Assembly (NCBI GenBank): GCA_963726265.1 | Contig: CAVSBQ010000002.1 | Location: 224,001-288,000, forward strand | Length of the DNA stretch: 64,000 nt | Direction: 5' to 3' | DNA from: Candidatus Aenigmatarchaeota archaeon | GTDB taxonomy: Archaea > Aenigmatarchaeota > Aenigmatarchaeia > QMZP01 > QMZT01 | In this document: positions 1 to 64,000 of the stretch, piece by piece | Numbering within the stretch: position 1 is the stretch's first letter | Layout of the letters: every line of letters starts with the position of its first letter | Made by a program: the position numbers and the translations under genes | Notes under the pieces: generated by a model | Seen by the model: only the letters and a program-made list of their open reading frames with translations | The model's database searches: none | Told to the model about the DNA's origin: nothing

Positions 1-398
1 TCGGTGACGTTGCCTTCTTCGTCCTTGAGCAGGTAGCGCGCCTTCAGGACCTTTATCGTGTTGACGGGAAGCTTCAATTCGTCGCGCACGCCGAGCATTT
101 CCTTCGCCTTTCTCGACTCCTCGCGCTCCTTCCTGTAGATTATGTACGCTTTCGCGGTCGCCGCATGGCCGTTCTCTATCAGGACCTTCTCCACGATGTC
201 CTGTATCTGCTCGACGGTCGGGATTTCCTTGTCGAACTTCTCCTCGACCAGCTGGACCACTTTCTCGGCCAAGCTTTTAGCGAGCCCGAGATCCTCGCCT
301 CCGACCGATTTCGCGGCCTTGAAGATGGCGCTGACTATCTTTTCAGTGTTGAAATCGACGACTCTTCCGTCCCTTTTCTTCACCTTGCTGACCGTCAT
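1..398 (-). CDS. nrdJ: Ribonucleotide reductase, ATP-cone N-terminus, probably class II (B12-dependent); runs off window start
   Basis: Manual translation gives MTVSKVKKRDGRVVDFNTEKIVSAIFKAA...VEQIQDIVEKVLIENGHAATAKAYIIYR (ATP cone), then VLKARYLLKDEEGNV, typical of class II RNR. Start overlaps the nrdR stop. Confidence 0.8.
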   Translation of the reverse strand, partial: MTVSKVKKRDGRVVDFNTEKIVSAIFKAAKSVGGEDLGLAKSLAEKVVQLVEEKFDKEIPTVEQIQDIVEKVLIENGHAATAKAYIIYRKEREESRKAKEMLGVRDELKLPVNTIKVLKARYLLKDEEGNVT

Positions 399-856
399 GC
401 TTTCCCCCCTTTGCCGCTCAGCTTCCTGAGCTCTTCCTGGAAGCTCTCGATGTCCTCGAACTCGCGGTAGACGGAAGCGAAGCGGATGTAGGCGACTTTG
501 TCGGCCTTCTTCAGCTTTTTCATCACAAGCTCGCCTATCCTCTTGCTCGGTATCTCGATGCTGTCCTCCCCGCGCAACTCGGCTTCGATTTCTTCCACCA
601 TCTTTTCTATGGCTTCGTTCGTGATGGGCCTCTTCTCGCAGGAACGGATGATGCCCTTCTTCACCTTGTCCCTGTCGAATCGCTCTCTCCGCCCGTCTTT
701 CTTCACGACGATAAGCTCCGCCGATTCCACCCTCTCGTATGTGGTGAAGCGCTTGCCGCATTTCAGGCATTCCCTTCGTCGCCACACTGACTTCTCGTCA
801 GAGCTTCGCTTGTCTATGACCTTCATCTCCTCGCTCGAGCAGTAGGGGCAGCGCAT
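395..856 (-). CDS. nrdR: Transcriptional repressor NrdR
   Basis: MRCPYC...RRRECLKCGKRFTTYE zinc ribbon, ATP cone (VVKKDGRRERFDRDK) and DKVAYIRFASVYREF signature. Confidence 0.95.
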   Translation of the reverse strand: MRCPYCSSEEMKVIDKRSSDEKSVWRRRECLKCGKRFTTYERVESAELIVVKKDGRRERFDRDKVKKGIIRSCEKRPITNEAIEKMVEEIEAELRGEDSIEIPSKRIGELVMKKLKKADKVAYIRFASVYREFEDIESFQEELRKLSGKGGKA

Positions 857-936
857 TTTTCCACCATTCACTCCTGTCCGGCCCTTTTCATGGCCTTTTT
901 ACAAGAGTTTTTACTACCGTTTGCTACCGAAAAAAA

Positions 937-1001
937 TCCCAATATGTTGGGCTTCGGAAGTTTAAAACACCAATATATTGTAGTCATGCATCCTTTATAA
1001 A
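937..1001 (-). promoter_or_regulatory. Two tandem NrdR boxes plus TATA box of the nrdR-nrdJ operon
   Basis: TCCCAATATGTTGGGC (937-952) and CACCAATATATTGTAG (968-983), cores 31 bp apart; TTTATAAA at 994-1001. Confidence 0.8.
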
Positions 1002-1097
1002 CATTTCGTTCCTGCAAAATATATTTTATGTTTTGAGATTTTTCCGGGCGGCCGGCGGCCAGGAAAATTATTTTAAAAACGTGGATAATGTATTACC

Positions 1098-2130
1098 ATG
1101 TCCAAAGTTTACTTCTTCCCCGCGGCGCGCAAAGAGGATATGGAGAAGGCGCTGGAAAGGCTCTACGAAAAGATCTCCGGCAGTTTCGACGTCCGAGGAA
1201 AGCGAATCGCGATAAAAATGCATTTCGGCGAGAAGGACAACACCACCCATCTCGATCCCGCCTTCGCCAGAAAGATATGCGAGCTCGTGCGAAGCCGCGG
1301 CGGGACGCCAGAGCTTGTCGAATGCAACACGCTTTATCGCGGCGAACGCCTGCACACGAACGAACACCTCGCGCTCGCTAAGGCGCACGGCTTCGACTTC
1401 GCGCCCGTCGTGATATGCGACGACAAAAACAGGGAATGGCAAATCCCCGTCCGCGGCAAACATTTCAGGAAAGTCAGGGTCGGCGCGCGTCTTAAGGACT
1501 ACAAAATGATGATAGCCGTGACGCATTGCAAGGGTCATGTTGCGGCGGGGTATGGCGGCGCGCTCAAGAACGTGGGCATGGGTTTGGGAAGCCGCGGCGG
1601 GAAACTGGAAATGCACGCCAAGGTAAAGCCCATATTCAAACAAGACAAGTGCAAGGCGTGCGGAGCGTGCGTCAAGCGCATGCCCTGCGGACGCGATTGC
1701 CATGGAGAAATACGCGGTCATGGACTCTGCCAAATGCATAGGCTGCGCGACCTGCGTCGCAGTCTGCCCGTACGGCGCGGTCGAAATTCCGTGGTTCAAC
1801 ACGACCTCGCAGGAAATCCAGGAGCGCATCGTCGAATACGCCCGCGGCGTCACCAGCAAAATCAAAACCATCTATTTCAACTTCCTGCTGAACATCACGC
1901 CCCACTGCGACTGCGTCGCGGACTCTGGCAGGCCGCTGCTCAAGGACATAGGCATTCTTGCATCGGAAGACGTCGTCGCGCTGGAGCAGGCCTCCCTGGA
2001 CATGATAAAGGGGAGAGCAGGCCGCGACGTCTTCATGGAAAGCCACAAGATCGACGTCTCCGTCCAGCCCGCTTACGCGGAGGCGATGGGCATGGGCGAG
2101 AGGCGGTATGAAATAGTGAAGCTTGACTAG
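1098..2130 (+). CDS. DUF362 family Fe-S protein with 2x[4Fe-4S] ferredoxin domain (frameshift near 1675)
   Basis: IAIKMHFGE, ECNTLY, HCKGH..GYGGALKNVGMG; CKACGACV and CIGCATCVAVCP; NITPHCDC continues in a second frame. Confidence 0.85.
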
Positions 2131-2184
2131 CTCGCCTATGCCGGCACAGCGGCCATTTTTAAAATTAATTATTACTCTTTAATT

Positions 2185-3366
2185 ATGAAACCACGACTAT
2201 TGATTGTTTATAAGCCCTCAATAATCACATACCCATTACTGGAAGAAAAACTTTTAGAGCTGCTCAGTCCTGTAGGAAATTTTATTGCTAGACGAAAATG
2301 GTATTCAATTCCTGAAGAACGGGTTAAGGAACTTTATACTGAACATATGAATAAGCCGTTTTTTGCACCTTTGTGTAATCTACTTTTAGGAAGACCCATA
2401 ACTACTCACGTATTTGAATCTAAGGGAGATGAAGATGAATCTTGGGTAAATTACGTCAGAACCGAGCTGATAGGGCACACAAATCCCCAGCTTTCAAGAA
2501 AAGGTACGTTTAGATATTATGTACATAAATTGACAGGAGAATCTTTGGAAAAAGCGGGCTCGGAAAGGAGATCTATTGACAACGGTGTTCATTGTTCTGA
2601 TTCCATTAAAAGCGGGCAAAGAGAATGCGCTATTTTTTATTGGGATTATATTCTTGATAACTCCAAAATATTATACTCGAATATCTCATTAATGGATGGG
2701 TCTCTTGCAAAAGATTTTGCAAAAAATGGGAGGGGTGTTTTCTTCGAAGAAAGGTTAGAATATTGTTTAAGAAAAAATAAACTTCTAAAAAAAGATGAAT
2801 TATTTGTTAAGTATGAGGAGTTACCTGTACCTGATAAAAATGGTGGATTTAGTTATGGTTGGAAACAGAGAGGTGCTGAAACTTTTACAGCAGGAGGTAG
2901 AGTAAGAAGTAGAAAGGGAGAAGACATTAATATTATAGATTTTGTTGCTAAAGCTTGTATCAATCTTCTTCCCGAAAAAAGAATCACTGAATGGCTTAAA
3001 AGAGGAGAAATTTTATCCACAGAGGGTGTTAAAACACCTAAATTATATTATCGTGAAAAAGGAGCTTATTATGAACAATATCTTAAATTTTCAGCCGAGG
3101 AAGTTCTAAGTAAAGCCGAGCCGATAAAAAGAGAAAAGCTCATAAGACAAATTGCAAGAATTGCTGGAGTTATAGATCGCAAATTTCTGTACCCTCAAGA
3201 TTTTATTGGTGACTTAAGAAGTGATGGTGAGGACATATTTTTTACTGATTTTGGTGAAGATTTAGGAGGTGCTGGTGAAGGTAAACACACAATTGGAAAA
3301 GATACGTTATTTAGCTATTTCAGAGGCAAGGATTTAGATTTATCATTAAAAGAATATGAGAATTAA
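2185..3366 (+). CDS. Nucleoside-diphosphate-kinase-like domain fused to a protein-kinase-like (RIO/APH/Kdo-type) domain
   Basis: N-half: YKP, LYTEH..KPFF, IGHTNP..GTFR, NGVHCSDS..SGQRE (NDK catalytic His). C-half: FVAK, GVKTPKLY, DFIGDLR, IFFTDFG. Confidence 0.7.
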   Translation: MKPRLLIVYKPSIITYPLLEEKLLELLSPVGNFIARRKWYSIPEERVKELYTEHMNKPFFAPLCNLLLGRPITTHVFESKGDEDESWVNYVRTELIGHTNPQLSRKGTFRYYVHKLTGESLEKAGSERRSIDNGVHCSDSIKSGQRECAIFYWDYILDNSKILYSNISLMDGSLAKDFAKNGRGVFFEERLEYCLRKNKLLKKDELFVKYEELPVPDKNGGFSYGWKQRGAETFTAGGRVRSRKGEDINIIDFVAKACINLLPEKRITEWLKRGEILSTEGVKTPKLYYREKGAYYEQYLKFSAEEVLSKAEPIKREKLIRQIARIAGVIDRKFLYPQDFIGDLRSDGEDIFFTDFGEDLGGAGEGKHTIGKDTLFSYFRGKDLDLSLKEYEN

Positions 3367-3415
3367 TTACTTAATAGATAGTAATATTTATAAAACTTCA
3401 ATTTCAACTAACAAT

Positions 3416-4423
3416 ATGAAACTAAGATCGGCCATTATAGGATTAGGTCATCAAGCAATAGAAGATCATATACCTGGTTTGAAAGATTCTCAACTTGCCA
3501 AATTGATCGCTATTTGCGATGTTGATGAGAACAAATTAAAGGAATGGCAAGATAAATTGGGTGTAAAAGGCTACAAATATCATCAAGATTTATTTAATGC
3601 TGAAAAATTGGATTTTGTTATTGCGGCTTTGCCGCATGACGAATACAGGAGTGTTATAGAAGAGGCCAGCAAAAGGCATTTGCACATTTTGAAAGAAAAG
3701 CCATTTGCCAGAAACTTGGATGAAGCTTTTTATTTCAAAAAACTTTGTGATGAGAATGACATACATTTAACAACAACCTTACAACGAAGATTCAATCCTA
3801 TATACAACACATTTTTCCAATTGAAGGATCAAATCGGAAAACCTTTCTTTGTGGATGCGAAATATACACTTTTTGTTGAAGCGCCGCATGAAGGATGGAG
3901 AGGTAAAAGAGATGAAGCGGGTGGCGGTGCCATAATAGATATGGGATACCACATGATTGACATGATTGTCTGGTATTTTGGCCTTCCAAATAATATACAT
4001 GCAGAATTCTCATCAAAGGCAAAACCCGAAGAAACTTATGATGCAGAAGATACAGCAGTTGTTTTACTTTCTTATGATGATGGTTTACACGGTTCATTGA
4101 CATTGTCAAGATATTATCCTCCAAAAACGGAAAGGATAAAGGTCATTGGAGATAACGGCATAATTGAAGTTGAAAGAGGCAGTATAAAGAGATTTAAAAG
4201 TGATGGTGAATTGGCAGAATCTTTGGTGAGAGAACATTCATGGCCAGTAGCAGCAACAAATCAAATTGATTATTTTTGCAGAGTAATAAAGGGAGAAAGA
4301 GAAAATATTGGAACTCCAGAGTATCATTTACAGCATGTAAGTTTTGTTGATGCTTGTTATAAATCAAAAAAAGAAGGCAAATATATAAATCCGAGGGAGT
4401 TGCTAGCTCGACATGAAAAGTAA
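3416..4423 (+). CDS. Gfo/Idh/MocA family NAD-dependent oxidoreductase (Pur10-like candidate)
   Basis: IIGLGHQA Rossmann motif, HILKEKPFA, QRRFNP, GGGAIIDMGYHMID; TTTATAAA about 22 nt upstream of ATG 3416. Confidence 0.9.
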   Translation: MKLRSAIIGLGHQAIEDHIPGLKDSQLAKLIAICDVDENKLKEWQDKLGVKGYKYHQDLFNAEKLDFVIAALPHDEYRSVIEEASKRHLHILKEKPFARNLDEAFYFKKLCDENDIHLTTTLQRRFNPIYNTFFQLKDQIGKPFFVDAKYTLFVEAPHEGWRGKRDEAGGGAIIDMGYHMIDMIVWYFGLPNNIHAEFSSKAKPEETYDAEDTAVVLLSYDDGLHGSLTLSRYYPPKTERIKVIGDNGIIEVERGSIKRFKSDGELAESLVREHSWPVAATNQIDYFCRVIKGERENIGTPEYHLQHVSFVDACYKSKKEGKYINPRELLARHEK

Positions 4424-5663
4424 GTTAGCTATACATGGCGGTGAAAGGGTTGTAAATATTGATGGACCACATTATGTATGGCCTGTGATTGGTGATAAAA
4501 CAAGAAATGCCGTTTTAAATCAGCTTTATGAGAGTATATCAATTTACAATAGATCCGGAATTATAGAAAGGTTAGAAAACAGACTTTCAGAATACTATGG
4601 GAAAAAACATGCTTTATTAACTAATTCTGGTACTTCTGCAATCCACTCCATGTTCGCAGGGAGTGGTTTGAACGAAGGAGATGAAGTTATTGTCCCAGCT
4701 TACACGTTCTACGCAAGCGCAACACCTTTATTTTTCACAGGTTCTATTCCAGTTCTGGCAGATTGCAGAAAAGATGGAAATATAGACCCTAGATATGTCG
4801 AAAGCAAAATAAGCAAAAACACAAAGGGAATCGCCGTTACACATATGTGGGGCTTACCATGTGATATGGAATCGATAGAGAAGTTAGCTAGAAAATTCAA
4901 TCTTATGCTTTTTGAAGATGCTTCTCATGCTCACGGAGCCAAATACAGAGGGAGGAAAATAGGGACATTCGGGAATGCTTCTGCATTTAGTTTGCAAGCC
5001 CAAAAGATTTTGACTGGTGGTGAAGGCGGGATTTTGTTGACAGATAATGATGAAATTTTTTATAGAGCATTGCTTCTAGGCCATTATAATAAAAGATGTA
5101 AACAGGAAATACCTAAAGATCATCCTCTTTATAAATTCGCAATAACAGGCATGGGATTGAAATTTAGAATACATCCCATCGCAGCAGCCATTGCCGATGA
5201 GCAATTAGATAATCTTGATGATATTTTACAGAAAAAAAGAGAGACTGCGGAGAAAATGATTAAAGTATTTGGTAATTTTCCTGGAATCGGTGTGCCTCAA
5301 GTACCTGATGGTGTGGAACCAAGCTGGTATGCTTTTCTCATGCAATACAAACCTGAAGAATTAAAAGGACTTTCTGTTGAAAAATTTTATGAAGCTTTGA
5401 AAGCTGAAGGTTGCGATGAATTAGACAGACCTGGTTCTACTTGCCCTCTTAATTATCATCCTTTGTTCCAAAATCCTGAAATTTTATTTCCAAAATACAA
5501 AGGAAAGGTAAATTATAGAAAGGGGGATTTCCCAGTTGCGGAGGAATTTCATGAAAATTCTTTAAAGTTACCAGTTTGGCATGATCCTAGAGATGAAAAG
5601 GTTTTAGATTTATATATCAAAGCATTTGAGAAAGTGATAGAAAGGAGTGAGGAGCTTTTGTAA
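4413..5663 (+). CDS. DegT/DnrJ/EryC1/StrS PLP aminotransferase (Pur4-like candidate)
   Basis: NSGTSA, GDEVIVPAYTF, THMWG, EDASHAHGA, FSLQAQKILTGGEGG (PLP lysine). Confidence 0.93.
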   Translation: MKSKLAIHGGERVVNIDGPHYVWPVIGDKTRNAVLNQLYESISIYNRSGIIERLENRLSEYYGKKHALLTNSGTSAIHSMFAGSGLNEGDEVIVPAYTFYASATPLFFTGSIPVLADCRKDGNIDPRYVESKISKNTKGIAVTHMWGLPCDMESIEKLARKFNLMLFEDASHAHGAKYRGRKIGTFGNASAFSLQAQKILTGGEGGILLTDNDEIFYRALLLGHYNKRCKQEIPKDHPLYKFAITGMGLKFRIHPIAAAIADEQLDNLDDILQKKRETAEKMIKVFGNFPGIGVPQVPDGVEPSWYAFLMQYKPEELKGLSVEKFYEALKAEGCDELDRPGSTCPLNYHPLFQNPEILFPKYKGKVNYRKGDFPVAEEFHENSLKLPVWHDPRDEKVLDLYIKAFEKVIERSEELL

Positions 5664-6113
5664 ATGAAACGGACTTTCTATAATACTCTGGTTAGTGAAG
5701 CCCAAAAAATAGGAATTAAAAGATACGTAGTTGGTGCCGTAATAAGAAAAAATTCTGAAATTTTGCTATTAGAAAGACCAAAAAATGAATTTATGGGAGG
5801 AATTTACGAATTGCCCAGCGGTAAGGTAGAGATAGGAGAGTCCCTTGATGCGGCTCTACGTAGGGAAGTTGAGGAAGAAACAAGTCTCCAAATTCATAAA
5901 ATACAAAAGTATTTAGGTCATTTCGATTATGATTCAAAAAAAGGTGACAGAACACGACAATTTAACTTTTCTGTCACAGTCAAAAAACCAATGGAAATCA
6001 GATTGCAAGAGCATGTTGATTATGCTTGGGTTAATAACGATGCATTACACGATCATCCTGTTACTGATAACGTAAAACAAATTTTAAGTTCATTCTGGGA
6101 GACAAATGGATAG
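5664..6113 (+). CDS. NUDIX hydrolase (Pur7-like candidate)
   Basis: Nudix box PSGKVEIGESLDAALRREVEEETSL; starts immediately after the DegT stop. Confidence 0.92.
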   Translation: MKRTFYNTLVSEAQKIGIKRYVVGAVIRKNSEILLLERPKNEFMGGIYELPSGKVEIGESLDAALRREVEEETSLQIHKIQKYLGHFDYDSKKGDRTRQFNFSVTVKKPMEIRLQEHVDYAWVNNDALHDHPVTDNVKQILSSFWETNG

Positions 6114-6210
6114 AAAAGATCATTTGTTAACCTTTGAAGAACAAGATGCCCTCGGTAAGTCTGAATTATTAGATAGGGTCCATATTGTATTTGGTAATAA
6201 AAAACTATAG
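6106..6210 (+). pseudogene. Truncated P-loop nucleoside monophosphate kinase (thymidylate-kinase-like) remnant
   Basis: MDRKDHLLTFEEQDALGKSELLDRV..., resembling the Tmk N-terminus (ITFEGxDGxGKS); overlaps the NUDIX stop; only 34 aa. Confidence 0.4.
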
Positions 6211-6276
6211 AGGGGGGCTACTGCAGAAATTAGCGATATGCTTACTAAAATATTCTTTTTATTATAGTAATTAAAA

Positions 6277-6894
6277 GTGGATATTATGAATTTAGATAAG
6301 AAAATCGTCGATGAAATAATAGAATACGTTAAAAATATTTACTCCAAATTAGAGTTAACACATGACATAAATCATATAGAAAGAGTTGCGAATTTAGCTA
6401 TTTTTTTAGCCGAAAGGGAAGGTGCTAATGTTGATATTGTGAAAGCTTCGGCCTGGTTGCATGACATAGGATACTCAGGTTTGACTAAAAAGGAAATGGT
6501 AGAAAAAGATCATGCAAATTTATCGATAAAAACAGCACAAGGTATTTTGATAAATAGAGGATTGGATAAAGATATTGTAGAATCAATTTGTAAGTGTATT
6601 CTTTTGCATGATAGTTCAAGAATTAAAATCGACAGTTCCATAGAAGCTAAATGTCTTCACGACGCTGATAAGCTTGATTGTGTTGGTGTGCGAGGAATGC
6701 TGAGACTTTTTGCATGGAATCTGACTATCGAACCAATGAATTGTAGTATTTCTGAATATATGAAACATTTGAAGAAAGGTGTATTAACAAAGGAGAAAGT
6801 TTTGATTACTAAAACCGCAAAAGAGCTCGCCAATAAATGGAATAAAAAGTTGTTAGAATTCTTTGATGCATATCAAGATGAAATAAATTTTTAA
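6277..6894 (+). CDS. HD-domain phosphohydrolase
   Basis: THDINHIERV, AWLHDIG, DHA, LHD, LHDADKLD. Confidence 0.9.
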   Translation: MDIMNLDKKIVDEIIEYVKNIYSKLELTHDINHIERVANLAIFLAEREGANVDIVKASAWLHDIGYSGLTKKEMVEKDHANLSIKTAQGILINRGLDKDIVESICKCILLHDSSRIKIDSSIEAKCLHDADKLDCVGVRGMLRLFAWNLTIEPMNCSISEYMKHLKKGVLTKEKVLITKTAKELANKWNKKLLEFFDAYQDEINF

Positions 6895-6968
6895 AGAAAG
6901 GATAAAATATAACGGCGTGATATATTTATAAACCCCTCCGCCAATAATTCAATCCGCTTAAACATACC

Positions 6969-7334
6969 ATGATTACAGGTGATTATGTGAAACCGTTATG
7001 CGAATACATGATAAATGAGATGCTTCCAGGGTTTCGAGCGCTCGTCGCGAAGAAGCTGATGGAAGACCATGGCCTTTCCCAGACCGAGGTCGCGGAGCTG
7101 CTCGACACGACGCAGCCGGCGATTTCGCAATACAGGCGCCAGCTGCGCGGGAAGAAGACTTCTGTTTTTATGAAGAACCACGAGCTGCTCGACTTCCTCG
7201 ACAGCGATGGCGCAAAGGATTGCGACGGGCAAGATAAGGCCGGACCAGACCGGCCTCGAGTTCTGCAGGGTGTGCAGGTTCATGCGCGACAGGGACATCG
7301 TTTCGGGCGTTTCCATGTGCTGAGCGTTTTCTAA
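6969..7334 (+). CDS. Archaeal HTH transcriptional regulator (COG2522-like; frameshift near 7204)
   Basis: PLCE...LPGFRALVAKKL...GLSQTEVAELLDTTQPAISQY; C-terminal CRVC in the alternative frame. Confidence 0.75.
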   Translation: MITGDYVKPLCEYMINEMLPGFRALVAKKLMEDHGLSQTEVAELLDTTQPAISQYRRQLRGKKTSVFMKNHELLDFLDSDGAKDCDGQDKAGPDRPRVLQGVQVHARQGHRFGRFHVLSVF

Positions 7335-7378
7335 AAACCTTCCAAGTTTTTTTAAGCGGCGAACTACAAAGGAATATT

Positions 7379-7750
7379 ATGGACTACTGGGAAAAGAAAA
7401 TCGCGGCAGCTTCCATGGGAAACCCCGTCGACGTCCTGAAGAGGGACAAGGAGCTCTTCAAAAAGATGAGGCAGGAGATCGAGCAAACCAAGGAAAACAA
7501 CAGGAAGCTGCTCAAGAACAACGATAACCTCGTCAAGCTCGTGGAGCTGATGGAGGAGAAGATAAAGAACCTGACCGAGGACATGAAGAAGAATTACGTC
7601 TATTCGTTCGAGCACGGCGGCTGGGTCGAGAAAGGCGCGCTGGACCAGGGCAGGATAGAGCTCGCGCCTTCGCAGCTGAACATCGACTCCATAAACAACC
7701 AGCTGGCCGAAATCCTGAAGATGGTGGAAAGGCACAGGATGAAGGCGTGA
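7379..7750 (+). CDS. Hypothetical coiled-coil protein
   Basis: Host-like codon usage, heptad-rich. Confidence 0.6.
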   Translation: MDYWEKKIAAASMGNPVDVLKRDKELFKKMRQEIEQTKENNRKLLKNNDNLVKLVELMEEKIKNLTEDMKKNYVYSFEHGGWVEKGALDQGRIELAPSQLNIDSINNQLAEILKMVERHRMKA

Positions 7751-7808
7751 AAGCGTCTAAGGCTTAAATAGAAATGTAATGCTATTATAAAATAAGCGAG
7801 GTGTCTTG

Positions 7809-8234
7809 ATGGTGAAGAAATCGATGCAGAAGGTGCATGACGGGTTGGAAGGCGTTCTGAACACTCTCAGCGAGGATGTTACCAAGGCGTTGGACATAAA
7901 GGAAGAGAGGAAACTTCTTGAAAAGAAGGTGAGGCAGCTCAAGGATGAGGAGATCCAGCTCAGCGAAGTGGTCAGCCACCTGAAGAAAACGAGGGATAAA
8001 ATGCAGGACGAGCTGAAGGCAAAGACGGTGGAAGAAGAGGAGCTCAAATCGAAGGTCCTTACGCTCAAGGAAGACAAGGCGGGCATGGAATCCGAGAAGC
8101 TCACCCTCAACCAGCAGATAAAGAACCTCAAGAAGGAAAAGGAGCTTTCGCAGAAAGCGCTCGAGAAGACGAACGACCTGCTCGTTTCCCTGAAGCATCA
8201 CATTTCAGAATTCGATGAAGAAATCAGAGGGTAA
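7809..8234 (+). CDS. Hypothetical coiled-coil protein
   Basis: E/K-rich heptad repeats; GAGGTG ribosome-binding site upstream. Confidence 0.65.
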   Translation: MVKKSMQKVHDGLEGVLNTLSEDVTKALDIKEERKLLEKKVRQLKDEEIQLSEVVSHLKKTRDKMQDELKAKTVEEEELKSKVLTLKEDKAGMESEKLTLNQQIKNLKKEKELSQKALEKTNDLLVSLKHHISEFDEEIRG

Positions 8235-8459
8235 GCGGAAGCCGTCTTTGGCAACCGCTCTGGATAAGGGCGGGTTCTAGTTATTTTTATTTTTGTTAAT
8301 ACCATTCATAATTGTGGGACTCGGCGACAAGGAAGCTCCCGGCAATGCGCAGGCTCATGAATTTTTTCTGAAAGTTTAATCGTACATCATGCCATCAAGC
8401 CTTTTAAACGCCATCAAGGCCGCTTAAAAAACTAATTTTCATCATATTAAGGTGGTCAC

Positions 8460-10362
8460 ATGACCCTCACCAGAAGGGAGTTCATGGAGCTTTCCGCCGC
8501 GGCTGCATCCCTCTATATTTTGAACCCGGCAAAGCTTATCGGAAAAGCCGGCGAAAACGCGGGCGGATGGACATCCTCTTCCGAAAAGGAATGGAGCTGG
8601 AGCGGGCATTTCAGCGAATGGATGGAGGGCAAGGAATTCAAATTCCCCTATGACTCTGAGCTTTTCTACTACCCCGAAAGAATCGTGGCCATGAGAGGCA
8701 ACCTTGCCAAAAGGCTTCTGTACCAGTCTGACGATTTGAAGCATGACCACGGGCAGCATATAATGAGACGCGGGGGCAATCTGGAAAACGTCTACTATGC
8801 GGACCTCAGCATACGAACGAAGAAAAAGCTGGACCTGCAGGTGCGCTTTGGCGACAGGCCGGACAGGCTGCCGGACCGCGAATCCCGCAGCCTCTCCTCC
8901 AACTGCATCGACCTCAAAGGCGTCGAAGGGGACGTACACGTAACGCTGCCGCTGGAGTTCATAGAAAACGACAGCGGCAGGGTCTTCTATCAGATTTTAT
9001 ACAAAGACGGCGGCGCCTACAGGCCCATCTCTCCTGTGCGCGCATCCAAAAACCTGAAATACAGCAAGAATCCGGATTTATACTTATTTGCCGACGACCA
9101 CAAGTTTGATGGCCGGTTCAACGAAGCGCTGCCGCTCCGCCGGGGCGTATCCAACATCATCAGCGGCCTGGAGGCGGAGTATTTTTACGATTTCCTGCAA
9201 AAATCCATCGAAAGAGTCGACTGGCTGAATAGCGCTGATATGGGTCTCAGGTACAACGTGGAAATGCTGAAGGACACATATCATCAAGCGCAGACATTCG
9301 CCTTCATGATAAAAGAAGGCATCCATCCTGACGCGATATTTGACGGCAACGATGGCCTGGGCATCCATCGCTACAGGCTCAAGCGCCAGGGCCTTATCGA
9401 AAACGATAACCAGATCCCTTCAGAAAAAGAATGGCTTGAAATTGCGCGGAAAATTTGGGAGCGCGAAAGGAGATATTACGGTCTTTTTACGCCTCTGGTT
9501 TCGGTGTATAAAGCTGAAGGGAATCACGACGGCGGCGGCATATACCACAACCCGGCGCATAAAGCAGCGGCAAAGGCGAGGATGGAGATGTGGACGCAGC
9601 CGGGTGAATTCGAAGGCTGCTCCCCGGAACAAAACTACTATGTAGTGCCGCTGGCGGGCGGGAAAGTGGAATTTCACGTCCTCGACATAGTCAAGTACTC
9701 GGCTTCATACGACAAAAAAAGCCCCAACAGGCCGGAGAATTTCAGGTTAGGCGACGGGCAGACGGCATGGCATGAAAGGAAGTCGGAAGAAAGCCAGGCC
9801 CTGATGAATTTCATTGTGATGCACCATCTTGCAGGCGGGTGGCCCAAAAATCCGGAAGGCACGAAATGGGGAGGCTACGGCAGGGGCCATGCTTTACACG
9901 CGCGAACACTACGAATATTACTGCAGGAATTTCGGAAAATATTTCAACCCGCCGCTTGACATCGAGCAAATACAGCAGTGGAAGATAACACAGAAAGCCC
10001 TGGACAACAATTTCAGGGGCATCATATCCAACCATGACCACTTGCAATATCTTGAAAACAATCGGGTGCAACAGGAGCGGCAAAGAAGTGTTTGGGATGA
10101 TCCCCGGAACCATGAACCAAGTCGGGGAAGAACCTGCATGGTCAATTGATCAGGACTGCTGGGTGAATGAATACGGCCCCTGGAAAAAGGGAATGTTCCT
10201 GAGCGCCCCTGTGATAAGCAGGATGAGAATAAGGCCGGGTTCGGACTCGATTGAAATACAAGCCATATGCAGCTCAACCCCGCCGGACCAATTTTCCAAT
10301 CTGAGATACATTGTAAAATGGGACGGAGAGTGGGAGAGGTCCTCAGGCAATACCTGTACTGA
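8460..10362 (+). CDS. Tat-signal secreted calcineurin-like metallophosphoesterase (several frameshifts after 9880)
   Basis: MTLTRREFMELSAAAASL twin-arginine signal; motifs FADDH, DGND, GNHD, MHH and NHDH (second frame). Confidence 0.65.
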
Positions 10363-10407
10363 TGCATCAGACCAGTTTTATTTAAGTCCGTTCCACAATT
10401 CCTATAA

Positions 10408-10972
10408 ATGGCATTTCTCGTCCTCGGCCTCACTGGGAGGCGCGGCTGCGGCAAGGACACGATGGCCGATTATCTAGAAAGCGAGATACGGCTTCCGCGT
10501 CCTGACCTACACCAACGACGTGCTCGGCCCCGTCCTGAAGGAGCGCGGCCTCGCCGTCACGCGCGAAAACCTCATAGACCTCGCGCTCGAGATGCGCAGG
10601 GATTGCGGCAGGGACGTCCTGACCGAGCTCATCTGCAGGAGGATCGAACGCAGCGGCTTCTGGGCGATAAGCGGGGTGCGCTACCCGGAGGAAGTCGGCT
10701 ATTTCAAAAAGGCATTCGGCGACGCTTTCAGGCTGGTCCATGTCGCCTGCTGCACGAAAAAACGATATGCGCGCGTGCGGAAACGCGGCACCAAGGGCGA
10801 AGGCCGCATGAGCCTGAAGAAGTTCATGGAAATCGAGGGCAAGGAAACGGAAAAAATCATGAACGAGACGATAGGCCTCGCCGACTTCTCGGTCAGCAAC
10901 GACGGGACTATAAGGCAGTTCGAGACGGCGATAGATGGGCTGGCCAGGAAAATCGGCATCCCGAAAAGATAA
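10408..10972 (+). CDS. P-loop nucleotide kinase (dephospho-CoA-kinase/COG0237-like; frameshift near 10485)
   Basis: GLTGRRGCGKDT; ISGVRYPEE; RYARVRKRG; ADFSVSNDG. Confidence 0.8.
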
Positions 10973-10975
10973 ACG

Positions 10976-12140
10976 CTATTTCTCCCCGACGTGGAAAACC
11001 CTGAGGAAAAGCGCCAGCAGGAACGAGCACGATATTGTCGTGATGCCGGCGATTATCAGCGGTACATTGTATCCCATCATCTGCCCCATGGCGCCGAAGA
11101 CGAGCGAGCCCGCGACCTGGCCCATGAGCATGACCGCGAACATCACTCCCGAGCCGCCTCCGACCCTCTCGACGTTGAACAGCTTCGCGACCCAGAAAAG
11201 ACCGCTATGTCCGCCATGCCGTCCCCTGCTTCGTGGAATGATTCTCATGACGAACGAGAACCAGGGAACCGGGACGGTATTTAATATGAGCGACGCGCCG
11301 GAGACTATCAGGCCGGCGAGGAACACGTTCCTCATGTTGCTCTTGCCCTTGTCTATCCTCCTGCCGAAGTAGTATGAAGTGAGGCCGAGGAAGGGGAGCG
11401 TCAGAGATGTGTAGAGCCCTATCATGAACATGTCCAGGCCCAGGTTCGTGCTCAGGAACAGGCCGTACGAAGTCCTTTCCGCGCCCCAGTGCAGCGAGAA
11501 CAGGAACATCACTATGCCGATGGATATGACCTTCGCGTTCAGGAAATCCCTTTTGTACTGCCTGAGCTTTATGGTGTATTTCGAGGTCGACCTGAACGAG
11601 ACGAACGGTATGAGCACGAGGTATGCCAGGCCCATTATCTTGAGGCCGAGAGGGAACCCGATCAGAAAAACGAGAACGCTGCCGATGAATAAACCAAGGG
11701 AAGCGGAAAGCATCCTGACCAGGGTGAACGAGCCGAACTTCCTGCCCTCCCTGCCTTCGATATGCGTCTTGAACAGCAGACTTCGCAGTGAGACGTCGCC
11801 GAGATTGTTGCCGAGCCCGCCTATCAAAAACAGGGGTATGAATATCACAAAACTCTCGAACAGGCCCAGGCCGAAAAAGAATGCCGCCAGCATGGCCATG
11901 CCTGATGACCAGGGTAAGGCGTATCGTCCACTTGTCGTTTATCACGCCCGTCGGGAAGGCGACGAATATCGACGCGACCGCATAGACCGACACCAGCAGG
12001 CCTATCTGATAGCCGCTGAGCCCTACGGACGAAAGGTAGATGGGCAGCGCGAAGGACGTGAACGAGAAGAACATCGAGAAGAAGAACAGCAGCATGAGGC
12101 CGCGCCTGAAATCGGCATCTTCGCTGGCCGTCGCTTTCAT
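10976..12140 (-). CDS. MFS transporter (frameshift near 11905)
   Basis: About 12 hydrophobic segments over two frames; GVINDKW motif-A-like loop. Confidence 0.85.
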
Positions 12141-12331
12141 CTCTTTCGCTGCCTTTCTAATCCTTCCCAGACCCCAATCATATTCTTAATATGGAGGCAA
12201 TCACTAATTTAAACATTCGGGAGCAAAAAGGTTAATTGAATAAACAGCAGACAAGCCGACACATGCGAAGCATGTGGCCTTCGCTGGTCACAGGCCGACA
12301 ATGGCGCAGGCAATTGTCTTTCCAAGGCGAC

Positions 12332-12482
12332 GCCTCAGTAGCTCAGCCTGGTAGAGCGATCGACTTGTATCGATATGACGAGGTCTCAACGGCCAATGAA
12401 TTCGGATATGCCGGCATGCACGAAGTGTATGCCTTTCGCGCAAGATATCGATAGGTCCTGGGTTCAACTCCCAGCTGGGGCT
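12332..12482 (+). tRNA. tRNA-Thr(TGT) with 77-nt intron at 37/38 (12370-12446)
   Basis: Acceptor GCCTCAG/CTGGGGC; D-arm GCTC/GAGC; anticodon arm ATCGA-CT-TGT-A|A-TCGAT; T-arm CTGGG-TTCAACT-CCCAG; BHB helix CTTG/CAAG. Confidence 0.93.
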
Positions 12483-12485
12483 TTT

Positions 12486-13606
12486 CTAAGAAGGCAGCAT
12501 CCCGAAAATAAGCCCGCCAGCGCGGAATAAATTATCACCAGCAGTACGTAGGCTACCGTCTTTTTGTTACCCATGAATTGCCTTATCGCCAGCATGCTGG
12601 GAAGGCTGAGCGAAGGTCCCGAAAGCAGCAGGGCAAGCGCCGGGCCGGCATGCATGCCCTTGGCCATGAGCGCCTGTATTATCGGGATTTCTGTGAGCGT
12701 CGAGAAATACATGAAAGCCCCGAATACTGAGACCGCAAGGTTTCCCATGAGAGTGTTCTGCCCGGCGACGCTTCTGATGAATTCCTCCGGGATGAGGTAC
12801 ATGATGACCCCGGCTAAGAAAACGCCGATGAAAAGCATGGGAATGAGCTTTTTGGCGTAGAACCACGTCTCTCCAAGCCATTCCTTCGAGGATGCCCTGT
12901 TCAGGCCGAAAATGCCCACGATGGCCGCGGCCACAGCAAGCGCGGCCATGGCGCCGTATTTGATGAAAAAGCCTGTTTGTATGCCATTGACTATGAGTAT
13001 GCCGACGAGGGAAAGGAAAAGCACGATAACGAACGCCTTGGAATCCGGCTTGGCCTCCCTTTTCTTGACTTTCCACTTGCCTCTCCCGGCCTTCTCACGG
13101 AAGACGAAAGCCATGGTCAGTCCGACGAGTATTGACAGCGATATGGACGCGACGATCCTGGCGGCGCCTATCTGCCAGCCGAGCACGCTGATGGTCAGGA
13201 ACATTGCAGTTATGTTTATCGCGGGACCGGAGAAAAGGAATGTCACCGCCGGTCCGAGGCCTGCGCCGCGCTTCCTGATACTGGCGAACAGCGGAAGGAC
13301 CGTGCACGAGCACACCGCGAGTATCGCCCCCGACACGGAAGCTATGGCGTAAGACACGTATTTTTTCGCCGAAGGGCCCATGTATTTTATGACCGAATCC
13401 TTTTTGATGAAGACGGATATGGCGCCGGCTATGAAAAGTGCCGGCACAAGGCACGCTATGACGTGCTGGGTCGCATACTCGTGCAGTAGCGAAAAGGCGT
13501 TGAGCACCGCCCCGTCGAACAGCAGCGAACCGGCAGGCATGAAATAAAGGGCCAGAAAAACCGCAACCAGTATGATGAAAGCGTTCCTGTTTTCCATAAA
13601 AACCAC
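12486..13606 (-). CDS. ArsP/DUF318 family permease
   Basis: LAVCSCTVLPLF, FLFSGPAIN, FMYFSTLTEIPI, LLSGPSLSLP. The true end is probably GLIFGMLPS* (1-nt frameshift), which avoids the tRNA. Confidence 0.88.
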
Positions 13607-13607
13607 G

Positions 13608-13865
13608 TCATTCTATGTTTTTCGCCCCTTCGATTAGTTTGTAAATTTCTGGCCTGGCGACGCGATAAAGAATCTTCTTGCCGTCTTTCCTGCTGGCGAG
13701 TATGCCGGCGTCTTTCAGTATCTTGAGGTGCAGCGAAACGTTGGGCTGGGACTTTCCGACCTTCGAGGGAAGCTCGCAGGCGCATCTCTCGCCGTCCCTG
13801 AGAAGCTCGATTATCTTCAGCCTCGTCGGGTCGGCGAGCGCCCTGAAAACGACGGCCTTGTCCAT
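13608..13865 (-). CDS. ArsR/SmtB family repressor
   Basis: FRALADPTRLKIIELL...ERCACEL...SQPNVSLHLKILKDAG. Confidence 0.93.
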   Translation of the reverse strand: MDKAVVFRALADPTRLKIIELLRDGERCACELPSKVGKSQPNVSLHLKILKDAGILASRKDGKKILYRVARPEIYKLIEGAKNIE

Positions 13866-13926
13866 GTGAAATATATTTGTTTATTTAAATATATAAATAT
13901 CAGATGGGCGATTAGAGAGATAAATT

Positions 13927-14009
13927 AGGATGGCTGTTCGGAGGGGCTTTTGGGCCTTCCCTCCTGGGGCTTTCAACCCGAGGTTAAATCCCCAACGGTT
14001 CTTAGTCCT
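13927..14009 (+). ncRNA. Candidate structured small RNA (three-way junction)
   Basis: GC-rich island in an AT-rich spacer with stems GGCTGTT/AACGGTT, GGAGGG/CCCTCC, TGGGG/CCCCA and AACC/GGTT; TATA-like sequence upstream and T-rich tract downstream. Confidence 0.4.
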
Positions 14010-14081
14010 GGATCTTCTTTTTCTCTTTTACAGGGTACACGTAAAAATCAATTTATAAATATGTACCCCCTAATTATACAC

Positions 14082-15008
14082 ATGGCATATCATGAAGAGA
14101 AGAAAATCGGTGGGAAAAATTTTCATTACATCGTAAAGGTTGTAAGAATCGGTGGGAAAATAAAGAAATTGCGAGTTTATGCGGGTAAGGGTGAAAAAAG
14201 CAAAAAAGAAATCAGCGAACTTATCAGCAAATTCTCACCACAACTTGAAGATAAAACCAAAAAACTCCTTTCAAAAAAGGATCCGTTATATGGCATTTTG
14301 ACCGAAGAGGAAAATGAACTGCTTGAAAAAATAAAGTCAGATAACCAGAAAAAGATTAAAAAAATGGACAACCTTGCGTGGAAAAATTATTACGAATGGT
14401 TCATAGTCCAGTTCACCTACAATACGAATGCGATAGAAGGCTCGACGCTCAGTCAAGAAGACACAAACCTCATACTTTTCGAGAATACGGTACCAAGGGG
14501 CAAGTCAACGAGAGAGATAAACGAAGCTCAGAATCACAAGGAAGCATTCGATTTTATCATCGAATATGATGGAAACATGACAAAGCGATTCGTGCTGAAC
14601 ATACATAAAAAACTCATGCACAATATCCTTTGGAAGGCTGCCGGAAGATTCAGGGATGTCGATGTCTACATACGCGGTGTTGACATGATTCCGCCGCCGC
14701 ATAATATTGTTGAACAGGAGTTCAAAAAACTGATGGCATGGTATTCTAAAAGCCGACGAAAATACAACCCGATTGTCGTTGCCGCGTATTTTCACTCGGC
14801 TTTCGAGTCCATTCACCCGTTCAGGGACGGAAACGGCAGATCCGGCAGGCTCATTATCAATTTCATGCTCAGAAAGGAAGGCTTCCCTATGATAGACATC
14901 AAGAACAAAGACAAGGAAAGATACTACAAGTCTCTCTATGAGGCCCAGAAAAATTACAATCTAAGACCGCTTGTCGAGATGATTGTCGATTACCTAAAGG
15001 AAACCTAA
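14082..15008 (+). CDS. Fic family AMPylase (class II, N-terminal inhibitory motif)
   Basis: HPFRDGNGRSGR catalytic motif; TNAIEG inhibitory motif; basic N-terminal extension. Confidence 0.93.
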   Translation: MAYHEEKKIGGKNFHYIVKVVRIGGKIKKLRVYAGKGEKSKKEISELISKFSPQLEDKTKKLLSKKDPLYGILTEEENELLEKIKSDNQKKIKKMDNLAWKNYYEWFIVQFTYNTNAIEGSTLSQEDTNLILFENTVPRGKSTREINEAQNHKEAFDFIIEYDGNMTKRFVLNIHKKLMHNILWKAAGRFRDVDVYIRGVDMIPPPHNIVEQEFKKLMAWYSKSRRKYNPIVVAAYFHSAFESIHPFRDGNGRSGRLIINFMLRKEGFPMIDIKNKDKERYYKSLYEAQKNYNLRPLVEMIVDYLKET

Positions 15009-15021
15009 AGCGGCCGTTTTC

Positions 15022-15486
15022 TCAGTTCACCAGGCCGGTCACGGTCCCTATCTCCGTGTGGTCGAGCCCGCCTGAATTGTAGACTATCGCTATCTTCACC
15101 GAATACGTCGACCCCGGCTCCAGCACAGGCGTTATAGGGAACGATACCTCGCTGGACGCACCGGGCTCGATTACCAGGCCAGGCGGGTCATACGAAGTGC
15201 TCTGGTCGCCTATGGTCGCCGTTATCGTGCGTATGGTTACGGGCGTCGAGAGCCGTCCGTTCGCGAGCTTCAGTACCAGGTTGCCGTTGGCGCTTTTCAG
15301 CTCCCAGTCGACCGGGGTTCCCAGCACCTGGAAGCCCGTAACCGTGCGGCCTGCGAAGGTCATCGGGTTGAACAGGCCCAGGCCGTAAAACGCCGCCGCC
15401 AGTATCACCACAATCAGGATGGCCCAGCCATACGACATGAGGTATTCCATCGCGGACTGCGCCTTCTCTTTTGCGAATTTTCTCAT
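15022..15486 (-). CDS. Archaeal pilin-like protein (class III signal peptide)
   Basis: KEKA|QSAMEYLMSYGWAILIVVIL. Confidence 0.85.
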   Translation of the reverse strand: MRKFAKEKAQSAMEYLMSYGWAILIVVILAAAFYGLGLFNPMTFAGRTVTGFQVLGTPVDWELKSANGNLVLKLANGRLSTPVTIRTITATIGDQSTSYDPPGLVIEPGASSEVSFPITPVLEPGSTYSVKIAIVYNSGGLDHTEIGTVTGLVN

Positions 15487-15594
15487 AACCGACCGCCTTT
15501 GTAAAATTCAATGCAATTCCGATAGTATTATTATGGAAAAAATAAATAAAGAAAGGTAAGCAACGCACGAACATATTCAAGAGAGGTGACATGC

Positions 15595-15855
15595 ATGGAA
15601 GAAAAAATCTGCCAGAGCTGCGGCATGCCTTTGCGGAAGGACGTTGATTTCGGGACGAACGCGGGCGGGAACAAAAGCAAGGAATACTGCTTCCACTGCT
15701 TCCAGAAAGGCAAATTCCTGGATGAAGGCATAACCCTGAAGGCGAAGATTGACAAGAACGTCGGGTTTGCGGTCCGCATGGGAATGCAGGAAGCCGAAGC
15801 GAGAAAAATGGCGTCAAGCATCCTGCCGAAGCTCAAAAGATGGAGAAAGGCGTGA
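15595..15855 (+). CDS. Putative zinc-ribbon protein
   Basis: CQSCGMP...GTN..G.KS.EYCFHCF...LPKLKRW. Confidence 0.85.
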   Translation: MEEKICQSCGMPLRKDVDFGTNAGGNKSKEYCFHCFQKGKFLDEGITLKAKIDKNVGFAVRMGMQEAEARKMASSILPKLKRWRKA

Positions 15856-15884
15856 ATAAGTAAAATCATCACAAAAGCATCATT

Positions 15885-16619
15885 ATGTCGAAAAAGACTC
15901 GTTTGCTAGCGCTGCTCATGCGTTCCGGCGAATTCGAACGTACGGCGGAAGCGGAAGAAGCCGTGCGTGAAGGAAGAATCACAATCGACGGCAAGCCGGC
16001 AACGAATCCGCAGCACTCGGTCAAGGCCAGGGCAGTCATCAGCATCGACGGCCGCGAGCTTAGACCGGCGGAATTCGTTTACGCCATCCTCAACAAGCAG
16101 GCCGATATGGTCTGCCAGAAAACTGACAAGGAAAAATCGATTTACGACGTCATCGCCTCTATCGCGGAAATCGACGCTAAGACGCGGAAGCCTGTTCTGC
16201 GTAGGCAGGCTGGACAAGGACACGGAAGGCCTGCTGATTGTGACGAACGACGGACGGCTGGAAAAACTACTGACAAGGAAGGAGAACCGTGTTATCAAGA
16301 CTTATGCCGTCACGACGGTCGGCCCTGTCACAGAAGACGACATCGCAGCCCTCAAGAAGGGGGTGCAGATAACCGACGACGACACGAACAGGGCGTTCCT
16401 GGTCAAGGCCGCGGCCATCCGCAGGCTCGGCGGAAAACAGATAGAGATGGACATAGACGAGGGTAGGAAGCGCCAAATCAAGAAGATGTTCGAGGCGCTC
16501 GGTAACAGCGTGACGTTTCGCTTAAGCGCGTGGCAATCGGCCCGCTGAGGCTGGAGGACCTCGACTTCAAAGGGAAGCCGTATCTGATAGTCAAAAGGAG
16601 CGACCTGAAAATCAGGTAG
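15885..16619 (+). CDS. RsuA/RluB-family pseudouridine synthase with S4 domain (frameshifts near 16190 and 16520)
   Basis: S4-like N-terminus, LNKQ, VGRLDKDTEGLLIVTNDG (catalytic Asp), EGRKRQIKKMF. Confidence 0.88.
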
Positions 16620-16659
16620 CGCTTCGTGTGCCTTATTGGCTCTTTATGCTTCAGAAAAT

Positions 16660-16812
16660 TTAGGCTTTTCTCCTATCGTAGCATTCCCGGCAGTAGTATT
16701 CCCAGGCCTGCGAAGGATACAGCTGGACCGCGTTGGTCGAGTCCTTGCCGCACACCGTGCACAGGTTTTGCATGAGATGTCTGAGAATAAATTTGCCTGA
16801 CGTCTTGTCCAT
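16660..16812 (-). CDS. Small Cys-rich zinc-finger protein
   Basis: CTVCG...YYCRECY. Confidence 0.5.
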   Translation of the reverse strand: MDKTSGKFILRHLMQNLCTVCGKDSTNAVQLYPSQAWEYYCRECYDRRKA

Positions 16813-16997
16813 TCCAGTAGTCAACATTATTCTCCAAACGTTACTCGAACGATAACCCAATGATGCCTTTGATATGCCTGTGTGTGCTTGTGTATACTAT
16901 ATATTGGAGCCGCCGACATATAAGGCCATATAAGGGCCTGAATTGGGTTTTTGGCGTTTAAACATAGCCTTTTAAGGCAAAATTCGAATTTTAAATC

Positions 16998-17198
16998 ATG
17001 AATATTAAAGTTGTTCTGTTTATTTTAGTCATCATTACCCTTTTATCCACTCTTTTGATTTCTGGTTGCACTAACATGATTGAAACATGCAAACAAAAAT
17101 ATGATAGGTGCGTTTCTGACTGCAAACAAAGAGGTGCTTTTCAACAACTATTGTGTCAGGCTGATTGTGAAGGCCAATATGCTAAATGCCACGACTAA
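16998..17198 (+). CDS. Small Cys-rich lipoprotein
   Basis: Lipobox LISG|C followed by six further Cys in a helical-hairpin pattern. Confidence 0.6.
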   Translation: MNIKVVLFILVIITLLSTLLISGCTNMIETCKQKYDRCVSDCKQRGAFQQLLCQADCEGQYAKCHD

Positions 17199-17220
17199 AG
17201 ATTGAAAGAAGGTATGATGA

Positions 17221-17901
17221 ATGGTAAAACATCAAAAACTCCAATTTTATAAGAAATTGGCAATTGTTTTCGCCATCTCTAACATCGTTCTCGGCGTATG
17301 GCTTGGTGTTTTTTATTTAAATTCGAGTAGTTGGATTGAACACTATAAAAAATTGTATAATTGGAGTGAGTCAAATTGCACGAAATTCATTGAAGATTAT
17401 GAAAATTTATTAGATTCAAGCAGGTCGAATTTTAGTTATTACTATCATTCACTTGAATCAAATTGCACTTATTACCTAAATGCATGTTATGAAAGAGAAG
17501 AAGAATATGGAAATATGATAGACTTATTGCTGGGCAAATCGCATGTAAATTCAACTACAGCAAAGGCAAACAATCAGACAAACTATTCATATTTTGGAGG
17601 GCGCATTATTGCAGCCGATGGGCAATTTCTTGGGGTTATAAACAGCAATAGTTATGACCCAGACAGCATTGCAAATTCGTATGGAACATATGGTAATGAA
17701 TATAGTGCTAAATCGATATGGAACAAATATGGGACATATGGTAATCTTTACAGTACTTATAGCGTGTATAATTCATATGCGAATTCACCGCCTTCCGTTT
17801 ATTTGAATGGAGTATTTTACGCGTATTTAACCAAAAATACATTCAAATCTCCACGATTAGATCCTGACGTAGTAGCAATAGTTATTAGAACAAACACTTA
17901 A
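17221..17901 (+). CDS. Membrane-anchored extracellular protein with a Tyr/Gly/Asn repeat domain
   Basis: N-terminal TM; C-terminal SIANSYGTYGNEYS / SIWNKYGTYGNLYS / SVYNSYA repeats. Confidence 0.65.
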   Translation: MVKHQKLQFYKKLAIVFAISNIVLGVWLGVFYLNSSSWIEHYKKLYNWSESNCTKFIEDYENLLDSSRSNFSYYYHSLESNCTYYLNACYEREEEYGNMIDLLLGKSHVNSTTAKANNQTNYSYFGGRIIAADGQFLGVINSNSYDPDSIANSYGTYGNEYSAKSIWNKYGTYGNLYSTYSVYNSYANSPPSVYLNGVFYAYLTKNTFKSPRLDPDVVAIVIRTNT

Positions 17902-17933
17902 CACAATATTTTTCTTCACGAATTTGCTGCCAG

Positions 17934-18443
17934 CTACTTCGACTTGATGTCGACGACCTTTATCTTAAAGATTAATGTTTTTCCTGCGAGCGGGTGGTTG
18001 AGGTCGAGGGTGACTTCTGTGGCTGCGACTGCCGTGATTCTTGCGGGAATCTGCTGGCCGTTCGGGAGGGTGGCGATGAGCATCATGCCCGCCTTGGGCT
18101 CCGGCTCCTTCGGGAGATGGATGCGCGGCAGCTTCTGTATGAGGGCGGGATTCGGGTCGCCATACGCCTCCGCCGGCTTGAGCTTTATTGTCTTCTCCTC
18201 GCCCTTCCTCATGCCAAGGACGGCGTTGTCGAAGCCCTTTATGATTTTGCCCGAGCCGGCCTCGAACTCGAGCGGCTGGTTGTTGTGGTTGGCGGAGCAG
18301 TCGAATACGGTTCCGTCTTCCAGCGAGCCCTCGTATTCGACCTTGACTATGTCGCCTTTCTTGACAACCTGAGCATCAGACTTGCCTGGTTTCCCGGCTT
18401 TTTCGCCTTTCTTTGAATTCTTTGAATCCTTTGGACCTGCCAT
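17934..18443 (-). CDS. slyD: FKBP-type peptidyl-prolyl isomerase (SlyD-like)
   Basis: VKVEYEGSLEDGTVFD, PLEFEAGSG.II.GF, PAEAYG, LDLNHPLAGKTL. Confidence 0.93.
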   Translation of the reverse strand: MAGPKDSKNSKKGEKAGKPGKSDAQVVKKGDIVKVEYEGSLEDGTVFDCSANHNNQPLEFEAGSGKIIKGFDNAVLGMRKGEEKTIKLKPAEAYGDPNPALIQKLPRIHLPKEPEPKAGMMLIATLPNGQQIPARITAVAATEVTLDLNHPLAGKTLIFKIKVVDIKSK

Positions 18444-18545
18444 ACAAAATCACATTCTCCTTAAGAAATCTCCTTAAGAATATTTATTGAATATTATGAA
18501 GCCTGTTGTTTATAAAATTCCCGCAGGATTCGCGCCCGCAGGGCT

Positions 18546-19832
18546 TCACTCGTATCTCAGCGCGTCCACCGGCTTCAGCTTGGACGCCCTGTAGGCCGGT
18601 ATGAGGCCCGCCACCACGCCGATGCCGACGGCGATGCCTAATGTGAAGACCAGCAGCTGCGGAGTGACGACGTTTTCGACGCCCATCCCTCCCCCGCCGC
18701 CTCCCATCATGGGCAGAGCGACGAACAGCGACGCCACTGAGCCGATGACGAGGCCTATGACCCCGCCCACCAGGCCGACCAGCGCCGAGTTCATCATGAA
18801 TATCATCATTATGTCGCGGTTCTTCGCGCCAATCGCTTTCATGATGCCTATCTGCTTCGTCCTCTCGAGGACCGTGGTGAACATGGTATTCGCTATCCCT
18901 ACAGCCCCGACGAGCAGCGAGACCGCGGCTATCGCACCCAAAAACAGGGTCACGGATTCAAGAGTCGAGCTTATGGTCTCCTGCATCGCTAGCGACGACG
19001 TCACGCTGTAGTCCTTGGTCTTGTTGGTGACATGGCGAGAGAGCATGAGCCTGGCGTCGATGTCGGCCATCGTGTCTTCGACGAGGTTCTCGTCATCCAC
19101 CTTTACCATGATGGAGTCGAACTCGTATGGTCCCACGTCGTCCAGAACCGCCCTCGCGGCGTCGATGGGCATGATTATGCCGCTGTCGCTTCCGCCGCCC
19201 ATCATGCTGCCGCTTTCGTTCAGTATGCCGGCAATCTTGAAGCTTACTCCCTCGATGGTTATGACCCTGTTCACGGAAAGCGACTGCTTGAACGTCCTGG
19301 TGGCCAGCCTGCTTCCCACCAGAATCATGTTATAGTCGCCCGCGCCCAGAAAACGGCCTGAAGATAGTGTTGACGTGGTTATCTCGTTCCATGCCACGGG
19401 GTCGACGCCCGTGACCGAGACTGTCGTCGTCTCAGCCAGATAATAAACCTCTCCCCTACCGGAAACGGTGCCCGTGACTATGTCGACGTTGTCCACGGCC
19501 TTGAGCGCCTGGATGTCCTTGATGGTCAGGTTCTTCGCTTCGCTGTTCGAGCTTCCCGTGCTGCCTGTGGCGATAGCGACTGACGACCCGCCGTCCATGT
19601 CCCTTGACATGAATCCGCCCGTCGTTCTCGAAGCGCCGGGAGAGACTGTGATGATGTCCGCCCCGAGACCGCCGAGCCTGCTCTCGAGCGATATCTGCAT
19701 TCCTGCGCCAATCGACATTATCGCGACTACGGATGCGACGCCTATGACTATGCCTATGATAGTCAGCCAGCTTCTCACCTTGCTGTGGCGCAGTATGTTC
19801 AGGGCCAGCTTGAATGATTTTGAGGGTTTCAT
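18546..19832 (-). CDS. ABC transporter permease (MacB/FtsX family)
   Basis: RSWLTIIGIVIGVASVV; GIANTMFTTVLERTKQIGIMKAIGA; PAYRASKLKPVDALRYE. Confidence 0.95.
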   Translation of the reverse strand: MKPSKSFKLALNILRHSKVRSWLTIIGIVIGVASVVAIMSIGAGMQISLESRLGGLGADIITVSPGASRTTGGFMSRDMDGGSSVAIATGSTGSSNSEAKNLTIKDIQALKAVDNVDIVTGTVSGRGEVYYLAETTTVSVTGVDPVAWNEITTSTLSSGRFLGAGDYNMILVGSRLATRTFKQSLSVNRVITIEGVSFKIAGILNESGSMMGGGSDSGIIMPIDAARAVLDDVGPYEFDSIMVKVDDENLVEDTMADIDARLMLSRHVTNKTKDYSVTSSLAMQETISSTLESVTLFLGAIAAVSLLVGAVGIANTMFTTVLERTKQIGIMKAIGAKNRDIMMIFMMNSALVGLVGGVIGLVIGSVASLFVALPMMGGGGGGMGVENVVTPQLLVFTLGIAVGIGVVAGLIPAYRASKLKPVDALRYE

Positions 19833-19902
19833 GCTATCTTAATCTTCCTGCATTGAACCTTCCTTTTGCATTCTCCATTTCGCTTCTGTTTCGCTTTTTA
19901 CA

Positions 19903-21219
19903 CTAAACTTTCTTTTTGCCCGGCCTTCTGATACGGCTGCGCAGGTAATTCCTCTTCCAGTAGCAGACGACGCCCGCGATTGCTGCGACAACGATGATGT
20001 ATGGCAGGTAGCTCACGATCACATTGGACTGCTGCCTGCTCGAGTTGAAAGTCCCGTAGGCTGTCGCCGTCGAATCGGATGACCTGAACTGTATGGGCAC
20101 GCTTTTCTCGAGCGTGTGCCTCTTGCCGGTCGTGTCCGTGTAGTCAATCAGCACCTTGAGGTTGCTGTCCTGCGACGGTGCAGAGGCCTGGCTTTCAGCG
20201 GTCCTGTTCATCCTACCGAAAGCGACTGCCGAGCTTATCTGGAAGGAAACGATGGTGTAATCGCCCTTATCCAGGTTGCCTATTATCGAGGACGCGCTTC
20301 CCGTGACCGAGTAGCTCTGCTGGGTAGGTATCCTGACCGTGACCGACATAGCGGGGTTGTTGCCCGTGTTGGCGACGGACAGCGAAGTCGTGCCTGACGA
20401 GCTCTCGGAGAACGTCACGTCGAAGTCGGTTTCGCCTCCGATGAAAATCCCCGTCTTCATGGTCAGCTCCTCGGACACGCCCTGGTCGTTCTCATACGTC
20501 AGCGTCAGGTCCAGCCTGTAAAGGCCTGGATCGGCATTGACGTCCGCGACGACCGTGTAGTCCAGGTCTGCCGATTTGCCGACGTCTATATACTTGACGT
20601 ATTTGGTGTTGTCGGAATAGACCGGCAGGATGTAGCCGTTCTCCTCGTTCCACGAAAAGACGAGATTCTGCAGCGGCGAAGAGCCGGCGTTGGTTATCGT
20701 GAACTTGAGGGCGGTCTCCTCACCCGGGGTGAGCAGCGACTTGTCAAGGTATATGGTCTGCGCGTTTTCCGACCCGGTCACCTCGATGTCGAATTCCTTT
20801 ATGATGGAAACGTCCGAGCCCTCCTCGCTGAGTTTCAGGTTTATCTCGTTCGTCCCCTTGATGGCGTCCTTGTCCACCCTGACCTTGAATTTGACCGGGA
20901 CTGCATCGGCGCCAGTCTGGTAAGCCCTCAGGGCGCTGACGCTTTTGACGTATTCTTCACCGGGGATTTCCACGAACGGATACTGCGGCTGAAGTTCAAG
21001 CTGAAGATTGTTGGTCGCCTGGCCTCCGGTGTTTTCTATCACAAAGCGCAGCTCGACCATTTCACCGGCCCTTGCCGGATCCGGGGTCTGGCTCACCAGA
21101 GACACGTTCAAATTAGCCGAACTCGGGCTGGTAACGGCCGCTTCGGCCGCGCCTCCCAGCGCTATGATTAAAATTCCTGCCAAAAGACAAAACATCAACG
21201 TTTTAGTCTTCATACTCAA
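19903..21219 (-). CDS. COG1361 S-layer-domain protein
   Basis: Signal peptide, QTPDPARAGE, Ig-like repeats and C-terminal TM; typical partner of archaeal MacB operons. Confidence 0.85.
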   Translation of the reverse strand: MSMKTKTLMFCLLAGILIIALGGAAEAAVTSPSSANLNVSLVSQTPDPARAGEMVELRFVIENTGGQATNNLQLELQPQYPFVEIPGEEYVKSVSALRAYQTGADAVPVKFKVRVDKDAIKGTNEINLKLSEEGSDVSIIKEFDIEVTGSENAQTIYLDKSLLTPGEETALKFTITNAGSSPLQNLVFSWNEENGYILPVYSDNTKYVKYIDVGKSADLDYTVVADVNADPGLYRLDLTLTYENDQGVSEELTMKTGIFIGGETDFDVTFSESSSGTTSLSVANTGNNPAMSVTVRIPTQQSYSVTGSASSIIGNLDKGDYTIVSFQISSAVAFGRMNRTAESQASAPSQDSNLKVLIDYTDTTGKRHTLEKSVPIQFRSSDSTATAYGTFNSSRQQSNVIVSYLPYIIVVAAIAGVVCYWKRNYLRSRIRRPGKKKV

Positions 21220-21249
21220 ACACCTCCTGAACTATTCCTGAAATCATAT

Positions 21250-21949
<700 letters not shown>

Positions 21950-21957
<8 letters not shown>

Positions 21958-22402
21958 CCACCATCCACTCCGTGAAAGAATGCATGATTATTTTTCCCGT
22001 ATCGATATTGACCAGATAAAAGTGGGTTTTAGTTTCCGACTGCAGGGATACGTGAAGCGTGTTGCCATCGCTTATCTCCTGGTTGAAGCCCGTGGTCTCC
22101 GGGCCCTCCATCCTGATGAACATCGGGGGCATCCTGTCGAGCTTTCTTATCATAGAGGATACCGTGACCTCATAGTTGCTTATGTCGTCTCCGCTTTTCG
22201 CCAGCTCCTGAGCCACGACATTCCTCGCCGAATCCATCTGCTCCTGCGTCGGGGCGCTGGGAAGAGGTCCGGAATTGTATATTCTAAATAGCCCGCCGGC
22301 CAGCGCCATGCCGAAAAGCACTATAAACACGACCGCGATAATTTTCCACACGTTCATTTCATTCTTTTTTTCCTTGCCTTTGGTTTTAACTTTCCTGTTC
22401 AT
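21950..22402 (-). CDS. Hypothetical membrane-anchored protein (PepSY-like C-terminus possible)
   Basis: N-terminal TM; YLVNIDTGKII; overlaps the ATPase start. Confidence 0.6.
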
Positions 22403-22477
22403 AACTTCACCGCCTCCCGCGCAGTTTAATCAGCATTGAATGAATAGTCTATGGCTGAAACCATTTATCTAGGTTTG

Positions 22478-22493
22478 CTGAAACTGGTTTCAG
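22478..22493. promoter_or_regulatory. Palindromic operator between the divergent ABC operon and regulator
   Basis: CTGAAAC-TG-GTTTCAG with additional TGAAAC half-sites at about 22456 and 22499. Confidence 0.55.
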
Positions 22494-22558
22494 TTAAGTG
22501 AAACCACAGGCCGGAAACAGGAAAAATCTTTATAAGACATCCGGAGCAAAAATACAGC

Positions 22559-23044
22559 ATGAATCGGTTCAAGGTTATCCTTTCGATTGTCATACTCGCG
22601 GTCTCGATAATGCTCCTGTTCAGCAAACTCTTTTCGTCACAGCCGATCACCATAATCCTTGAGACCGGGCAGGAAGTGACCACGCTGGCCTCAGACTACT
22701 TCTCGCTGGCCGATGCCATGCTCCTTATCGTAAGCTCGTTCCTTATAGGCTCGGTTACCATTTACCTGTTTTACAACTCCGACACCAAGGAAGTGATAAA
22801 GTCCTTCCGGAAGGAGAACGGCATCAAGGAGAAATACGGGATGGTCATCCCGCTGCTGAGGTCGGATGAAAGAAGGGTTTTCCAGGAGCTCGTGGATGCG
22901 AAGGGTGAGATGCTCCAGAATGCGCTGGTGCTGAAATCGGGCATGTCGAAGGTCAAGATGACCAGGGTACTGTCCAGCCTCGAACGCAAGGGCCTGATTT
23001 TAAAGGAAAGGCACGGCCTGACGAACAAAATAAAGCTGAAATAA
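22559..23044 (+). CDS. Membrane-associated winged-HTH regulator (COG2512-like)
   Basis: Two TMs plus DERRV...GEMLQNALV..SGMSKVKMTRVLSSLERKGLI.KER.G.TN. Confidence 0.85.
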   Translation: MNRFKVILSIVILAVSIMLLFSKLFSSQPITIILETGQEVTTLASDYFSLADAMLLIVSSFLIGSVTIYLFYNSDTKEVIKSFRKENGIKEKYGMVIPLLRSDERRVFQELVDAKGEMLQNALVLKSGMSKVKMTRVLSSLERKGLILKERHGLTNKIKLK

Positions 23045-23131
23045 TTAAGGCAGGTATGGCCTGCCGGAACACGACCAAAATGAATTTATAAGTTGGCGTC
23101 AATTTATTTTCTTGACGATATTCAGGAGATG

Positions 23132-23920
23132 TTTATGAGCGAATACGGACATGATGCGCATTTAGTCCTGAGCTATTTCAAAAGCCAGGAAATTATTTTC
23201 AACGATTTTTACAGGATGCATGAAAGGGACACTCTCGGGATGTATTTGGAAAGCCTTGAAAACATGAGGGATGTTTTCCTGCTGGAAGACAGATGCTTCC
23301 GCTGCATCGACGAGCGCACGCCTGGAGGGCTTCACGCCGCCGGGCCTGTTATTCTTTTTGACCAGGCGAAGGGCATCGAGATGCTTAAAAAAGCGAGAGC
23401 CGAAGGCATCTACAGCCACGCCGGCTGCGGAGCCGCGGGCATAAAATTCGAAACGCTGGACGAAAAGATGAAAAGGTTTTACGTCAATTCCGACAATTAC
23501 GGCATGTTCTACGCGAAAAATATAGCCAAGGCAGCGGGAATCCCTTACAAAGGACATCTGGACGTTGAGACGCCTTTCCACGTGGCAAGGATGGCCGTGT
23601 ATGATGGCTCCGGAAGCTTCGACAACTCCGCTGATAAACTGAATAAAGCTGGATTGCCGCCCACGTTCGTGATAAGCAGGAGATACCACTCCGAACCGGA
23701 GAGCGCGATGAGAGAAGCTTCGATAGCGGCGACCATAGCGACCGGCGACCACGGCTTCGGAGGCCTGATAAAGGCGGACAAGACGCCGTTCCTGCTGCTT
23801 GTTATCGGAGGCAGGTACAGCAAGGAATTTTCCCAGAGCAGACTGACGGAAGAAGCGGAGGAAGTCGCAAAGGGATTCGGAGGCAAGGTCATCGTCGACG
23901 GCTTCGTGGCGCCGATTTAA
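23132..23920 (+). CDS. Carbonic-anhydrase-like (beta/zeta-type Cys-His-Cys) protein, paralog 1
   Basis: CIDER...AG...SHAGCGAA; start codon uncertain. Confidence 0.55.
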   Translation, partial: FMSEYGHDAHLVLSYFKSQEIIFNDFYRMHERDTLGMYLESLENMRDVFLLEDRCFRCIDERTPGGLHAAGPVILFDQAKGIEMLKKARAEGIYSHAGCGAAGIKFETLDEKMKRFYVNSDNYGMFYAKNIAKAAGIPYKGHLDVETPFHVARMAVYDGSGSFDNSADKLNKAGLPPTFVISRRYHSEPESAMREASIAATIATGDHGFGGLIKADKTPFLLLVIGGRYSKEFSQSRLTEEAEEVAKGFGGKVIVDGFVAPI

Positions 23921-24014
23921 GCCGCCTTTAGCCTAATCTGTCTAGGTTCAATCAAGATTTATAAAATTTACGAATAATTAAAGGATAATCTAAAACGAAT
24001 TATGGAGGATTGTT

Positions 24015-24782
24015 ATGAGCAGTCATTATGCAACGAACAAATTGGGAGAATTCATACCCAAAAGAAAGCATTTCGACCTTCTCAAAATGATTGGCGCGGA
24101 GTGCTTCTACGGCGCGAAACCAGACATATATTTGTCGTTCCCAGAAAACAACGGAGTGGTGAGCTGCATCGACGAAGGCACACCCCATGGTCATATCCGC
24201 TTCGCGGGTTCGGGCATACTCAATGATGATATCCTCGTGCTCATGGAGAACCTGCTCAGGGATGGCAAGCTCTGGTGCATAACAAGCCACGATGAGTGCA
24301 GCGCTGCGAAGCTTTTCGCGCAAATACATGATCTCAAGCTTTCAGAAGCCGATGCATACGCCGGGGAATTATTGGAAAATGTGGCAAGGCAACTGAAAGT
24401 GGGATATAAACACATACCTATTGGCGAAATGAAAAGGCCACCGGACCTGCACACCGCAAGAATAATTTATTATGCAGGAACGGATGCGTTCGATCCGACA
24501 AAAGCAATCGATATGCCGAACGGCTTCGTCATAAGCCGCGCACACATGGATGCAGAAAATGCGCAGAAAGAGGCTGGTATTGCGGCGGACATAGCTTTCG
24601 GCGACCACGGCTTCGGAGACCTTTTCACCGGCGATACCCCTCTGCACATAGTAGCAATAGGAAAGCCGAATAGCCAGGAATTTTCGGCCAAGAATCTTAC
24701 CGGAGAACTGAAACCCATAAAGTCGAAATACGGCGACAGGGTAATAATCGACGGCTTCACTGCGCCATTAGCGCCGCTTTGA
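24015..24782 (+). CDS. Carbonic-anhydrase-like protein, paralog 2
   Basis: CIDEG...AG...SHDECSAA; shares H.AR..Y, FVISR, IA.GDHGFG and IDGF.AP with paralog 1. Confidence 0.55.
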   Translation: MSSHYATNKLGEFIPKRKHFDLLKMIGAECFYGAKPDIYLSFPENNGVVSCIDEGTPHGHIRFAGSGILNDDILVLMENLLRDGKLWCITSHDECSAAKLFAQIHDLKLSEADAYAGELLENVARQLKVGYKHIPIGEMKRPPDLHTARIIYYAGTDAFDPTKAIDMPNGFVISRAHMDAENAQKEAGIAADIAFGDHGFGDLFTGDTPLHIVAIGKPNSQEFSAKNLTGELKPIKSKYGDRVIIDGFTAPLAPL

Positions 24783-24831
24783 TTTTTACGGCAGCATTAT
24801 CTTTTTTTAAGCTTCCCTTCATTTTGTATTC

Positions 24832-25868
24832 ATGGTCCCCGAAAACGAGAGGAAGGAAGCCTTGTTCTACAAAAAACTTGCGGGGAAAGGCAAGCTTGTG
24901 AAGTGCGAGCTGTGCCCGCGCTTTTGTGTGATTGCGGACGGAGCGAAAGGCTTCTGCCGGGTGAGGATGAACGACGACGGCGTGCTCCGCTCGCTGGTTT
25001 ATGGCCTGCCGGTTTCTGTTGCAGTGGATCCCATAGAAAAGAAGCCGCTGTTCCATTTCGCGCCCGGCTCGCGTTGTTTGTCGCTCGCGACGGTCGGCTG
25101 TAACCTGCGATGCGCATTCTGCCAGAACGCCAGCATATCCCAGGAATACGACGCGATAAACGGCGAGCCGATGGAAGCGAAGGAAGTCGTGACGCTCGCG
25201 AAACGCGAGGGTGCGGATGGCATCGCGTACACTTATACCGAGCCGACCGTGTTCTACGAATACGCGCTAGACATCATGAAGCTCGCGAAGAAGGCCGGCT
25301 TGTATAATGTCTGGGTCTCGAACGGGTATACGAATCCGCGCCGATAAAGAAGATGGCGCCATACCTGGACGCCGTCAACGTCGATCTGAAAGGGAATGAC
25401 GAGTTTTACAGAAAGGTCTGCGGCGGCATCGGGATAAAGCCCGTTTTCGACGCGCTGAAGGCGTACGTGAAAAACGGCGTCTGGGTGGAGGTTACCAATC
25501 TGATAATTCCCGGTTATAACGATTCAACGAAAGCGATAACAAATCTTGCTGAGTGGGTGGGGAAGAATTTGGGGAAGGCAACGCCGCTTCACTTCTCGGC
25601 CTTCCATCCCCAGTATAAGCTTACGAATGCGAAGCCCACGCCCGCGGCGACGCTCGAGAAGGCGGTGGCGATCGCGAAAGCCAAGGGGCTTAAATGGGTC
25701 TACGCCGGCAACGTCTGGGGCAGCAAATACGAATCGACGTGGTGTTGGAAATGCGGCTCGCTGGTCATAAGGAGGGCGGGCTTCGACCTGCTTTCTTTCG
25801 TGGCGAAATGCGGCAAGTGCGGGGAACGCGTGGACCTGAAGGGCATGGGATGGGCCAGAAAGGTTTAA
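24832..25868 (+). CDS. amrS: AmmeMemoRadiSam-type (PflA-like) radical SAM enzyme (frameshift near 25340)
   Basis: CELCP.FC, VDPIEKKPLFHF, CNLRCAFCQN, YTYTEP, VSNGY, EVTNLIIPG, HFSAFHP. Confidence 0.9.
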
Positions 25869-25892
25869 ATTGAACAAGCGAGATGAATTAAT

Positions 25893-26340
25893 ATGGACAA
25901 GATGGCTGACAGCAAAAAAGAGGAAGACGCGAAAAGGCGCGTGAAGAGCGGCTGGATACGCGTGGGCATGATGATAGAGGCGCTGGCCATATCCGAGGAC
26001 GCGGCGCAGTCCGGCCCTGAAGAAGCACATAGAAAAGATGAAGAATGAGAAGGACATCATAATCTGCAAGCATAACTTCAGGGGGGTAAAGGAAGTCGCA
26101 ACGCCGCTGCCGCACATAGAGAAGGGTTATTCGGAAGTCCTGGACGTCGAGCTGGTGGCGGAGAACTTCGACAAGCTCGTCTACCTTGTAATGAACTACG
26201 GGCCGTCAGCGATAGAGATACTCGAGCCCAAGAACATAACCATGGACATGGGCGAGGCGCAGGGCGTCCTGAACTCGCTCGCCTCGATGATACACACCTT
26301 CGCCGCGATGGGCGCGGGCGGCATGCTGGTTTCTACCTGA
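25893..26340 (+). CDS. Conserved archaeal hypothetical protein (frameshift near 26010)
   Basis: MMIEALA...LKKHIEKM...YSEVLDVEL...LVMNYGPSAIEILEP. Confidence 0.7.
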
Positions 26341-26391
26341 GCGCCATGGCAACTTCTGATTGTGTCAATAAAATAAAAGCTGGAAGACGCC

Positions 26392-26876
26392 TTACTTCTT
26401 CTCTTTCTTGGCGCGCGCTTTCTTGGGCTTGGCCTCTTTGTGTTCCTTGTGTTCTCGTGCTCCTTCGCCTCTTTGTGTTCTTTCGCTTCCTTGTGTTCGT
26501 GCTTCTCTTCGCGCCTTTCCTCTTTGCTTTCCTCGTGTTTCGCTTCTTTCCTGTGCTCTTCCTTTTTCTCAGCCTCTTCGGCGAGCTTCGGCTTTGCCTC
26601 GCTTATCGTTATCGTCTTCACGTTCAGCTTGGCGAGAACGCCGTCTCTCTCGTAAGCGGCAGCGACTTCCTCGTCGGTCGCGTTCTCCTTTATCTCTATC
26701 TTTACCGGAGTGGGCTCGAGATGACGGAAGTTGCACTTCCTTCTCTTGACTTTAGTGACCGATTTCGGACCAGTGATCAGGACAAAATCCTTTTCCTTAT
26801 CCTTCGCTATCACTACACAGATTCTCCCGGCTTCGCGGCCGGCCGTCTTCATGCATATCCTTCCGATTTCGAACAT
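26392..26876 (-). CDS. rpl14e: 50S ribosomal protein L14e with charged C-terminal extension
   Basis: EIGRICMKTAGREAG..CVV...FVLITGPK..T.VKRRKCN.RHLEPT; a frameshift in the repetitive tail gives a stop at 26392. Confidence 0.93.
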
Positions 26877-26899
26877 ATTTCCAACCTCCTAATAGTTGC

Positions 26900-27175
26900 C
26901 TATTGGACAGACTCTATGAGTCTTCTTTTGATTTCCCTGCGCGAGCAGGCTGAGCATAAGTTGCCGCCGAAAGGCCTATCCGGTCGCTTTTCGCTCTTCG
27001 AAAGCTTGGCTATGCCCGAGTCCCTCGCAATCGGAACCCCATGCAGCAGCTTCTTGCACACTGCGCATTTCGCGAAGGCGTTCTTCCTCTCGCCTAAATG
27101 GAGCACCGTTCTTCCGCCCGGAGTCTTGACCTTGAGCTTCCTGTACGATGTTGACCTTTGGCTTCTTTTGACCAT
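26900..27175 (-). CDS. rpl34e: 50S ribosomal protein L34e
   Basis: KTPGGRTV.H...CAVC..LLHGV...KRPDRPFGGNLCSAC. Confidence 0.96.
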   Translation of the reverse strand: MVKRSQRSTSYRKLKVKTPGGRTVLHLGERKNAFAKCAVCKKLLHGVPIARDSGIAKLSKSEKRPDRPFGGNLCSACSRREIKRRLIESVQ

Positions 27176-27309
27176 TCAAACCATCCCTGCCGTGAATATC
27201 CTGAACTTGGATAACACTGAGGATAACTAATAATTATCTTATATATATATTTAAAACTTTCAGGACCTCGGAACTTCTGGTTTCTGGTTTTGTATGTATC
27301 AGAAAACAG

Positions 27310-29613
27310 CTATGCCCTGTATTCCTTCTCGTTGTGCTTGACGGAGAAGCCCTTGTGGGTGGAGCGCGCATCGTATTCGATGTCCACCTCTTCGTTCGGC
27401 GCTAACCTGAGTATTTCCCACGTGAGGACATCGGACCCTGAAGTCCACTGCTCCACCTTCGGCATTATCCTCGAGCGGATGAATGCCCCGCGCGGGACAG
27501 AATCGCGCACGGTTACGTCCTGTAGCGTCTTTTTCGTTTTGTTCCTTATCTTCAGCATGACGTGCGGGATGCTTACGGTCTTCTCCAGCTTAAGCGAGCC
27601 ACCTCCGAAGGAAAGCGAAAAGCCGCCTCTCACCGCCTTGCCTATGGCTCAGAAGCCTGAACGCGGTGAAGGCGATGCCGCCGGCCGCTGCTATCAGGAC
27701 TATGACCTCTATGAGGAAAATGAAATTGAAAGGCTCCGGCACCTCGCCCGACGAATGGCCCAGGAAATAGCCGGTCTTCCTCGCGACGAACTCGACCCTG
27801 CCCGCATGGGTTATCTGGATCGTCGCCAGGCCCGAGCTGTCCGTGTAATAGGTCTCGATTGCGGGCGGGTCGGCCGCGGGGTATTTGACGTCTATCCTGA
27901 CCACGGGAACCGGGTCGCCGTCCTGGTCGACGACCTTGACCGTCATGTTGCTGCCGAAGGCCAGCTCGTCCTGGATTAACAAAGACAAGCGCCTCTCAAT
28001 GCATGCGTGGGTGGTCAGGTCGCACGTCTCGTTCTCCGCGCACAGCATGTCCTTGCAGCAGTAGCCGGGCTGCATGCTGCACTTGTGGTTCGCTATCTTC
28101 TCCGGACAGTCGCACAGGACGCGCTCGCATTCGTTCGTGTCGAGGTTGCAGCTCTGGTTGCCCGCGCAGTCGCCGTCGCCACAGCAGTCGTAGGCGACGC
28201 ATGCGTGATTCGCCGCGTAGCCGCAATCGCATTCCAGGCCGATGCATTTGTGCGAGGAGCATTCCTCGTCGCCCGCGCACTGCGCGTCGTCCTGACATTC
28301 GTAGGACGGGTGGATGGTGAAGAAAACGCCGGACGTGTTGGTCTCGTTATCTTCGGACCTGCAGGTGAACAGCGCATCGTATGGGCCATCCATGGCGCTC
28401 ACATTGGCGTATGCCTGGAACGTGTTGGAGTTTATCTCGTCGAGCGGCAGGAACCCGCCTCCGAAGGAATAGTTGCAGGACGTCATGTTATACGGGCTCG
28501 TGACGGTCATGTCAAGCTTTCCGTCACTCAGATTGAGCTGCATGTAGGTCCCGTTTTCCGGAGACTCGATGTTGAAATAGAACGCCTCCCAGCCAAGGAC
28601 CGGGTTTATGAACAAGCGCAGGTAAAGGTCTGCCGTGAGGCTGAAGGCGGTGGAGTTGCCGTAATAGCCGGTCTTGCTCGCGTTGATGGAATACGGACTG
28701 AAAACGAAGACGCCTGACGCGTTTTCGATGCGTTCATCTAACGTCTGCTGGGCGATGCTGCCGCTCGAGTTGGTGCTGCCCGAGAAGGCGGTTGCGGTGA
28801 AATTGTTTATTATCGCTACGCTCGCGCCTGAAACCGGCTCGTCTGCATCGTCAGAATCCTGGCATTCAGGCGCCATCTCCTTATCAGCGAAGTGTAATTG
28901 TTGCCGCTGAGCGTGACGGCCGAGGAAGACATGTATATGTCGTATTGGCCGCTCATGTTGATGAGGTTCCCGTCGAGTAGCACGTTAGCCGCGCCGTTGA
29001 GATAGATGCCGTAGTAGCCGCTCCCCGTTATCTTGTTACCGGTTATTTTCGTGTCCCGGCAATTCAAGGCATAAAGGCCGGTGTAGCTGTTGTTCGCTAT
29101 GGTGTTGTTCGTTATCGTGCAGCCATCCGAGCGCACGAGCAAAGCCATATAGCTTGTCCGAAAACGTAGTGTTGGTGACGTTCGCCCCGGCCGACTTGAT
29201 GTAAAGGCCCGTCTTAGCGGCGTCGGAAGAAGCGAAGCCGCAGTCATGGACGAAGGAATCGCGCAGCTCGAGTTGCGCGCCGGCGTTCGAGACGAAGGTG
29301 AATGCGCCAGTGGCGTCCGGGCCGTTACCGAGCGTCGAGCGGATGACCCGGAACGAGCCGTTGGACTCGATGCCGAATTCCCCGTCGAAGCTGGAATTGA
29401 AGCTGGAGTGATGGAGTCCTCGAGCGTGAGGTTGCCCGAGCCGTTGAGAGCAGGTCGCCATTGAGTATTATAGTCCTGGGACGAGCAAATGACGGTCTCG
29501 TTGACAAGCCAGTCGCCGTTCGAAGGCGGCTCGCAGCTCTGAGCGGCCGCGTGGCCCGAAAGCAAAGCCAAAAACACTATCGCCAGCGCTAAAGAGAAAA
29601 CCAGTCCCCTCAT
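27310..29613 (-). CDS. Large cell-surface protein: signal peptide, NosD/CASH beta-helix, Ig-like and Cys-rich repeats, TM, cytoplasmic Ig-like domain (multiple frameshifts)
   Basis: Consecutive same-strand fragments 28816-29613, 29036-29461, 27590-28876 and 27310-27633; ITNNTI/ITGNKI beta-helix repeats; CxxDxxCxxxExC repeats. Confidence 0.65.
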
Positions 29614-29661
29614 AACTAAATGTTAAGCGAGCGCTCTTATATTGGTTTAATGCCGCCCGGA

Positions 29662-30804
29662 TTACTCCTCAATGACGAGGGAGAAGCCGTCGCTGAAAAC
29701 GCTTTTCCTTATCTTCTTCAGCTCCACCTTTTTGCCCGTCATGCCTGAGATGATGCCCGACAGCATGGCCCTGAACATGACGAATTCGACTTCGTCCGCC
29801 CACTCGTTCCACGGGAAAAAGCCCACGGTGATTTTGTATTTTCCACCTTCCGCGGACGCGAAAAAATCGCCGAAGCCGAAGCCCGGGAAAAGGTCCTTTA
29901 TGAATTTGCACGGGTCCTGCTTATCGAATTTTCCCGAAAAGGCTTTCCCCCAGGCGAAGCTTGTCCGCCACAGCAGGTCGAGGCCTCCGGGAAGCTTTTT
30001 CAGGCCCATCTCGAGCAGATACATCACCGATGACTCCAGCAGCAGGAAGCGCTCGTCCTTGTAGGTCATGGTGCCATGGGCGTATTTTATGAAGCCGGCA
30101 TCTATGATCGTCTTCAGCGAGTTCTTCGCGAACTTCGAGGTCCTTACGCAGTTGATGTTGTTGTACTGGGGCAGTCTTATCGAAAGGTTGTCCAGCCTCC
30201 CCTCGCTGAAGCATTTCATCCTTTTTTCTGCGAAATAGTCCCTGGGCGCGCACACCACTTCGCAGAAGGCGTCCTGCCTGCCCTGGCATTTCGTCTGAAC
30301 CCCTTCGATATTCATGTTCTGCACGACGTATGCCCATATCCCGGCTATCGAACCCTCCGTGAGCAGGTGGCCTATGCCGTTCCTGCTGCAGACTATGTAA
30401 TCGTTCATGGAGAGCGTGAAAAGCTGCCTGGCCATGTCTATTTCATGCGTCATCTTGGACGAGTATATGCTCTCGATGTATCTCACGACGAAATAGGCGA
30501 ATTTCAGGAAATCGCCTTCAGACGACTCCTTTATGGTGGGAAGGTGCGACGCCGAGGCATAGCGGTAGCCGAATCTCTTGCCTATCGAATAAAGGAGCTG
30601 CCTGCCTTTTTCTGCGTGCTTCGTCACTATGCCCTTTTCAAGCTCGGCGAATATGCCCTCCGGGATCACGACTTCCCTGAGGTTCGTGATGGCCTTCTTC
30701 TTGCCGATCTTGAGGACGATGAAGCCGGGCCTGTCTATTATTTCGTTCCTTGGAAGAAGCACGTTCCTTATGAACCAGGATACGGTCGCGTCTTTGATTG
30801 CCAT
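29662..30804 (-). CDS. Tandem V4R-like domain protein
   Basis: LYSIGKRFG...GSIAGIW...EGVQTKCQGRQDAFCEV, then a second repeat (GFGFG...RAMLSGIISG). Confidence 0.6.
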   Translation of the reverse strand: MAIKDATVSWFIRNVLLPRNEIIDRPGFIVLKIGKKKAITNLREVVIPEGIFAELEKGIVTKHAEKGRQLLYSIGKRFGYRYASASHLPTIKESSEGDFLKFAYFVVRYIESIYSSKMTHEIDMARQLFTLSMNDYIVCSRNGIGHLLTEGSIAGIWAYVVQNMNIEGVQTKCQGRQDAFCEVVCAPRDYFAEKRMKCFSEGRLDNLSIRLPQYNNINCVRTSKFAKNSLKTIIDAGFIKYAHGTMTYKDERFLLLESSVMYLLEMGLKKLPGGLDLLWRTSFAWGKAFSGKFDKQDPCKFIKDLFPGFGFGDFFASAEGGKYKITVGFFPWNEWADEVEFVMFRAMLSGIISGMTGKKVELKKIRKSVFSDGFSLVIEE

Positions 30805-30838
30805 GGACAGCACCTGAATCTGCCGGATGCGCCGGGAT

Positions 30839-31672
30839 TCAGGCCCCGATTATAGTTAGGAAAGAAAGTATAAAAAACAGGAAAACGAACTCGCCGTCGA
30901 CGACCAGGCCGTAAAAGAAGCCGTCCTTTTTTTCCCCTGCGCTGCGGGTGTAGAAATATATGTAAGCGAGGAATGGGACAAGGACCAGCGCACCCACGGG
31001 CAGGACCCTGAGGAAAACCGAGGAGACAAGGACGACTAAAGCGAGCGCGTTCGCGGCATGGCATACGGTCCTGGTCTTTTCTATGCCCAGCCTTATGGGT
31101 ATGGTCCGTATCTTCGCGTTCGAGTCGCCTATCACGTCCTTGACGTCGAATATGACCGTGTTGACAAAGAACGCGATGGCGAAGAACGCCGCCAGCAGGA
31201 AGAATCCCGGGCCGAAAAGATTGTTGTAAAATCCCACTAGCAGCGGCGTCAGGCCCCACGAAAGGCCCACCAGCGCGTTCTTGAAAAAGAAAAGCCTCTT
31301 CAGCCTTTTTATCGAGTAAAGCGAAGCTATGGCGCCCGGCAGCGCGGCGACTAGCAGGACGTGCCATCCCCTCATGGAGGCGAGGTAAAGCGCTCCCAGA
31401 TACATGGCCGAACTGATGACCATGAGATAGAAGCCGTGCTCGCTTATGAACCTCCTCCTCTCGGGCACGTTTATGATGTCCTCCTTGTCGTCCGTGTGCC
31501 TGTTGAGGTTGTAGATGAACATGCCGCCAGCGAAGGGGATGAAAAGCAGCGCGGGCTCGAAGGGCAGCTGCATGACGAAAAGCGTGAGCCATGCCACCAC
31601 CGAGGCCCCGAAGGAAAGGTAAATGTTGCTGTGGACGAGAAAGCGCAGGCTTTTCCTTGCGAGCCTTATCAT
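30839..31672 (-). CDS. UbiA family prenyltransferase
   Basis: YNLNRHTDDKEDIINVPER; NTVIFDVKDVIGD...IRTIPIRLG; multiple TMs. Confidence 0.9.
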   Translation of the reverse strand: MIRLARKSLRFLVHSNIYLSFGASVVAWLTLFVMQLPFEPALLFIPFAGGMFIYNLNRHTDDKEDIINVPERRRFISEHGFYLMVISSAMYLGALYLASMRGWHVLLVAALPGAIASLYSIKRLKRLFFFKNALVGLSWGLTPLLVGFYNNLFGPGFFLLAAFFAIAFFVNTVIFDVKDVIGDSNAKIRTIPIRLGIEKTRTVCHAANALALVVLVSSVFLRVLPVGALVLVPFLAYIYFYTRSAGEKKDGFFYGLVVDGEFVFLFFILSFLTIIGA

Positions 31673-31752
31673 AATTAATAAATTTGAGCCCGCCCTCTTA
31701 AATATCACGGTTTTGGCTGCGGCTTTGGCTGCAGAAAGTTTTATTGCTTTTA

Positions 31753-32501
31753 TCACGCGGGTCTTCGCGTCCCGATTTTGGAAGCTGGAGTGGCTTTCCT
31801 GGAGCGCCTGATGACCTTCCTGGTCTCAGGCTTCGTTGCCGCCTTTGTTTCCGCTCTTTTTTCAACTAGAGCTGCAGGCTTCACCTCTATGTACTGGAAG
31901 TTGGTGGGCGGCGTGGCGGCTGCGGGCTTCACCTCAGCTTTAACCTGCCCTTTAATTTCCTGTTTTGCCGCAGGCTTCACTTCTTGTTTCAGTTCCGCCT
32001 TCTTCGCCTTCTCCGCCTCCATCGCTCTCATAAGCATTTCCTTTATCCTCGCCTTTTCCATGCCGAAGTAGCGCTCGAGTTCCTTGGTGGCCATGAGCTT
32101 TGACGTTCGCCCTTCTTTCTCGGCTTTTATCAGCCCTTTTTTGCGCAGGAACTTGACGTAGGCATAGGCTTTGTTGCCCTGGATGTGGACGACCTCGCTC
32201 TGTTTTACCGGCTCCTTATACACAACCAGCGCTAACGTTCGTTTATGGCCGTCCTTCAGGTCGGAGTAAGGGGTCAGGTGCGCGACCTTCGGGAGGACGT
32301 CCGGCTTGACCCGCATGTGCCAGCCTTCGGGATTGGAAATCACCTCGACGCCTTTCGCCTCGTTTTCGTATTCCTTCACAGGCCTTCAAGCAGCTTCTTG
32401 ACGTTCGTCGGCGTAACGCCCGTTATCTTCGCTATCTCTTCCGCGCTCATCGGCCTCGAGGCCATGAACAGCGCCGCTTCGACAAGCTTCCTCGACATCA
32501 T
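31753..32501 (-). CDS. scpB: SMC-Scp complex subunit ScpB (frameshift near 32380)
   Basis: LVEAALFMA.RP; TLALVVYKEPVKQSEVV.IQG..AY..V..L...GLI; T.E...YFG. Confidence 0.85.
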
Positions 32502-32626
32502 AGCACCTCAAAAGCATCTGAAAACATCTTATACTATTATTGTCGGCGAAATTTTAAATTGTTCTGTCGTTGCCTATCCTTTCCAAAAAATTCTGTTATT
32601 TAAGAGTAACGTACCATAATTTAATC

Positions 32627-32785
32627 ATGGAATGGGGCTTGAAAATAGTCGTAATTGCGATGCTGCTCATAGTGTTTTTCGTGATAGTTGTCATGCTCAT
32701 GACCAGCTGGTCCGGCCAGTCCAACAATGCCGTGAACGGTATTTTCGACTTTCTCAAAGGCCTAGGAGGCGGCCAGATAAAGTGA
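32627..32785 (+). CDS. Small pilin-like protein
   Basis: MEWGLKIVVIAMLLIVFFVIVV hydrophobic pilin-type helix; own TATA. Confidence 0.6.
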   Translation: MEWGLKIVVIAMLLIVFFVIVVMLMTSWSGQSNNAVNGIFDFLKGLGGGQIK

Positions 32786-32853
32786 GCATGCCGCCACTCG
32801 CAGCCGAAGCGAAAACCAAAGTTTAAATAGGGCCTAGGCACATATTAATCAAT

Positions 32854-33150
32854 ATGAGAGAGTCATTAGAGCTTGTGATTATAGCTATTACGCTTCTTGT
32901 GGCGGCGCTAGTTGTTCTGACGATTTTTGGAAGTGGAATGTCACCTTTCGGTAACTTGACATCATTCAAAACCAACTGTATAACTACCGGACAGGTTGCA
33001 TGCACAAGCGGCGGATCAGAACCTGCAACTTGGTATCAAAAGGTCAATGTCGGCGGCGAACAAAAAAGCTGCTCAGATATAGCGACATTCGGCACATGTT
33101 GCACAGGCACACCACCAAAATGGAATAGCCAATCATCTGGTTGCGCTTAG
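32854..33150 (+). CDS. Pilin-like protein, Cys-rich head
   Basis: MRESLELVIIAITLLVAALVVL; NC...G..AC; paralog of the next gene. Confidence 0.7.
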   Translation: MRESLELVIIAITLLVAALVVLTIFGSGMSPFGNLTSFKTNCITTGQVACTSGGSEPATWYQKVNVGGEQKSCSDIATFGTCCTGTPPKWNSQSSGCA

Positions 33151-33186
33151 TCTTCTATTTTTATATGGTTTTGTCAATTATTACTC

Positions 33187-33564
33187 ATGAGACTTTCTCT
33201 TGAAATCACGGTTATTGCGATTGTTCTACTGGTGATAGCTGCGGTGCTCATAGGCATTTTTGTGACGGGCGTAAACAATGTAAGTCCTTACACAGATGCC
33301 AGGGCCAACTGCATCAATACCGGCTTCTCAGTATGCAAGTCTATGGGAGTTCTGCCGCCCATGTGGTCGACACAGACATATATTTACAATGGCCAGCAGC
33401 AGACATGCCAGCAGATAACCGGATACAATGACTGCTCTCCTCTCGGCATCCCGAAGTGCTCCGGAACATGCAAAATCAGTTGTGACCTGTCGACAGAAAA
33501 GGAAATACCATCGACCCAGGGCACTTGCACCATTGGTCAGATATGCTGCACGAAAAAGGTTTAA
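33187..33564 (+). CDS. Pilin-like protein, Cys-rich head
   Basis: MRLSLEITVIAIVLLVIAAVL; C-terminal GTCKISC...C...ICC motif. Confidence 0.7.
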   Translation: MRLSLEITVIAIVLLVIAAVLIGIFVTGVNNVSPYTDARANCINTGFSVCKSMGVLPPMWSTQTYIYNGQQQTCQQITGYNDCSPLGIPKCSGTCKISCDLSTEKEIPSTQGTCTIGQICCTKKV

Positions 33565-33570
33565 ACCTTT

Positions 33571-35783
33571 TCAAGAAGGCCACGTTATTGCTCTATCTCT
33601 GCCGACTTCTGTCAAGAAACCCGTCCCTGCGCCCAAGAATAAAAGCAGGTATGTTGGATTTCCTTGAAAACAAGCAGCGATCGCGAGACCAGCGCTGGCG
33701 GCTCTTCCTGCCCACGTGAGTACAACCTGTCCTGTGCTAAGGTATCTGACACAATAGTTATTACCTTCAACATCAGTTCTTTTGCTTCCCATCCCTGTCA
33801 AATCAATGGTAATGCCGTCTATCATACATTCGCCAACACTGATGCTTTTTGTTGCAAAGGTCTCATCACCGATTTCTTGCATGTCATTATAAATCAAATA
33901 ATTTTCGTCGGCATAAACGCCTATCTCATCATATTTTCCATTGAGGTCATTGTCTCCGATAATCCAAAAACATTTGTTTGGCCAGTCGCTAACAGCGTCG
34001 CCTGTTTTTTTGCATTTATCATTGTTTATCCTAAACAAAACAAACTCAACCGGTATGAAATCCGTAGTTACTTTGCTCCTGTTAATGAATATGGTAATGT
34101 CGTCCAGGATGTTGGCCGCATCTTGCTGAACTCCTGGTGTTTTTTTCAGTTCATCTGTTGAAAAATAGCAGGGAGATATTTGTTCAGTTCATTCTCAGGT
34201 ATGCCGATAAAATATAATGATGATGGTGGGAGGCCTAAATCATAACATTTCAAAGGTATGTCTTCAATGATTTTTTCTTCAAGGTTTACACCACCTGTGC
34301 TCAAATCAACATCGTGGTAATCAAAATAATAATAAGTGAAGTAGCTGTTGCTCGTATCTACTTTTTTGAACAAAAGATATGTTTGCCTGTTTTCATTTAC
34401 CTTTCTTAAAGGCAGGTAAATCTTGCCGACAGCCTCTACGCTTTGGTTGTTTGTTTCGCCGAACAGATCCTTGCTGTCATCTTTTGACAAGGCCTCCAGA
34501 ATGTCAAAGACGTCATAACCTATATAACTGTTCACAGAATCTTTATCGAAATTATTACATATGTGGTATTTTGCATTGTTGCCTATACTATCTGGATCGG
34601 CGCATGTTGTCGATCCTGTGTTTGGGTCATACACATACTTTTCACACAAGAAATTGTTTTTGGCTACGTCGAAATTACTGAGATAGCATGGTGAAGCCAT
34701 ATGAAAATTTTTCTCCACTGTTCCTGCTTCCGGTTTCCATTTCAGTATAACCGGTTTGCCCTCGAGCTTGCTGTCAAGATTAAATTCTTCCTTCTCCTCG
34801 AAAGGCGATTTTAAAATAATTTTATTTCCGGATGGTATGTATTTTGCTGTGTCACTCGAGTAAAGAGCTAAAGCAATTGCCGCAGTTTCCATCGTTGCGA
34901 ATCTTTTTCCTGTTTTCGTTATAAATTGCGTCAGGCCATATTTTTCTATCCTGTCCGTGATTATTTTTTTAATAGCTTCCTCTTTTATATATTCGTTTAG
35001 GATTTGGGTTCTGCCTTCGTATTTTATGGCATTTTTAACCAGCTTTTTGACTCCTTCTTCACCCATTTTTTCTATTTCCTCTTTAGCAGCCTCTTTACTA
35101 AGTTCAATCCCAGCTTTTTTTGATAGCATCTGTACCACAAATTCTTCGGAGGGCTTTATCAGCATGGCTGCATCTCTTTCACCACAAACCCGGCAATTTT
35201 AGTTGGCGGTATCAAAGAAACCAGAGCGAACATAAGATGCACTTTCCAATTGCTTTGTAAAGTCCACGTATCTTCATCGCTTGGGAATACATTCCAATAT
35301 GTAATAAACGCAGATCTCCATAATATGGTATCCAGTCTTCTTTCTTTGAAATGTCCTGAGGAAGTTTAAAATTTTTGACAGTGCATCTTGTACTCGTTGT
35401 TTCAATCCCGTTACACTCTACGCTAGTTTCTCCGATGCTGTAATTTTGGCTAGCCGTTCCTGAATTAATGCCATTTGGCTGCTCAGATGATGTTGCCGTC
35501 GCGGTTGCTGTTTTAGAGTATTTTGTATTCAAACCCGGAACATTGGTCCTCATTTGTTGAAACGGTGTTTATGGCGCAAGTCAATGCATCGACAGATGCC
35601 TTGAGAGGTTTCATAATATGCCATTGTATTAGTTTTCTTGCCGAAAAGCTTGTCCATCTGCTTCCCAAACTCACCAAGAAAGCCGCTCTGGCTGGCGATG
35701 CCGCCTATTATTATGATGGTAAACAGCACGACAAGAACCATTCCAATCGGCGTTTTCAAGAAATCTTCTTGGCCCTTCCTCAT
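33571..35783 (-). CDS. Large class III signal-peptide surface protein (about 730 aa, several frameshifts)
   Basis: MRKG|QEDFLKTPIGMVLVVLF N-terminus, followed by contiguous same-strand fragments 35212-35553, 34146-35165 and 33571-34038. Confidence 0.6.
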
Positions 35784-35886
35784 AATTAATAATTGATATT
35801 TGATTTATATATAATCAAATAAAAGCGATGGCTGATTGGCGAATCTGGTTTCAAATTTAATAAGCAGGCCGCTTAAAATATTAAAT

Positions 35887-35997
35887 ATGAAGGCATTCTC
35901 CCAGCTTCTGACCGGAGGCATGATAACCTTTTTCATGGGTGTGGTAGTTTTCGTCATAATGGCGCTGCTTGCCGCGAAATGGCTGGGTTATATATGA
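35887..35997 (+). CDS. 36-aa pilin-like micro-protein
   Basis: MKA|FSQLLTGGMITFFMGVVVFVIMALLAAKWLGYI*; absent from the ORF track; first gene of the operon. Confidence 0.55.
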   Translation: MKAFSQLLTGGMITFFMGVVVFVIMALLAAKWLGYI

Positions 35998-36007
35998 GGT
36001 GCTATGC

Positions 36008-36205
36008 ATGAAAAAAGGTCAGACTCCGGACATGCTGTTCTGGTTTGTTACAATACTCATTGCAGTCGGCGTTGCTATAGTGCTTACCCTTTTCTTCGTA
36101 AATACGTCAAAGACCTTCGACAGGCCTTCGGAAGAAAATCCGCTTATACAGAATGTTGCGCCGTTGGTTCTTTTGATGTTTTTTAAGCTCAGAAAACAAA
36201 TATAA
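36008..36205 (+). CDS. Pilin-like protein
   Basis: MKKG|QTPDMLFWFVTILIAVGVAIVL. Confidence 0.7.
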   Translation: MKKGQTPDMLFWFVTILIAVGVAIVLTLFFVNTSKTFDRPSEENPLIQNVAPLVLLMFFKLRKQI

Positions 36206-36209
36206 GTTT

Positions 36210-36779
36210 ATGAAAAGGGGTTCTCAGAGTTTGATAATCTTCACTGCCGTGGCTGCAGTTTTTATCGTTCTTGCATTGGTTATAGGTAACAGATGGTTTA
36301 CGTATTTGGTCAATGGCAAATGCGTTTCAGACACACTGAGGGACATCGATATCATGACAGACCAGTTCAAGAGTTCTTCAACGGAATGGCACGCAATAGC
36401 TATAAGGATGAATGACTGATACAGCGGCGTAGTCTTCGCTAACGGTCAGCAATGGAAGACCGTTACAGAGCTAAAGGGTATGAAAGAGGTGAAATGCAGC
36501 GATGATGCGGACGCACACATATTAATCTTCAAGAGGGATATAGGGTTGGTGGAGGCAATTAAATCAAGGAAAAAGTACTGGCTGCTGTGATTGCACGTGA
36601 TGTAACTTTGAGGGATGTATACGGCTATACGTTTTTTACCAATATGCCGGGAGGGGTTCTGGCAGGCTCGGGGTAAAGGATGAGTCTCTGATTTATTGTC
36701 TCGTATTCAGGATAGATCAAAAAAACAAGGGAATAGAAATAACCAAATGGGAAACTGTCAGCGCAAAGGAGAAATGTAA
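36210..36779 (+). CDS. Pilin-like protein (in-frame TGA at 36417 and later frameshifts)
   Basis: MKRG|SQSLIIFTAVAAVFIVL; the frame continues YSGVVFANGQQW... after the TGA. Confidence 0.55.
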
Positions 36780-36791
36780 AATTTGATTACG

Positions 36792-37997
36792 ATGAAACTC
36801 AAGGGCGACATACCCGGAGAAAGGATGATGATTTTCATTGGCGTGGTACTCATAGGCATGCTTTTTCTGACCACAATTATTCTGCAAACGCTTACGCCAA
36901 ACCTTAAATCCAGCGAGGAAGCAAGATTCTCCCTATTTCGCGCACACCATTGCTTCATATATAGGGATGTTGTCGAGCGTTGAAAGCGGCGTGGTGGAAA
37001 GGGACTTCGAGGAACCGGTAGACATACAAATCAAAAAATATACATGGATAGGAACGTTGACGCATATGAGACAGAGGCCCGCCGTCTATTATGTAGAGGT
37101 TCGTTTACAGGAAAGGGGATCAAAAAAGCAAAAAGATGTTCCCTGACATGACAAATTGCGAAGTCGACTGCCTCAACGAGAACTGCAAATGTGAAAGCTG
37201 TTCTGAGGGTGAATGCACCATTGTCTCTCTTGAAAAATCGACCACCAGCGAGGCCGTTCCTTTCATAGGTTTCGTTGACACGGGCAGTGAAAATTCAATT
37301 AACATAACAGGCATGAGATTCGTATCGCTCCGAAAAGATTCGTCTTCCCAAAGGCGTCAAAATCGGCAAAGTCGAGATAAGTATCTTTTTGTACAGAGCC
37401 CTCTGAAAGCGATATTATAAACGTAATAGACAGTTACTGCGCTAAATACGGCCTTGACAAGAATGTCGTGAAGGCGCACATAACAGCCGAAACCGGCTTC
37501 AAGCATTGCGGCCCTGAGGGAGAAATTATAGGTTCAGAGGCCGGTGCCCAAGGAATAATGCAGCTTTTGCCCGCAAACGGCAAACGAAATGGCCACAAAA
37601 TACAACGAGAATATAGATTACCGGAACCCTCTCGACAACATAAAGGCGGGCATACTTTATCTTTACGACAGAAGGATGGTGATGGAACAATACACGCAAA
37701 GGGAGGATCTTGACAGGGTGATGGTCGCCAGTTATAACTGCGGCAAAATAGTTGAACTGGTTCAAAAAAATCTGCAATAAAAACGAAGCCGGATGCTGGA
37801 GCAATGTGGAAAAATACATAAATTCCAAAAACCCAGAGGGAACATACTGCCAGGGGGCGAATGGTGATGAAACTTATAACCATGTGAAAAAGGTTTTCGA
37901 AAAGTATAAGCCTTGTTTCGAAAACAACCCCACCTGTTATTTCGCGTGTTTCGGCTCGTCGTGTGCGGCTAGATTGTGGGAGGTTACGGTAAAATGA
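36792..37997 (+). CDS. Pilin-like protein fused to a soluble lytic transglycosylase (SLT/GH23-like) domain (multiple frameshifts)
   Basis: MKLKG|DIPGE.. plus TM; then KYGLDKNVVKAHITAET, GAQGIMQLLP, PLDNIKAGILYL, ASYNCG and ETYNHVKKV in order across frames. Confidence 0.8.
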
Positions 37998-38422
37998 AGG
38001 GAGACTACGAGTTTCTGAACATAACTTTCGCATTGATCATATTCATGGGCACAATAGTGCTGATTGTGCTGATGATAAGGGGCAACATACTAAGCTTCAG
38101 CGGAGGCGTGGCCTCCGATGTGACTCAAATAAATGCAATAGAAGCTTCTCACATGGTTGAATATTGCTTCACAAGCATGGAAGGCGGCGACTCGGAGAAC
38201 ATAGCAACCACGCTTCTTGACAAATACAACGGCAAGAGCATCGCTGAGATATGCAAAATAGACAAGCCGGAGATAAAAGTTGAGATAATAGACATGGAAA
38301 ACGAGAAAAAATGGAGCTTCGGCACAGTTTCGAAATCGAATCACGAAATATGGGTTTCAATAATTTACGAAAATGCAGGCGTTAAAAGTGTAAATATGGG
38401 GAAGATGAATGTCGAAATATAG
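37994..38422 (+). CDS. Pilin-like protein
   Basis: MKG|DYEFLNITFALIIFMGTIVLIV; ATGA overlap with the preceding gene. Confidence 0.7.
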   Translation: MKGDYEFLNITFALIIFMGTIVLIVLMIRGNILSFSGGVASDVTQINAIEASHMVEYCFTSMEGGDSENIATTLLDKYNGKSIAEICKIDKPEIKVEIIDMENEKKWSFGTVSKSNHEIWVSIIYENAGVKSVNMGKMNVEI

Positions 38423-39404
38423 CGGAATGGTCGACACCATAGTCCTCGTTGTGATAGCTGCGGCACTGCTTGGGGCTTTTTTCATATTCATTCAGATAAA
38501 CAACTTCATAGGCATAATAAAAATAAAGGGAGAGGTTGATGTTTACCTGAACATACAGGATCAAGGAACACAACTGCTCAGTTTCCTCAAATCCCAGAAA
38601 AGCGGCACTAACTACATGGGAATGCTGGGTTCATATGCGGCAAAGGATACACCGGATGAATATGACAAAGAAATAACTTCGACATTGCAGAAGCTTGGAG
38701 ATTATGACCTTTTCGTCCAAAATCAGAGCCAGGAAATAATAAAGGAATTCAAATCAGTAAATTCACCAGCAGGCGGACAGAATATAGGTGTTGTGATAAA
38801 ACTTGACTGGCCGTTGAAAAATCACAATACGATAAACAACGGATACGGATGGAGGGATCTGTCTGGCAAAAGGGATTTCCATGGAGGCCTGGACTTTGCA
38901 GTCACGGAAGAAGAAGTTTATTCCGCATACCCGACTGGTAAAGTCGTAAGGATGGGCAAGGGGTGTGAACCGTCACCAAATGTCTGTGCTAATGTCGATT
39001 CTTGTGCTACAAGTAACGATCAGTATTGCTGCTGCAATAGCGGCCTTGGGAATTTCGTTGTGATAAAGCACGAAATTAGCGGAGAAACTTTCTACACGCA
39101 TTATGACCATCTTAAAGAGGTTTACGTCCACATGAATGACGAAATAGGTAAGGATATAATGCCAGACCAGCCTATAGCGAAGTCAGGCAATACAGGGTAT
39201 ATACAGGGGGAGAACGGCTATCATCTTCATTTCGAAATGAGCAAGAGCGAAATTAAAAGCGATGACGCCTCCATAGACCCTTGCATCTATTTCCCACAGC
39301 CTGTGCCAGTAAACTGCGAACAGGAATCGCATCGGCCTGCTGGCCTTTCGGTTGATATACCGCTTCCTAATGGGCAGGTTGGAGAGGTATCGTTGATAAC
39401 ATGA
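38409..39404 (+). CDS. Pilin-like protein with inserted M23 (LytM) metallopeptidase domain
   Basis: MSKYSG|MVDTIVLVVIAAALL; WPL...GYGWR..FHGGLDF (HxxxD), GNFVVIKH, YDHL, SGNTG, HLHFE (HxH). Confidence 0.88.
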   Translation: MSKYSGMVDTIVLVVIAAALLGAFFIFIQINNFIGIIKIKGEVDVYLNIQDQGTQLLSFLKSQKSGTNYMGMLGSYAAKDTPDEYDKEITSTLQKLGDYDLFVQNQSQEIIKEFKSVNSPAGGQNIGVVIKLDWPLKNHNTINNGYGWRDLSGKRDFHGGLDFAVTEEEVYSAYPTGKVVRMGKGCEPSPNVCANVDSCATSNDQYCCCNSGLGNFVVIKHEISGETFYTHYDHLKEVYVHMNDEIGKDIMPDQPIAKSGNTGYIQGENGYHLHFEMSKSEIKSDDASIDPCIYFPQPVPVNCEQESHRPAGLSVDIPLPNGQVGEVSLIT

Positions 39405-40150
39405 AAAAAGCACAAGGCGCGGTTTTATTGGCAATAATGTTAATAGTAATTACTGTAATAATAATAAGCAGCCTTCAATTTTACTTGTCCAGCAGCATAG
39501 AAAAAAAATCAGAACTCCAATTCGATGAAGACCTTTATGTAACCGAGAATGCACTCAGGCTATCCAAGCTTTATCTGGAAACGGCCCTAGATTACTCTGT
39601 TTATCAGGCAATGTTTGATGCAGGAAAGGATGGTCTACCTAAAAACATCGATGACCTGAAAGGTAAACTCGCGTCTAAAATTTCAGAAAACATGAAAAAA
39701 TACACGGAAAGGGAATTTAACTTCATAGGGAAAATAGCGAGACTTCCGACCTACGATAAAAATATGCTAACGATAGAAAAATTCGGCGAAAACGATTTAA
39801 ACGTTTCAGCCACAGGAAACGGTAATATTTATTTTGAGGAAACAACAACCGTGCAAATGGAGAAAAAATACATAAGACTTGAACTTTCGTCGTATCTGGA
39901 AAGAATTTACAGTTTCAATTTCTTTGGTCTTTATGAAAAAGCGCTGGAATTCTCGAACAAAATAAACGAGTGCGAAGACGAAAAGATAATCGACGGTATT
40001 TATGAGATTTCATTGGCGACGGACCAAAACAAAAAACCATGCAATGTCAAGGTTTCGGTTAAAGACGTCTCCCAAACCTTCCCCGTCTTCAACGGCAGGG
40101 AGGTTGCCTTCGAACCGGTCGTTTTCGAGTTCCTTGTGAGCGTCGCGTGA
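39401..40150 (+). CDS. Pilin-like protein
   Basis: MKKA|QGAVLLAIMLIVITVII; ATGA overlap. Confidence 0.7.
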   Translation: MKKAQGAVLLAIMLIVITVIIISSLQFYLSSSIEKKSELQFDEDLYVTENALRLSKLYLETALDYSVYQAMFDAGKDGLPKNIDDLKGKLASKISENMKKYTEREFNFIGKIARLPTYDKNMLTIEKFGENDLNVSATGNGNIYFEETTTVQMEKKYIRLELSSYLERIYSFNFFGLYEKALEFSNKINECEDEKIIDGIYEISLATDQNKKPCNVKVSVKDVSQTFPVFNGREVAFEPVVFEFLVSVA

Positions 40151-40338
40151 GGCAGGCCGGAATATTTTATTGCCGGATTATTTTTGCACGCCCCGAGTAG
40201 TTAAAACTTTAAAAGCCAGCCTACAATTTATAAGTACGGCCAAGCTGATTGGCCAGCAGATGACAGCCAAAAGAGGCGAAAAAGCGGAACAGACTATTAG
40301 AACGAAACAACGACTGAGAAATTTAGGAGGTGCTTAGC

Positions 40339-40698
40339 ATGGCAGAAGAAAAGAGGGAAGCAAAACACGAAATCAGGGAAAACAGGCAAACCGAGGCAAG
40401 AACCGAGAGAACGGAGAGGCCGAGGTCAAGGGCGGACGACAACGTGGTATTCGTAGGTAAGAAGCCGACGATGTCATACGTCCTGGCCGTGATAACGCAG
40501 TTCTCCGAAGGGAGGAATGAGGTCCACATAAAAGCGAGAGGCCGCTCGATATCCAGGGCAGTCGATGTCGTGGAAGTCGTGAGGAACAGGTTCGTCAACA
40601 ACGTCAAGCACTCCATAGAGATAGGGACGGAGAAGCTAGTGGCCGAGAACAACATGGACATAAACGTCTCCACGATTGACATAAAACTCGTGAAGTAA
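40339..40698 (+). CDS. albA: DNA/RNA-binding protein Alba with N-terminal charged extension
   Basis: [16 protein letters not shown]...[22 protein letters not shown]...VSTIDI; AGGAGG ribosome-binding site. Confidence 0.95.
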
Positions 40699-40824
40699 TC
40701 AACCAAGCAGAAAAAAAGCGGAAGTTGCCTTTTTCTTTTATTTTAAAGCTTTTTCAGAAAAAGCTTTATCAAAAATCTCGCTTCCTTCCACGAAGGCTTA
40801 AGCGAAACGTGAAAATAAAAGAAA

Positions 40825-41006
40825 TGCGGGAGCGGAGAATCGAACTCCGGAAGGCACTAAGCCACAGGATTTCCTAAAGGGCTTAATCACAGGTCAGAAG
40901 ACCTCATAACCTAAGCCGAACAGACTTAAGTCCTGCCCCTTCAGCCCAAGACCACTTGGATGTACCATTCAGGTGGTCATGCGCTTGGCCACTCGGGAAC
41001 CCCCGC
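40825..41006 (-). tRNA. tRNA-Leu(TAA) with two introns: D-loop (40941-40984) and 37/38 (40871-40924)
   Basis: The spliced product GCGGGGG TT CCC GAGTGGCCAA|A GGG G CAGGA CT TAA G|A TCCTG [variable arm] CGGAG TTCGATT CTCCG CTCCCGC A folds as a class II tRNA; BHB helices GGCC/GGCT and CTTA/TAGG. Confidence 0.9.
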
Positions 41007-41056
41007 AATTAGAATTAATTAATCTGGTATTAATAAAAAGCAGGTGCCGCCAGCGC

Positions 41057-42172
41057 TCACTTCAAGAACTTGTCTATATGTTTCCTTGCATGCTCGCGCT
41101 TCCTCGCGTGGTCGAGCAGGAACGCCTCCATCTTTTCTATGAGCATCTGCTTGAGCTCGCCTGAGAGCATCTTGCCGGATTTGTAGTCGTCGTATATCTG
41201 CTGCATCTTTTTGTCGTCGGGCTCGAACTGTGAGTAGAGGTATTGGTAGGCGACGTCGACCTCCGGGACGCCTCCTCGCTTTCGATGCTCCGCCAGCGTG
41301 TCGCGGCCGCCGGAGAAGGCGTATTTCATTATCTTGCTCCTCGCCGTGTCAGGGTCGTCGGTGAGCGCGATGTAGGAATACGGGTCGGAGCTGGACATCT
41401 TGCCGCCTTTCAGGCCCTTGATGAACGCATGATAGGTTGACGACGGCGGCGTGAACTTGTGCTCCTTTTCGAAACGTGACGCGATGTCCCTGCTCAGGCG
41501 GATGTGCGGGTCCTGATCCACGCCGACCGGCACGACTACGTGCCTGTAGCCGCCGAATTCCGGCAGCATGGGGTGAAGGATGTCCGCGACCTGCGTCATG
41601 ACGGACACGACCTTGCCCGGCGTGATTTCGCCGTATACTGCTTTCATCTCGTTGAACGTCACCTTCTTCGCCGACATGCCGGCGAGGCGGTAAAAGGCGT
41701 TGGCCTGGTCCGGGTTTTTCGAGCGGGCACTCTGGAAGTAGAAGTCGCAGTTATTCGGCTCGAGGCCGAGAGCGATGTAGTTGAGCAGGTATTCGTTTAT
41801 GGCGATTTCGCGCAGCTTCTCCATGTCGTCTATGCGCATGTTGTAGGCCTCGATGTCCGCGACGCAGATGAACACCTTCGCGCCAAGCGTCTTCTGGTGG
41901 TAGATTATCTGTTCGGCAAGGATTTTGTGGCCCAGGTGGAACTTGCCCGAAGGCATGAGCCCCGTCATCATCGCGTAGCCTTCCTTCCTCTGGAGCGCGT
42001 CGAGAATCTTGTCGAAGTCTCTGTGTCCGAACACTATGCCACGCCTCATGAGCAGGTGAGGCTCCTTCATGCGCTTGAGCAGCGGGGCGAAAGGCTGGAT
42101 ACCGAATTCGTCACAGAGCTTGCCGTAATCCTTGACCTCGAACGAGCCCCATGGATTGATTTCAGTCTTCAT
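41057..42172 (-). CDS. trpS: Tryptophan--tRNA ligase
   Basis: PSGKFHLGH, PVGVDQDPH, KMSSS, AFSGGR. Confidence 0.96.
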   Translation of the reverse strand: MKTEINPWGSFEVKDYGKLCDEFGIQPFAPLLKRMKEPHLLMRRGIVFGHRDFDKILDALQRKEGYAMMTGLMPSGKFHLGHKILAEQIIYHQKTLGAKVFICVADIEAYNMRIDDMEKLREIAINEYLLNYIALGLEPNNCDFYFQSARSKNPDQANAFYRLAGMSAKKVTFNEMKAVYGEITPGKVVSVMTQVADILHPMLPEFGGYRHVVVPVGVDQDPHIRLSRDIASRFEKEHKFTPPSSTYHAFIKGLKGGKMSSSDPYSYIALTDDPDTARSKIMKYAFSGGRDTLAEHRKRGGVPEVDVAYQYLYSQFEPDDKKMQQIYDDYKSGKMLSGELKQMLIEKMEAFLLDHARKREHARKHIDKFLK

Positions 42173-42233
42173 GCAATCGCCACAGATAATCTATATTTTG
42201 ATTCGTTCGTATATATTTCAAACGCTTCCGCCG

Positions 42234-43538
42234 TCAGAGGCCCAGCACCTCCTGATATCCCGGAAGGTCGAGCAGGCCGTGGCCGCTCAGGTTGAATACA
42301 AGCGTCTTCTTCCTGCCCTCCATTTTCGCTTTTAACGCCTGGTCAATCGCCGCTTTCACGGCGAAATTGGATTCGGGCGCCGGAATGATGCCTTCGCTTC
42401 TCGCGAAAAGCCTGCCTGCATCAAATGTTTCCCTCTGGTTATACGTGACTGACTTCACTATTTTTTTGTTAACGAGCAGACTCAGCGTGGGCGCGCAGCC
42501 GTGGTAGCGCAGGCCGCCCGCGTGTATCGCGTCGGGAATGAAATCGCAGCCCAGCGTGCACATCTTCAGCAGGGGCGTGAGCTTCCCCGTGTCGCCGAAG
42601 TCGTATTTGTAATCGCCCCTGGTCATGCTCGGCACGGCGTCCGGCTCGACTGCGATGAATTCGCATTCGCTTTTCCCCGCAAGCTTTTCGCGGATGAAAG
42701 GATACGCGAGACCGGCGAAGTTCGAGCCGCCTCCCACGCAGCCGATTATCACGTCCGGCTTCTCGTCAATCTTCTGCAGCTGCTTCTGCGTCTCCAGCCC
42801 TATGACGGTCTGATGCATGAGCACGTGGTTCAGCACGCTGCCGAGCGAATAGTTCGCTTTTTCATCCTTCGCCGCGACTTCTATCGCCTCGGAAATCGCG
42901 ATTCCCAGTGAGCCAGGCGTGTCCGGCATCTGCGCGCGAATCTTTTTGCCTATCGCTGTCGTGTCGCTCGGAGATGCTACTACGTCTGCACCGAAGAGCC
43001 GCATGAGCATCCTGCGGTATGGTTTCTGTTCATAGCTCACGCGCACCATATAAACCTTGCATTTCAAGTCCACGAAAGCGCAGGCCATCGACAAGGCAGA
43101 GCCCCACTGGCCTGCGCCCGTTTCCGTCGTGAGCGTCTCCACGCCGGCTTTCGCCGCATAATACGCCTGGGCGAGCGCCGTGTTCGGCTTGTGCGAGCCG
43201 ACGGGCGACAAATCCTCGCGCTTGTAGAAGATACGCACGTCATCGGGCAGCTTCAAAAATTTCTCAAGCCTGGTCGCCCTGCACAGAGGACGAGGCCTTC
43301 CTATCTTCAGAAAAAGTTCCCTCAGTTCATCGGGGATTTTCACAAAGCGCTCTTCAGCGAATTCCTGCCTTATCAATTCCTTGCAGAACAAAGGCTCCAG
43401 CATTTCCGGCTTGATTGGCTCGCCATTCGCCGGATTCAATGGCATCGGCAGCGGCTCGGGCAGGTCGGGCAGGATGTTATAGAAGTATCTGGGAAACTCG
43501 CTTTCCTCAAGCTCGACCCTGTAGCCAGAGCTGGCCAC
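42234..43538 (-). CDS. trpB2: Tryptophan synthase beta chain, TrpB2 type
   Basis: [63 protein letters not shown]. Confidence 0.95.
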
Positions 43539-43586
43539 CTGTGTTTTTATTTTCGCTCGAATTTTCTTTTCTCATACTCACACCTC

Positions 43587-43793
43587 CTAAACCTGTATTT
43601 TATGCGGGTTCTGCATTGCCAGCATTACCCTCAGGGCGCGCAGTTCCTGCGCGTCTGTCACCGGCTGCATGTTGCCGCCATCAGTTCCCGTGTAAATCCC
43701 CGTATCCGTCAATACCACCTCACGCCTTTCATACATTCCGGGCGGCCTGTAGCCCATGACCTTTATCACATTGCCTATGCCGTTGCTTCTCAT
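43587..43793 (-). CDS. Small hypothetical protein
   Basis: MRSNGIGNV...; GGAGG ribosome-binding site; ATGA overlap with the upstream HTH gene. Confidence 0.55.
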   Translation of the reverse strand: MRSNGIGNVIKVMGYRPPGMYERREVVLTDTGIYTGTDGGNMQPVTDAQELRALRVMLAMQNPHKIQV

Positions 43794-44125
43794 GCGTCCA
43801 CCTCCTTTTGAAGATTTTCGAGTATTATTTCCCCGATTTTCGTGATTTTCAACGGCTTCCCGCGGCCGTTCTCCACGAGCCCCAGCTCCTTGAGGCTGTT
43901 GACGTTCATCCACACCGTCGATTTCGGGCAGCCCATGGCGCAGGAAATCTCATCCACCGCCGAAGTAATCGTCCTCGAGCCGTCCTGTTCTGCCAGCATT
44001 CTGAGTATCTCCATCTTCCTGCCCCTGAGCACTTTGCCAGAAAGCATGACCACCGCGTTGAGAACCTCGTTCACGCTTACTGCGCCAGAATCCTCTTTCA
44101 GCCCGGAGAGATAGTTGAAAATCAT
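43790..44125 (-). CDS. Winged-HTH protein
   Basis: TITSAVDEIS..MGCPKSTVWMNVNSLKELGLV...PLKITKIG. Confidence 0.75.
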   Translation of the reverse strand: MIFNYLSGLKEDSGAVSVNEVLNAVVMLSGKVLRGRKMEILRMLAEQDGSRTITSAVDEISCAMGCPKSTVWMNVNSLKELGLVENGRGKPLKITKIGEIILENLQKEVDA

Positions 44126-44411
44126 CCCAAAAACCCTTTTTTCCTGAAGTTGCTTCAGGTTATGTCTCAGAAATGGGATGAAGTTTTAGAGCCTGATCCA
44201 AAACTTCATCAAACGATAGAACATGCCGGCGATGCCGTGGGCTGAAAGAAACGACAGTTCGCTTCCGGACATCGCTGCGTTTTGCATGAGTATAAATATG
44301 AGGCTCAATTCTTATAAACCTTGTGTGCAGGATTTTCTGGAGTCTACGCTGCGCCCGCTTCGCCCGGCCGCCCGGCAAAGGATATTTAACGGCCAAAACG
44401 AATTATAAAAC

Positions 44412-45101
44412 ATGAAAAAAAGGCCTCGCAGGAAGAAACCAAGGAAAACGAAGAAAGGGCAGGAAAACGAGCTGCGGGACATCTTCATAGAAAGCCTTTC
44501 TTTCAAGGAGCTCGTCACCTCCGCGATAGAGGTCTACAACAGGGAGACCAACGGCGTGCTGCTGGGACGGAGGACTTTCAAGGAGATAAAGGGGGAGAAG
44601 AAGAAAGTAATCTCGATAAAGAACGTCTACCCGTTCCAGATGGAGAGGCGCACGCCCTCCGAAGTGACGCATGGCAACATAGCCGCTTTCAAGAGGGTTT
44701 TGCGCACGATCGACTCCTTCGACGCGGAGATCGTCGGCGGCTACCATTCGCACACGCCGCCGTACGACGTCGTCCGCCTTTCGCGCGGCGACATAAAATC
44801 GATAAAGGAAGACATCGAAGCGATGCTCAAGATAGGCCACAGGAGGCTCGCGAAGGGCTGGGTGGAAATCCTGCTGTCGATAAAGAGGAAGAAATACGTG
44901 AAGCCCAGCGGCAGGGAGTGGTATATCTGCGACTACATCAAGAAGCTACGCTGCTATCTCAGGACGCAGAAAAGGGTGGGTTGGGACATCCTCCTGTCAG
45001 CCTACTGGGTGTATCCCAAAAAGGCAATAGAAGGCACCAGCACCAGAAAAACCGAGTTCGGCGTAAAGGAAGTCGCAGTCTACGTCGAGTGGATTCTATA
45101 G
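44412..45101 (+). CDS. JAB/MPN (JAMM) domain protein
   Basis: RETNGVLLG...IVGGYHSH....LSRGD (E...HxH-x7-S-x2-D-like). Confidence 0.75.
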   Translation: MKKRPRRKKPRKTKKGQENELRDIFIESLSFKELVTSAIEVYNRETNGVLLGRRTFKEIKGEKKKVISIKNVYPFQMERRTPSEVTHGNIAAFKRVLRTIDSFDAEIVGGYHSHTPPYDVVRLSRGDIKSIKEDIEAMLKIGHRRLAKGWVEILLSIKRKKYVKPSGREWYICDYIKKLRCYLRTQKRVGWDILLSAYWVYPKKAIEGTSTRKTEFGVKEVAVYVEWIL

Positions 45102-45370
45102 TGGCGAAACGGGTCCGGCCTTATTTTTAGCAGAAACGGCAAGTTCCAGAAATAATCGCATTTTTCCGGAGGTTTTTTTATTGTGTTGTAATGGCGCGTG
45201 GCACCTATCATCCCGCTTTTTTTGTCTTCAGTTGGCAGTTTTTCTGCCGCGCGGCTACTGAAACAGCACTGCTCACTTTCAGGGCTCAGAGACCCGTAAA
45301 TGCATTTCGAGCAGTAGGGTTGTTCGTTTCTGAATAAACCGTATTGCCGCAGAAGGCTCTTCAGGCTCAT
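45080..45370 (-). CDS. Hypothetical Cys-containing protein
   Basis: ORF downstream of tyrS with CxxC. Confidence 0.4.
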   Translation of the reverse strand: MSLKSLLRQYGLFRNEQPYCSKCIYGSLSPESEQCCFSSRAAEKLPTEDKKSGMIGATRHYNTIKKPPEKCDYFWNLPFLLKIRPDPFRHYRIHST

Positions 45371-45415
45371 ATCTTGAATTGAAGAAAAACTTTTTAAGGA
45401 TATGCTGTTCCTGCA

Positions 45416-46498
45416 TCAGCGCGTGACTTCGAGACTGTTCACTCTTTCAAGAAGTTCTCTCGCCTTCGCATCTTTCTCGAAATGGCGCCTGACCGGCTCA
45501 AGCAGCCCGTTCAAGTGGAAGGCGGCCGCCTTCTTCAGGTCTGCCGGATGTATCTTGCCGTCCGCATACGCCTTCTCCAGCTCACTGTATTTCTCGAAGC
45601 TCAGGTTGCCGCCGAACTTGGCCGGCCTTTCGATTTCGAAGGCCCTGAACTTGCCGGATTCGAAGATTATGAACCTGCAGTATTCCATGACGGGGTTCTC
45701 CTCCGCCTGTTTTTCGGGGCAGTAGGCTTTCGTTATTTTCCGTTCGACTTCCGCAGGCGGGTCGGTCATGAATATCGCGGAATCCGGCTTCGACTTCGAC
45801 ATCTTCATGTCTATCGTCCTCTCCAGTTTGTCCTTCTCGCTGCTCGCCGGCTTGAGCAGCCCCATGAGCATGTGGTGCGAGACGACGACGGGTTTCCAGT
45901 AGCCGAGCTTCGGCCCTATCTCGCGCGCGAGCATGTTGACCTTCCTCTGATCCATGCCGAGCTGGCAGATGTCCGCCTTCAGCTGGAATATGTCCGCTGC
46001 CTGCATACATGGATAAAGGACCTGTGACGCCTGCTGCACCTCGCTCTCCTTCCTGCCCATTATCTGGCCGCAGCGGATTATGCGGTTCACCGTGGCGTTG
46101 CGCGAAACCTGCATGACCTTCTTCCAATAATCATCGTCCTTCACGAGCTCGGACGCCCATACGAATTCGACATTCCCTACGTCGAGCCCGCAGGCCTTCC
46201 AGACCTCGATCAAATATTTGCCCACGGTCTGTATGTTCTCCAGGTTGCCGCCCATCTTGTTGTTGGCCCAGCCGTGCCAGTCCGCGACCAGCATCTTGAA
46301 GCGACAACCAGCGAGAATCATCTTGTTTATGTTTATCGCGCGGAGCAAACCCTGGGCTATGTGGACCTTGCCGCTCGGCTCGAAGCCGTCATACGCTATC
46401 GGTTGCGAATTCTTTTCGAGCAGCTCGCGCAGCTCCTGCTGGGTCACGATCTCCTCGCCTACGCGCGAAACCAGTTCGATTCTTTTTTCGAGGTTCAT
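45416..46498 (-). CDS. tyrS: Tyrosine--tRNA ligase
   Basis: YDGFEPSG.VHIAQG, YPCMQAAD, GMDQRK, KMSKS, AYCP, HPADLK. Confidence 0.97.
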   Translation of the reverse strand: MNLEKRIELVSRVGEEIVTQQELRELLEKNSQPIAYDGFEPSGKVHIAQGLLRAININKMILAGCRFKMLVADWHGWANNKMGGNLENIQTVGKYLIEVWKACGLDVGNVEFVWASELVKDDDYWKKVMQVSRNATVNRIIRCGQIMGRKESEVQQASQVLYPCMQAADIFQLKADICQLGMDQRKVNMLAREIGPKLGYWKPVVVSHHMLMGLLKPASSEKDKLERTIDMKMSKSKPDSAIFMTDPPAEVERKITKAYCPEKQAEENPVMEYCRFIIFESGKFRAFEIERPAKFGGNLSFEKYSELEKAYADGKIHPADLKKAAAFHLNGLLEPVRRHFEKDAKARELLERVNSLEVTR

Positions 46499-46549
46499 GA
46501 TTCCACTTTATAGTTTATTGCCAAAGTTAATATCTTTTTATATTCTCCA

Positions 46550-46622
46550 ATGATGACAACACGGAATAAAGAATGCAGCCGGGCCTACATGAAGTAAGCA
46601 TAGAACTCGGAGCTTTCGCTGA
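46550..46622 (+). ncRNA. Possible box C/D guide RNA
   Basis: C box ATGATGA (46550-46556) and D box CTGA (46619-46622) in an intergenic spacer; internal C'/D' boxes unclear. Confidence 0.3.
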
Positions 46623-46762
46623 CAGGCATAGTCCTTTTTTCAGCCAGCGGATTTTTGCTCATGACAGAATAGTGGCAGGCAGCTTATTTAAGCGCGCCGT
46701 GCAGGAAAGGCTGGAGCATAGAACAGCCCCGTTTTATTAAAATCTCTGCCCAATAATCTATC

Positions 46763-47107
46763 ATGGGTGCATGGGAGAGCGCGATCGGCTTCCTGCAGGC
46801 GATAGGCTTCTTCAGCCTGCTCGCCGCGCTGCTCGTCTTCATAGTCGTCTATTTCCTTCTCGTGAACCTTGTCAGAAGGAATGCGAAGCGCGAGCCCAAG
46901 AGATACGAGAAAATCATCTTCTTCATAATCGCCGTAAGCCTTGCCTCGCTGATATTCGTGTTCTCGCTTGGCGAAGGCGCTGCGCTCGTCACGACCTACA
47001 TCTCCATCGCGCTTTTCCTGCTGGCGCTTTTCCTGATGTTCATGATTCTGCTGACATCCTTCTTCGGCAAGGCGGGCTGGAAGTTCTGGAAAATCGCGCC
47101 CGGGTGA
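46763..47107 (+). CDS. Small membrane protein (3 TMs)
   Basis: Hydrophobic ORF upstream of dys. Confidence 0.65.
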   Translation: MGAWESAIGFLQAIGFFSLLAALLVFIVVYFLLVNLVRRNAKREPKRYEKIIFFIIAVSLASLIFVFSLGEGAALVTTYISIALFLLALFLMFMILLTSFFGKAGWKFWKIAPG

Positions 47108-47140
47108 AGATTTTATAAACCGGACGCCTAATTGTGTTGT

Positions 47141-48046
47141 ATGGACAGGATAAAGGATTATGACGTGGAAGACCTGGAAATCGGGAAGCTGATAGGGCAG
47201 ATGAAAAACGCAGGCTTCCAGGCCACGCATCTGGCGGACGGAGTCGAAATCGTAAGGCGCATGAGGAAGGAGAAGGCGACGATTTTCCTCACGTTCACCG
47301 CGAACATGGCGGCCTCCGGCCTTCGCAGTCTGTTCGCCCGGCTCTGCGAGAAGAAGCTTGTCCACTCCATAATCACGACCGGCGGCGCGATAGAGCACGA
47401 TTTCATACGCTCGTTCAGGCCGTATCTGCTCGGCGACTTCAACATGGATGATGCCGCGCTCCACAGAAAGTCTATGAACAGGATAGGCAACATAATCGTC
47501 CCGACTGAAAGATACGTTTTCCTCGAGAAGAAGCTCCAGCCGCTTTTCGCGAGGATGCATAAGCAAAACAAAGCCATAAGCCCGAGCGACATCGCATACG
47601 AACTCGGTCGCATGAGCAAGGACAAAAATTCCTTTTTATACTGGGCCGCGAAGAACGGGATTCCCGTCTTCTCGCCTGGCATAACCGACTCGGCAATCGG
47701 GCTGCAGTCATATTTCTTCAAGCAGGATCATGAGGACTTCGTGATAGACGTCACCGGGGACATGAAAACGCTCGCGAACATCGTCCTTACCGCGAAGAAG
47801 ACGGGAGGCATAATACTCGGCGGCGGGATATCGAAGCACCACGCGCTCGGCGCGAATCTCATGAGAGGCGGCCTTGACTATGCGGTCTACGTCACGACGT
47901 CCCAGCCATGGGACGGTTCGCTGTCTGGCGCGAGGACGAACGAGGCGATATCCTGGGGCAAGATAAAGGGGAAGCAAAGGAGCCACGTGACGATTGACGG
48001 AGACGCGACGATAATCTTCCCGCTTCTGATATCGGAGTTTCTGTGA
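47141..48046 (+). CDS. dys: Deoxyhypusine synthase
   Basis: GFQAT, FTANMAASGLR, TTGGAIEHD, NRIGN, GGGISKHH, DGSLSGARTNEAISWGK. Confidence 0.97.
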   Translation: MDRIKDYDVEDLEIGKLIGQMKNAGFQATHLADGVEIVRRMRKEKATIFLTFTANMAASGLRSLFARLCEKKLVHSIITTGGAIEHDFIRSFRPYLLGDFNMDDAALHRKSMNRIGNIIVPTERYVFLEKKLQPLFARMHKQNKAISPSDIAYELGRMSKDKNSFLYWAAKNGIPVFSPGITDSAIGLQSYFFKQDHEDFVIDVTGDMKTLANIVLTAKKTGGIILGGGISKHHALGANLMRGGLDYAVYVTTSQPWDGSLSGARTNEAISWGKIKGKQRSHVTIDGDATIIFPLLISEFL

Positions 48047-48055
48047 GGTTTTGAA

Positions 48056-48592
48056 ATGGACCTAATCATTCTTCCCGTTGTTTTCATAATAGGCATTCTC
48101 ACGAAGTTAGCGGACCTGATAGCGGATGACGGCATAGAGATAAGATGGATTTTCTCATACGCGATTGGCGTGGTTTACGGCATCCTCATAGCATACATAC
48201 TCACGACGCACCCTGTCCTTGCTCCCATAGGGCTGGCGGCCGTCCTCGCCGTTCTGCTCACCAAAAAGATTGACAGGAAACCGCACAACATAGGCATCGC
48301 TTCCACATTCCTGTTCCTGGCCGTGTGGGGCCTGCCGAGAATAGACATACTGATGACCGCAGTTTTTCTTACGGCAGGCCTGATTGATGAAATAGGCAAC
48401 GATAGGGCGGACAGTGGCAGAATAAAGGGCTCGCTGAAAAAGCTCTTCGATTACAGGCTCGTATTCGAATTGACCGCCTTCTCCGTTTCCCTAGTTACGG
48501 GAGAATGGATAATATTCCTGGGTATACTGAGTTTCGACATCGGCTATCTGCTAACCAAAAGAATCGGCAAAAAATTTGTGAAACTTAAATAG
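48056..48592 (+). CDS. Conserved archaeal membrane protein
   Basis: K.AD...D, KID..PH, DEIGND, SFDIGY; multiple TMs. Confidence 0.7.
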   Translation: MDLIILPVVFIIGILTKLADLIADDGIEIRWIFSYAIGVVYGILIAYILTTHPVLAPIGLAAVLAVLLTKKIDRKPHNIGIASTFLFLAVWGLPRIDILMTAVFLTAGLIDEIGNDRADSGRIKGSLKKLFDYRLVFELTAFSVSLVTGEWIIFLGILSFDIGYLLTKRIGKKFVKLK

Positions 48593-48615
48593 ATAAGTGT
48601 GCACAATTGTAATAA

Positions 48616-49881
48616 TTGCAGGTGTTTTGTATCATAGAAATTCGTTTTCTCGGCGGTTGCAGGGAAGTAGGCAAAATGGGCATGCTCGTCGACACGGGCG
48701 CGGAGAAGTTCCTGTGGGAATACGGCATAAACGTCGAGTCGTGGGGGAGGCCGATACAGCCCGAGATAAACTTCGACGCCGCCTTCGTCTCCCACGCGCA
48801 TCTCGACCATTCCGGCCTGCTGCCGCAACTCTATGGCATAGGCTACGAGGGAGCGATATGCATGGAGCCGGCGACCCTCAGCTTGTTATCAATCCTTTTG
48901 CGCGACTCGCTGAAGCTGCAGAAACGCGAATGCGACACGCTCGACTACCACGCGGGCGACATAAGGAAGCTGGAAACGAACGCGAGGTTCCTGAAGCATG
49001 ACGAGACCGAGGATTTCACGCTTTCGTCGGTGAGCTTCCACAACGCCGGCCACATCCCGGGCAGCGCGCTCACCCTTCTGGAAAGCCGCGGCAAGCGCAT
49101 TCTATTCACAGGCGACATAAAGTTCCTGGACACGAAGCTCATGCAAGGCGCCGATACGGATTTCAAGAACATCGACCTGCTCATTTCCGAGTCGACATAT
49201 TCATACAAGAACCATCCAGACAGAAGGGGCATCGAGAACGCGCTGAGGAAGGCCGTGCAGGAGACCGTTTACGCCGGCGGCGTGTGCGTCATCCCGGCCT
49301 TCGCAGTCGGCAGGACGCAGGAGCTGCTGCTGGTGCTGCAGGACATTGGCGTTCCAGTTTACATCGACGGCATGGGAGCCAAGGCGACGGAAGCGATACT
49401 CCAGCACGCGAAAAGCATTAAGGATCATAAAGCGTTAGCCAGGGCATTCTCCCGCGCGAGAAGGGTGAACAAGCGCAGCGAGAGGGACAGAATTGTCGAA
49501 AAGCCGTGCGCCATCCTTACGACAGCGGGAATGCTCAACGGCGGGCCCGTCATCGATTACATCTCCCGCCTTTACGACAGGCAGGACTGCTCGCTCATCC
49601 TCACAGGCTACCAGGTCCCGGGTACCGCGGGCAGAAACCTTGTGGACACGGGCAGGTTCGTCAGCGGCGACCTGGACGTGAAGCCAAGCATGAGAATGGA
49701 GTTCCTCGACTTCTCCGCGCACACGGACCACGACCATCTGCTCGAGTTCTTCAGGAAGGTGAGGCCGAAAAAGATCGCTCTCGTCCACGGGGAGAAAACG
49801 GTTGAATTCGCGCAGGAACTGAAAGCGAAGGGCTTCGACGCGGTCGCGCCGCAGAACGGAGAAAGCATCAGGGTTGACTGA
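48616..49881 (+). CDS. Metallo-beta-lactamase/beta-CASP ribonuclease
   Basis: FLGGCREVG, SHAHLDHSG, AGHIPGS, FTGD, ESTY, PAFAVGRTQE, FSAH, VHGE; start uncertain. Confidence 0.93.
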   Translation: MQVFCIIEIRFLGGCREVGKMGMLVDTGAEKFLWEYGINVESWGRPIQPEINFDAAFVSHAHLDHSGLLPQLYGIGYEGAICMEPATLSLLSILLRDSLKLQKRECDTLDYHAGDIRKLETNARFLKHDETEDFTLSSVSFHNAGHIPGSALTLLESRGKRILFTGDIKFLDTKLMQGADTDFKNIDLLISESTYSYKNHPDRRGIENALRKAVQETVYAGGVCVIPAFAVGRTQELLLVLQDIGVPVYIDGMGAKATEAILQHAKSIKDHKALARAFSRARRVNKRSERDRIVEKPCAILTTAGMLNGGPVIDYISRLYDRQDCSLILTGYQVPGTAGRNLVDTGRFVSGDLDVKPSMRMEFLDFSAHTDHDHLLEFFRKVRPKKIALVHGEKTVEFAQELKAKGFDAVAPQNGESIRVD

Positions 49882-50401
49882 AGAATTTCTCAAGTGCTTC
49901 GAGCGACGTTCCGAGACCTTCAAGATAATGCTGAAGCCACCATATATCTGCTTCTCTCAGCGCACCATCGCGGAAGTCTATTGCTAATTCTGCACTACGG
50001 AGAAGTTTGTCAGCATGCATTTCACCTGCGGCCATTATGTGAGGTCTGATATAAGGTGGAGGCTCTAGCGCTGGGTAATACTTTAGCACTAATCCCTCGA
50101 ATGCCTCTCCTGCGAGCTCTTCCACAAAATCTCTGGTCTTTGCAAAATATTCTAATTGTTGCAGGGTGGGTTTTTCCCGCAAAATCCTGAAAAACATATC
50201 TCTAGCTGGTCTTCCGGTGGCTGCCATAATTCTTTGCACATAAATCTTGTTATCTGGACTTTCTATTTCCGCCATGCTTCTTTTATGTTCGATGATGTCA
50301 TACACATCGCTACAAAGATTTTTAAAAGGCAATATTTCTACCGGGCTACCAATGCATTTCTCCAATATTCCGCAATCTGGACAGTACTCAGGATGTATCA
50401 T
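49868..50401 (-). CDS. Hypothetical protein (AT-richer)
   Basis: 177-aa ORF with N-terminal CPDC. Confidence 0.55.
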   Translation of the reverse strand: MIHPEYCPDCGILEKCIGSPVEILPFKNLCSDVYDIIEHKRSMAEIESPDNKIYVQRIMAATGRPARDMFFRILREKPTLQQLEYFAKTRDFVEELAGEAFEGLVLKYYPALEPPPYIRPHIMAAGEMHADKLLRSAELAIDFRDGALREADIWWLQHYLEGLGTSLEALEKFFSQP

Positions 50402-50532
50402 GAAATCACATTAAAGTCTGTTATTTGTAACTATTTTAAAGTAGTTATTTTTATGCCTTAAAAAGCTTTGCGCGGGCCGGATTTGCACACAGAACACCAT
50501 TATTCTTTAATTGACTGAATGTAATAATAATC

Positions 50533-51585
50533 ATGCTTGAAATTCCCGGGGAATACGGCAGCGGCTCGGGGACTATAGTCAGGCTCGCGACGGCTCTTTC
50601 TGCGCTTACCGGAAAACCGATAAAGATAACTGATATCAGCGCGAAGAGGCCGAGCCCTGGCCTGCACCACCAGCACCTCGAAGCGCTCAGAACGATTGCG
50701 AAGCTCTGCTCCGGGAAGCTGAAAGGGGATGAGGTCGGCTCTAAGGAAATCGAGTTCGTGCCCGGGAAAATAAAACACGGCAACTTCGACGCCGTCATCG
50801 AGACCGCGGGATCGATAGGCCTGCTAGGCTATGCGGTCATGATTCCGGCGGTTCATGCAGGCGGCAAAACGGTTTTGAGCATAAAGGGCGGCTCGACGGC
50901 GAGCCTCTGGTCGCCGCCGGTTTACTACATGGAAAACGTTCTTTTCCCGGTTCTTGCGAAGATGGGCATCGAGGCGAAGTTCGCGATAAAAAGGCACGGC
51001 TTCTACCCCGTCGGCGGGAGCGATGTCGTTTTTGAAATAAGCCCGGCGAAGGAGATAAAGCCGCTAAGGCTCACCGAGCCCGGAGAGGTCACCACGATAA
51101 CCGGCCTGTCGATAGCGAGCGCCTCGCTGAAGGACAGGAACGTCGCCGAGCGGCAGATTGCAGGCTACCGCAGGATAATAAGGAAGGAGAAAGGCGTTGA
51201 CATAAAACCGCTTTATGTTGCTTCGAAATCGGCTGGCTCCGTCTTCGTGGTGTGGGCGGAGACGACGACCGGATGCATTTTATCCGGCGACCATGTCGGG
51301 GAGGAAAGGAAACCGGCGGAAGTCGTCGGGGAAGAGGCGGCGTTCAAGCTGCAGGAGGAGATGAAATACCAAGCGACCGTCGGCAACTTCCTCGCTGACC
51401 AGCTCATCCCGTTCATGGCCCTCGCCAATGGCCGCTCCGAGATAATCGCGCCCGACCTGACCGAGCACATAAAGACGAACATCTGGCTGTGCGAGAAGTT
51501 CCTCGGCTCCAAATTCTCCGTCAAGGAAGAAGGCGAAAACTTCAGGATTTCCTGCTCCGGACGTTCCGGGCGCTCTGAAAAATAA
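50533..51585 (+). CDS. rtcA: RNA 3'-terminal phosphate cyclase
   Basis: G..GSG.IVR...ALSALTG...RP.PGL..QH, TAGSI.L, GFYP.G, VAERQ, PAE.VG, LADQLIPFMALA, TEHIKTN. Confidence 0.92.
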   Translation: MLEIPGEYGSGSGTIVRLATALSALTGKPIKITDISAKRPSPGLHHQHLEALRTIAKLCSGKLKGDEVGSKEIEFVPGKIKHGNFDAVIETAGSIGLLGYAVMIPAVHAGGKTVLSIKGGSTASLWSPPVYYMENVLFPVLAKMGIEAKFAIKRHGFYPVGGSDVVFEISPAKEIKPLRLTEPGEVTTITGLSIASASLKDRNVAERQIAGYRRIIRKEKGVDIKPLYVASKSAGSVFVVWAETTTGCILSGDHVGEERKPAEVVGEEAAFKLQEEMKYQATVGNFLADQLIPFMALANGRSEIIAPDLTEHIKTNIWLCEKFLGSKFSVKEEGENFRISCSGRSGRSEK

Positions 51586-51593
51586 AAATCAAA

Positions 51594-51899
51594 TCAGGCA
51601 TCATTCGGGGCCGTGCCGCAGACGCTACCAAGAGAATTCCGCAATTCCAATTCCTCGTCTGCCTTTTCAACGGCGCTTCTATAACGCTCTTTCCATGCCG
51701 CCGTACCGATTTTCCTGATTCCGGTTTTTTCGTTGAAATCTCCGGCTTTTCTCAATAACAGTTCAATTTTACCCTCAATTTCAATTGCTTTGCCTTCATC
51801 TTCGAAATCTCCGGTGTTCAGATAAGAAATATATATTCCGAGTTTATTGCAAATTCCTACTTTTTTAAGATAGTCTCTTGCATTCCGTAACAGGCTCAT
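51594..51899 (-). CDS. Hypothetical protein
   Basis: ORF downstream of DUF1405 on the same strand. Confidence 0.45.
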   Translation of the reverse strand: MSLLRNARDYLKKVGICNKLGIYISYLNTGDFEDEGKAIEIEGKIELLLRKAGDFNEKTGIRKIGTAAWKERYRSAVEKADEELELRNSLGSVCGTAPNDA

Positions 51900-51932
51900 G
51901 CTAGATAGAATGGGAAAAAATTTTAAATACGT

Positions 51933-52547
51933 TTACTGTGCCTTGCGCCCGGCAGCAGTTCCGTAGAACTGCCGAGCGGTTATCATGAAAACAATCAGGA
52001 TACTCGCTGCAAAGCTTTCGAACATCAGTAGATTGATATACGTCGGCGGGATTCTCGTGACCGTGCCCCAGAAATAGTCGAGATAGTCGTTCGTGAGGCA
52101 TATGGCCAGCACGAACAGGGCGCCGGTTATTTTAGGCTTTATTTTTGGGATGAGCATCACGCCTTCGACTGCCATGCCGAGATGCAGTATAAAGTCCAGG
52201 CCTCCTACCACCTGGTCGCCGAAAACCGCGTAATTGACCCAGTAAAGCCAGAGCGTCAGCATGGTCCAGAAGCCGTATTTTATGACATACGCCGCCGCGA
52301 GTAGCTTGAACGTCTCGGGAATTCCTTTCCTGAAATAAAGGAGCAGGCACACTATTGAAAACAGCAGCACGGAAAGCGGGGAGTCGATTATGACTATCCA
52401 CAGCGCAGGCGGCGAAGCCATCAGCTGGTTCCAGTAATAGTATATGCCGGTGAAGAAGCCTGCGACATTGGCAGCAACCAGGAACGCGAGCATTCTCCTG
52501 CTGCCTAAAATCCTTTCAGAAAAGCTGGAAATTTTTTGGGGCAACAT
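51933..52547 (-). CDS. DUF1405 family membrane protein
   Basis: N..G...G.YYY..QL, DSP, KYG.WT, H..M..E, NDYLDY. Confidence 0.85.
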   Translation of the reverse strand: MLPQKISSFSERILGSRRMLAFLVAANVAGFFTGIYYYWNQLMASPPALWIVIIDSPLSVLLFSIVCLLLYFRKGIPETFKLLAAAYVIKYGFWTMLTLWLYWVNYAVFGDQVVGGLDFILHLGMAVEGVMLIPKIKPKITGALFVLAICLTNDYLDYFWGTVTRIPPTYINLLMFESFAASILIVFMITARQFYGTAAGRKAQ

Positions 52548-53043
52548 TGGCTATCTCCCTGATGGGCACGCCGCCGACAAGAGAATGCGGCGGGACGCTC
52601 TTGTTAACTAGCGAATAGGCGGCGACCTTGGAGTTGTCGCCTATGCTGACTCCGGGCAGGACGAGCGTGAGCGAGCCTATGAGCACGCCGCTGCCTATCT
52701 TCACGTTCCCTTTTTTGTAATGATCGTTGTGGAACTCGTGCGTCACGATGGTCGTGAACGAGCCTATCGTGCAGTTGTCGCCTATCTCTATGAGCTCGGG
52801 AAAGAATATGTCGAAGTTCGTCCCGTAGATGCGCACGTTCCTGCCTATCTTCATGCCCGTCCTCCTGTAGAGCCGGTTCTTGAATTCGACGTCGGGCAGG
52901 AACTTGCATGCGGTTATGATCATGTAGTTGAACGCGACCCTGAGGGGATGGCGAATCTTCTTCCATTTCCTCAGCGATCTTCCCTCTTCCGGGAATTTGA
53001 AGCAGGTTATCATCCTTTTGAGATGCTGCCTTTCTTCTTCCAT
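52516..53043 (-). CDS. Hexapeptide-repeat acyltransferase
   Basis: GMKIG.NV, D.FFPELI.IGDN..IG, LPGV.IGD...VAA.SLV, GGVP. Confidence 0.9.
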   Translation of the reverse strand: MEEERQHLKRMITCFKFPEEGRSLRKWKKIRHPLRVAFNYMIITACKFLPDVEFKNRLYRRTGMKIGRNVRIYGTNFDIFFPELIEIGDNCTIGSFTTIVTHEFHNDHYKKGNVKIGSGVLIGSLTLVLPGVSIGDNSKVAAYSLVNKSVPPHSLVGGVPIREIANVAPKNFQLF

Positions 53044-53258
53044 ATTACCCCCTCGAATCTCACCTCAAGGATCCTGTGGTTCGGTATGTGCGTTTCGCGC
53101 TCGTTATCCTTGTAACAGAAATGCGACCTTTTCAGGGACGTGATGGCCGCGCCTGACACCGTCTTCTTGTCGCCGGGCGCCCCGCGATGGACGAAAACGA
53201 CTTCCGCCTCCGCCAGCTTCCCCGTCCATTTCAGCCGGTTGAGCGCCTCGAACGCCAT
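53010..53258 (-). CDS. DUF504/MJ1316-like RNA-repair domain protein
   Basis: LNRLKW...HRGAPG..K...HIP.HRI; probable frameshift at the C-terminus. Confidence 0.8.
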   Translation of the reverse strand: MAFEALNRLKWTGKLAEAEVVFVHRGAPGDKKTVSGAAITSLKRSHFCYKDNERETHIPNHRILEVRFEGVIWKKKGSISKG

Positions 53259-53299
53259 CTTAAATGTTGTATGCAGGAGTTAAATGCTTCGCGCCAAAA

Positions 53300-53425
53300 T
53301 CAGAGTTCAAGGTAGATGTCGAGCGAGTCGCTCTTGCCGCAGCGCGGGCATGCATCCGCGTGCTCGAAGACTATGCCGCACTTCGTGCATATCGTCTTCT
53401 CGACCAGTTCCTTCTTGCGGCCCAT
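53300..53425 (-). CDS. 41-aa zinc-ribbon micro-protein
   Basis: MGRKKELVEKTICTKCGIVFEHADACPRCGKSDSLDIYLEL*; absent from the ORF track. Confidence 0.7.
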   Translation of the reverse strand: MGRKKELVEKTICTKCGIVFEHADACPRCGKSDSLDIYLEL

Positions 53426-53481
53426 GACTTCAACCCGTTAAGAATTGTGCAGAAGCGCTTTAAAAACCTGACAGTCGGGAC

Positions 53482-54186
53482 TCAGAAAACCTTTTTTATT
53501 TTCAGCGTCTCCAGCTCGACTGAAATTATCTTCGCATTGCCCGGGTTGACGCACAGCGTCCTGCCAAGCCTCTGCTTAATGCTGCCCGACACCTGCGGGG
53601 ACTCGTGTATGTGGCCGTGCAGCGTGAGGAGCGGCTGCATGTCCTCGATGAATCTCCTCACCGCCTCGCTGCCCCTGTGCTCGCCGTTGTGGAGCATGTC
53701 CAGCTCCGTCCCGAGAGGCGGCGCGTGGAAGACGAACATTGTCCTGCACATGTCAAGCCTGGCGGACATTGCCCTGAGCTCCCTGTAAATCTCATCCTCC
53801 GTTTTTTCCCAGTCCTTGAGCAGGAACGGCGTCGGGTTTATGTAGGGGTAGCCCGCGATGGCGAAACCATCGAGTCTGCAGGATTTCCTGTGCAGCAGCA
53901 GCGCGCTCTTGAGCTTGTCCGCCTTCCTGAGCATGGGGGAATTCGAGGAGAAGTCGTCGTTGCCCATCATGATGAATACCGGTTTTTTCACCTGCTTCCT
54001 GAACTCGCGCAGTCGCGGCAGCAGGTAGAACTGCAGGAAGAACTTCTGGCCGCTGGGGTTGATGCCCGTCGTGATGTCGCCGCCGAACACGATGAAGTCG
54101 ATGTCCCTCGCTTTCGCCAGCTCGAACATCGTCTCGTATACCTTCACAGTTCCATGGACGTCCGTCACGTAGAGGAATTTGGTCAT
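53482..54186 (-). CDS. Icc-like metallophosphoesterase
   Basis: TDVHG, GGD, GNDD, HAPP, HGHIHE, NPG. Confidence 0.92.
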   Translation of the reverse strand: MTKFLYVTDVHGTVKVYETMFELAKARDIDFIVFGGDITTGINPSGQKFFLQFYLLPRLREFRKQVKKPVFIMMGNDDFSSNSPMLRKADKLKSALLLHRKSCRLDGFAIAGYPYINPTPFLLKDWEKTEDEIYRELRAMSARLDMCRTMFVFHAPPLGTELDMLHNGEHRGSEAVRRFIEDMQPLLTLHGHIHESPQVSGSIKQRLGRTLCVNPGNAKIISVELETLKIKKVF

Positions 54187-54212
54187 AGAATCATCACTTG
54201 ATTTAATCTTAG

Positions 54213-54322
54213 TGGACTCGTCGGGAGTTTCAAACGGACGCAGATGAAATCTGCGTCTTGCGCCTTTGAACCCGAGGCCTCTCGGATGCGAGCCGAGCGC
54301 TCTACCACTGAGCTACGAGCCC
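54213..54322 (-). tRNA. tRNA-Ala(CGC) with 38-nt T-loop intron at 59/60 (54227-54264)
   Basis: GGGCTCG/CGAGTCC acceptor with G3:U70; CTCGG-CT-CGC-AT-CCGAG; T-arm TCGGG-TTCAAA|T-CCCGA restored by removing the intron; BHB helix TTCA/TGAA. Confidence 0.92.
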
Positions 54323-54365
54323 GTGTCGAACATTATCTTATTATTCAGTATATATAACTTAAAAT

Positions 54366-54731
54366 ATGCCCATATTCGTCGTCCACGAGCATCATGCGAA
54401 ACACCTGCACTGGGACCTGCGCTTAGAGATGAACGGCGTGCTGAAATCTTTCGCCGTTCCGAAGGAGCCGCCACTCGAGACGGGAGTCAAGCGCCTCGCC
54501 ATCCAGGTCGAGGACCACGACCTCGAATACGGCAAGTTCGAAGGCAGGATTGCGGAAGGGTATGGCGCGGGCGAAGTGAAAATCTGGGACACCGGGCCTC
54601 TGGAGATAATAAGCAGGAAGCCGGAGAAAATCGTTTTCAAGGCTGGCGGCAAAAAGATGCGCGGCGAATACGTGCTGCTGAAGTTCAGGAAGGCCGGCGA
54701 AAAGGAATGGCTGCTTTTCAAGAAAGGCTGA
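54366..54731 (+). CDS. Stand-alone LigD 3'-phosphoesterase (PE) domain
   Basis: FVVHEH.A.HLHWDLRLE..GVLKSFAVPK.P...KRLAIQVEDH...Y..FEG.I..GYGAG.V.IWD.G. Confidence 0.93.
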   Translation: MPIFVVHEHHAKHLHWDLRLEMNGVLKSFAVPKEPPLETGVKRLAIQVEDHDLEYGKFEGRIAEGYGAGEVKIWDTGPLEIISRKPEKIVFKAGGKKMRGEYVLLKFRKAGEKEWLLFKKG

Positions 54732-54779
54732 TTCTCCCCAGCCAACCCTATTTTAATCACCTCTGTAAAATATTTTCTT

Positions 54780-55316
54780 ATGATTGACCTTTACACGTTC
54801 GTCGAGGCCGTCTGGCTCATCTGGCCGGCGTACGGGGCGAATGGCCTATGCATGCTCGCGCGTGGGAAGCGGGCCATCGACGGCGGCCGCATGTGGCGGG
54901 GCAAACAGATTTTCGGGCCTGGAAAGACGTGGGAAGGCCTCGTTCTCGGCGTGGTTGTCGCGACGCTGGTCGCGACGTTCCAGATGCTCGTCGCGCCGTT
55001 TCTGCCGTGGAATCTTTCGCCCGTCCCGCTTGATATTGTTATCATGACGCCTCTGCTCGGCTTCCTGATGGGCCTAGGCGCGATGCTCGGGGACATAGGA
55101 GGCTCGTTCATCAAAAGGCGGTTTGGCATCGCGAGAGGGAAGCCCGCCCCTCTTCTGGACCAGCTCGACTTCATAATTGGAATGCTGGTTTTCGCTAGCC
55201 TTGTGGTCGCGTTCAAATGGGAATGGGCGGTGATAATGCTGGTGATGACACCGATAATCCATCTGACAGCGAACTTCGTGGCGTATCTGCTCAAGCTCAA
55301 GAACGTGCCTTACTAA
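54780..55316 (+). CDS. carS: CDP-archaeol synthase
   Basis: PAY.AN, IDGG...G..IFGPGKTWEG, GAMLGD..GSFIKRR.G..RG.PAP.LDQLDF, K.VPY. Confidence 0.93.
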   Translation: MIDLYTFVEAVWLIWPAYGANGLCMLARGKRAIDGGRMWRGKQIFGPGKTWEGLVLGVVVATLVATFQMLVAPFLPWNLSPVPLDIVIMTPLLGFLMGLGAMLGDIGGSFIKRRFGIARGKPAPLLDQLDFIIGMLVFASLVVAFKWEWAVIMLVMTPIIHLTANFVAYLLKLKNVPY

Positions 55317-55339
55317 TCTTGTAAAATTTTTCAGATTTT

Positions 55340-55849
55340 TTATAACTTTATGTAAAAGCGGCCCAAACAATTTGGAGGAAGAGCTTTATCTCTATGAACA
55401 TAACCTATTTCTGAACCGTTAATAGAAGGCCCCTCTATCCACAAATCATCTCCATAAATAGATTTGCCATCAAAACTTCTATCGATATGAAGTGATTTGC
55501 ATAATTCAATGGGACCCAAGTCATCTCCTTTCTTAGATTCTCCTATTATATGAAGTCTGCGTATGAACACGCAGGATGGTTCACCCTCTTTATCAGTTGA
55601 TATGTTTAGAAAAACTCCGCCGCGATAAGGCATTATATAAATTTTACCCGGAGGATAAAGGAGTCCTTCCTTGTTCTTGGTTCCTTTTCCAATTCCATGA
55701 TAAGGCCATGTTTCGGTGATTATTCCACTCAAAACATTATCTTCGTATAGATTCCTGACCAGAATTCTTCCCATAATATCTCTGGCAACGTCCTTTGAAT
55801 TTCGTGCAAAAAACTCCTCATTTAGTTTTTCCATAATATCAGTCTCCAA
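55340..55849 (-). CDS. Divergent MPG/AAG-family DNA glycosylase
   Basis: L..EFF.R.S..VARD.MG.ILVR, G.ITETWPY.G, PPG.IY, LNI, G.P.CV.IR, GP..LC.SL.I..SF.G, LWIE. Confidence 0.8.
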   Translation of the reverse strand: METDIMEKLNEEFFARNSKDVARDIMGRILVRNLYEDNVLSGIITETWPYHGIGKGTKNKEGLLYPPGKIYIMPYRGGVFLNISTDKEGEPSCVFIRRLHIIGESKKGDDLGPIELCKSLHIDRSFDGKSIYGDDLWIEGPSINGSEIGYVHRDKALPPNCLGRFYIKL

Positions 55850-58406
55850 TTTTCTTTACCATGATGCAATGGCTAGTATCTTTACGTCGGGTCTTAATTG
55901 TCGCCCTTTTCCATCCCAATTCATTTAATTTATACTCCGGTATTTCACCGATACCTCTATAACGTTCCAACAAAGCCAATACCTCCTGACCATTCTGAGC
56001 CATTTTAATTTTGTCAAAAATGTTTTTATTCACATAATCGGTCGTTCTTGCCGTCAATTCTTCATCCAAGCCGGTTTTCGGGTCATAAAAAGCGAATTTT
56101 TTGCACACCTCTCCATTATCTTCCGCTTCCTGTGCAAATCTTATATCTCTTTTTGTTCTTCTTGGTGTTATGACATGAATATCCTTCCTGAATGCAAACT
56201 GATCTTCATCTAGTTTCTCGGAAGTCGGATACCCAATTTTTTTGCCAACGGCCATATGGACTCTAAAATCGCTTCCTATCGGTTCTATTGCCTTGACGAA
56301 TCCTGATAATTCAGGAATCACCTCAAAGCCTAGCATGCCCAAACCTTCATATAATTTTTTCTGAATTTCTGGATCAATCAAACTTTCAGGGAGTGCCAGA
56401 ATGTAGTATCCATTCTTTTTCAAAATCCTGTTGGCTTCCCTCACAGCCCCCGTTCTCTCCTCACCAAGAGATAAATAATAAAGGCCCAGCGAACATAACG
56501 CAAGATCGAATTTTTCGCCAATTAACGGAAGTTGATGAATAGAAGCCGCGATACTTGCGCCTTTTTGTTTAGAAAACTCTCTCCCTTTTCTCAACTGGTG
56601 TTCATTTATATCCAAACTTGTTATTGGAGCACCTAAAACATGAGATAAGATGGCTGGTCCCGAAGCCAAGTCTACCTTTTCGATCAAATTCTCGCCGCTT
56701 TGCACGAGTCCTTCAATTATTTTTTTATAAACAGCTGCGGTTTTTCCTGAATATGAACTCTCCCATCCGATGAGGTAATTATCTGCTATCTCCGTTCCCA
56801 ATTCGCATCCATCGAGTTTGAGATGTTCCAGATACTGCCTCGCTCCTATTCCATAAAGGTTTGCGTTGTGCAGGCTGATTTTCTGCTGTGGGCTCAGCCT
56901 TCCTGCCTCCTTGGGCGACATTCTTTTTATTATCGATTTTTGCAAATGGGGTGGTTTTGCAGTCATCTGTTTTTCATCCGAAGTCAGTCTCCTTGTCCCG
57001 CCATCCATGACATAGGTTATGATATCTTTTTTGTCCTCTCTCTGCTCCCTTATACCCTCATCAATCGAACCGTATGGATTTAACAAATACTTGCCAACCA
57101 GGCTGAATATCTCAACAGGGTGTATCTGGCCCGGTCTCCACAACCTTTTATTGGCCTGTTCATACTCAGCGTCGGTGAAAGGCTCATCCAGATGAATACC
57201 GTTTTGTGCAGCTGTCAAATCGGTTCCCAAGCTCATGGCCTGAACCATGCCGATGCAGACCCTCTTTTTGGGATTAGTCTGGAACTCTATTCTTCCTTTT
57301 TCCCTATCGCTCCATGGCTCACTCTCTTTCCTGTGCAAACTCACGGTTCCGTCTAACCTGACCACACCGGCATCCTTGTATCTATCCTCCAACACTTCTG
57401 TAACGCCGTCCCTGAAATGGGAGCTGAATATGACAACCTTTTCGCCTTTGCTCAGCTCCCTTTCGACTATTTTGTCCAAGGCATCGTATTTTGCCGAGGG
57501 AACAGTTTCTAAAATTTTTCTGAGGCCTTCATCATTTATGCAAGCGGGGTCTACCAAAGCTGGATTTATAAGAGCCTTCTCTAACTCCATAAGCTTTCTG
57601 AACGCATTAAGGTCTTTGCGTTGATATATTTCCGTATAAATTCTTTCTTGATCAGCATTGAGAACCACCGGTATTATGTGATGCGTGATGGGCGGCAAAT
57701 TGATAACATCCTCTGTTTCCCTTCTCAGCATTTTTCCGCCAGGCCCGCTCAGCATCCAGCAAAGAACTGTTGGGTCCTTTCCATAAGCTTTGTCAACATC
57801 CTCGGCTGTCGGGAATTTGTCCGGATAGAGCATGCTCACCAAGGTAAATGCATCATCTATCGTATTGGGTATAGGAGTTCCAGAAAGCAGCGCTAAATAT
57901 CTAACGTTATCGGCAAGTTCTTTTATCGCTTTGGTGCGGGAAGCGAGGGGATTCCTGGAGATGTGGATTTCGTCCCCTATCAAAAAATCGAATCCTATTT
58001 CCTTTAATCTTGACACGGTATCTCTGTTGGTCTGTATTTTTTCGCCATGGAGGTCATAGAGGAGCTCATAGTTTATCAGAGTGAAATCGGAATCCTTCGC
58101 CCTTTTCAAGTCTTTCTCGATGGTATCAGCATATACCGGCACTATTTTTTGCGGCGTTTTGAAATATTTTGCCAGCTCTCTTTGCCAGTGTTCCTTTAGA
58201 AATGCCGGAGAAACTACCAAAGCCCTTATTTTATTGCCGGTTTTGCTTTCAAATGCGTCTTTCGCAAGCCCTGCAACCGCTGTCTTGTAAAGGCCCATAT
58301 CATAAGCCAATAGCGCTCTTTCATTGTCTGTAATGAACTTTACCCCCTCTACCGTGGAGATGTGAGGGAAATCCACGTATTTCGATATCAAATTATATTT
58401 TCCCAT
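55839..58406 (-). CDS. SNF2-family helicase/ATPase fused to a class I SAM-dependent methyltransferase domain
   Basis: AYDMGLYKT, DEIH, LSGTP, KVVIFS, LDG, SLGTDLTAA, QANKRLWRPGQ; then VDLASGP, FDLALCSL, EANRILKKNG. Confidence 0.85.
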   Translation of the reverse strand: MGKYNLISKYVDFPHISTVEGVKFITDNERALLAYDMGLYKTAVAGLAKDAFESKTGNKIRALVVSPAFLKEHWQRELAKYFKTPQKIVPVYADTIEKDLKRAKDSDFTLINYELLYDLHGEKIQTNRDTVSRLKEIGFDFLIGDEIHISRNPLASRTKAIKELADNVRYLALLSGTPIPNTIDDAFTLVSMLYPDKFPTAEDVDKAYGKDPTVLCWMLSGPGGKMLRRETEDVINLPPITHHIIPVVLNADQERIYTEIYQRKDLNAFRKLMELEKALINPALVDPACINDEGLRKILETVPSAKYDALDKIVERELSKGEKVVIFSSHFRDGVTEVLEDRYKDAGVVRLDGTVSLHRKESEPWSDREKGRIEFQTNPKKRVCIGMVQAMSLGTDLTAAQNGIHLDEPFTDAEYEQANKRLWRPGQIHPVEIFSLVGKYLLNPYGSIDEGIREQREDKKDIITYVMDGGTRRLTSDEKQMTAKPPHLQKSIIKRMSPKEAGRLSPQQKISLHNANLYGIGARQYLEHLKLDGCELGTEIADNYLIGWESSYSGKTAAVYKKIIEGLVQSGENLIEKVDLASGPAILSHVLGAPITSLDINEHQLRKGREFSKQKGASIAASIHQLPLIGEKFDLALCSLGLYYLSLGEERTGAVREANRILKKNGYYILALPESLIDPEIQKKLYEGLGMLGFEVIPELSGFVKAIEPIGSDFRVHMAVGKKIGYPTSEKLDEDQFAFRKDIHVITPRRTKRDIRFAQEAEDNGEVCKKFAFYDPKTGLDEELTARTTDYVNKNIFDKIKMAQNGQEVLALLERYRGIGEIPEYKLNELGWKRATIKTRRKDTSHCIMVKKIGD

Positions 58407-59889
58407 AGTTTTTCCCGCCTTTATATTCAGGATTCGGAATTCGTGAATTCGCGTTTCTGATCAAATCATAATTTTGTATGTCGTTTAAGTTGTCGTATAA
58501 TTTGCACCACAATCTTTTGACGAACTCGTTTTGTTCGCTGTCTGCCTTTTGCTTTATCTCCGATACGGTTCTTTCCGGATTATCGTAAAAATTCCTTCTG
58601 ACCTGTTTTTCAAGAAGTTTATAGAATTCATGTTCTAGGCGAGGGTCCTGATCAAGGAATTCTGGCGGTATCCGCCTAATATAATCTTCTGCCGGGAGAT
58701 TGGACCTGCCCACCGTTATATCGCCAAGGTATGGCCCCAAGGACCAAACGGAGAATTTGACAGAACCCGGTATCATCCTCGACACTATATGGTTGAAAAC
58801 GTATTCCTTGCTTTCATGGCCGTTTTCTCCGAAAGAAGAAAGGATGGCGCTAATGGTTTCTCTCAGTCTTTCATCACTTTTGATATAATCTGTGAAATCT
58901 TGTGAAGATTCAAATTTTCTGAAAGATCTCTTATATCTTGGATGCAGAACATCCTTTCTTTGAGCAAGTTCTTCTTCTGATAAACCCTGTTCTTTGAGAG
59001 AAGTATATTTTTGAATTGCCCGCTTCATGATATTTTTTACAGTTGCACCACTCAAACCGGCATATCTGGCAATTTTTTCGAAGTTATCGGTTGTTGTATA
59101 TAGTTTTTCCAGAACAATATCAACTTGTTCTTGAAGAATACCTCCTCCTAGCCTTCGATATTTTGGATTTAGTTTTCCTTCTTCTATTAATTGTTCCATA
59201 ATTCTTCGCACAGCATTAAAATCTAGACCGATATCCTTACTAATTTTTTTGATGTTATCATGTGTAGTCGATAATTTTTCAAAAATAATGTCAACCTGTC
59301 TTTTAACAATACGTCCTACTCTTAGGTATTGTGAGTCTAGTTTTCCTTCTTCTATCAATTTTTGCATAATTTTTCGAACAGTTGTATCATCTAGACTAAT
59401 ATCTTTGCTAATTTTTACTAGGCTATCGTTAGTTGTGGAGAGTTTTTCTAGGATAATGTCAACTTGTTCTTGAACAATACTATTTGGTAATCTTAAATAT
59501 TTTGGATGTAATACGTCATTTCTTTTTAGCAGTTCTCCATCGGAAAGACCTTGCTCTTTTAGTAAAAGATATTTTTGTATTGCGTTGTTCATAATTTTCT
59601 TTACAAGTTCATCAGATCTTTCAATATCTTTGCCGATTTTTTTTAAACTATCATGGGTTGTCGAAAGTTTTTCTAAAAGAACACCAACTTCTTCTGATGT
59701 AATATATCTTCGGTGTCTTCGATATTTTGGATCTAATTTTCCTTCTTTTATTGACTGCTCCATTATTTTTTTTAGATAATAGTGATTGTATAATGCAACC
59801 TCTCTGCCAATTTTTGCTAGGCTATCGTTAGTTGTGGAGAGTTTTTCTATCACTTTTTCTTCTATTTTTTTTGATATTCTTTTTGGCAT
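58393..59889 (-). CDS. Protein with five tandem HTH-like repeats (possibly the N-terminus of the SNF2 protein)
   Basis: Five repeats of EKL(S/Y)TTxDxxxKIxxxxxxxxxxVxxIM...KYxR. Confidence 0.8.
   Translation of the reverse strand: MPKRISKKIEEKVIEKLSTTNDSLAKIGREVALYNHYYLKKIMEQSIKEGKLDPKYRRHRRYITSEEVGVLLEKLSTTHDSLKKIGKDIERSDELVKKIMNNAIQKYLLLKEQGLSDGELLKRNDVLHPKYLRLPNSIVQEQVDIILEKLSTTNDSLVKISKDISLDDTTVRKIMQKLIEEGKLDSQYLRVGRIVKRQVDIIFEKLSTTHDNIKKISKDIGLDFNAVRRIMEQLIEEGKLNPKYRRLGGGILQEQVDIVLEKLYTTTDNFEKIARYAGLSGATVKNIMKRAIQKYTSLKEQGLSEEELAQRKDVLHPRYKRSFRKFESSQDFTDYIKSDERLRETISAILSSFGENGHESKEYVFNHIVSRMIPGSVKFSVWSLGPYLGDITVGRSNLPAEDYIRRIPPEFLDQDPRLEHEFYKLLEKQVRRNFYDNPERTVSEIKQKADSEQNEFVKRLWCKLYDNLNDIQNYDLIRNANSRIPNPEYKGGKNYGKI
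58920..59865 (-). repeat. Degenerate intragenic tandem repeats (about 170-225 nt units)
   Basis: GGCTATCGTTAGTTGTGGAGAGTTTTTCTA occurs at about 59421 and 59820, with related copies between and around them. Confidence 0.8.
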
Positions 59890-60075
59890 TTGTTCACCAA
59901 ATTAACTACTATTTAATGATTATTAGAAAGGTTTATAAATCACTAGAATCCGGCAATTTGGACTATTTAGAGTTTCGTATCAAGGTTATCGCTCCATGTC
60001 GAATTAACCTGCATACAATCTGGGGAATCTGGGAAAATCTTTTTTATGCAACTCCACCTATTAGTATTGTTCTAT

Positions 60076-60678
60076 ATGCATGGCAAGTTCATCGTCTTCG
60101 AGGGGATTGACAAGTCGGGCAAGGCTACGCAGGCGAAGCTGCTGTGCGAACACCTACACGCGAAAGGCGCGCACGTGGTTTACACGGCAGAGCCGAGCCC
60201 GAACAACCCGGCCGGAAGGCTGATAAAGGACTGGCTGGCCGGCAGGTTAGAAATGACGAGCGGCGAGGCGATAACGCTGCTCTACACGGCCGATCGCTTC
60301 GAACATCTGAAGAGGGTGATACTGCCCAACATCGCGGAGGGCAGGAATGTCGTGTGCGACCGCTACTTCTACTCGACCATTGCATACGAATCGGCGATTT
60401 TCAACATTGATGCGGCATGGATAAAGAAGCTGCACGAGAACGTGCGCAAGCCTGATCTCGTGATTTACATCGACATAGCGCCCGATGTCTCGCTGGCGCG
60501 AAAGCGCAGTCGACCAGACGACCGCCTCGAGAAGGTCGAGCTGCTGCGCAAGGTGAGGGATGCATATCACAGGATGGCGAAGGACGAGGGCTTCTTTGTC
60601 GTGGACGGCGACCGGACGAAGGACGAGGTGTTTGCAGACGTGAAGAAAATCTGCGAGAGGTTTCTGGAAATCAGATAA
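60076..60678 (+). CDS. tmk: Thymidylate kinase
   Basis: FIVFEGIDKSGKATQ, LLYTADR, DRYFYSTIAY, PDLVIYID. Confidence 0.95.
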   Translation: MHGKFIVFEGIDKSGKATQAKLLCEHLHAKGAHVVYTAEPSPNNPAGRLIKDWLAGRLEMTSGEAITLLYTADRFEHLKRVILPNIAEGRNVVCDRYFYSTIAYESAIFNIDAAWIKKLHENVRKPDLVIYIDIAPDVSLARKRSRPDDRLEKVELLRKVRDAYHRMAKDEGFFVVDGDRTKDEVFADVKKICERFLEIR

Positions 60679-60726
60679 CAATGACAACAATGAAGAGATT
60701 TATAAAACCAAAAATGATATTAATAT

Positions 60727-61842
60727 ATGGGCCACCAGATTAGAGCACCGAAAGGCAATAACGCCGTCAACGGTGGCAACGACAGCAACGGCAAGGACAA
60801 GTATGAAGGCCGCGGCTTCTGCGCAGCGCTTTACAAGCAGGGCAGGACCAAGCGCATGGAATCCAGCAACGTCAAAGACTTCTTCCCCATGATTTCGAAG
60901 GCGACGGTTGCATGGATAGATTACGTCGTGAACGACTTTGAAGACGAAAGCCTGGAGGCCGCCACGTCGCTGGGCTTCAGCAAGCTTCTCGTCAAAAACA
61001 TGATAAAATGCACCGCCAGCGGCTACGAAGATTTCGTCAACGAGGTCGGCGTGTTCCTGCCGGCGATGCGCGTCGACGGCTTCGAGGTGAGCCTGGATCC
61101 GCTGCTCATATTCATAAAGAAAAACGTCATGGTCACCATACACTCCAAGGAGACCAAAAGATTCTTCCGAGTGAGGCGATACGCAGAAACGCTCCTGCGC
61201 AAGCTGCCGCGCAAAACCCTGCAGACGGACAAGATGACCCTCCTTCTCATGCGCATCATCGACGAGAACAACGCGCGCAACTTCGACCACCTGAGGGAAA
61301 TCGAGGAGCAGGGCGACAAGATGAGCGAGGACCTTTCGGACCCCAAAACGCCGAGGCAGATACTTGGCCCGAAGATTCACCAGATGAAGCACGCGCTCAT
61401 AGTCTACCTGGGCGGGCTGTGGTCGACCGTGGACACGCTGAACTCGCTGCGCTACGGCGACGCGGACCTGCTCACGGACAATACGAGGATACTGGACAGG
61501 CTCGGCGGCCTGGTCGGCGAGGTCCATTCCCAGATCGGCCTGGCGGAGCACCTCAGCGAGGTCCTGGCGAGCGGCCTGGAAGTCCTGCAGTCGATTTACA
61601 ATAACCAGCTCCAGATCCTGAACAACAGGCTCGCGCTGCTCGTTTCTTACCTGACCATCATCGGTACCGCGCTGCTCGTGCCGAACACCATAGCGACGGT
61701 CGCCGGCAACTCCATGTTCAATTTCACAAAAGACGACGTGGGCTGGTATCTCACGCTCATAGTCGTTTCGACCGTTGTCGCGACCGCATTTTCCTGGTGG
61801 GCGCTGAAGAAGGTGCACCTGCTGCCCAGCAAGCCCGAATGA
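60727..61842 (+). CDS. corA: CorA family divalent cation transporter
   Basis: CorA-like soluble domain plus two C-terminal TMs with divergent GNSMFN loop. Confidence 0.8.
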   Translation: MGHQIRAPKGNNAVNGGNDSNGKDKYEGRGFCAALYKQGRTKRMESSNVKDFFPMISKATVAWIDYVVNDFEDESLEAATSLGFSKLLVKNMIKCTASGYEDFVNEVGVFLPAMRVDGFEVSLDPLLIFIKKNVMVTIHSKETKRFFRVRRYAETLLRKLPRKTLQTDKMTLLLMRIIDENNARNFDHLREIEEQGDKMSEDLSDPKTPRQILGPKIHQMKHALIVYLGGLWSTVDTLNSLRYGDADLLTDNTRILDRLGGLVGEVHSQIGLAEHLSEVLASGLEVLQSIYNNQLQILNNRLALLVSYLTIIGTALLVPNTIATVAGNSMFNFTKDDVGWYLTLIVVSTVVATAFSWWALKKVHLLPSKPE

Positions 61843-61917
61843 GACGAACGACGAACATGGGAATGCAACCAATAAATACAACCCATGACAACATTAGGGT
61901 ATCGGATTATGGGTGTT

Positions 61918-62676
61918 ATGTTCTCTAAAATCTTCATCTCGTGGAAGAAGGATTACGGCGAGAAGGTCGCGCTCAAGGTTTTGTCCATACTCAGGCAATA
62001 CGCCATCCCATACGCTTTCGACGAACCGAAAGACTGTGACCTCGCGATACTCATAGGCGGCGACGGCACGCTGCTTAAGCACCAGTCATCGCTGGAGTGC
62101 CCCATCCTCGGCATAAACCCCGGCAAGTCTGTGGGGCATTACATGACCATGACCAACGGCGACTTCGAGCGGAAGCTGGGTAAGGTCATCGACGGAGAGG
62201 AAGGGAAGGATTTTTTCATCAGGGCATATCCGAGGCTGGAAGCGAGCATAAACAGGACGCCGGTCCCGTTCCTGGCGCTCAACGAGGTGCTGATATCGCC
62301 CATTTACGTAAGAAGAACGTTTGACTCCGAACTGACGACCGGGAGCAGGAAAACGAAGGAAAGGAACTCCGGCATACTGGTCTACACGCCGGACGGCTCT
62401 TACGCGTATGCCGGCTCTGCCGGAGCGAAATCGCTTAAGGCGGAAGCGAAATTCGGCGTGGCCGCCATCGCTCCTTACTGGGGCAGGCTGAAGAAAGGCG
62501 AAATCACGCTTAAAGACGGCTGTACGACCGTCAAATGCCTTACTGACGAAGGCGAGCTCTGCGTGGACGGTCAGGAGGAGCAGCTCTGCAGGCTAAAAGA
62601 GAACGACGTCGTGAGCGTGAAGAGAAGCAGGAAGCCTGCCAAGATAATCTGCTTCACCAAACATAAAAAGGCCTGA
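61918..62676 (+). CDS. nadK: NAD(+) kinase
   Basis: IGGDGTLL, LGINPG, ALNE, TP.GS.AY..SAG, VDG. Confidence 0.9.
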   Translation: MFSKIFISWKKDYGEKVALKVLSILRQYAIPYAFDEPKDCDLAILIGGDGTLLKHQSSLECPILGINPGKSVGHYMTMTNGDFERKLGKVIDGEEGKDFFIRAYPRLEASINRTPVPFLALNEVLISPIYVRRTFDSELTTGSRKTKERNSGILVYTPDGSYAYAGSAGAKSLKAEAKFGVAAIAPYWGRLKKGEITLKDGCTTVKCLTDEGELCVDGQEEQLCRLKENDVVSVKRSRKPAKIICFTKHKKA

Positions 62677-62778
62677 TTCTGCGTTTTTTTACCCCAGAAC
62701 AGCGAATTTTACTATATTAATTAATAAAGGACCCGCCAAAAGGAGAAAGATTTATATAGGTGCAGCCAATTATGATGT

Positions 62779-63105
62779 ATGAACAAAGAAGCAATCGGTA
62801 GATACGCATTTATCGTTGGACTAGTGATTTCAGTGATTGCAGGGTTTGTCAGCATAGGTGCTACGGGACTCGCGGCACTGGTCGTTCTGGGGCTCATCGT
62901 TGGGTTCCTTAACGTGACTGGCGCAGAGGTGCAGAAGTTCCTTATGGGAACGATTGCGCTGATGCTTGTCGGCTCGGTGCTGGGCGTCGTGCTCAATGCG
63001 CTCCCATATGTGCCAGGGATACTTTCAGCATTCACATCATTCGTGGCAGGAGCAGCATTGCTAGTATCGCTCAAGGAAGTCTACACGATAACCAAAACCC
63101 AGTGA
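62779..63105 (+). CDS. Small membrane protein
   Basis: GLIVGFLNVT..E...FL motif; four hydrophobic segments. Confidence 0.75.
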   Translation: MNKEAIGRYAFIVGLVISVIAGFVSIGATGLAALVVLGLIVGFLNVTGAEVQKFLMGTIALMLVGSVLGVVLNALPYVPGILSAFTSFVAGAALLVSLKEVYTITKTQ

Positions 63106-63179
63106 TCTTAGAGACGAACAACGATAACAGTTTCCTTTTTCTTTTTATTTTACCGAAAACCGAAAGCTTTATATGTATT

Positions 63180-63195
63180 ATGAATATATATTCAT
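63180..63195. promoter_or_regulatory. Perfect 16-bp palindrome, candidate operator
   Basis: ATGAATATATATTCAT just downstream of TTTATAT (about 63168-63174). Confidence 0.55.
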
Positions 63196-63226
63196 TATGA
63201 GAATAAATTTATCGGGAGGTGAAAAT

Positions 63227-63445
63227 ATGCCAAGAGGAGACGGAACAGGCCCTAACGGAAAGGGACCAGCAGGATGGGGCATGGGACCTTGCGGACGTGG
63301 TAATGGGAGAAGGTTTTGGGCGTGCAGACCTTTTAATGCAGACCCTGCCAGAGCGGACGACAAGGAATTCCTCAAAAAAGAGAAGGAAATACTCGAAAAA
63401 GAAATCGAGATGATAGACAAAAGGTTAAAAGAACTTGAAAAATAA
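63227..63445 (+). CDS. DUF5320 family protein
   Basis: MPRGDGTGP.G.GP.G.G.GPC plus C-terminal coiled coil; GGAGG ribosome-binding site. Confidence 0.85.
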   Translation: MPRGDGTGPNGKGPAGWGMGPCGRGNGRRFWACRPFNADPARADDKEFLKKEKEILEKEIEMIDKRLKELEK

Positions 63446-63453
63446 GATAAAAT

Positions 63454-63792
63454 ATGCCACCGAGGCCTAGGATACAAAGAAGGGTTTTCTGTAATCCGGA
63501 ATTCACCTACTTCAAACCGGCAGGTGCAAGAATAGTGGAGCTGGAAGAAATCGTCCTGACCGTTGATGAGTTCGAAGCTATAAGACTGAGGGACCACGAG
63601 GGGCTGGAGCAGACGCAAGCGGCTGAAAAAATGGGCATCTCCCAGCCTACCTTCCAGCGGCTTTACGAGAGCGCCAGGAAGAAGATAGCCGACGCGATCG
63701 TGAACGGCAAGGCGATAAAAATAGAAGGCGGTTCTTATAAAATAACGAGAGGCAGAGGCTTCGGAAGAAGATTCCGCGGCAGAATGGATTAG
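63454..63792 (+). CDS. DUF134 family HTH protein
   Basis: RPR..R.V, FKP.G, L.VDEFEAIRL.D.EGL.Q..AA.KMGISQPTF.R...AR.KIADA.VNGKAI.IEGG. Confidence 0.93.
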   Translation: MPPRPRIQRRVFCNPEFTYFKPAGARIVELEEIVLTVDEFEAIRLRDHEGLEQTQAAEKMGISQPTFQRLYESARKKIADAIVNGKAIKIEGGSYKITRGRGFGRRFRGRMD

Positions 63793-63816
63793 CAGCTATA
63801 CCTTATTTTCTGAAAA

Positions 63817-64000
63817 TCACCCGAACAGGAAGAACTCGATGGCGAGCACGCCGCAGGCGGCGAGGATGACCAGGGGTATGACCAGCAGGCCGAGCTCCGC
63901 GAAGCCGCGATACGTTATGGCCTGATCCTTGTCCTTCAGGATCTTCACCCACATTATGCCCGCGAGCGCGCCTATCAGCGTGATGTTCGCCCCGAGGTTG
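63817..64000 (-). CDS. ArsB/NhaD-family transporter, C-terminus (runs off window end)
   Basis: NLGANITLIGALAGIMW...GFAELGLLVIPLVILAACGVLAIEFFLFG*. Confidence 0.75.
   Translation of the reverse strand, partial: NLGANITLIGALAGIMWVKILKDKDQAITYRGFAELGLLVIPLVILAACGVLAIEFFLFG

Follow-up and report, generated by a model that had tools for sequence, protein, structure and literature searches.

Which product could an archaeon obtain from a Gfo/Idh/MocA dehydrogenase, a DegT-type aminotransferase and a NUDIX hydrolase that are encoded one after another, among genes for kinase-like proteins and a phosphohydrolase? A first-pass annotation had taken this locus for a counterpart of the puromycin core. As described in PMC9239236, the bacterial genes adgB-E are homologues of pur10, pur4, pur7 and pur3 located in a low-GC island, and their expression in E. 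coli yielded 3'-amino-3'-deoxyguanosine. Positions refer to the window, i.e., the whole stretch of 64,000 nucleotides that was analysed (Table 1).

Table 1. Features of the island, in window coordinates
Feature	Position	Strand	Basis or remark
AT-rich inserted island	2131..6900	.	~4.77 kb; GC contrast and empty site in G004
TATA-like box TTTTTAAA	2156..2163	+	Read from sequence; 22-29 nt before first ATG
NDK-like + protein-kinase-like fusion, 393 aa	2185..3366	+	Pfam NDK 53.9 bits, residues 6-152
Gfo/Idh/MocA NAD-dependent dehydrogenase	3356..4423	+	Three GFO_IDH_MocA domains (Pfam)
DegT/DnrJ/EryC1-family PLP aminotransferase	4413..5663	+	Pfam DegT_DnrJ_EryC1 253.6 bits
MutT-type NUDIX hydrolase	5664..6113	+	Pfam NUDIX 62.8 bits, NUDIX_4
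Relic of thymidylate-kinase-like (NMP kinase) gene	6106..6210	+	34 codons then stop, degraded P-loop
YpgQ/YedJ-type HD phosphohydrolase	6277..6894	+	Pfam HD 45.4 bits

An AT-rich insertion foreign to its host

The host is a tiny symbiotic-type DPANN archaeon with a genome of 1.13 Mb and 53% GC, in which the island stands out with 33% GC (0.31-0.39 over positions 2251-7000 against 0.46-0.59 in both flanks). The corresponding site is empty in a genome of the same genus (G004), where only 24 bp separate the end of the left flank (C6:1892) from the beginning of the right one (C6:1917); in the window, homology with this site stops at about 2130, just past the stop codon of a DUF362 gene, and picks up again at about 6901. 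Both the GC contrast and the empty site bear out the earlier description of an AT-richer island, which is an insertion foreign to the host. No tRNA, Rfam match or long terminal repeat was found.

The insertion holds five intact, uninterrupted ORFs, all on the plus strand and with their catalytic motifs kept, and constitutes a horizontally acquired, operon-like cassette, with the TATA-like box as the putative promoter of its first gene. The ORFs of the dehydrogenase and the aminotransferase overlap by 11 nt, and the latter directly abuts the NUDIX gene. Since homologues begin at about residue 20 of the dehydrogenase ORF, its true start is probably M21 (3416), so that the three genes span 3416-6113 and the overlap with the fusion gene in the first gene calls gives way to a gap of about 49 nt. 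Among the five island proteins Pfam recognized no glycosyltransferase, nucleotidyltransferase, epimerase or flippase, as had been claimed, and likewise no HAD phosphatase, Pur3-type phosphatase or exporter; neither a regulator nor an immunity gene is apparent within the island. The dehydrogenase is carried by only 2 of the 371 genomes of the phylum. Runs of three further studies also yielded contigs with identical pieces of the island, which indicates that the sequence is maintained in nature. The island is free of the apparent frameshifts seen in the native flanks; for at least one of these, a short-read contig differs by 1 nt at the same place.

Relationships of the encoded enzymes

The aminotransferase retains the motifs SLQAQK, with Lys198, and GEGG at residue 203. 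It shares 62% identity with its counterpart in another archaeon (G361), 48% with that of Streptomyces sp. 769 and 42% (331 bits) with the adg-type protein of a Pantoea carbekii plasmid, against 149-187 bits for the DegT proteins of native DPANN sugar pairs, 161.7 bits for the best PDB chain, 123 for RifK and 84 for NtdA; the best NCBIfam family was PseC (197 bits). The dehydrogenase, in which the nucleotide-binding motif GLGHQA, EKP (114-116) and D195/H199 were recognized, is part of a closely knit family from DPANN archaea and actinomycetes, with 51-77% identity among the 119 non-self matches listed. Its score was the highest among the families tried on an HMM of 16 AdgB-like proteins (143.8 bits), but it is only 26-31% identical to AdgB-type proteins. 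Its best curated matches in NCBIfam, iolG (93.9 bits) and the archaeal UDP-GlcNAc 3-dehydrogenase NF040723 (86.9 bits), fall far short of their family cut-offs (355 and 450 bits, the latter for NF040723), and its best solved structures are 3q2i and 3q2k, which we take to be WlbA-type UDP-sugar 3-dehydrogenases. To our knowledge, no member of this dehydrogenase family has a known enzyme activity or product.

Both trees had a single sugar-type subfamily as the outgroup and an ingroup collected through searches with the very proteins under study. In them, seven aminotransferases from nucleoside-type clusters were split from 14 of DPANN sugar type (100/100; 21 rows), and 13 DPANN sugar-type dehydrogenases were set apart (100/99; 42 rows) from the AdgB side, where the island dehydrogenase was placed, its family forming a clade of its own. 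These data support the grouping of the aminotransferase with those of adg-type (pur10/pur4/pur7/pur3-like) cassettes, away from native archaeal sugar-pathway enzymes. The proposed likeness to the puromycin core is supported by comparison for the aminotransferase and for the conserved triad, and less well for the dehydrogenase, which separates from the sugar enzymes but stays distant from AdgB. One member of the DegT clade, on a Bacillus thuringiensis plasmid, is paired with an epimerase/dehydratase-type enzyme of the SDR family and lacks a Gfo partner, so that the clade may not be limited to nucleotide substrates.

The NUDIX protein, with its Nudix box GKVEIGESLDAALRREVEEE at residues 53-72, is generic. 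Its best NCBIfam matches are NTP pyrophosphohydrolases (PRK08999, NudG, MutT) and its best PDB match is MutT (4v14); it is 55% identical to the NUDIX of the G361 cassette and 46-48% to Streptomyces ones, while its match to the adg-type NUDIX spans only 66 residues. Within the phylum, the proteins nearest to it (63-64% identity) are encoded singly, next to the gene of the PolD large subunit in G361 and G362, which weakens the NUDIX part of the puromycin comparison. Downstream, positions 6106-6180 match the N-terminal 25 residues of the G361 thymidylate-kinase-like protein (56% identity, E 9e-5, tblastn), confirming the suspected remnant of an NMP kinase, and the relic occupies the same place relative to the NUDIX gene as the intact kinase gene does in G361; the cassette has therefore been remodelled and may be incomplete. 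The HD protein (H29, H61-D62, D128 and further HD dyads) best matches 5dqv/5dqw (E 1e-13) and YedJ (3gw7), 5DQW being the nucleotide pyrophosphohydrolase YpgQ of B. subtilis according to PMC11592144; it had no homologue in the other cassettes examined.

The fusion protein combines a divergent NDK-like domain (~1-155), which keeps YKP with K10 and the catalytic-His motif NGVHCSD with H136, and a protein-kinase-like domain (~186-393) with VAK (K256), RSDG (D347) and DFG (D355). NCBIfam NDK equivalogs reached 55.9 bits, far short of the cut-off of 155. The same genome encodes an ordinary NDK elsewhere (150.8 bits), which makes the island NDK an extra, specialised copy. The C-terminal half has no Pfam assignment; its structural model matches MPH-E (7w15, Z 11.1), Rio1 (1zp9, 10.9), Bud32 (4ww5, 10.8) and APH(2'') (4dbx, 10.8), so a protein-kinase-like fold is predicted for it. 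A search of 5.8 billion proteins gave only four homologues of comparable length; among 24 scanned relatives of the kinase-like domain, eight are fused to NDK, one to adenylate kinase and one to CYTH.

Related cassettes and genomic context

In G361 the dehydrogenase, aminotransferase and NUDIX genes (61/62/55% identity to the island) are followed by the intact thymidylate-kinase-like gene. The same triad, in unchanged order, is present on pSGZL of Streptomyces sp. 769 (44/48/48%) and on pKVP1 of S. viridifaciens, there accompanied by three additional NUDIX genes and by genes for an ABC transporter and a phosphoribosyltransferase, which supports its being a conserved cassette. Decayed copies also occur: the NBC_00513 plasmid has only a fragment of DegT, and on pKVP1 one copy is truncated or unannotated. 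The plasmid pBMSBPS2 of Candidatus Pantoea carbekii encodes only RepA and a Gfo, an aminotransferase, a NUDIX and an inositol-monophosphatase; a Photorhabdus laumondii protein belongs to the family of this Gfo and begins with MKLAIIGCG, which agrees at 8 of 9 residues with the peptide that the adgB primer of PMC9239236 encodes.

A role in defence or as a weapon against neighbours or hosts had been suggested, with a survey of neighbourhoods as the check. No viral or defence-island link and no defence phenotype was found, PADLOC returned only a generic NUDIX match on the island, and the G361 kinase gave a weak VakA match (31.9 bits).

Proposed pathway and its alternatives

We infer the substrate, regiochemistry, step order, end product and biological role of the cassette from the relationships described above. 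We consider it somewhat probable, at slightly better than even chances, that the cassette makes an amino-deoxy nucleotide whose phosphorylation state is set by the kinases and hydrolases. The ribose of a nucleotide would be oxidised and then transaminated, with chemistry as in Pur10/Pur4/Pur7 and AdgB/C/D: the dehydrogenase with NAD+ would oxidise the 3'-OH, or possibly the 2'-OH, of an NTP, the NUDIX would take off pyrophosphate to leave a monophosphate, and the aminotransferase would aminate the keto group to give an amino-deoxy-NMP. Conversion of NMP to NDP would be the task of the NMP kinase in G361; as only its relic is left in the island, this step may fall here to the kinase-like domain or to a kinase of the host. 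The NDK-like domain would then form the NTP, while the protein-kinase-like domain might add a phosphate to the nucleoside or to a substituent of the ring. The YpgQ-type HD protein and the NUDIX could hydrolyse the phosphates again, for release or self-protection. What counts against an amino-nucleotide product is that free 3'-amino-NTP would be toxic to the polymerases of the producer as well. Bacterial versions have a Pur3-type phosphatase and an exporter and secrete a nucleoside, whereas the archaeal ones have kinases and no exporter, which suggests a phosphorylated product kept inside the cell. Re-phosphorylation of the product seems a likelier function of the kinases than the supply of substrate assumed in the first-pass annotation.

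An amino-sugar or aminocyclitol pathway, in which the dehydrogenase would oxidise an NDP-sugar, a sugar phosphate or inositol for amination by the aminotransferase (as for UDP-GlcNAc3N, kanosamine or scyllo-inosamine), with cleavage of the sugar nucleotide left to the NUDIX and removal of a phosphate to the HD protein, is unlikely in our estimation. Gfo/DegT pairs are the standard module of sugar 3-amination, native in relatives of the host, and the curated and structural matches of the dehydrogenase, as well as the SDR partner in B. thuringiensis, point the same way; these curated scores are nevertheless far under their cut-offs, both enzymes split from the native pairs, the adg-type aminotransferase far outscores RifK and NtdA, and the island lacks a glycosyltransferase, nucleotidyltransferase, flippase or HAD phosphatase. 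Moreover, the partner genes resemble those of NDK, NMP kinase, MutT and YpgQ, so that every accessory gene here and in G361 belongs to a nucleotide-handling family, as had been noted.

It is rather improbable that the amino-nucleotide is only the central part of a larger, puromycin-like aminoacyl- or peptidyl-nucleoside, of a modified cofactor or of a signal, with the remaining genes elsewhere or in a partner organism. Such a core is elaborated further in puromycin, A201A and cystocin according to PMC11641026, related DegT clusters have tRNA-ligase genes in their vicinity (alaS on pSGZL, a class I ligase on the B. thuringiensis plasmid), and at one further locus (L012) an NDK-kinase fusion is paired with a NUDIX and a cytidylyltransferase-like gene. 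The insertion, however, is bounded and holds only the island genes, the adg core by itself yields a finished bioactive product as reported in PMC9239236, and the large unknown neighbours of the pSGZL locus showed no similarity to those of the B. thuringiensis locus, so that these comparisons gave no sign of a shared Pur6-like synthetase. Equally small is the chance that the island is a decaying passenger, a recent import not expressed or no longer complete as a pathway: the reduced NMP-kinase gene, the wholly unadjusted GC content, the rarity of the dehydrogenase in the phylum and the decayed plasmid copies would fit this, but the remaining ORFs are intact with their catalytic motifs, identical pieces recur in three further studies, and the frameshifts are confined to the flanks.

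Comparison with known systems

Prokaryotic viperin loci often adjoin nucleotide kinases. They share with the island the idea of nucleotide-modifying enzymes combined with NMP/NDP kinases that would deliver a chain-terminating NTP; the island has no radical-SAM viperin, and its chemistry differs. The native UDP-GlcNAc 3-dehydrogenase/aminotransferase pairs of DPANN relatives are likewise adjacent Gfo and DegT genes, but they show only 24-30% (Gfo) and 28-33% (DegT) identity to the island enzymes, fall into separate clades and have other partner genes.

The puromycin core comprises the same three enzyme families with the same proposed logic, which PMC11641026 outlines as an NAD-dependent NTP dehydrogenase, an aminotransferase and a Nudix enzyme producing NMP and pyrophosphate; counterparts of Pur10/Pur4/Pur7/Pur3 listed there are AtaP10/4/7/3 (A201A) and CstG/F/H/D (cystocin). 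This link to the island runs through the adgB-E/pur homology published in PMC9239236, rather than through direct sequence comparison with the Streptomyces alboniger Pur proteins, and the island lacks puromycin-type tailoring, coupling (Pur6) and resistance (Pac, Pur8) genes. For the suggestion that the HD protein replaces Pur3, there is a precedent in PenF, described in PMC11592144 as a YpgQ-like HD nucleotidase that acts on a sugar-modified NMP as the final nucleotidase in the Ara-A pathway of the pentostatin/Ara-A cluster, the likeness being drawn via the YpgQ structure and not by direct comparison with PenF.

With adgA-E of Photorhabdus luminescens (PMC9239236) and its look-alikes on pBMSBPS2 and on pPstS2 of the Plautia stali symbiont, the island shares its low-GC setting and the order Gfo/Idh/MocA, DegT-type aminotransferase, NUDIX and phosphohydrolase. 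It differs in that its dehydrogenase belongs to another clade, the HD protein stands in place of the Pur3/inositol-monophosphatase-type phosphatase, the MFS exporter is missing, the NDK-like/kinase-like fusion and the relic NMP kinase are added, and the host is an archaeon. Judged by sequence, the island enzymes most resemble those of bacterial 3'-amino nucleoside antibiotics, joined to unusual kinases in place of an exporter.

Structure and boundaries of the island

The organism is a DPANN archaeon, and the genome holding the window comprises 1,132,268 bases in 4 contigs, at 88% completeness. The GC content is 0.31-0.39 over positions 2251-7000 versus 0.46-0.59 on either side. The island is an insertion: in a BLAST comparison of window positions 300-9000 with 12 relatives, the left flank stopped at C6:1892 of the same-genus genome G004 and the right flank started at C6:1917. 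Relative to this empty site, homology ends at ~2130, just past the DUF362 stop codon, and restarts at ~6901. No tRNA, Rfam family, integrase or terminal repeat was found at the island borders, the sole sequence present near both ends being the 9-nt ATTTTTAAA, which is unremarkable in AT-rich DNA. Catalytic motifs are kept in all five island ORFs, of which those for Gfo, DegT and NUDIX form one co-directional cluster, overlapping or abutting one another (see table). The start of the Gfo protein is likely M21 (window position 3416), since its homologues begin at about its residue 20.

Features of the island and apparently frameshifted native genes (positions of the whole stretch)
Feature	Position	Strand	Remark
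DUF362/ferredoxin gene	1098-2130		apparent frameshift
NDK/kinase-like fusion	2185-3366	+	Pfam NDK over residues 6-152; C-terminal half without Pfam family
Gfo/Idh/MocA	3356-4423	+	Pfam
DegT	4413-5663	+	Pfam
NUDIX	5664-6113	+	Pfam
HD	6277-6894	+	Pfam
HTH protein gene	6969-7334		apparent frameshift
P-loop kinase gene, PRK08356 type	10408-10972		apparent frameshift

Contigs from sequencing run X1 cover the island and span its right junction (6861-7251), and three other studies (runs X2-X4) yielded short low-depth contigs identical to parts of it, within 5377-6823. The sequencing runs listed included none of RNA. A protein identical to the Gfo product (P0005) is recorded in a protein collection on a contig of 4,858 bases, approximately the size of the island, which may have been assembled by itself in another assembly.

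No two of the congeners examined agree at the DUF362-HTH intergenic site, which is empty in G004 and holds ~0.8 kb in G002 (L040, G002:C20:7000-10400) and 2.66 kb in G003 (L039, G003:C9:49500-54700), where the genes are of native GC content and one of them encodes 597 aa. The site seems to be a hotspot of gene gain and loss. Three native GC-rich genes flanking the island look frameshifted when compared with intact same-genus orthologues; in at least one of them, the HTH gene, the break probably stems from an indel in the assembly, not from pseudogene decay, since the base at position 7207 is missing from a short-read contig of run X1. A further native gene (8460-9959) encodes a 499-aa protein with a twin-arginine-signal-like N-terminus (MTLTRREFMELSAAAA) and without a Pfam match.

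A reference pathway with a known product and its look-alike cassettes

The adgA-E genes of Photorhabdus luminescens are described as lying in a low-GC island and encoding an MFS transporter together with homologues of pur10, pur4, pur7 and pur3, and adgB-E expressed in E. coli are stated to yield 3'-amino-3'-deoxyguanosine (PMC9239236). Pur7 is presented as a Nudix hydrolase yielding NMP and pyrophosphate, and the aminotransferase as Pur4/CstF (PMC11641026). Searching plasmids by tblastn with the island DegT gave 8 of 72,556 records at E <= 1e-70, among them pBMSBPS2 of Candidatus Pantoea carbekii, a 6,287-bp plasmid carrying only RepA plus a Gfo protein, an aminotransferase, a NUDIX protein and an inositol-monophosphatase-family protein. 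Among the 23 proteins of the Pantoea Gfo family (E <= 1e-10) is one from Photorhabdus laumondii, the N-terminus of which, MKLAIIGCG, agrees in 8 of 9 residues with those encoded by the published adgB forward primer (PMC9239236). On account of this match, Pantoea- and Plautia-type cassettes were taken as stand-ins for adgB-E. The Plautia stali symbiont plasmid pPstS2 carries a four-gene run with gene sizes as in the Pantoea cassette, and its aminotransferase is 42% identical to the island DegT.

In the gut symbionts of stink bugs, the adgB-E-like cassette is plasmid-borne (L042, pBMSBPS2; L045, pPstS2). Since it is the sole cargo of the 6.3-kb plasmid of P. carbekii, a role of an amino-nucleoside in this symbiosis is suggested. 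Another plasmid locus, L043 of Bacillus thuringiensis (NZ_CP126475.1, 1079-9826), encodes a DegT protein 41% identical to that of the island, along with an SDR-type oxidoreductase, an MFS transporter, a 589-aa unknown protein, a MazG-like protein, a class I tRNA-ligase paralogue and a GNAT protein, and has the appearance of a nucleoside-type antibiotic cluster, so far undescribed, that includes genes for self-resistance.

Affinities of the aminotransferase and the dehydrogenase

The island DegT is 42% identical to the Pantoea adg-type aminotransferase (331 bits), versus at most 197 bits for all curated, solved or native sugar-type comparators: 197 bits for the best NCBIfam family, 161.7 bits for the best solved structure and 149-187 bits for the DegT proteins of native DPANN Gfo-DegT sugar pairs. 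The second-best structure was PDB 8GYH, and a literature search on that code gave unrelated papers only. In a tree of 21 rows (the 251-aa pKVP1 fragment and duplicate loci being left out), seven DegT proteins of nucleoside-type clusters were split from 14 DPANN sugar-type ones with support of 100/100, AdgC being represented by a cassette look-alike and the outgroup by one sugar type only. Judged by sequence, the aminotransferase groups with the Pur4/AdgC type, away from sugar aminotransferases.

The Gfo protein has 26% identity to the Pantoea Gfo and 31% (132 bits) to that of Photorhabdus. With an HMM built from 16 AdgB-like proteins it scored 143.8 bits, above every NCBIfam family; the best curated families were iolG (93.9 bits) and archaeal UDP-GlcNAc 3-dehydrogenase, both far below their cut-offs. 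Its tree of 42 rows, in which the family was represented by 10 of the 120 matches listed plus the proteins of the window, of the archaeal genome G361 and of the Streptomyces sp. 769 plasmid pSGZL, placed the island family on the same side as the AdgB-like clade, opposite 13 native sugar-type Gfo proteins (support of the split 100/99), the island family forming a clade of its own, separate from the AdgB-like one. Both trees had a single sugar-type outgroup, and their ingroup rows were found using the query proteins; they exclude membership of the native sugar clade and do not prove orthology to Pur10. The first-pass annotation had likened DegT to Pur4 and Gfo to Pur10. The former is supported by the placement with adg-type proteins; the Gfo link is the weaker one, the protein lying on the AdgB side of the split but in a clade of its own.

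Two sugar pathways that employ the same pair of enzyme families were weighed against this placement. A WbpB-WbpE-type pair, with Gfo acting as a UDP-GlcNAc 3-dehydrogenase, appears unlikely, as Gfo reaches 86.9 bits with the archaeal model NF040723 versus a cut-off of 450 and both enzymes are separated from their native sugar-type counterparts by the splits described. The kanosamine pathway (NtdC/NtdA/NtdB or RifL/RifK/RifM) appears unlikely too, as judged on its aminotransferase and phosphatase: DegT matches NtdA with 84.4 bits and RifK with 123.2 bits, compared with the 331 bits for the adg-type enzyme, and a Pfam search of the island found no HAD-type phosphatase gene.

Distribution of the conserved triad and the kinase relic

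The order Gfo-DegT-NUDIX is common to the island, G361 and pSGZL, the identities of the three proteins to those of the island being 61/62/55% in G361 and 44/48/48% on pSGZL; on the S. viridifaciens plasmid pKVP1 a truncated DegT shows 55% and NUDIX 46%. The Gfo family numbers 587 proteins at E <= 1e-20 in a large protein collection. Among the 120 matches listed, one of which is the window's own, the other 119 show 51-77% identity, and the named members belong to Woesearchaeota, Aenigmatarchaeota and many actinomycetes. Within the phylum the cassette is rare, Gfo being present in 2 of 371 genomes (E <= 1e-60); one of the two, G361, carries it on a contig of 55,624 bases and has a match to a protein labelled Candidatus Aenigmatarchaeota by NCBI. 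Streptomyces cassettes additionally contain a divergent HTH regulator, extra NUDIX genes, an ABC transporter and a phosphoribosyltransferase, and on pSGZL alaS and a type I-E CRISPR-Cas locus lie near the cassette. A decayed copy, consisting of a DegT fragment and NUDIX, resides on the NBC_00513 plasmid. No mutual similarity was found between the two Streptomyces HTH regulators, nor between the sizeable uncharacterised proteins encoded nearby on pSGZL (620 aa) and on the B. thuringiensis plasmid (589 aa).

In G361 the NUDIX gene is directly followed by a gene for a 219-aa thymidylate-kinase-like protein. The equivalent position of the window (6106-6210) holds a 34-codon ORF with a degraded P-loop, the first 25 residues of which are 56% identical to the G361 protein (E 9e-5). 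Given this gene order and this match, the ORF was rightly called an NMP-kinase remnant in the first-pass annotation, and the ancestral cassette was Gfo-DegT-NUDIX-NMP kinase.

NUDIX and HD hydrolases

The NUDIX protein shows family-level likeness to MutT, NudG and PRK08999, and its 45% identity to the adg-type NUDIX extends over only 66 residues. Homologues occur in 4 of 371 genomes of the phylum at E <= 1e-15. The closest of them (63-64% identity) are stand-alone proteins, the genes of which adjoin that of the PolD large subunit in G361 and in G362, another genome of the phylum; such relatives are a point against the specificity of the island NUDIX. The PolD-adjacent NUDIX genes are divergently placed (L074, G362:C59, 2323-2832; L075, G361:C69), and the G361 copy has a frameshifted appearance.

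For the HD protein the best solved relatives are 5dqv/5dqw (E 1e-13), followed by YedJ (E 7e-8). It resembles YpgQ, has HD dyads and carries the H...HD...D metal motif; it is a relative of the known enzyme, not an equivalog, since it scores 49.9 bits with NCBIfam PRK10119 versus a cut-off of 286. Structure 5DQW is that of B. subtilis YpgQ, a nucleotide pyrophosphohydrolase, and PenF, an HD enzyme of YpgQ-like architecture, is described as the NMP phosphatase of the Ara-A pathway (PMC11592144). Replacement of Pur3 by an HD enzyme thus has a precedent in PenF.

The NDK/protein-kinase-like fusion

The first gene of the island encodes a rare protein, with four of similar length in 5.8 billion proteins. 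A profile search of genome contigs with the alignment of the fusion protein gave no locus. Thirteen metagenome loci matched it: one (L012) contains a full-length copy, adjoining a NUDIX gene and a cytidylyltransferase-like gene, and the other 12 match the NDK-like part alone. Four of the 13 loci were annotated (23 ORFs), and the three NDK-only loci among them (L014, L015, L018) proved to contain an unrelated NDK-like tandem next to PEPCK. This sediment-metagenome block (L013-L024; e.g., L015, 7334-11058) comprises PEPCK, two tandem divergent NDK-like genes of ~250 aa and a cupin, and downstream of it L015 carries pyruvate carboxylase subunit B and acetyl-CoA synthetase. The block is unrelated to the island and is unusual in combining NDK paralogues with anaplerotic enzymes.

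The NDK half matches PF00334 with 53.9 bits (cut-off 27), keeps K10 and the motif NGVHCSD with H136, and has an insert of ~20 residues ahead of the His motif. It lies below the equivalog level (55.9 bits vs a cut-off of 155), and a canonical NDK is encoded elsewhere in the genome. The kinase-like half has no Pfam match; it carries VAK, RSDG and DFG motifs. The AlphaFold model of the fusion has a mean pLDDT of 66, with 70-96 over residues 200-393. Foldseek with the whole model retrieved NDK structures only. By VIA-align, residues ~150-393 matched 7w15, 1zp9, 4ww5, 4dbx and 4ej7 at Z 10.2-11.1, the top matches being the macrolide phosphotransferase 7w15 (Z 11.1), Rio1 (10.9), Bud32 (10.8) and APH(2'')/APH(3') (10.6-10.8). 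Kinases of the protein-kinase-like fold accounted for 45 of the best 50 rows, the exceptions being ranks 23 and 32 as well as 2, 28 and 30, the last three of which align with the NDK-like N-terminal part. The predicted model thus assigns the C-terminal half to the protein-kinase-like fold (APH/MPH/RIO/Bud32).

An Atlas search with the fusion gave leads only, namely viral clusters without a name and a single RIO1-like cluster (0.91). Searched alone, the kinase-like half has 450 relatives at E <= 1e-3 among 1.84 billion representatives. Of 24 scanned, eight were fused to NDK, one to adenylate kinase and one to a CYTH domain, and 14 had no Pfam family. These fusion partners point to a nucleoside or nucleotide kinase, which is how we tentatively read the domain. 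Multi-domain relatives (proteins P0150, P0153 and P0292) combine the domain with NDK (994 aa), two adenylate-kinase stretches (1,533 aa) or CYTH (440 aa); stand-alone members of 200-240 aa are mostly without a Pfam family.

Proposed pathway and possible role

Presumably, Gfo would oxidise the ribose of an NTP at the 3' or 2' position; a Nudix-initiated 2'-amino pathway is reportedly that of 2'-amino-2'-deoxyadenosine. NUDIX would then convert the oxidised NTP to the monophosphate, which DegT would aminate, a step order taken from the proposal published for adg (PMC9239236). The product could be re-phosphorylated by the NMP kinase (lost in the island) and the NDK-like domain, perhaps with the kinase-like domain taking part; alternatively, it could be hydrolysed by HD and NUDIX. 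The core is accompanied by a phosphatase and an exporter in bacteria, whereas both archaeal versions have kinases and lack an exporter, which we take to favour an intracellular phosphorylated product.

Taken further, the cassette might be a self-contained DPANN system in which a putative 3'-amino-3'-deoxy nucleotide is raised again to the triphosphate inside the cell by dedicated kinases and acts as a chain terminator against viruses or the host, although we regard this as unlikely. Under such a scheme, the NMP kinase and a divergent NDK tolerating the altered 3' position would take the place of the phosphatase and exporter, a previously undescribed protein-kinase-like nucleoside/nucleotide kinase domain would serve as the third kinase, the triphosphate would terminate the polymerase chains of viruses or of the symbiont's host cell, and NUDIX and HD would be the producer's safety valves. 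Among the defence models of PADLOC-DB 2.0, NUDIX alone was matched (PDC-S07, 75.6 bits), by a candidate model that also matches every other MutT-like NUDIX protein tried, with 24.8-80.4 bits; Gfo, DegT and the fusion had no match there. Searches of viral contigs with the fusion and with the Gfo family, as well as tblastn of Gfo against 50,697 phage records, gave no match, and the PHROGs matches were to generic aminotransferase, NUDIX, HD and thymidylate-kinase families only. The patchy distribution, plasmid carriage and foreign composition are compatible with an accessory conflict function of some kind but single out none.

Comparison with known systems

If the chemistry proposed here is true, this would be the first reported archaeal aminonucleoside-type pathway, our literature search having found no archaeal aminonucleoside cluster, and the Pur10/Pur4/Pur7 core would be a mobile three-gene module distributed across domains, carried by DPANN archaea, actinomycete plasmids and small plasmids of insect symbionts. 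With kinases in place of phosphatase and exporter, a nucleoside antibiotic that is secreted can be set against a nucleotide poison that stays in the cell, a contrast open to experiment. No Pfam model covers the family that the NDK/protein-kinase-like fusion defines; its relatives are repeatedly joined to nucleotide kinases, and the fusion may represent a novel type of nucleoside-analogue kinase.

Bacteria already provide the chemistry and the three-gene core; novelty lies in the host being an archaeon, in a Gfo clade that stands apart, in the exchange of phosphatase and exporter for kinases, and in the NDK/kinase-like fusion. Like the Pur10/Pur4/Pur7 (AdgB/C/D) core, the island has Gfo, DegT and NUDIX in one co-directional cluster. 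It differs in having neither an exporter nor a Pur3-type phosphatase of the inositol-monophosphatase family, such as the Inositol_P protein present on the adg-type plasmid, and carries an HD hydrolase instead.

Follow-up and report, generated by a model that had tools for sequence, protein, structure and literature searches.

Minor pilins and pseudopilins of bacterial type IV pili and type II secretion are encoded in sets of about five pilin-like genes of graded size (GspH-I-J-K, FimU-PilVWXE), which are not known to carry enzymes. One large minor pseudopilin, GspK, whose pilin fold is interrupted by an extra domain, forms the cap at the tip of the fibre (PMC8179133). The archaeal operon analysed here likewise consists of a row of graded-size pilin-like genes and has a domain inserted in a large member; no sequence or fold match of its proteins to minor (pseudo)pilins was found with Pfam, NCBIfam or a fold search.

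Modules on type IV pilins have been described in Streptococcus sanguinis, where PilB carries a vWA module and PilC a lectin module; the account given there extends to many architectures, including predicted peptidase modules S74 and M26 (Raynaud et al. 2021, PMC8179133), and its main text nowhere uses the terms peptidoglycan, lysozyme or hydrolase. Common to both systems is a pilin-type N-terminus with a grafted module, suited to presentation by filament machinery. The modular pilins, as that account presents them, are bacterial, bear the IPR012902 prepilin motif and have the module fused after the pilin part; here, in contrast, we have archaeal proteins without a match to any pilin model, the module interrupts the carrier ahead of its last hairpin, and one operon holds several carriers of complementary wall-directed modules. 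Archaeal pilin-like substrate-binding proteins also combine a pilin-like leader and a helix in functional proteins, thought to 'functionalise' type IV filament machinery encoded elsewhere; however, they adjoin ABC transporters, whereas here wall-cutting enzymes and a wall-binding domain belong to a dedicated operon of 7-8 proteins (the main text of the paper on the substrate-binding proteins lacks the words peptidoglycan, hydrolase, M23 and transglycosylase).

Two archaeal systems share the enzymes. Woesearchaeota and Pacearchaeota possess large extracellular proteins with an SLT domain (Castelle et al. 2021, bioRxiv 10.1101/2021.01.12.426361; Vigneron et al. 2022, PMC9723730), which have in common with our locus a DPANN GH23 lytic transglycosylase and a proposed attachment to, or attack on, bacteria. 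Each of them, as far as those texts describe them, is one chain that can reach 3,000 aa, and they come from other phyla; the Aenigmatarchaeota locus has a pilin-like carrier of about 400 aa within a multi-gene operon that adds another class of enzyme and exchangeable cargo. Halogranum salarium secretes peptidoglycan hydrolases of the M23 and glucosaminidase families, Woldo and Danwoldo, that kill a bacterium (PLoS Biol 2025, PMC12352652); they are likewise archaeal and of the same catalytic families, and their antibacterial action has been demonstrated experimentally. They have a Tat signal, combine the catalytic domain with two PG_binding_1 domains in a single chain, pass into the supernatant and are patchy in distribution, while here the corresponding parts are distributed over several co-translated proteins with a membrane helix, conserved across an order. 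Our literature search found no paper describing such an operon. We consider the locus to be, with a probability of about 0.5, a conserved, single-copy surface-apparatus operon of one Aenigmatarchaeota-type order, presenting peptidoglycan enzymes on pilin-like subunits.

Layout of the operon

The operon was found in a 64,000-nucleotide stretch of DNA (the window), whose open reading frames include seven consecutive pilin-like genes, A to G, on the plus strand at 35887-40150. The cluster is wider than these seven; an eighth pilin-like gene, divergent, occupies 33571-35783 on the minus strand. All of these subunits, about eight, begin as archaeal type IV pilins do, a short K/R-G/A leader preceding a hydrophobic helix, and the seven N-termini quoted for A-G in the original prediction are all present in their places. 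In what follows a slash is set after the leader, and related loci carry L numbers.

Gene A (35887-35997) encodes 36 aa, MKA/F with one hydrophobic helix, ending ..AAKWLGYI; it is kept at the same place with 50-56% identity in L009, L010 and L012, and L011 has a similar 35-aa ORF at this position. Gene B (36008-36205; 65 aa, MKKG/Q and a hydrophobic helix) has orthologues with the same N-terminus and 41-52% identity in L009-L012. Gene C (36210-36786; MKRG/S and a helix) is about 190 aa long in relatives. Gene D (36792-37997; MKLKG/D and a helix) combines a conserved carrier part at the N-terminus, a stretch rich in Cys and, at about 37414-37780, a lytic transglycosylase domain, SLT (GH23); it measures about 400 aa in relatives, with a single open frame of 397-423 aa in L009-L012. 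Gene E (37994-38422; 142 aa, MKG/D and a helix) has no known domain in Pfam; its distant relatives have an insertion of about 100 aa ahead of the conserved last strand (..HMGKLYVEI).

Gene F (38409-39404) is intact and encodes a 331-aa carrier, MSKYSG/M and a helix, with an M23 zinc peptidase at about 38877-39251, which separates the N-terminal part of the carrier from a conserved hairpin at its C-terminal side (IPLPNGxxGxV.L). That one gene carries SLT and another M23, as originally claimed, is borne out by Pfam: PF01551 matches F with E 2.7e-12 (47.2 bits, cut-off 28.7), and PF01464 matches two pieces of D with 20.1 and 23.6 bits (cut-off 21.3). In a structure model of F (pLDDT 78), the M23 part resembles lysostaphin, LytM and ShyA (target-normalised TM 0.72-0.78). 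Gene G (39401-40150; 249 aa, MKKA/Q and a helix) has no known Pfam domain in this genome, and none was found in the divergent gene (MRKG/Q and a helix; 616-964 aa in relatives). Genes D/E, E/F and F/G overlap by 4, 14 and 4 nt and are tightly coupled via overlapping stop and start codons.

Two small Cys-rich proteins of 98 and 125 aa, encoded in tandem (32854-33564, plus strand), start with MRxSLE and a hydrophobic helix but lack a K-G/A leader; their membership in the apparatus is uncertain. One or two such genes adjoin the operon in L011, L014-L016, L031, L032 and L034.

Synteny and distribution

The order B-C-D-E-F-G is kept in all eight archaeal loci found with F, and a phylum scan added eight further loci with a recognisable operon; the related syntenic loci, a search for which had been proposed in DPANN genomes, number 16. 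Alba follows the operon in 12 of the 16, and four of the 16 are titled Aenigmatarchaeota. Since Alba and an archaeal-type TrpRS flank the operon in the window and four of eight syntenic archaeal loci bear the title Candidatus Aenigmatarchaeota, the assignment to a DPANN archaeon is supported, in agreement with the earlier proposal.

Of 90 other genomes in the order to which the window belongs, 74 have the F (M23) carrier, in one copy each; of 280 genomes outside this order, none has it. TrpRS and TrpB are 88-91% and 84-89% identical to those of the same-genus loci L031 and L032, yet E, F and G are only 23-34% identical; in L010, TrpRS is 79% identical and E, F and G are 50-61% identical. From these identities and from the operon's GC, 0.43 against 0.54 in the flank, the whole cassette appears to have been exchanged between lineages at the same chromosomal place.

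N-termini, carrier fold and filament machinery

In each of A-G the K/R-G/A motif precedes an uncharged hydrophobic stretch of about 20 residues; in D and E, 6-8 partly charged residues separate the G from this stretch, and F of the window's genome has S instead of K/R at -2, features that speak against pilins. The motif is retained in every orthologous gene of eight relatives (six gene families). Among the 142 representatives of the F-carrier family with at least three residues ahead of the hydrophobic stretch, 131 have [KR][GA] in the 12 residues before it, compared with 33 of 147 control ORFs of the same genome that have an N-terminal hydrophobic stretch. Given this retention and this excess, we conclude from sequence conservation that the motif is not due to chance.

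One could argue that the N-termini are uncleaved signal anchors (type II orientation) of an ectoenzyme complex, a surface 'murein degradosome' that would digest the bacterial wall on contact or from debris, with no type IV filament; we regard this as possible, though less probable than the pilin-like apparatus. Plain signal anchors also look like a positive N-terminus before a membrane helix, and A-G fail to match any curated pilin or class III signal model of Pfam or NCBIfam, also when the E-value threshold is relaxed, which favours anchors. So does the carrier fold: a model of the cargo-less carrier (pLDDT 77) has a long N-terminal helix and four strands, gives no Foldseek match at E<=0.001 and resembles PDC/Cache/PAS-like periplasmic sensor domains (Z 5-7.2 in VIA-align, with no pilin among the top 50 matches), which are membrane-anchored proteins with a membrane helix, a long helix and a sheet. 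What is set out below in favour of a peptidoglycan target fits anchors equally well. However, a signal anchor needs no G or A after K/R, and yet [KR][GA] occurs in all six gene families of the operon and exceeds its control frequency in the carriers as above; also, A (36 aa) and B (65 aa) barely exceed leader plus helix and would be hard to explain as enzymes or anchors. An operon of 7-8 graded-size proteins is, besides, what minor-pilin sets look like. Between carriers, profile comparison gave a weak relation of D to E (57% probability over 75 columns) and, for the remaining pairs, the signal part alone or nothing in common.

Peptidase, ATPase and platform genes, which were to be located, are found in the genome away from the operon: a single Peptidase_A24, five matches to the T2SSE ATPase above the cut-off, and four loci with T2SSF platform genes. 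At none of the loci seen does the operon have such a gene linked to it, a point in favour of anchors; no major pilin could be named. A scattering of pilins apart from ATPase and platform genes is reported for DPANN in the relevant part of a recent survey (2026, PMC13705601). Of the suggestion that minor pilins display the enzymes on a filament, the N-terminal motif and the existence of unlinked prepilin peptidase, ATPases and platform genes speak for it, while the lack of a pilin model match and the sensor-like fold speak against it.

In the pilin-like apparatus that we prefer, the proteins would be exported and the precursors cut by the genome's single A24 prepilin peptidase; one unlinked ATPase/platform pair would then assemble a short pilus-, pseudopilus- or bindosome-like structure. 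This structure might hold the enzymes at the cell surface or fibre tip, where they could bind and open a bacterial wall on contact, serving attachment and parasitism or feeding on wall material.

Cargo and its target

D, F and G are predicted to be carriers with built-in peptidoglycan-directed modules. SLT was present in 13 of 15 D-slot proteins scanned, with the catalytic Glu invariant in all 13. The F slot holds M23 in most loci (active site HxxxD, middle His and HxH fully or almost invariant across 14 sequences), Glucosaminidase in L029 and L030, and no cargo in L032 (144 aa). Among 14 G-slot proteins scanned, five have an inserted PG_binding_1 and one a GDSL esterase with Amidase_3; nothing was recognised in the other eight. 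The cargo swapping proposed as a check is therefore real, as these differing peptidoglycan-directed modules sit at the same slots of relatives.

A census with the profile of the F carrier's first 123 positions, without cargo columns, gave 184 cluster representatives at E<=0.001 in a global search. Among the best 150 of the 184 were 50 carriers of at least 250 aa, 49 of them with peptidoglycan-hydrolase families: M23 in 45, SLT in three (one also with M23), Glucosaminidase in one, CHAP in one, and NlpC/P60 with an M99-like carboxypeptidase and M23 in one; no cargo of any other kind was found among these 150. In the window's genome (88% complete), SLT and M23 occur in the operon only, and there is no transpeptidase match and no penicillin-binding protein. 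On this census, the slot cargo and the absence of other such genes, the view that peptidoglycan is the target of the cargo enzymes, already taken in the original prediction, is well supported at the level of sequence. The genome's own pair would consist of a lytic transglycosylase for the glycan strand and an M23 endopeptidase for the peptide stem or cross-link. Enzymes against bacterial wall in an archaeon that lacks a wall of this type point to bacteria as host, prey or food of this tiny organism.

The same enzymes could instead be released weapons, bacteriocin-like peptidoglycan hydrolases for competition, with N-termini that are export signals only. Killing of a bacterium by archaeal M23 and glucosaminidase enzymes is documented in Halogranum salarium (PMC12352652), and these catalytic families are present in the operon loci; we nevertheless hold this to be improbable. 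The Halogranum enzymes, in the sections describing them, are equipped with Sec or Tat signals and bear their wall-binding domains in tandem on the enzyme chain itself, and weaponised hydrolases are patchy (PMC12352652), whereas here the locus is near-universal and single-copy in the order. The binding domain and enzymes are on separate co-translated carriers that retain a hydrophobic helix, and this speaks for an assembly that stays together and bound to the cell.

Remodelling of the archaeon's own murein- or pseudomurein-like wall, making room for appendages, is very unlikely. In bacteria, SLT and M23 enzymes beside pilus genes or secretion systems do make room in the wall (Neisseria Mpg), and the genome has one Mur_ligase_M gene. 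However, this is the single Mur-ligase-like gene of the 88%-complete genome, which gave no transpeptidase match, and two control archaea, wall-less or with an S-layer, are also hit by the same Mur-ligase search; cargo as varied as amidase, glucosaminidase, CHAP, NlpC/P60 and a wall-binding domain fits attack or digestion and is unlike one housekeeping gap-maker.

Frameshifts in the assembly

Three genes are broken in this assembly, a point that the original prediction passes over, and the breaks are confined to it, the relatives being intact. Gene C is in four pieces, with an in-frame stop (36417-36419) and two frame changes, and is in one frame in L009; gene D is in six pieces with five frame changes, and the divergent gene in four pieces. 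We compared the break sites with short-read contigs of two runs from two studies. At nine one- or two-base indels both runs agree with each other against the window; two further indels are at sites covered by one run (X2) only. In gene C the read contigs have one extra base after 36564 and another after 36669 (the differences listed cover its frame changes, not the stop at 36417); they lack a base at 36927, 37350, 37378, 37575 and 37771 in gene D, and have indels at 34175, 35177, 35312 and 35527 in the divergent gene.

Decaying or foreign DNA (a pseudogenised remnant, a bacterial, phage or mobile-element insert, or a misassembly), suggested by these breaks and by GC of 0.43 in the operon vs 0.54 in the flank, has very little probability: the two runs contradict the window's indels, the similarity of the broken pieces to relatives (48-80%) equals that of intact E, F and G (50-61%), further genes of this assembly are frameshifted too, no tRNA gene or flanking repeat was found at the operon, and synteny at the same place in 16 related archaeal loci rules out the bacterial or phage misassembly that the original prediction had named as its own refutation. 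With the 11 listed indels applied, most pieces fuse; gene D then reads as 120 + 285 aa and the divergent gene as one frame of 701 aa.

Operon structure

The operon is real, probably intact apart from assembly errors, conserved across the order and aimed at a bacterial cell wall. It consists of seven tightly packed genes, A to G, on the + strand between 35887 and 40150, in a genome of 1.13 Mb (four contigs, 88% complete, GC 0.52) of which the window is G000:C2:224001-288000: gene A (35887-35997), with a product starting MKA|F; gene B (36008-36205), MKKG|Q; gene C (36210-36786), MKRG|S; gene D (36792-37997), MKLKG|D; gene E (37994-38422), MKG|D; gene F (38409-39404), MSKYSG|M; and gene G (39401-40150), MKKA|Q. 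Behind each leader stand ∼20 hydrophobic residues without charge; genes overlap by 4 nt at D/E, 14 nt at E/F and 4 nt at F/G. The original prediction of seven genes with class III-like starts, one with a lytic transglycosylase (SLT) domain and another with an M23 peptidase, was correct, as seen from translated ORFs and Pfam; the cluster, however, is larger. A divergent gene on the - strand (33571-35783) encodes a protein with the start MRKG|Q and then a helix, and two tandem small Cys-rich genes on the + strand (32854-33150 and 33187-33564) encode proteins that start with MRxSLE and continue with a hydrophobic helix. Downstream of the operon Pfam identified Alba, an archaeal-type TrpRS and a TrpB-like enzyme.

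The small MRxSLE proteins have a stop codon 10-13 codons upstream of the start and are without a K-G/A leader; genes of this type adjoin the operon in at least seven relatives. A leaderless pilin-like subunit and a plain anchor are both possible roles.

Broken reading frames

In the window, gene C contains one stop and two frame changes, gene D five frame changes, and the divergent gene is broken into four pieces. In four related loci (L009-L012) all the C pieces are found in one frame, and likewise all the D pieces, where D forms one ORF of 397-423 aa. Two metagenome runs of freshwater sediment, X1 and X2, each from a different study, cover the locus; X1, >99% alike to the window in 12 of 16 contigs, may be the source sample, while X2 is mostly 95-99% alike. 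Contigs of both runs agree against the window in 1-2-base indels at 34175, 35177, 35312, 35527, 36564, 36669, 36927, 37350 and 37378; the indels at 37575 and 37771 are seen in X2 alone, X1 having no cover there. This makes at least 11 indels at break sites among those listed, with eight further indel rows beyond this list. With the 11 indels applied by script, the divergent gene became one frame of 701 aa and D was joined into 120 + 285 aa; C was still split. The read contigs of the two runs take away five breaks in D.

Between X1 and the window there were only 21 substitutions over 6.9 kb, but at least nine indels. The broken pieces were 48-80% identical to their relatives, as compared with 50-61% for the intact E, F and G. 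Furthermore, other genes of the assembly, represented by single intact orthologues in relatives, are spread over two to three frames here: a large surface protein of ∼800 aa (about 27310-29613, -), a protein of ∼170 aa (about 32000-32400, -) and one of ∼254 aa (G000:C2:1059361-1060117); the indel errors therefore extend past the locus studied. From the indels in read contigs, the one-frame orthologues, the similarity of the pieces, the excess of indels in X1 and these other frameshifted genes we conclude that errors in the assembly consensus caused the breaks, except for the stop at 36417 and a break near 37140. Another genetic code was considered as the cause and set aside: the pieces are in different frames and the read contigs show indels.

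Contigs of X2 depart from the window at 34025, 35054 and 39438, continuing with unlike sequence, and an in-frame deletion of 6 bases at 34873 is confined to X2. These are differences between strains within the locus.

Conservation and distribution

Homologues of F number 14, at 42-65% identity; two of them are annotated at source as Aenigmatarchaeota/Aenigmarchaeota M23 metallopeptidases. A scan with one genome per species produced eight archaeal loci with F, four of them recorded as Candidatus Aenigmatarchaeota; a ninth locus, in a Clostridia genome, has only the M23 domain in common. The genes B-C-D-E-F-G follow in the same order in all eight archaeal loci, every gene with a K/R-G/A leader and a helix, and eight further loci from a scan of the phylum have the same plan; the search for syntenic operons in DPANN genomes, suggested with the original prediction, was thus fruitful. 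Alba comes after the operon in 12 of the 16 loci, and gene A is retained in the four closest ones.

We call a pilin-like protein that can house an inserted domain a carrier, the domain its cargo, and the D, F or G position in the operon a slot. The F-carrier profile used for the phylum scan spans positions 1-123 of protein F and is without enzyme columns. At E≤1e-5 it matched once each in 74 of the 90 further genomes belonging to the window's order (by family: f1, 21/22; f2, 0/1; f3, 4/5; f4, 7/14; f5, 1/1; f6, 41/47) and not at all in 280 genomes that belong to the phylum's remaining families; many of the genomes scanned are incomplete. Neither tRNA genes (in 28000-46000) nor flanking repeats point to the locus being an insert. 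A search of the ESM Atlas gave no usable match for the large divergent protein; for G the nearest clusters were unnamed archaeal proteins (Woesearchaeota, Nanobdellota).

Enzymes and the wall that they target

Protein F matches PF01551 (Peptidase_M23) with E 2.7e-12 and 47.2 bits, against a Pfam gathering score of 28.7. Its structure model (pLDDT 78) was matched by Foldseek to lysostaphin (4qpb), LytM (2b13), DipM (7qrl) and ShyA (6ue4), with E from 6e-8 to 1e-7 and a target-normalised TM of at most 0.78. The zinc and catalytic residues of M23 peptidases make the pattern HxxxD ... H ... HxH; in F the residues H152, D156, H228, H266 and H268 together fit HxxxD, the middle His and HxH, with H152, H228 and H266 invariant and D156 and H268 kept in ≥90% of 14 sequences. 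The M23 domain of F has a Cys-rich insertion (residues about 176-206, with invariant C180, C187, C201 and C203), peculiar to one subgroup; the M23 versions in loci L031 and L034 are without it. Cys-rich stretches are seen in D as well, and disulfides or metal binding are candidate roles of the cysteines in both proteins.

The SLT domain (PF01464) was detected on two pieces of D, at 23.6 bits (over) and 20.1 bits (under) as against a gathering score of 21.3; in intact D orthologues it scored 29.9-64.6 bits in eight of eight, and in a second set four were over the cut-off, with that of locus L034 under it. In SLT/GH23 enzymes the catalytic glutamate sits in an E-S/T motif. All 13 D orthologues compared have this Glu (E234 in L010), and the piece 37414-37599 of the window bears it as ..TAETGF... 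With the M23 and SLT residues kept, and with the model of F matching known M23 structures, the enzymes look active.

Throughout the 88%-complete genome SLT and M23 occur nowhere outside the operon, and no Amidase_3, no transpeptidase and no AnmK were found in it; AnmK relates to use of anhydro-muropeptides, and its not being found in a genome of this completeness has no bearing either way on feeding. One Mur_ligase_M match was present, of a family that also matches in two control archaea; SLT, M23 and Amidase_3 matched in none of four control archaea. The wall targeted is very probably not the archaeon's own.

Cargo of the D, E, F and G slots

Alignment revealed a common plan of the carrier: an N-terminal part of ∼120 residues and a conserved C-terminal hairpin, IPLPNGxxGxVEL, with the enzyme between them. 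E has the same plan, and its distant relatives bear an insertion of ∼100 residues of no known kind ahead of the conserved last strand. In the D slot SLT was found in 13 of 15 proteins scanned (8/8 in one set and 5/7 in the other, the latter including the SLT of L034 just below the Pfam cut-off); locus L033 has no SLT in this slot, and locus L036 has a short D-like ORF only, plus a separate SLT protein of 191 aa with a similar start. The F slot holds M23 in the window and in most loci. Glucosaminidase (PF01832) takes its place in L029 and in L030, which belongs to the window's genus; in L032, of the same genus, the slot has a 144-aa protein empty of enzyme. Among 14 G-slot proteins scanned, five have PG_binding_1, one (L032) has a GDSL-type esterase together with Amidase_3, and in eight, the window's included, nothing was recognised. 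An additional, separate Amidase_3 gene lies upstream in L011.

The G-slot protein of L032 (G350:C3, 4262-6334, -) is 690 aa long, with a GDSL/SGNH-type esterase and Amidase_3, in a locus with no enzyme in its F slot. One could speculate that this esterase strips O-acetyl groups from murein.

The search was widened with a profile of the cargo-free F carrier against 1.84 billion proteins (E≤0.001); a word-based homologue search with F residues 1-125, which gave three matches, was too insensitive, and the profile search was used instead. There were 184 cluster representatives; among the best 150 of them 100 are shorter than 250 aa, and all 50 of ≥250 aa were scanned for cargo. M23 only was the cargo of 43 of the 50, SLT only of two, and one each had SLT with M23, Glucosaminidase, CHAP, NlpC/P60 with M23 and an M99-like carboxypeptidase, or nothing recognised. 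Murein hydrolases were thus present in 49 of 50 long carriers, with no cargo of another kind seen. In a tree of the carrier part, made by a quick method from 124 columns with 82 of 147 forks unresolved, several changes of cargo are needed: the well-supported branches call for no fewer than five in the case of M23 and seven in that of 'none', some short 'cargo-less' rows being possibly fragments. Cargo swapping, a check proposed together with the original prediction, is therefore seen at the F and G slots of related loci as well as in this wider census. Profile-profile comparisons among carrier families produced weak matches, and for this reason we make no claim that the carriers are paralogues.

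Possible replacement of the cassette

The flanking genes of the window follow its genus: TrpRS is 88-91% and TrpB 84-89% identical to those of the same-genus loci L031 and L032, yet for E, F and G identity to the counterparts there falls to 23-34%. In locus L010, TrpRS is more distant (79%), yet E, F and G are 50-61% identical. Within its own genome the operon has GC of 0.43 (GC3 0.44-0.54), compared with 0.54 in the flank (GC3 0.71-0.82); the locus 33571-40150 as a whole has GC of 0.40-0.43 against 0.54. Ten relatives have operon GC within 0.08 of the flank, some above it and some below. Since the operon proteins track the distant L010 while TrpRS and TrpB track the genus, and since operon GC is low, the simplest reading of these sequence comparisons is that a relative of lower GC may have supplied a whole cassette, which took the place of the earlier one at the same site in the chromosome.

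Other stretches of low GC (0.31-0.43, with 0.52 for the genome) are 2185-6894, 13950-15008, 17221-17901 and 55340-59889.

Filament or membrane anchor

Type IV pilins are marked by a short charged leader that ends in G/A and is cut before a hydrophobic segment of ∼20 residues (PMC8179133, PMC6098224). Judged by sequence, each of the seven window genes encodes a class III-like leader with a helix, and so do the orthologues. Of 142 F-carrier representatives, 131 have [KR][GA] ≤12 residues ahead of the helix (KG 95, KA 30, RG 5, RA 1), as against 33 of 147 control ORFs of the own genome with an N-terminal hydrophobic stretch. Departures from the pattern are D and E, with 6-8 residues between G and the helix, and the F of the window, with S at -2. 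A genome-wide regular expression for class III-like starts was abandoned: it returned 342 ORFs, mostly spurious.

The original prediction took the proteins for minor pilins displayed on a filament. The leader motif stood, and genes for such a machinery are present: the genome has one Peptidase_A24 prepilin peptidase (C2:446.6k), five matches to the T2SSE ATPase family exceed the cut-off, and four loci have T2SSF platform genes. These genes, the location of which was to be established according to the original prediction, are all unlinked to the operon; some of the T2SSE/T2SSF loci have canonical pilin genes alongside. In DPANN, ATPase and platform genes are described as adjacent and pilin genes as scattered (2026 survey, PMC13705601), and archaeal non-pilin proteins with class III signals, according to the same source, may functionalise type IV machineries.

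Other results speak against a filament, and here a plain membrane-anchored complex has its support. No curated pilin or class III signal model matches A-G or the divergent gene (Pfam E≤5, NCBIfam E≤1); for comparison, an unrelated window gene (15022-15486, -) weakly matches the UpsA pilin with E 0.004. The model of the cargo-less F carrier of L032 (144 aa, pLDDT 76.7) has an N-terminal helix of 55 residues (9-63) and four strands; Foldseek found nothing for it at E≤0.001 (best E 0.11), and in VIA-align the top rows were PDC/Cache/PAS-like periplasmic sensor domains with a middling Z of 5-7.2, with no pilin among the 50 rows listed. Also, no assembly genes were linked to the operon in the loci examined. 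Against a plain anchor speaks the strong retention of the leader. Weighing the motif and machinery against the results on model, fold and linkage, we give the filament reading of the A-G proteins roughly even odds, and regard a plain anchor as a serious, if less than even, prospect.

Canonical-looking pilins with ..K(E)KA|QSAMEYL.. and a helix are encoded at 15022-15486 (-) and at G000:C2:831348-831554, the latter adjoining a pair of T2SSF platform genes; judged by sequence, both are candidate major subunits for one of the filament systems in this genome.

Meaning and known systems

To our knowledge, the DPANN archaea in culture all have hosts that are archaea, and we know of no host for Aenigmatarchaeota. 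With a probability of about 0.3, the operon encodes a contact organelle derived from a type IV filament, in which the tip subunits would be hot-swappable carriers of murein hydrolases and murein-binding modules, and the cassettes would be traded to match the wall chemistry of bacterial hosts. If so, these archaea would be cross-domain parasites or predators of bacteria, and the organelle would be the first defined molecular apparatus for an interaction between DPANN and bacteria; the concepts of the 'modular pilin' and the 'functionalised type IV filament' would be extended to enzymes in archaea. The loose idea that a DPANN archaeon with a murein hydrolase may touch bacteria becomes attached to a defined, order-wide, single-copy locus with named parts (carriers, enzymes, a binding module) and intact active sites, and the pattern of cargo exchange is as expected for a host-interaction locus. 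The idea is also made testable, through the wall chemotypes cut, the processing of the leaders and the bacteria that co-occur with each cassette. The proteins may be mounted on a fibre or on the membrane.

A full-text search of the literature, on main texts, returned no paper on pilin-like carriers with inserted murein hydrolases, or on this operon, in Aenigmatarchaeota. The operon is akin to modular pilins, to functionalised archaeal type IV filaments and to DPANN murein hydrolases, all of them already known. Modular pilins are described in bacteria (PMC8179133) and binding proteins with class III signals in archaea (PMC13705601); archaeal M23 and glucosaminidase enzymes are reported to be able to kill bacteria (PMC12352652). 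Large SLT proteins occur in some DPANN, chiefly Woesearchaeota and Pacearchaeota, and have been read as a hint of bacterial interaction (10.1101/2021.01.12.426361; PMC9723730; PMC10936187). Among these, fam00969 is described by Castelle et al. (2021) as single extracellular SLT proteins of up to 3,000 aa in Woese- and Pacearchaeota. Measured against this description, the D orthologues differ: they are 335-423 aa long, belong to another phylum and are encoded inside a multi-gene operon.
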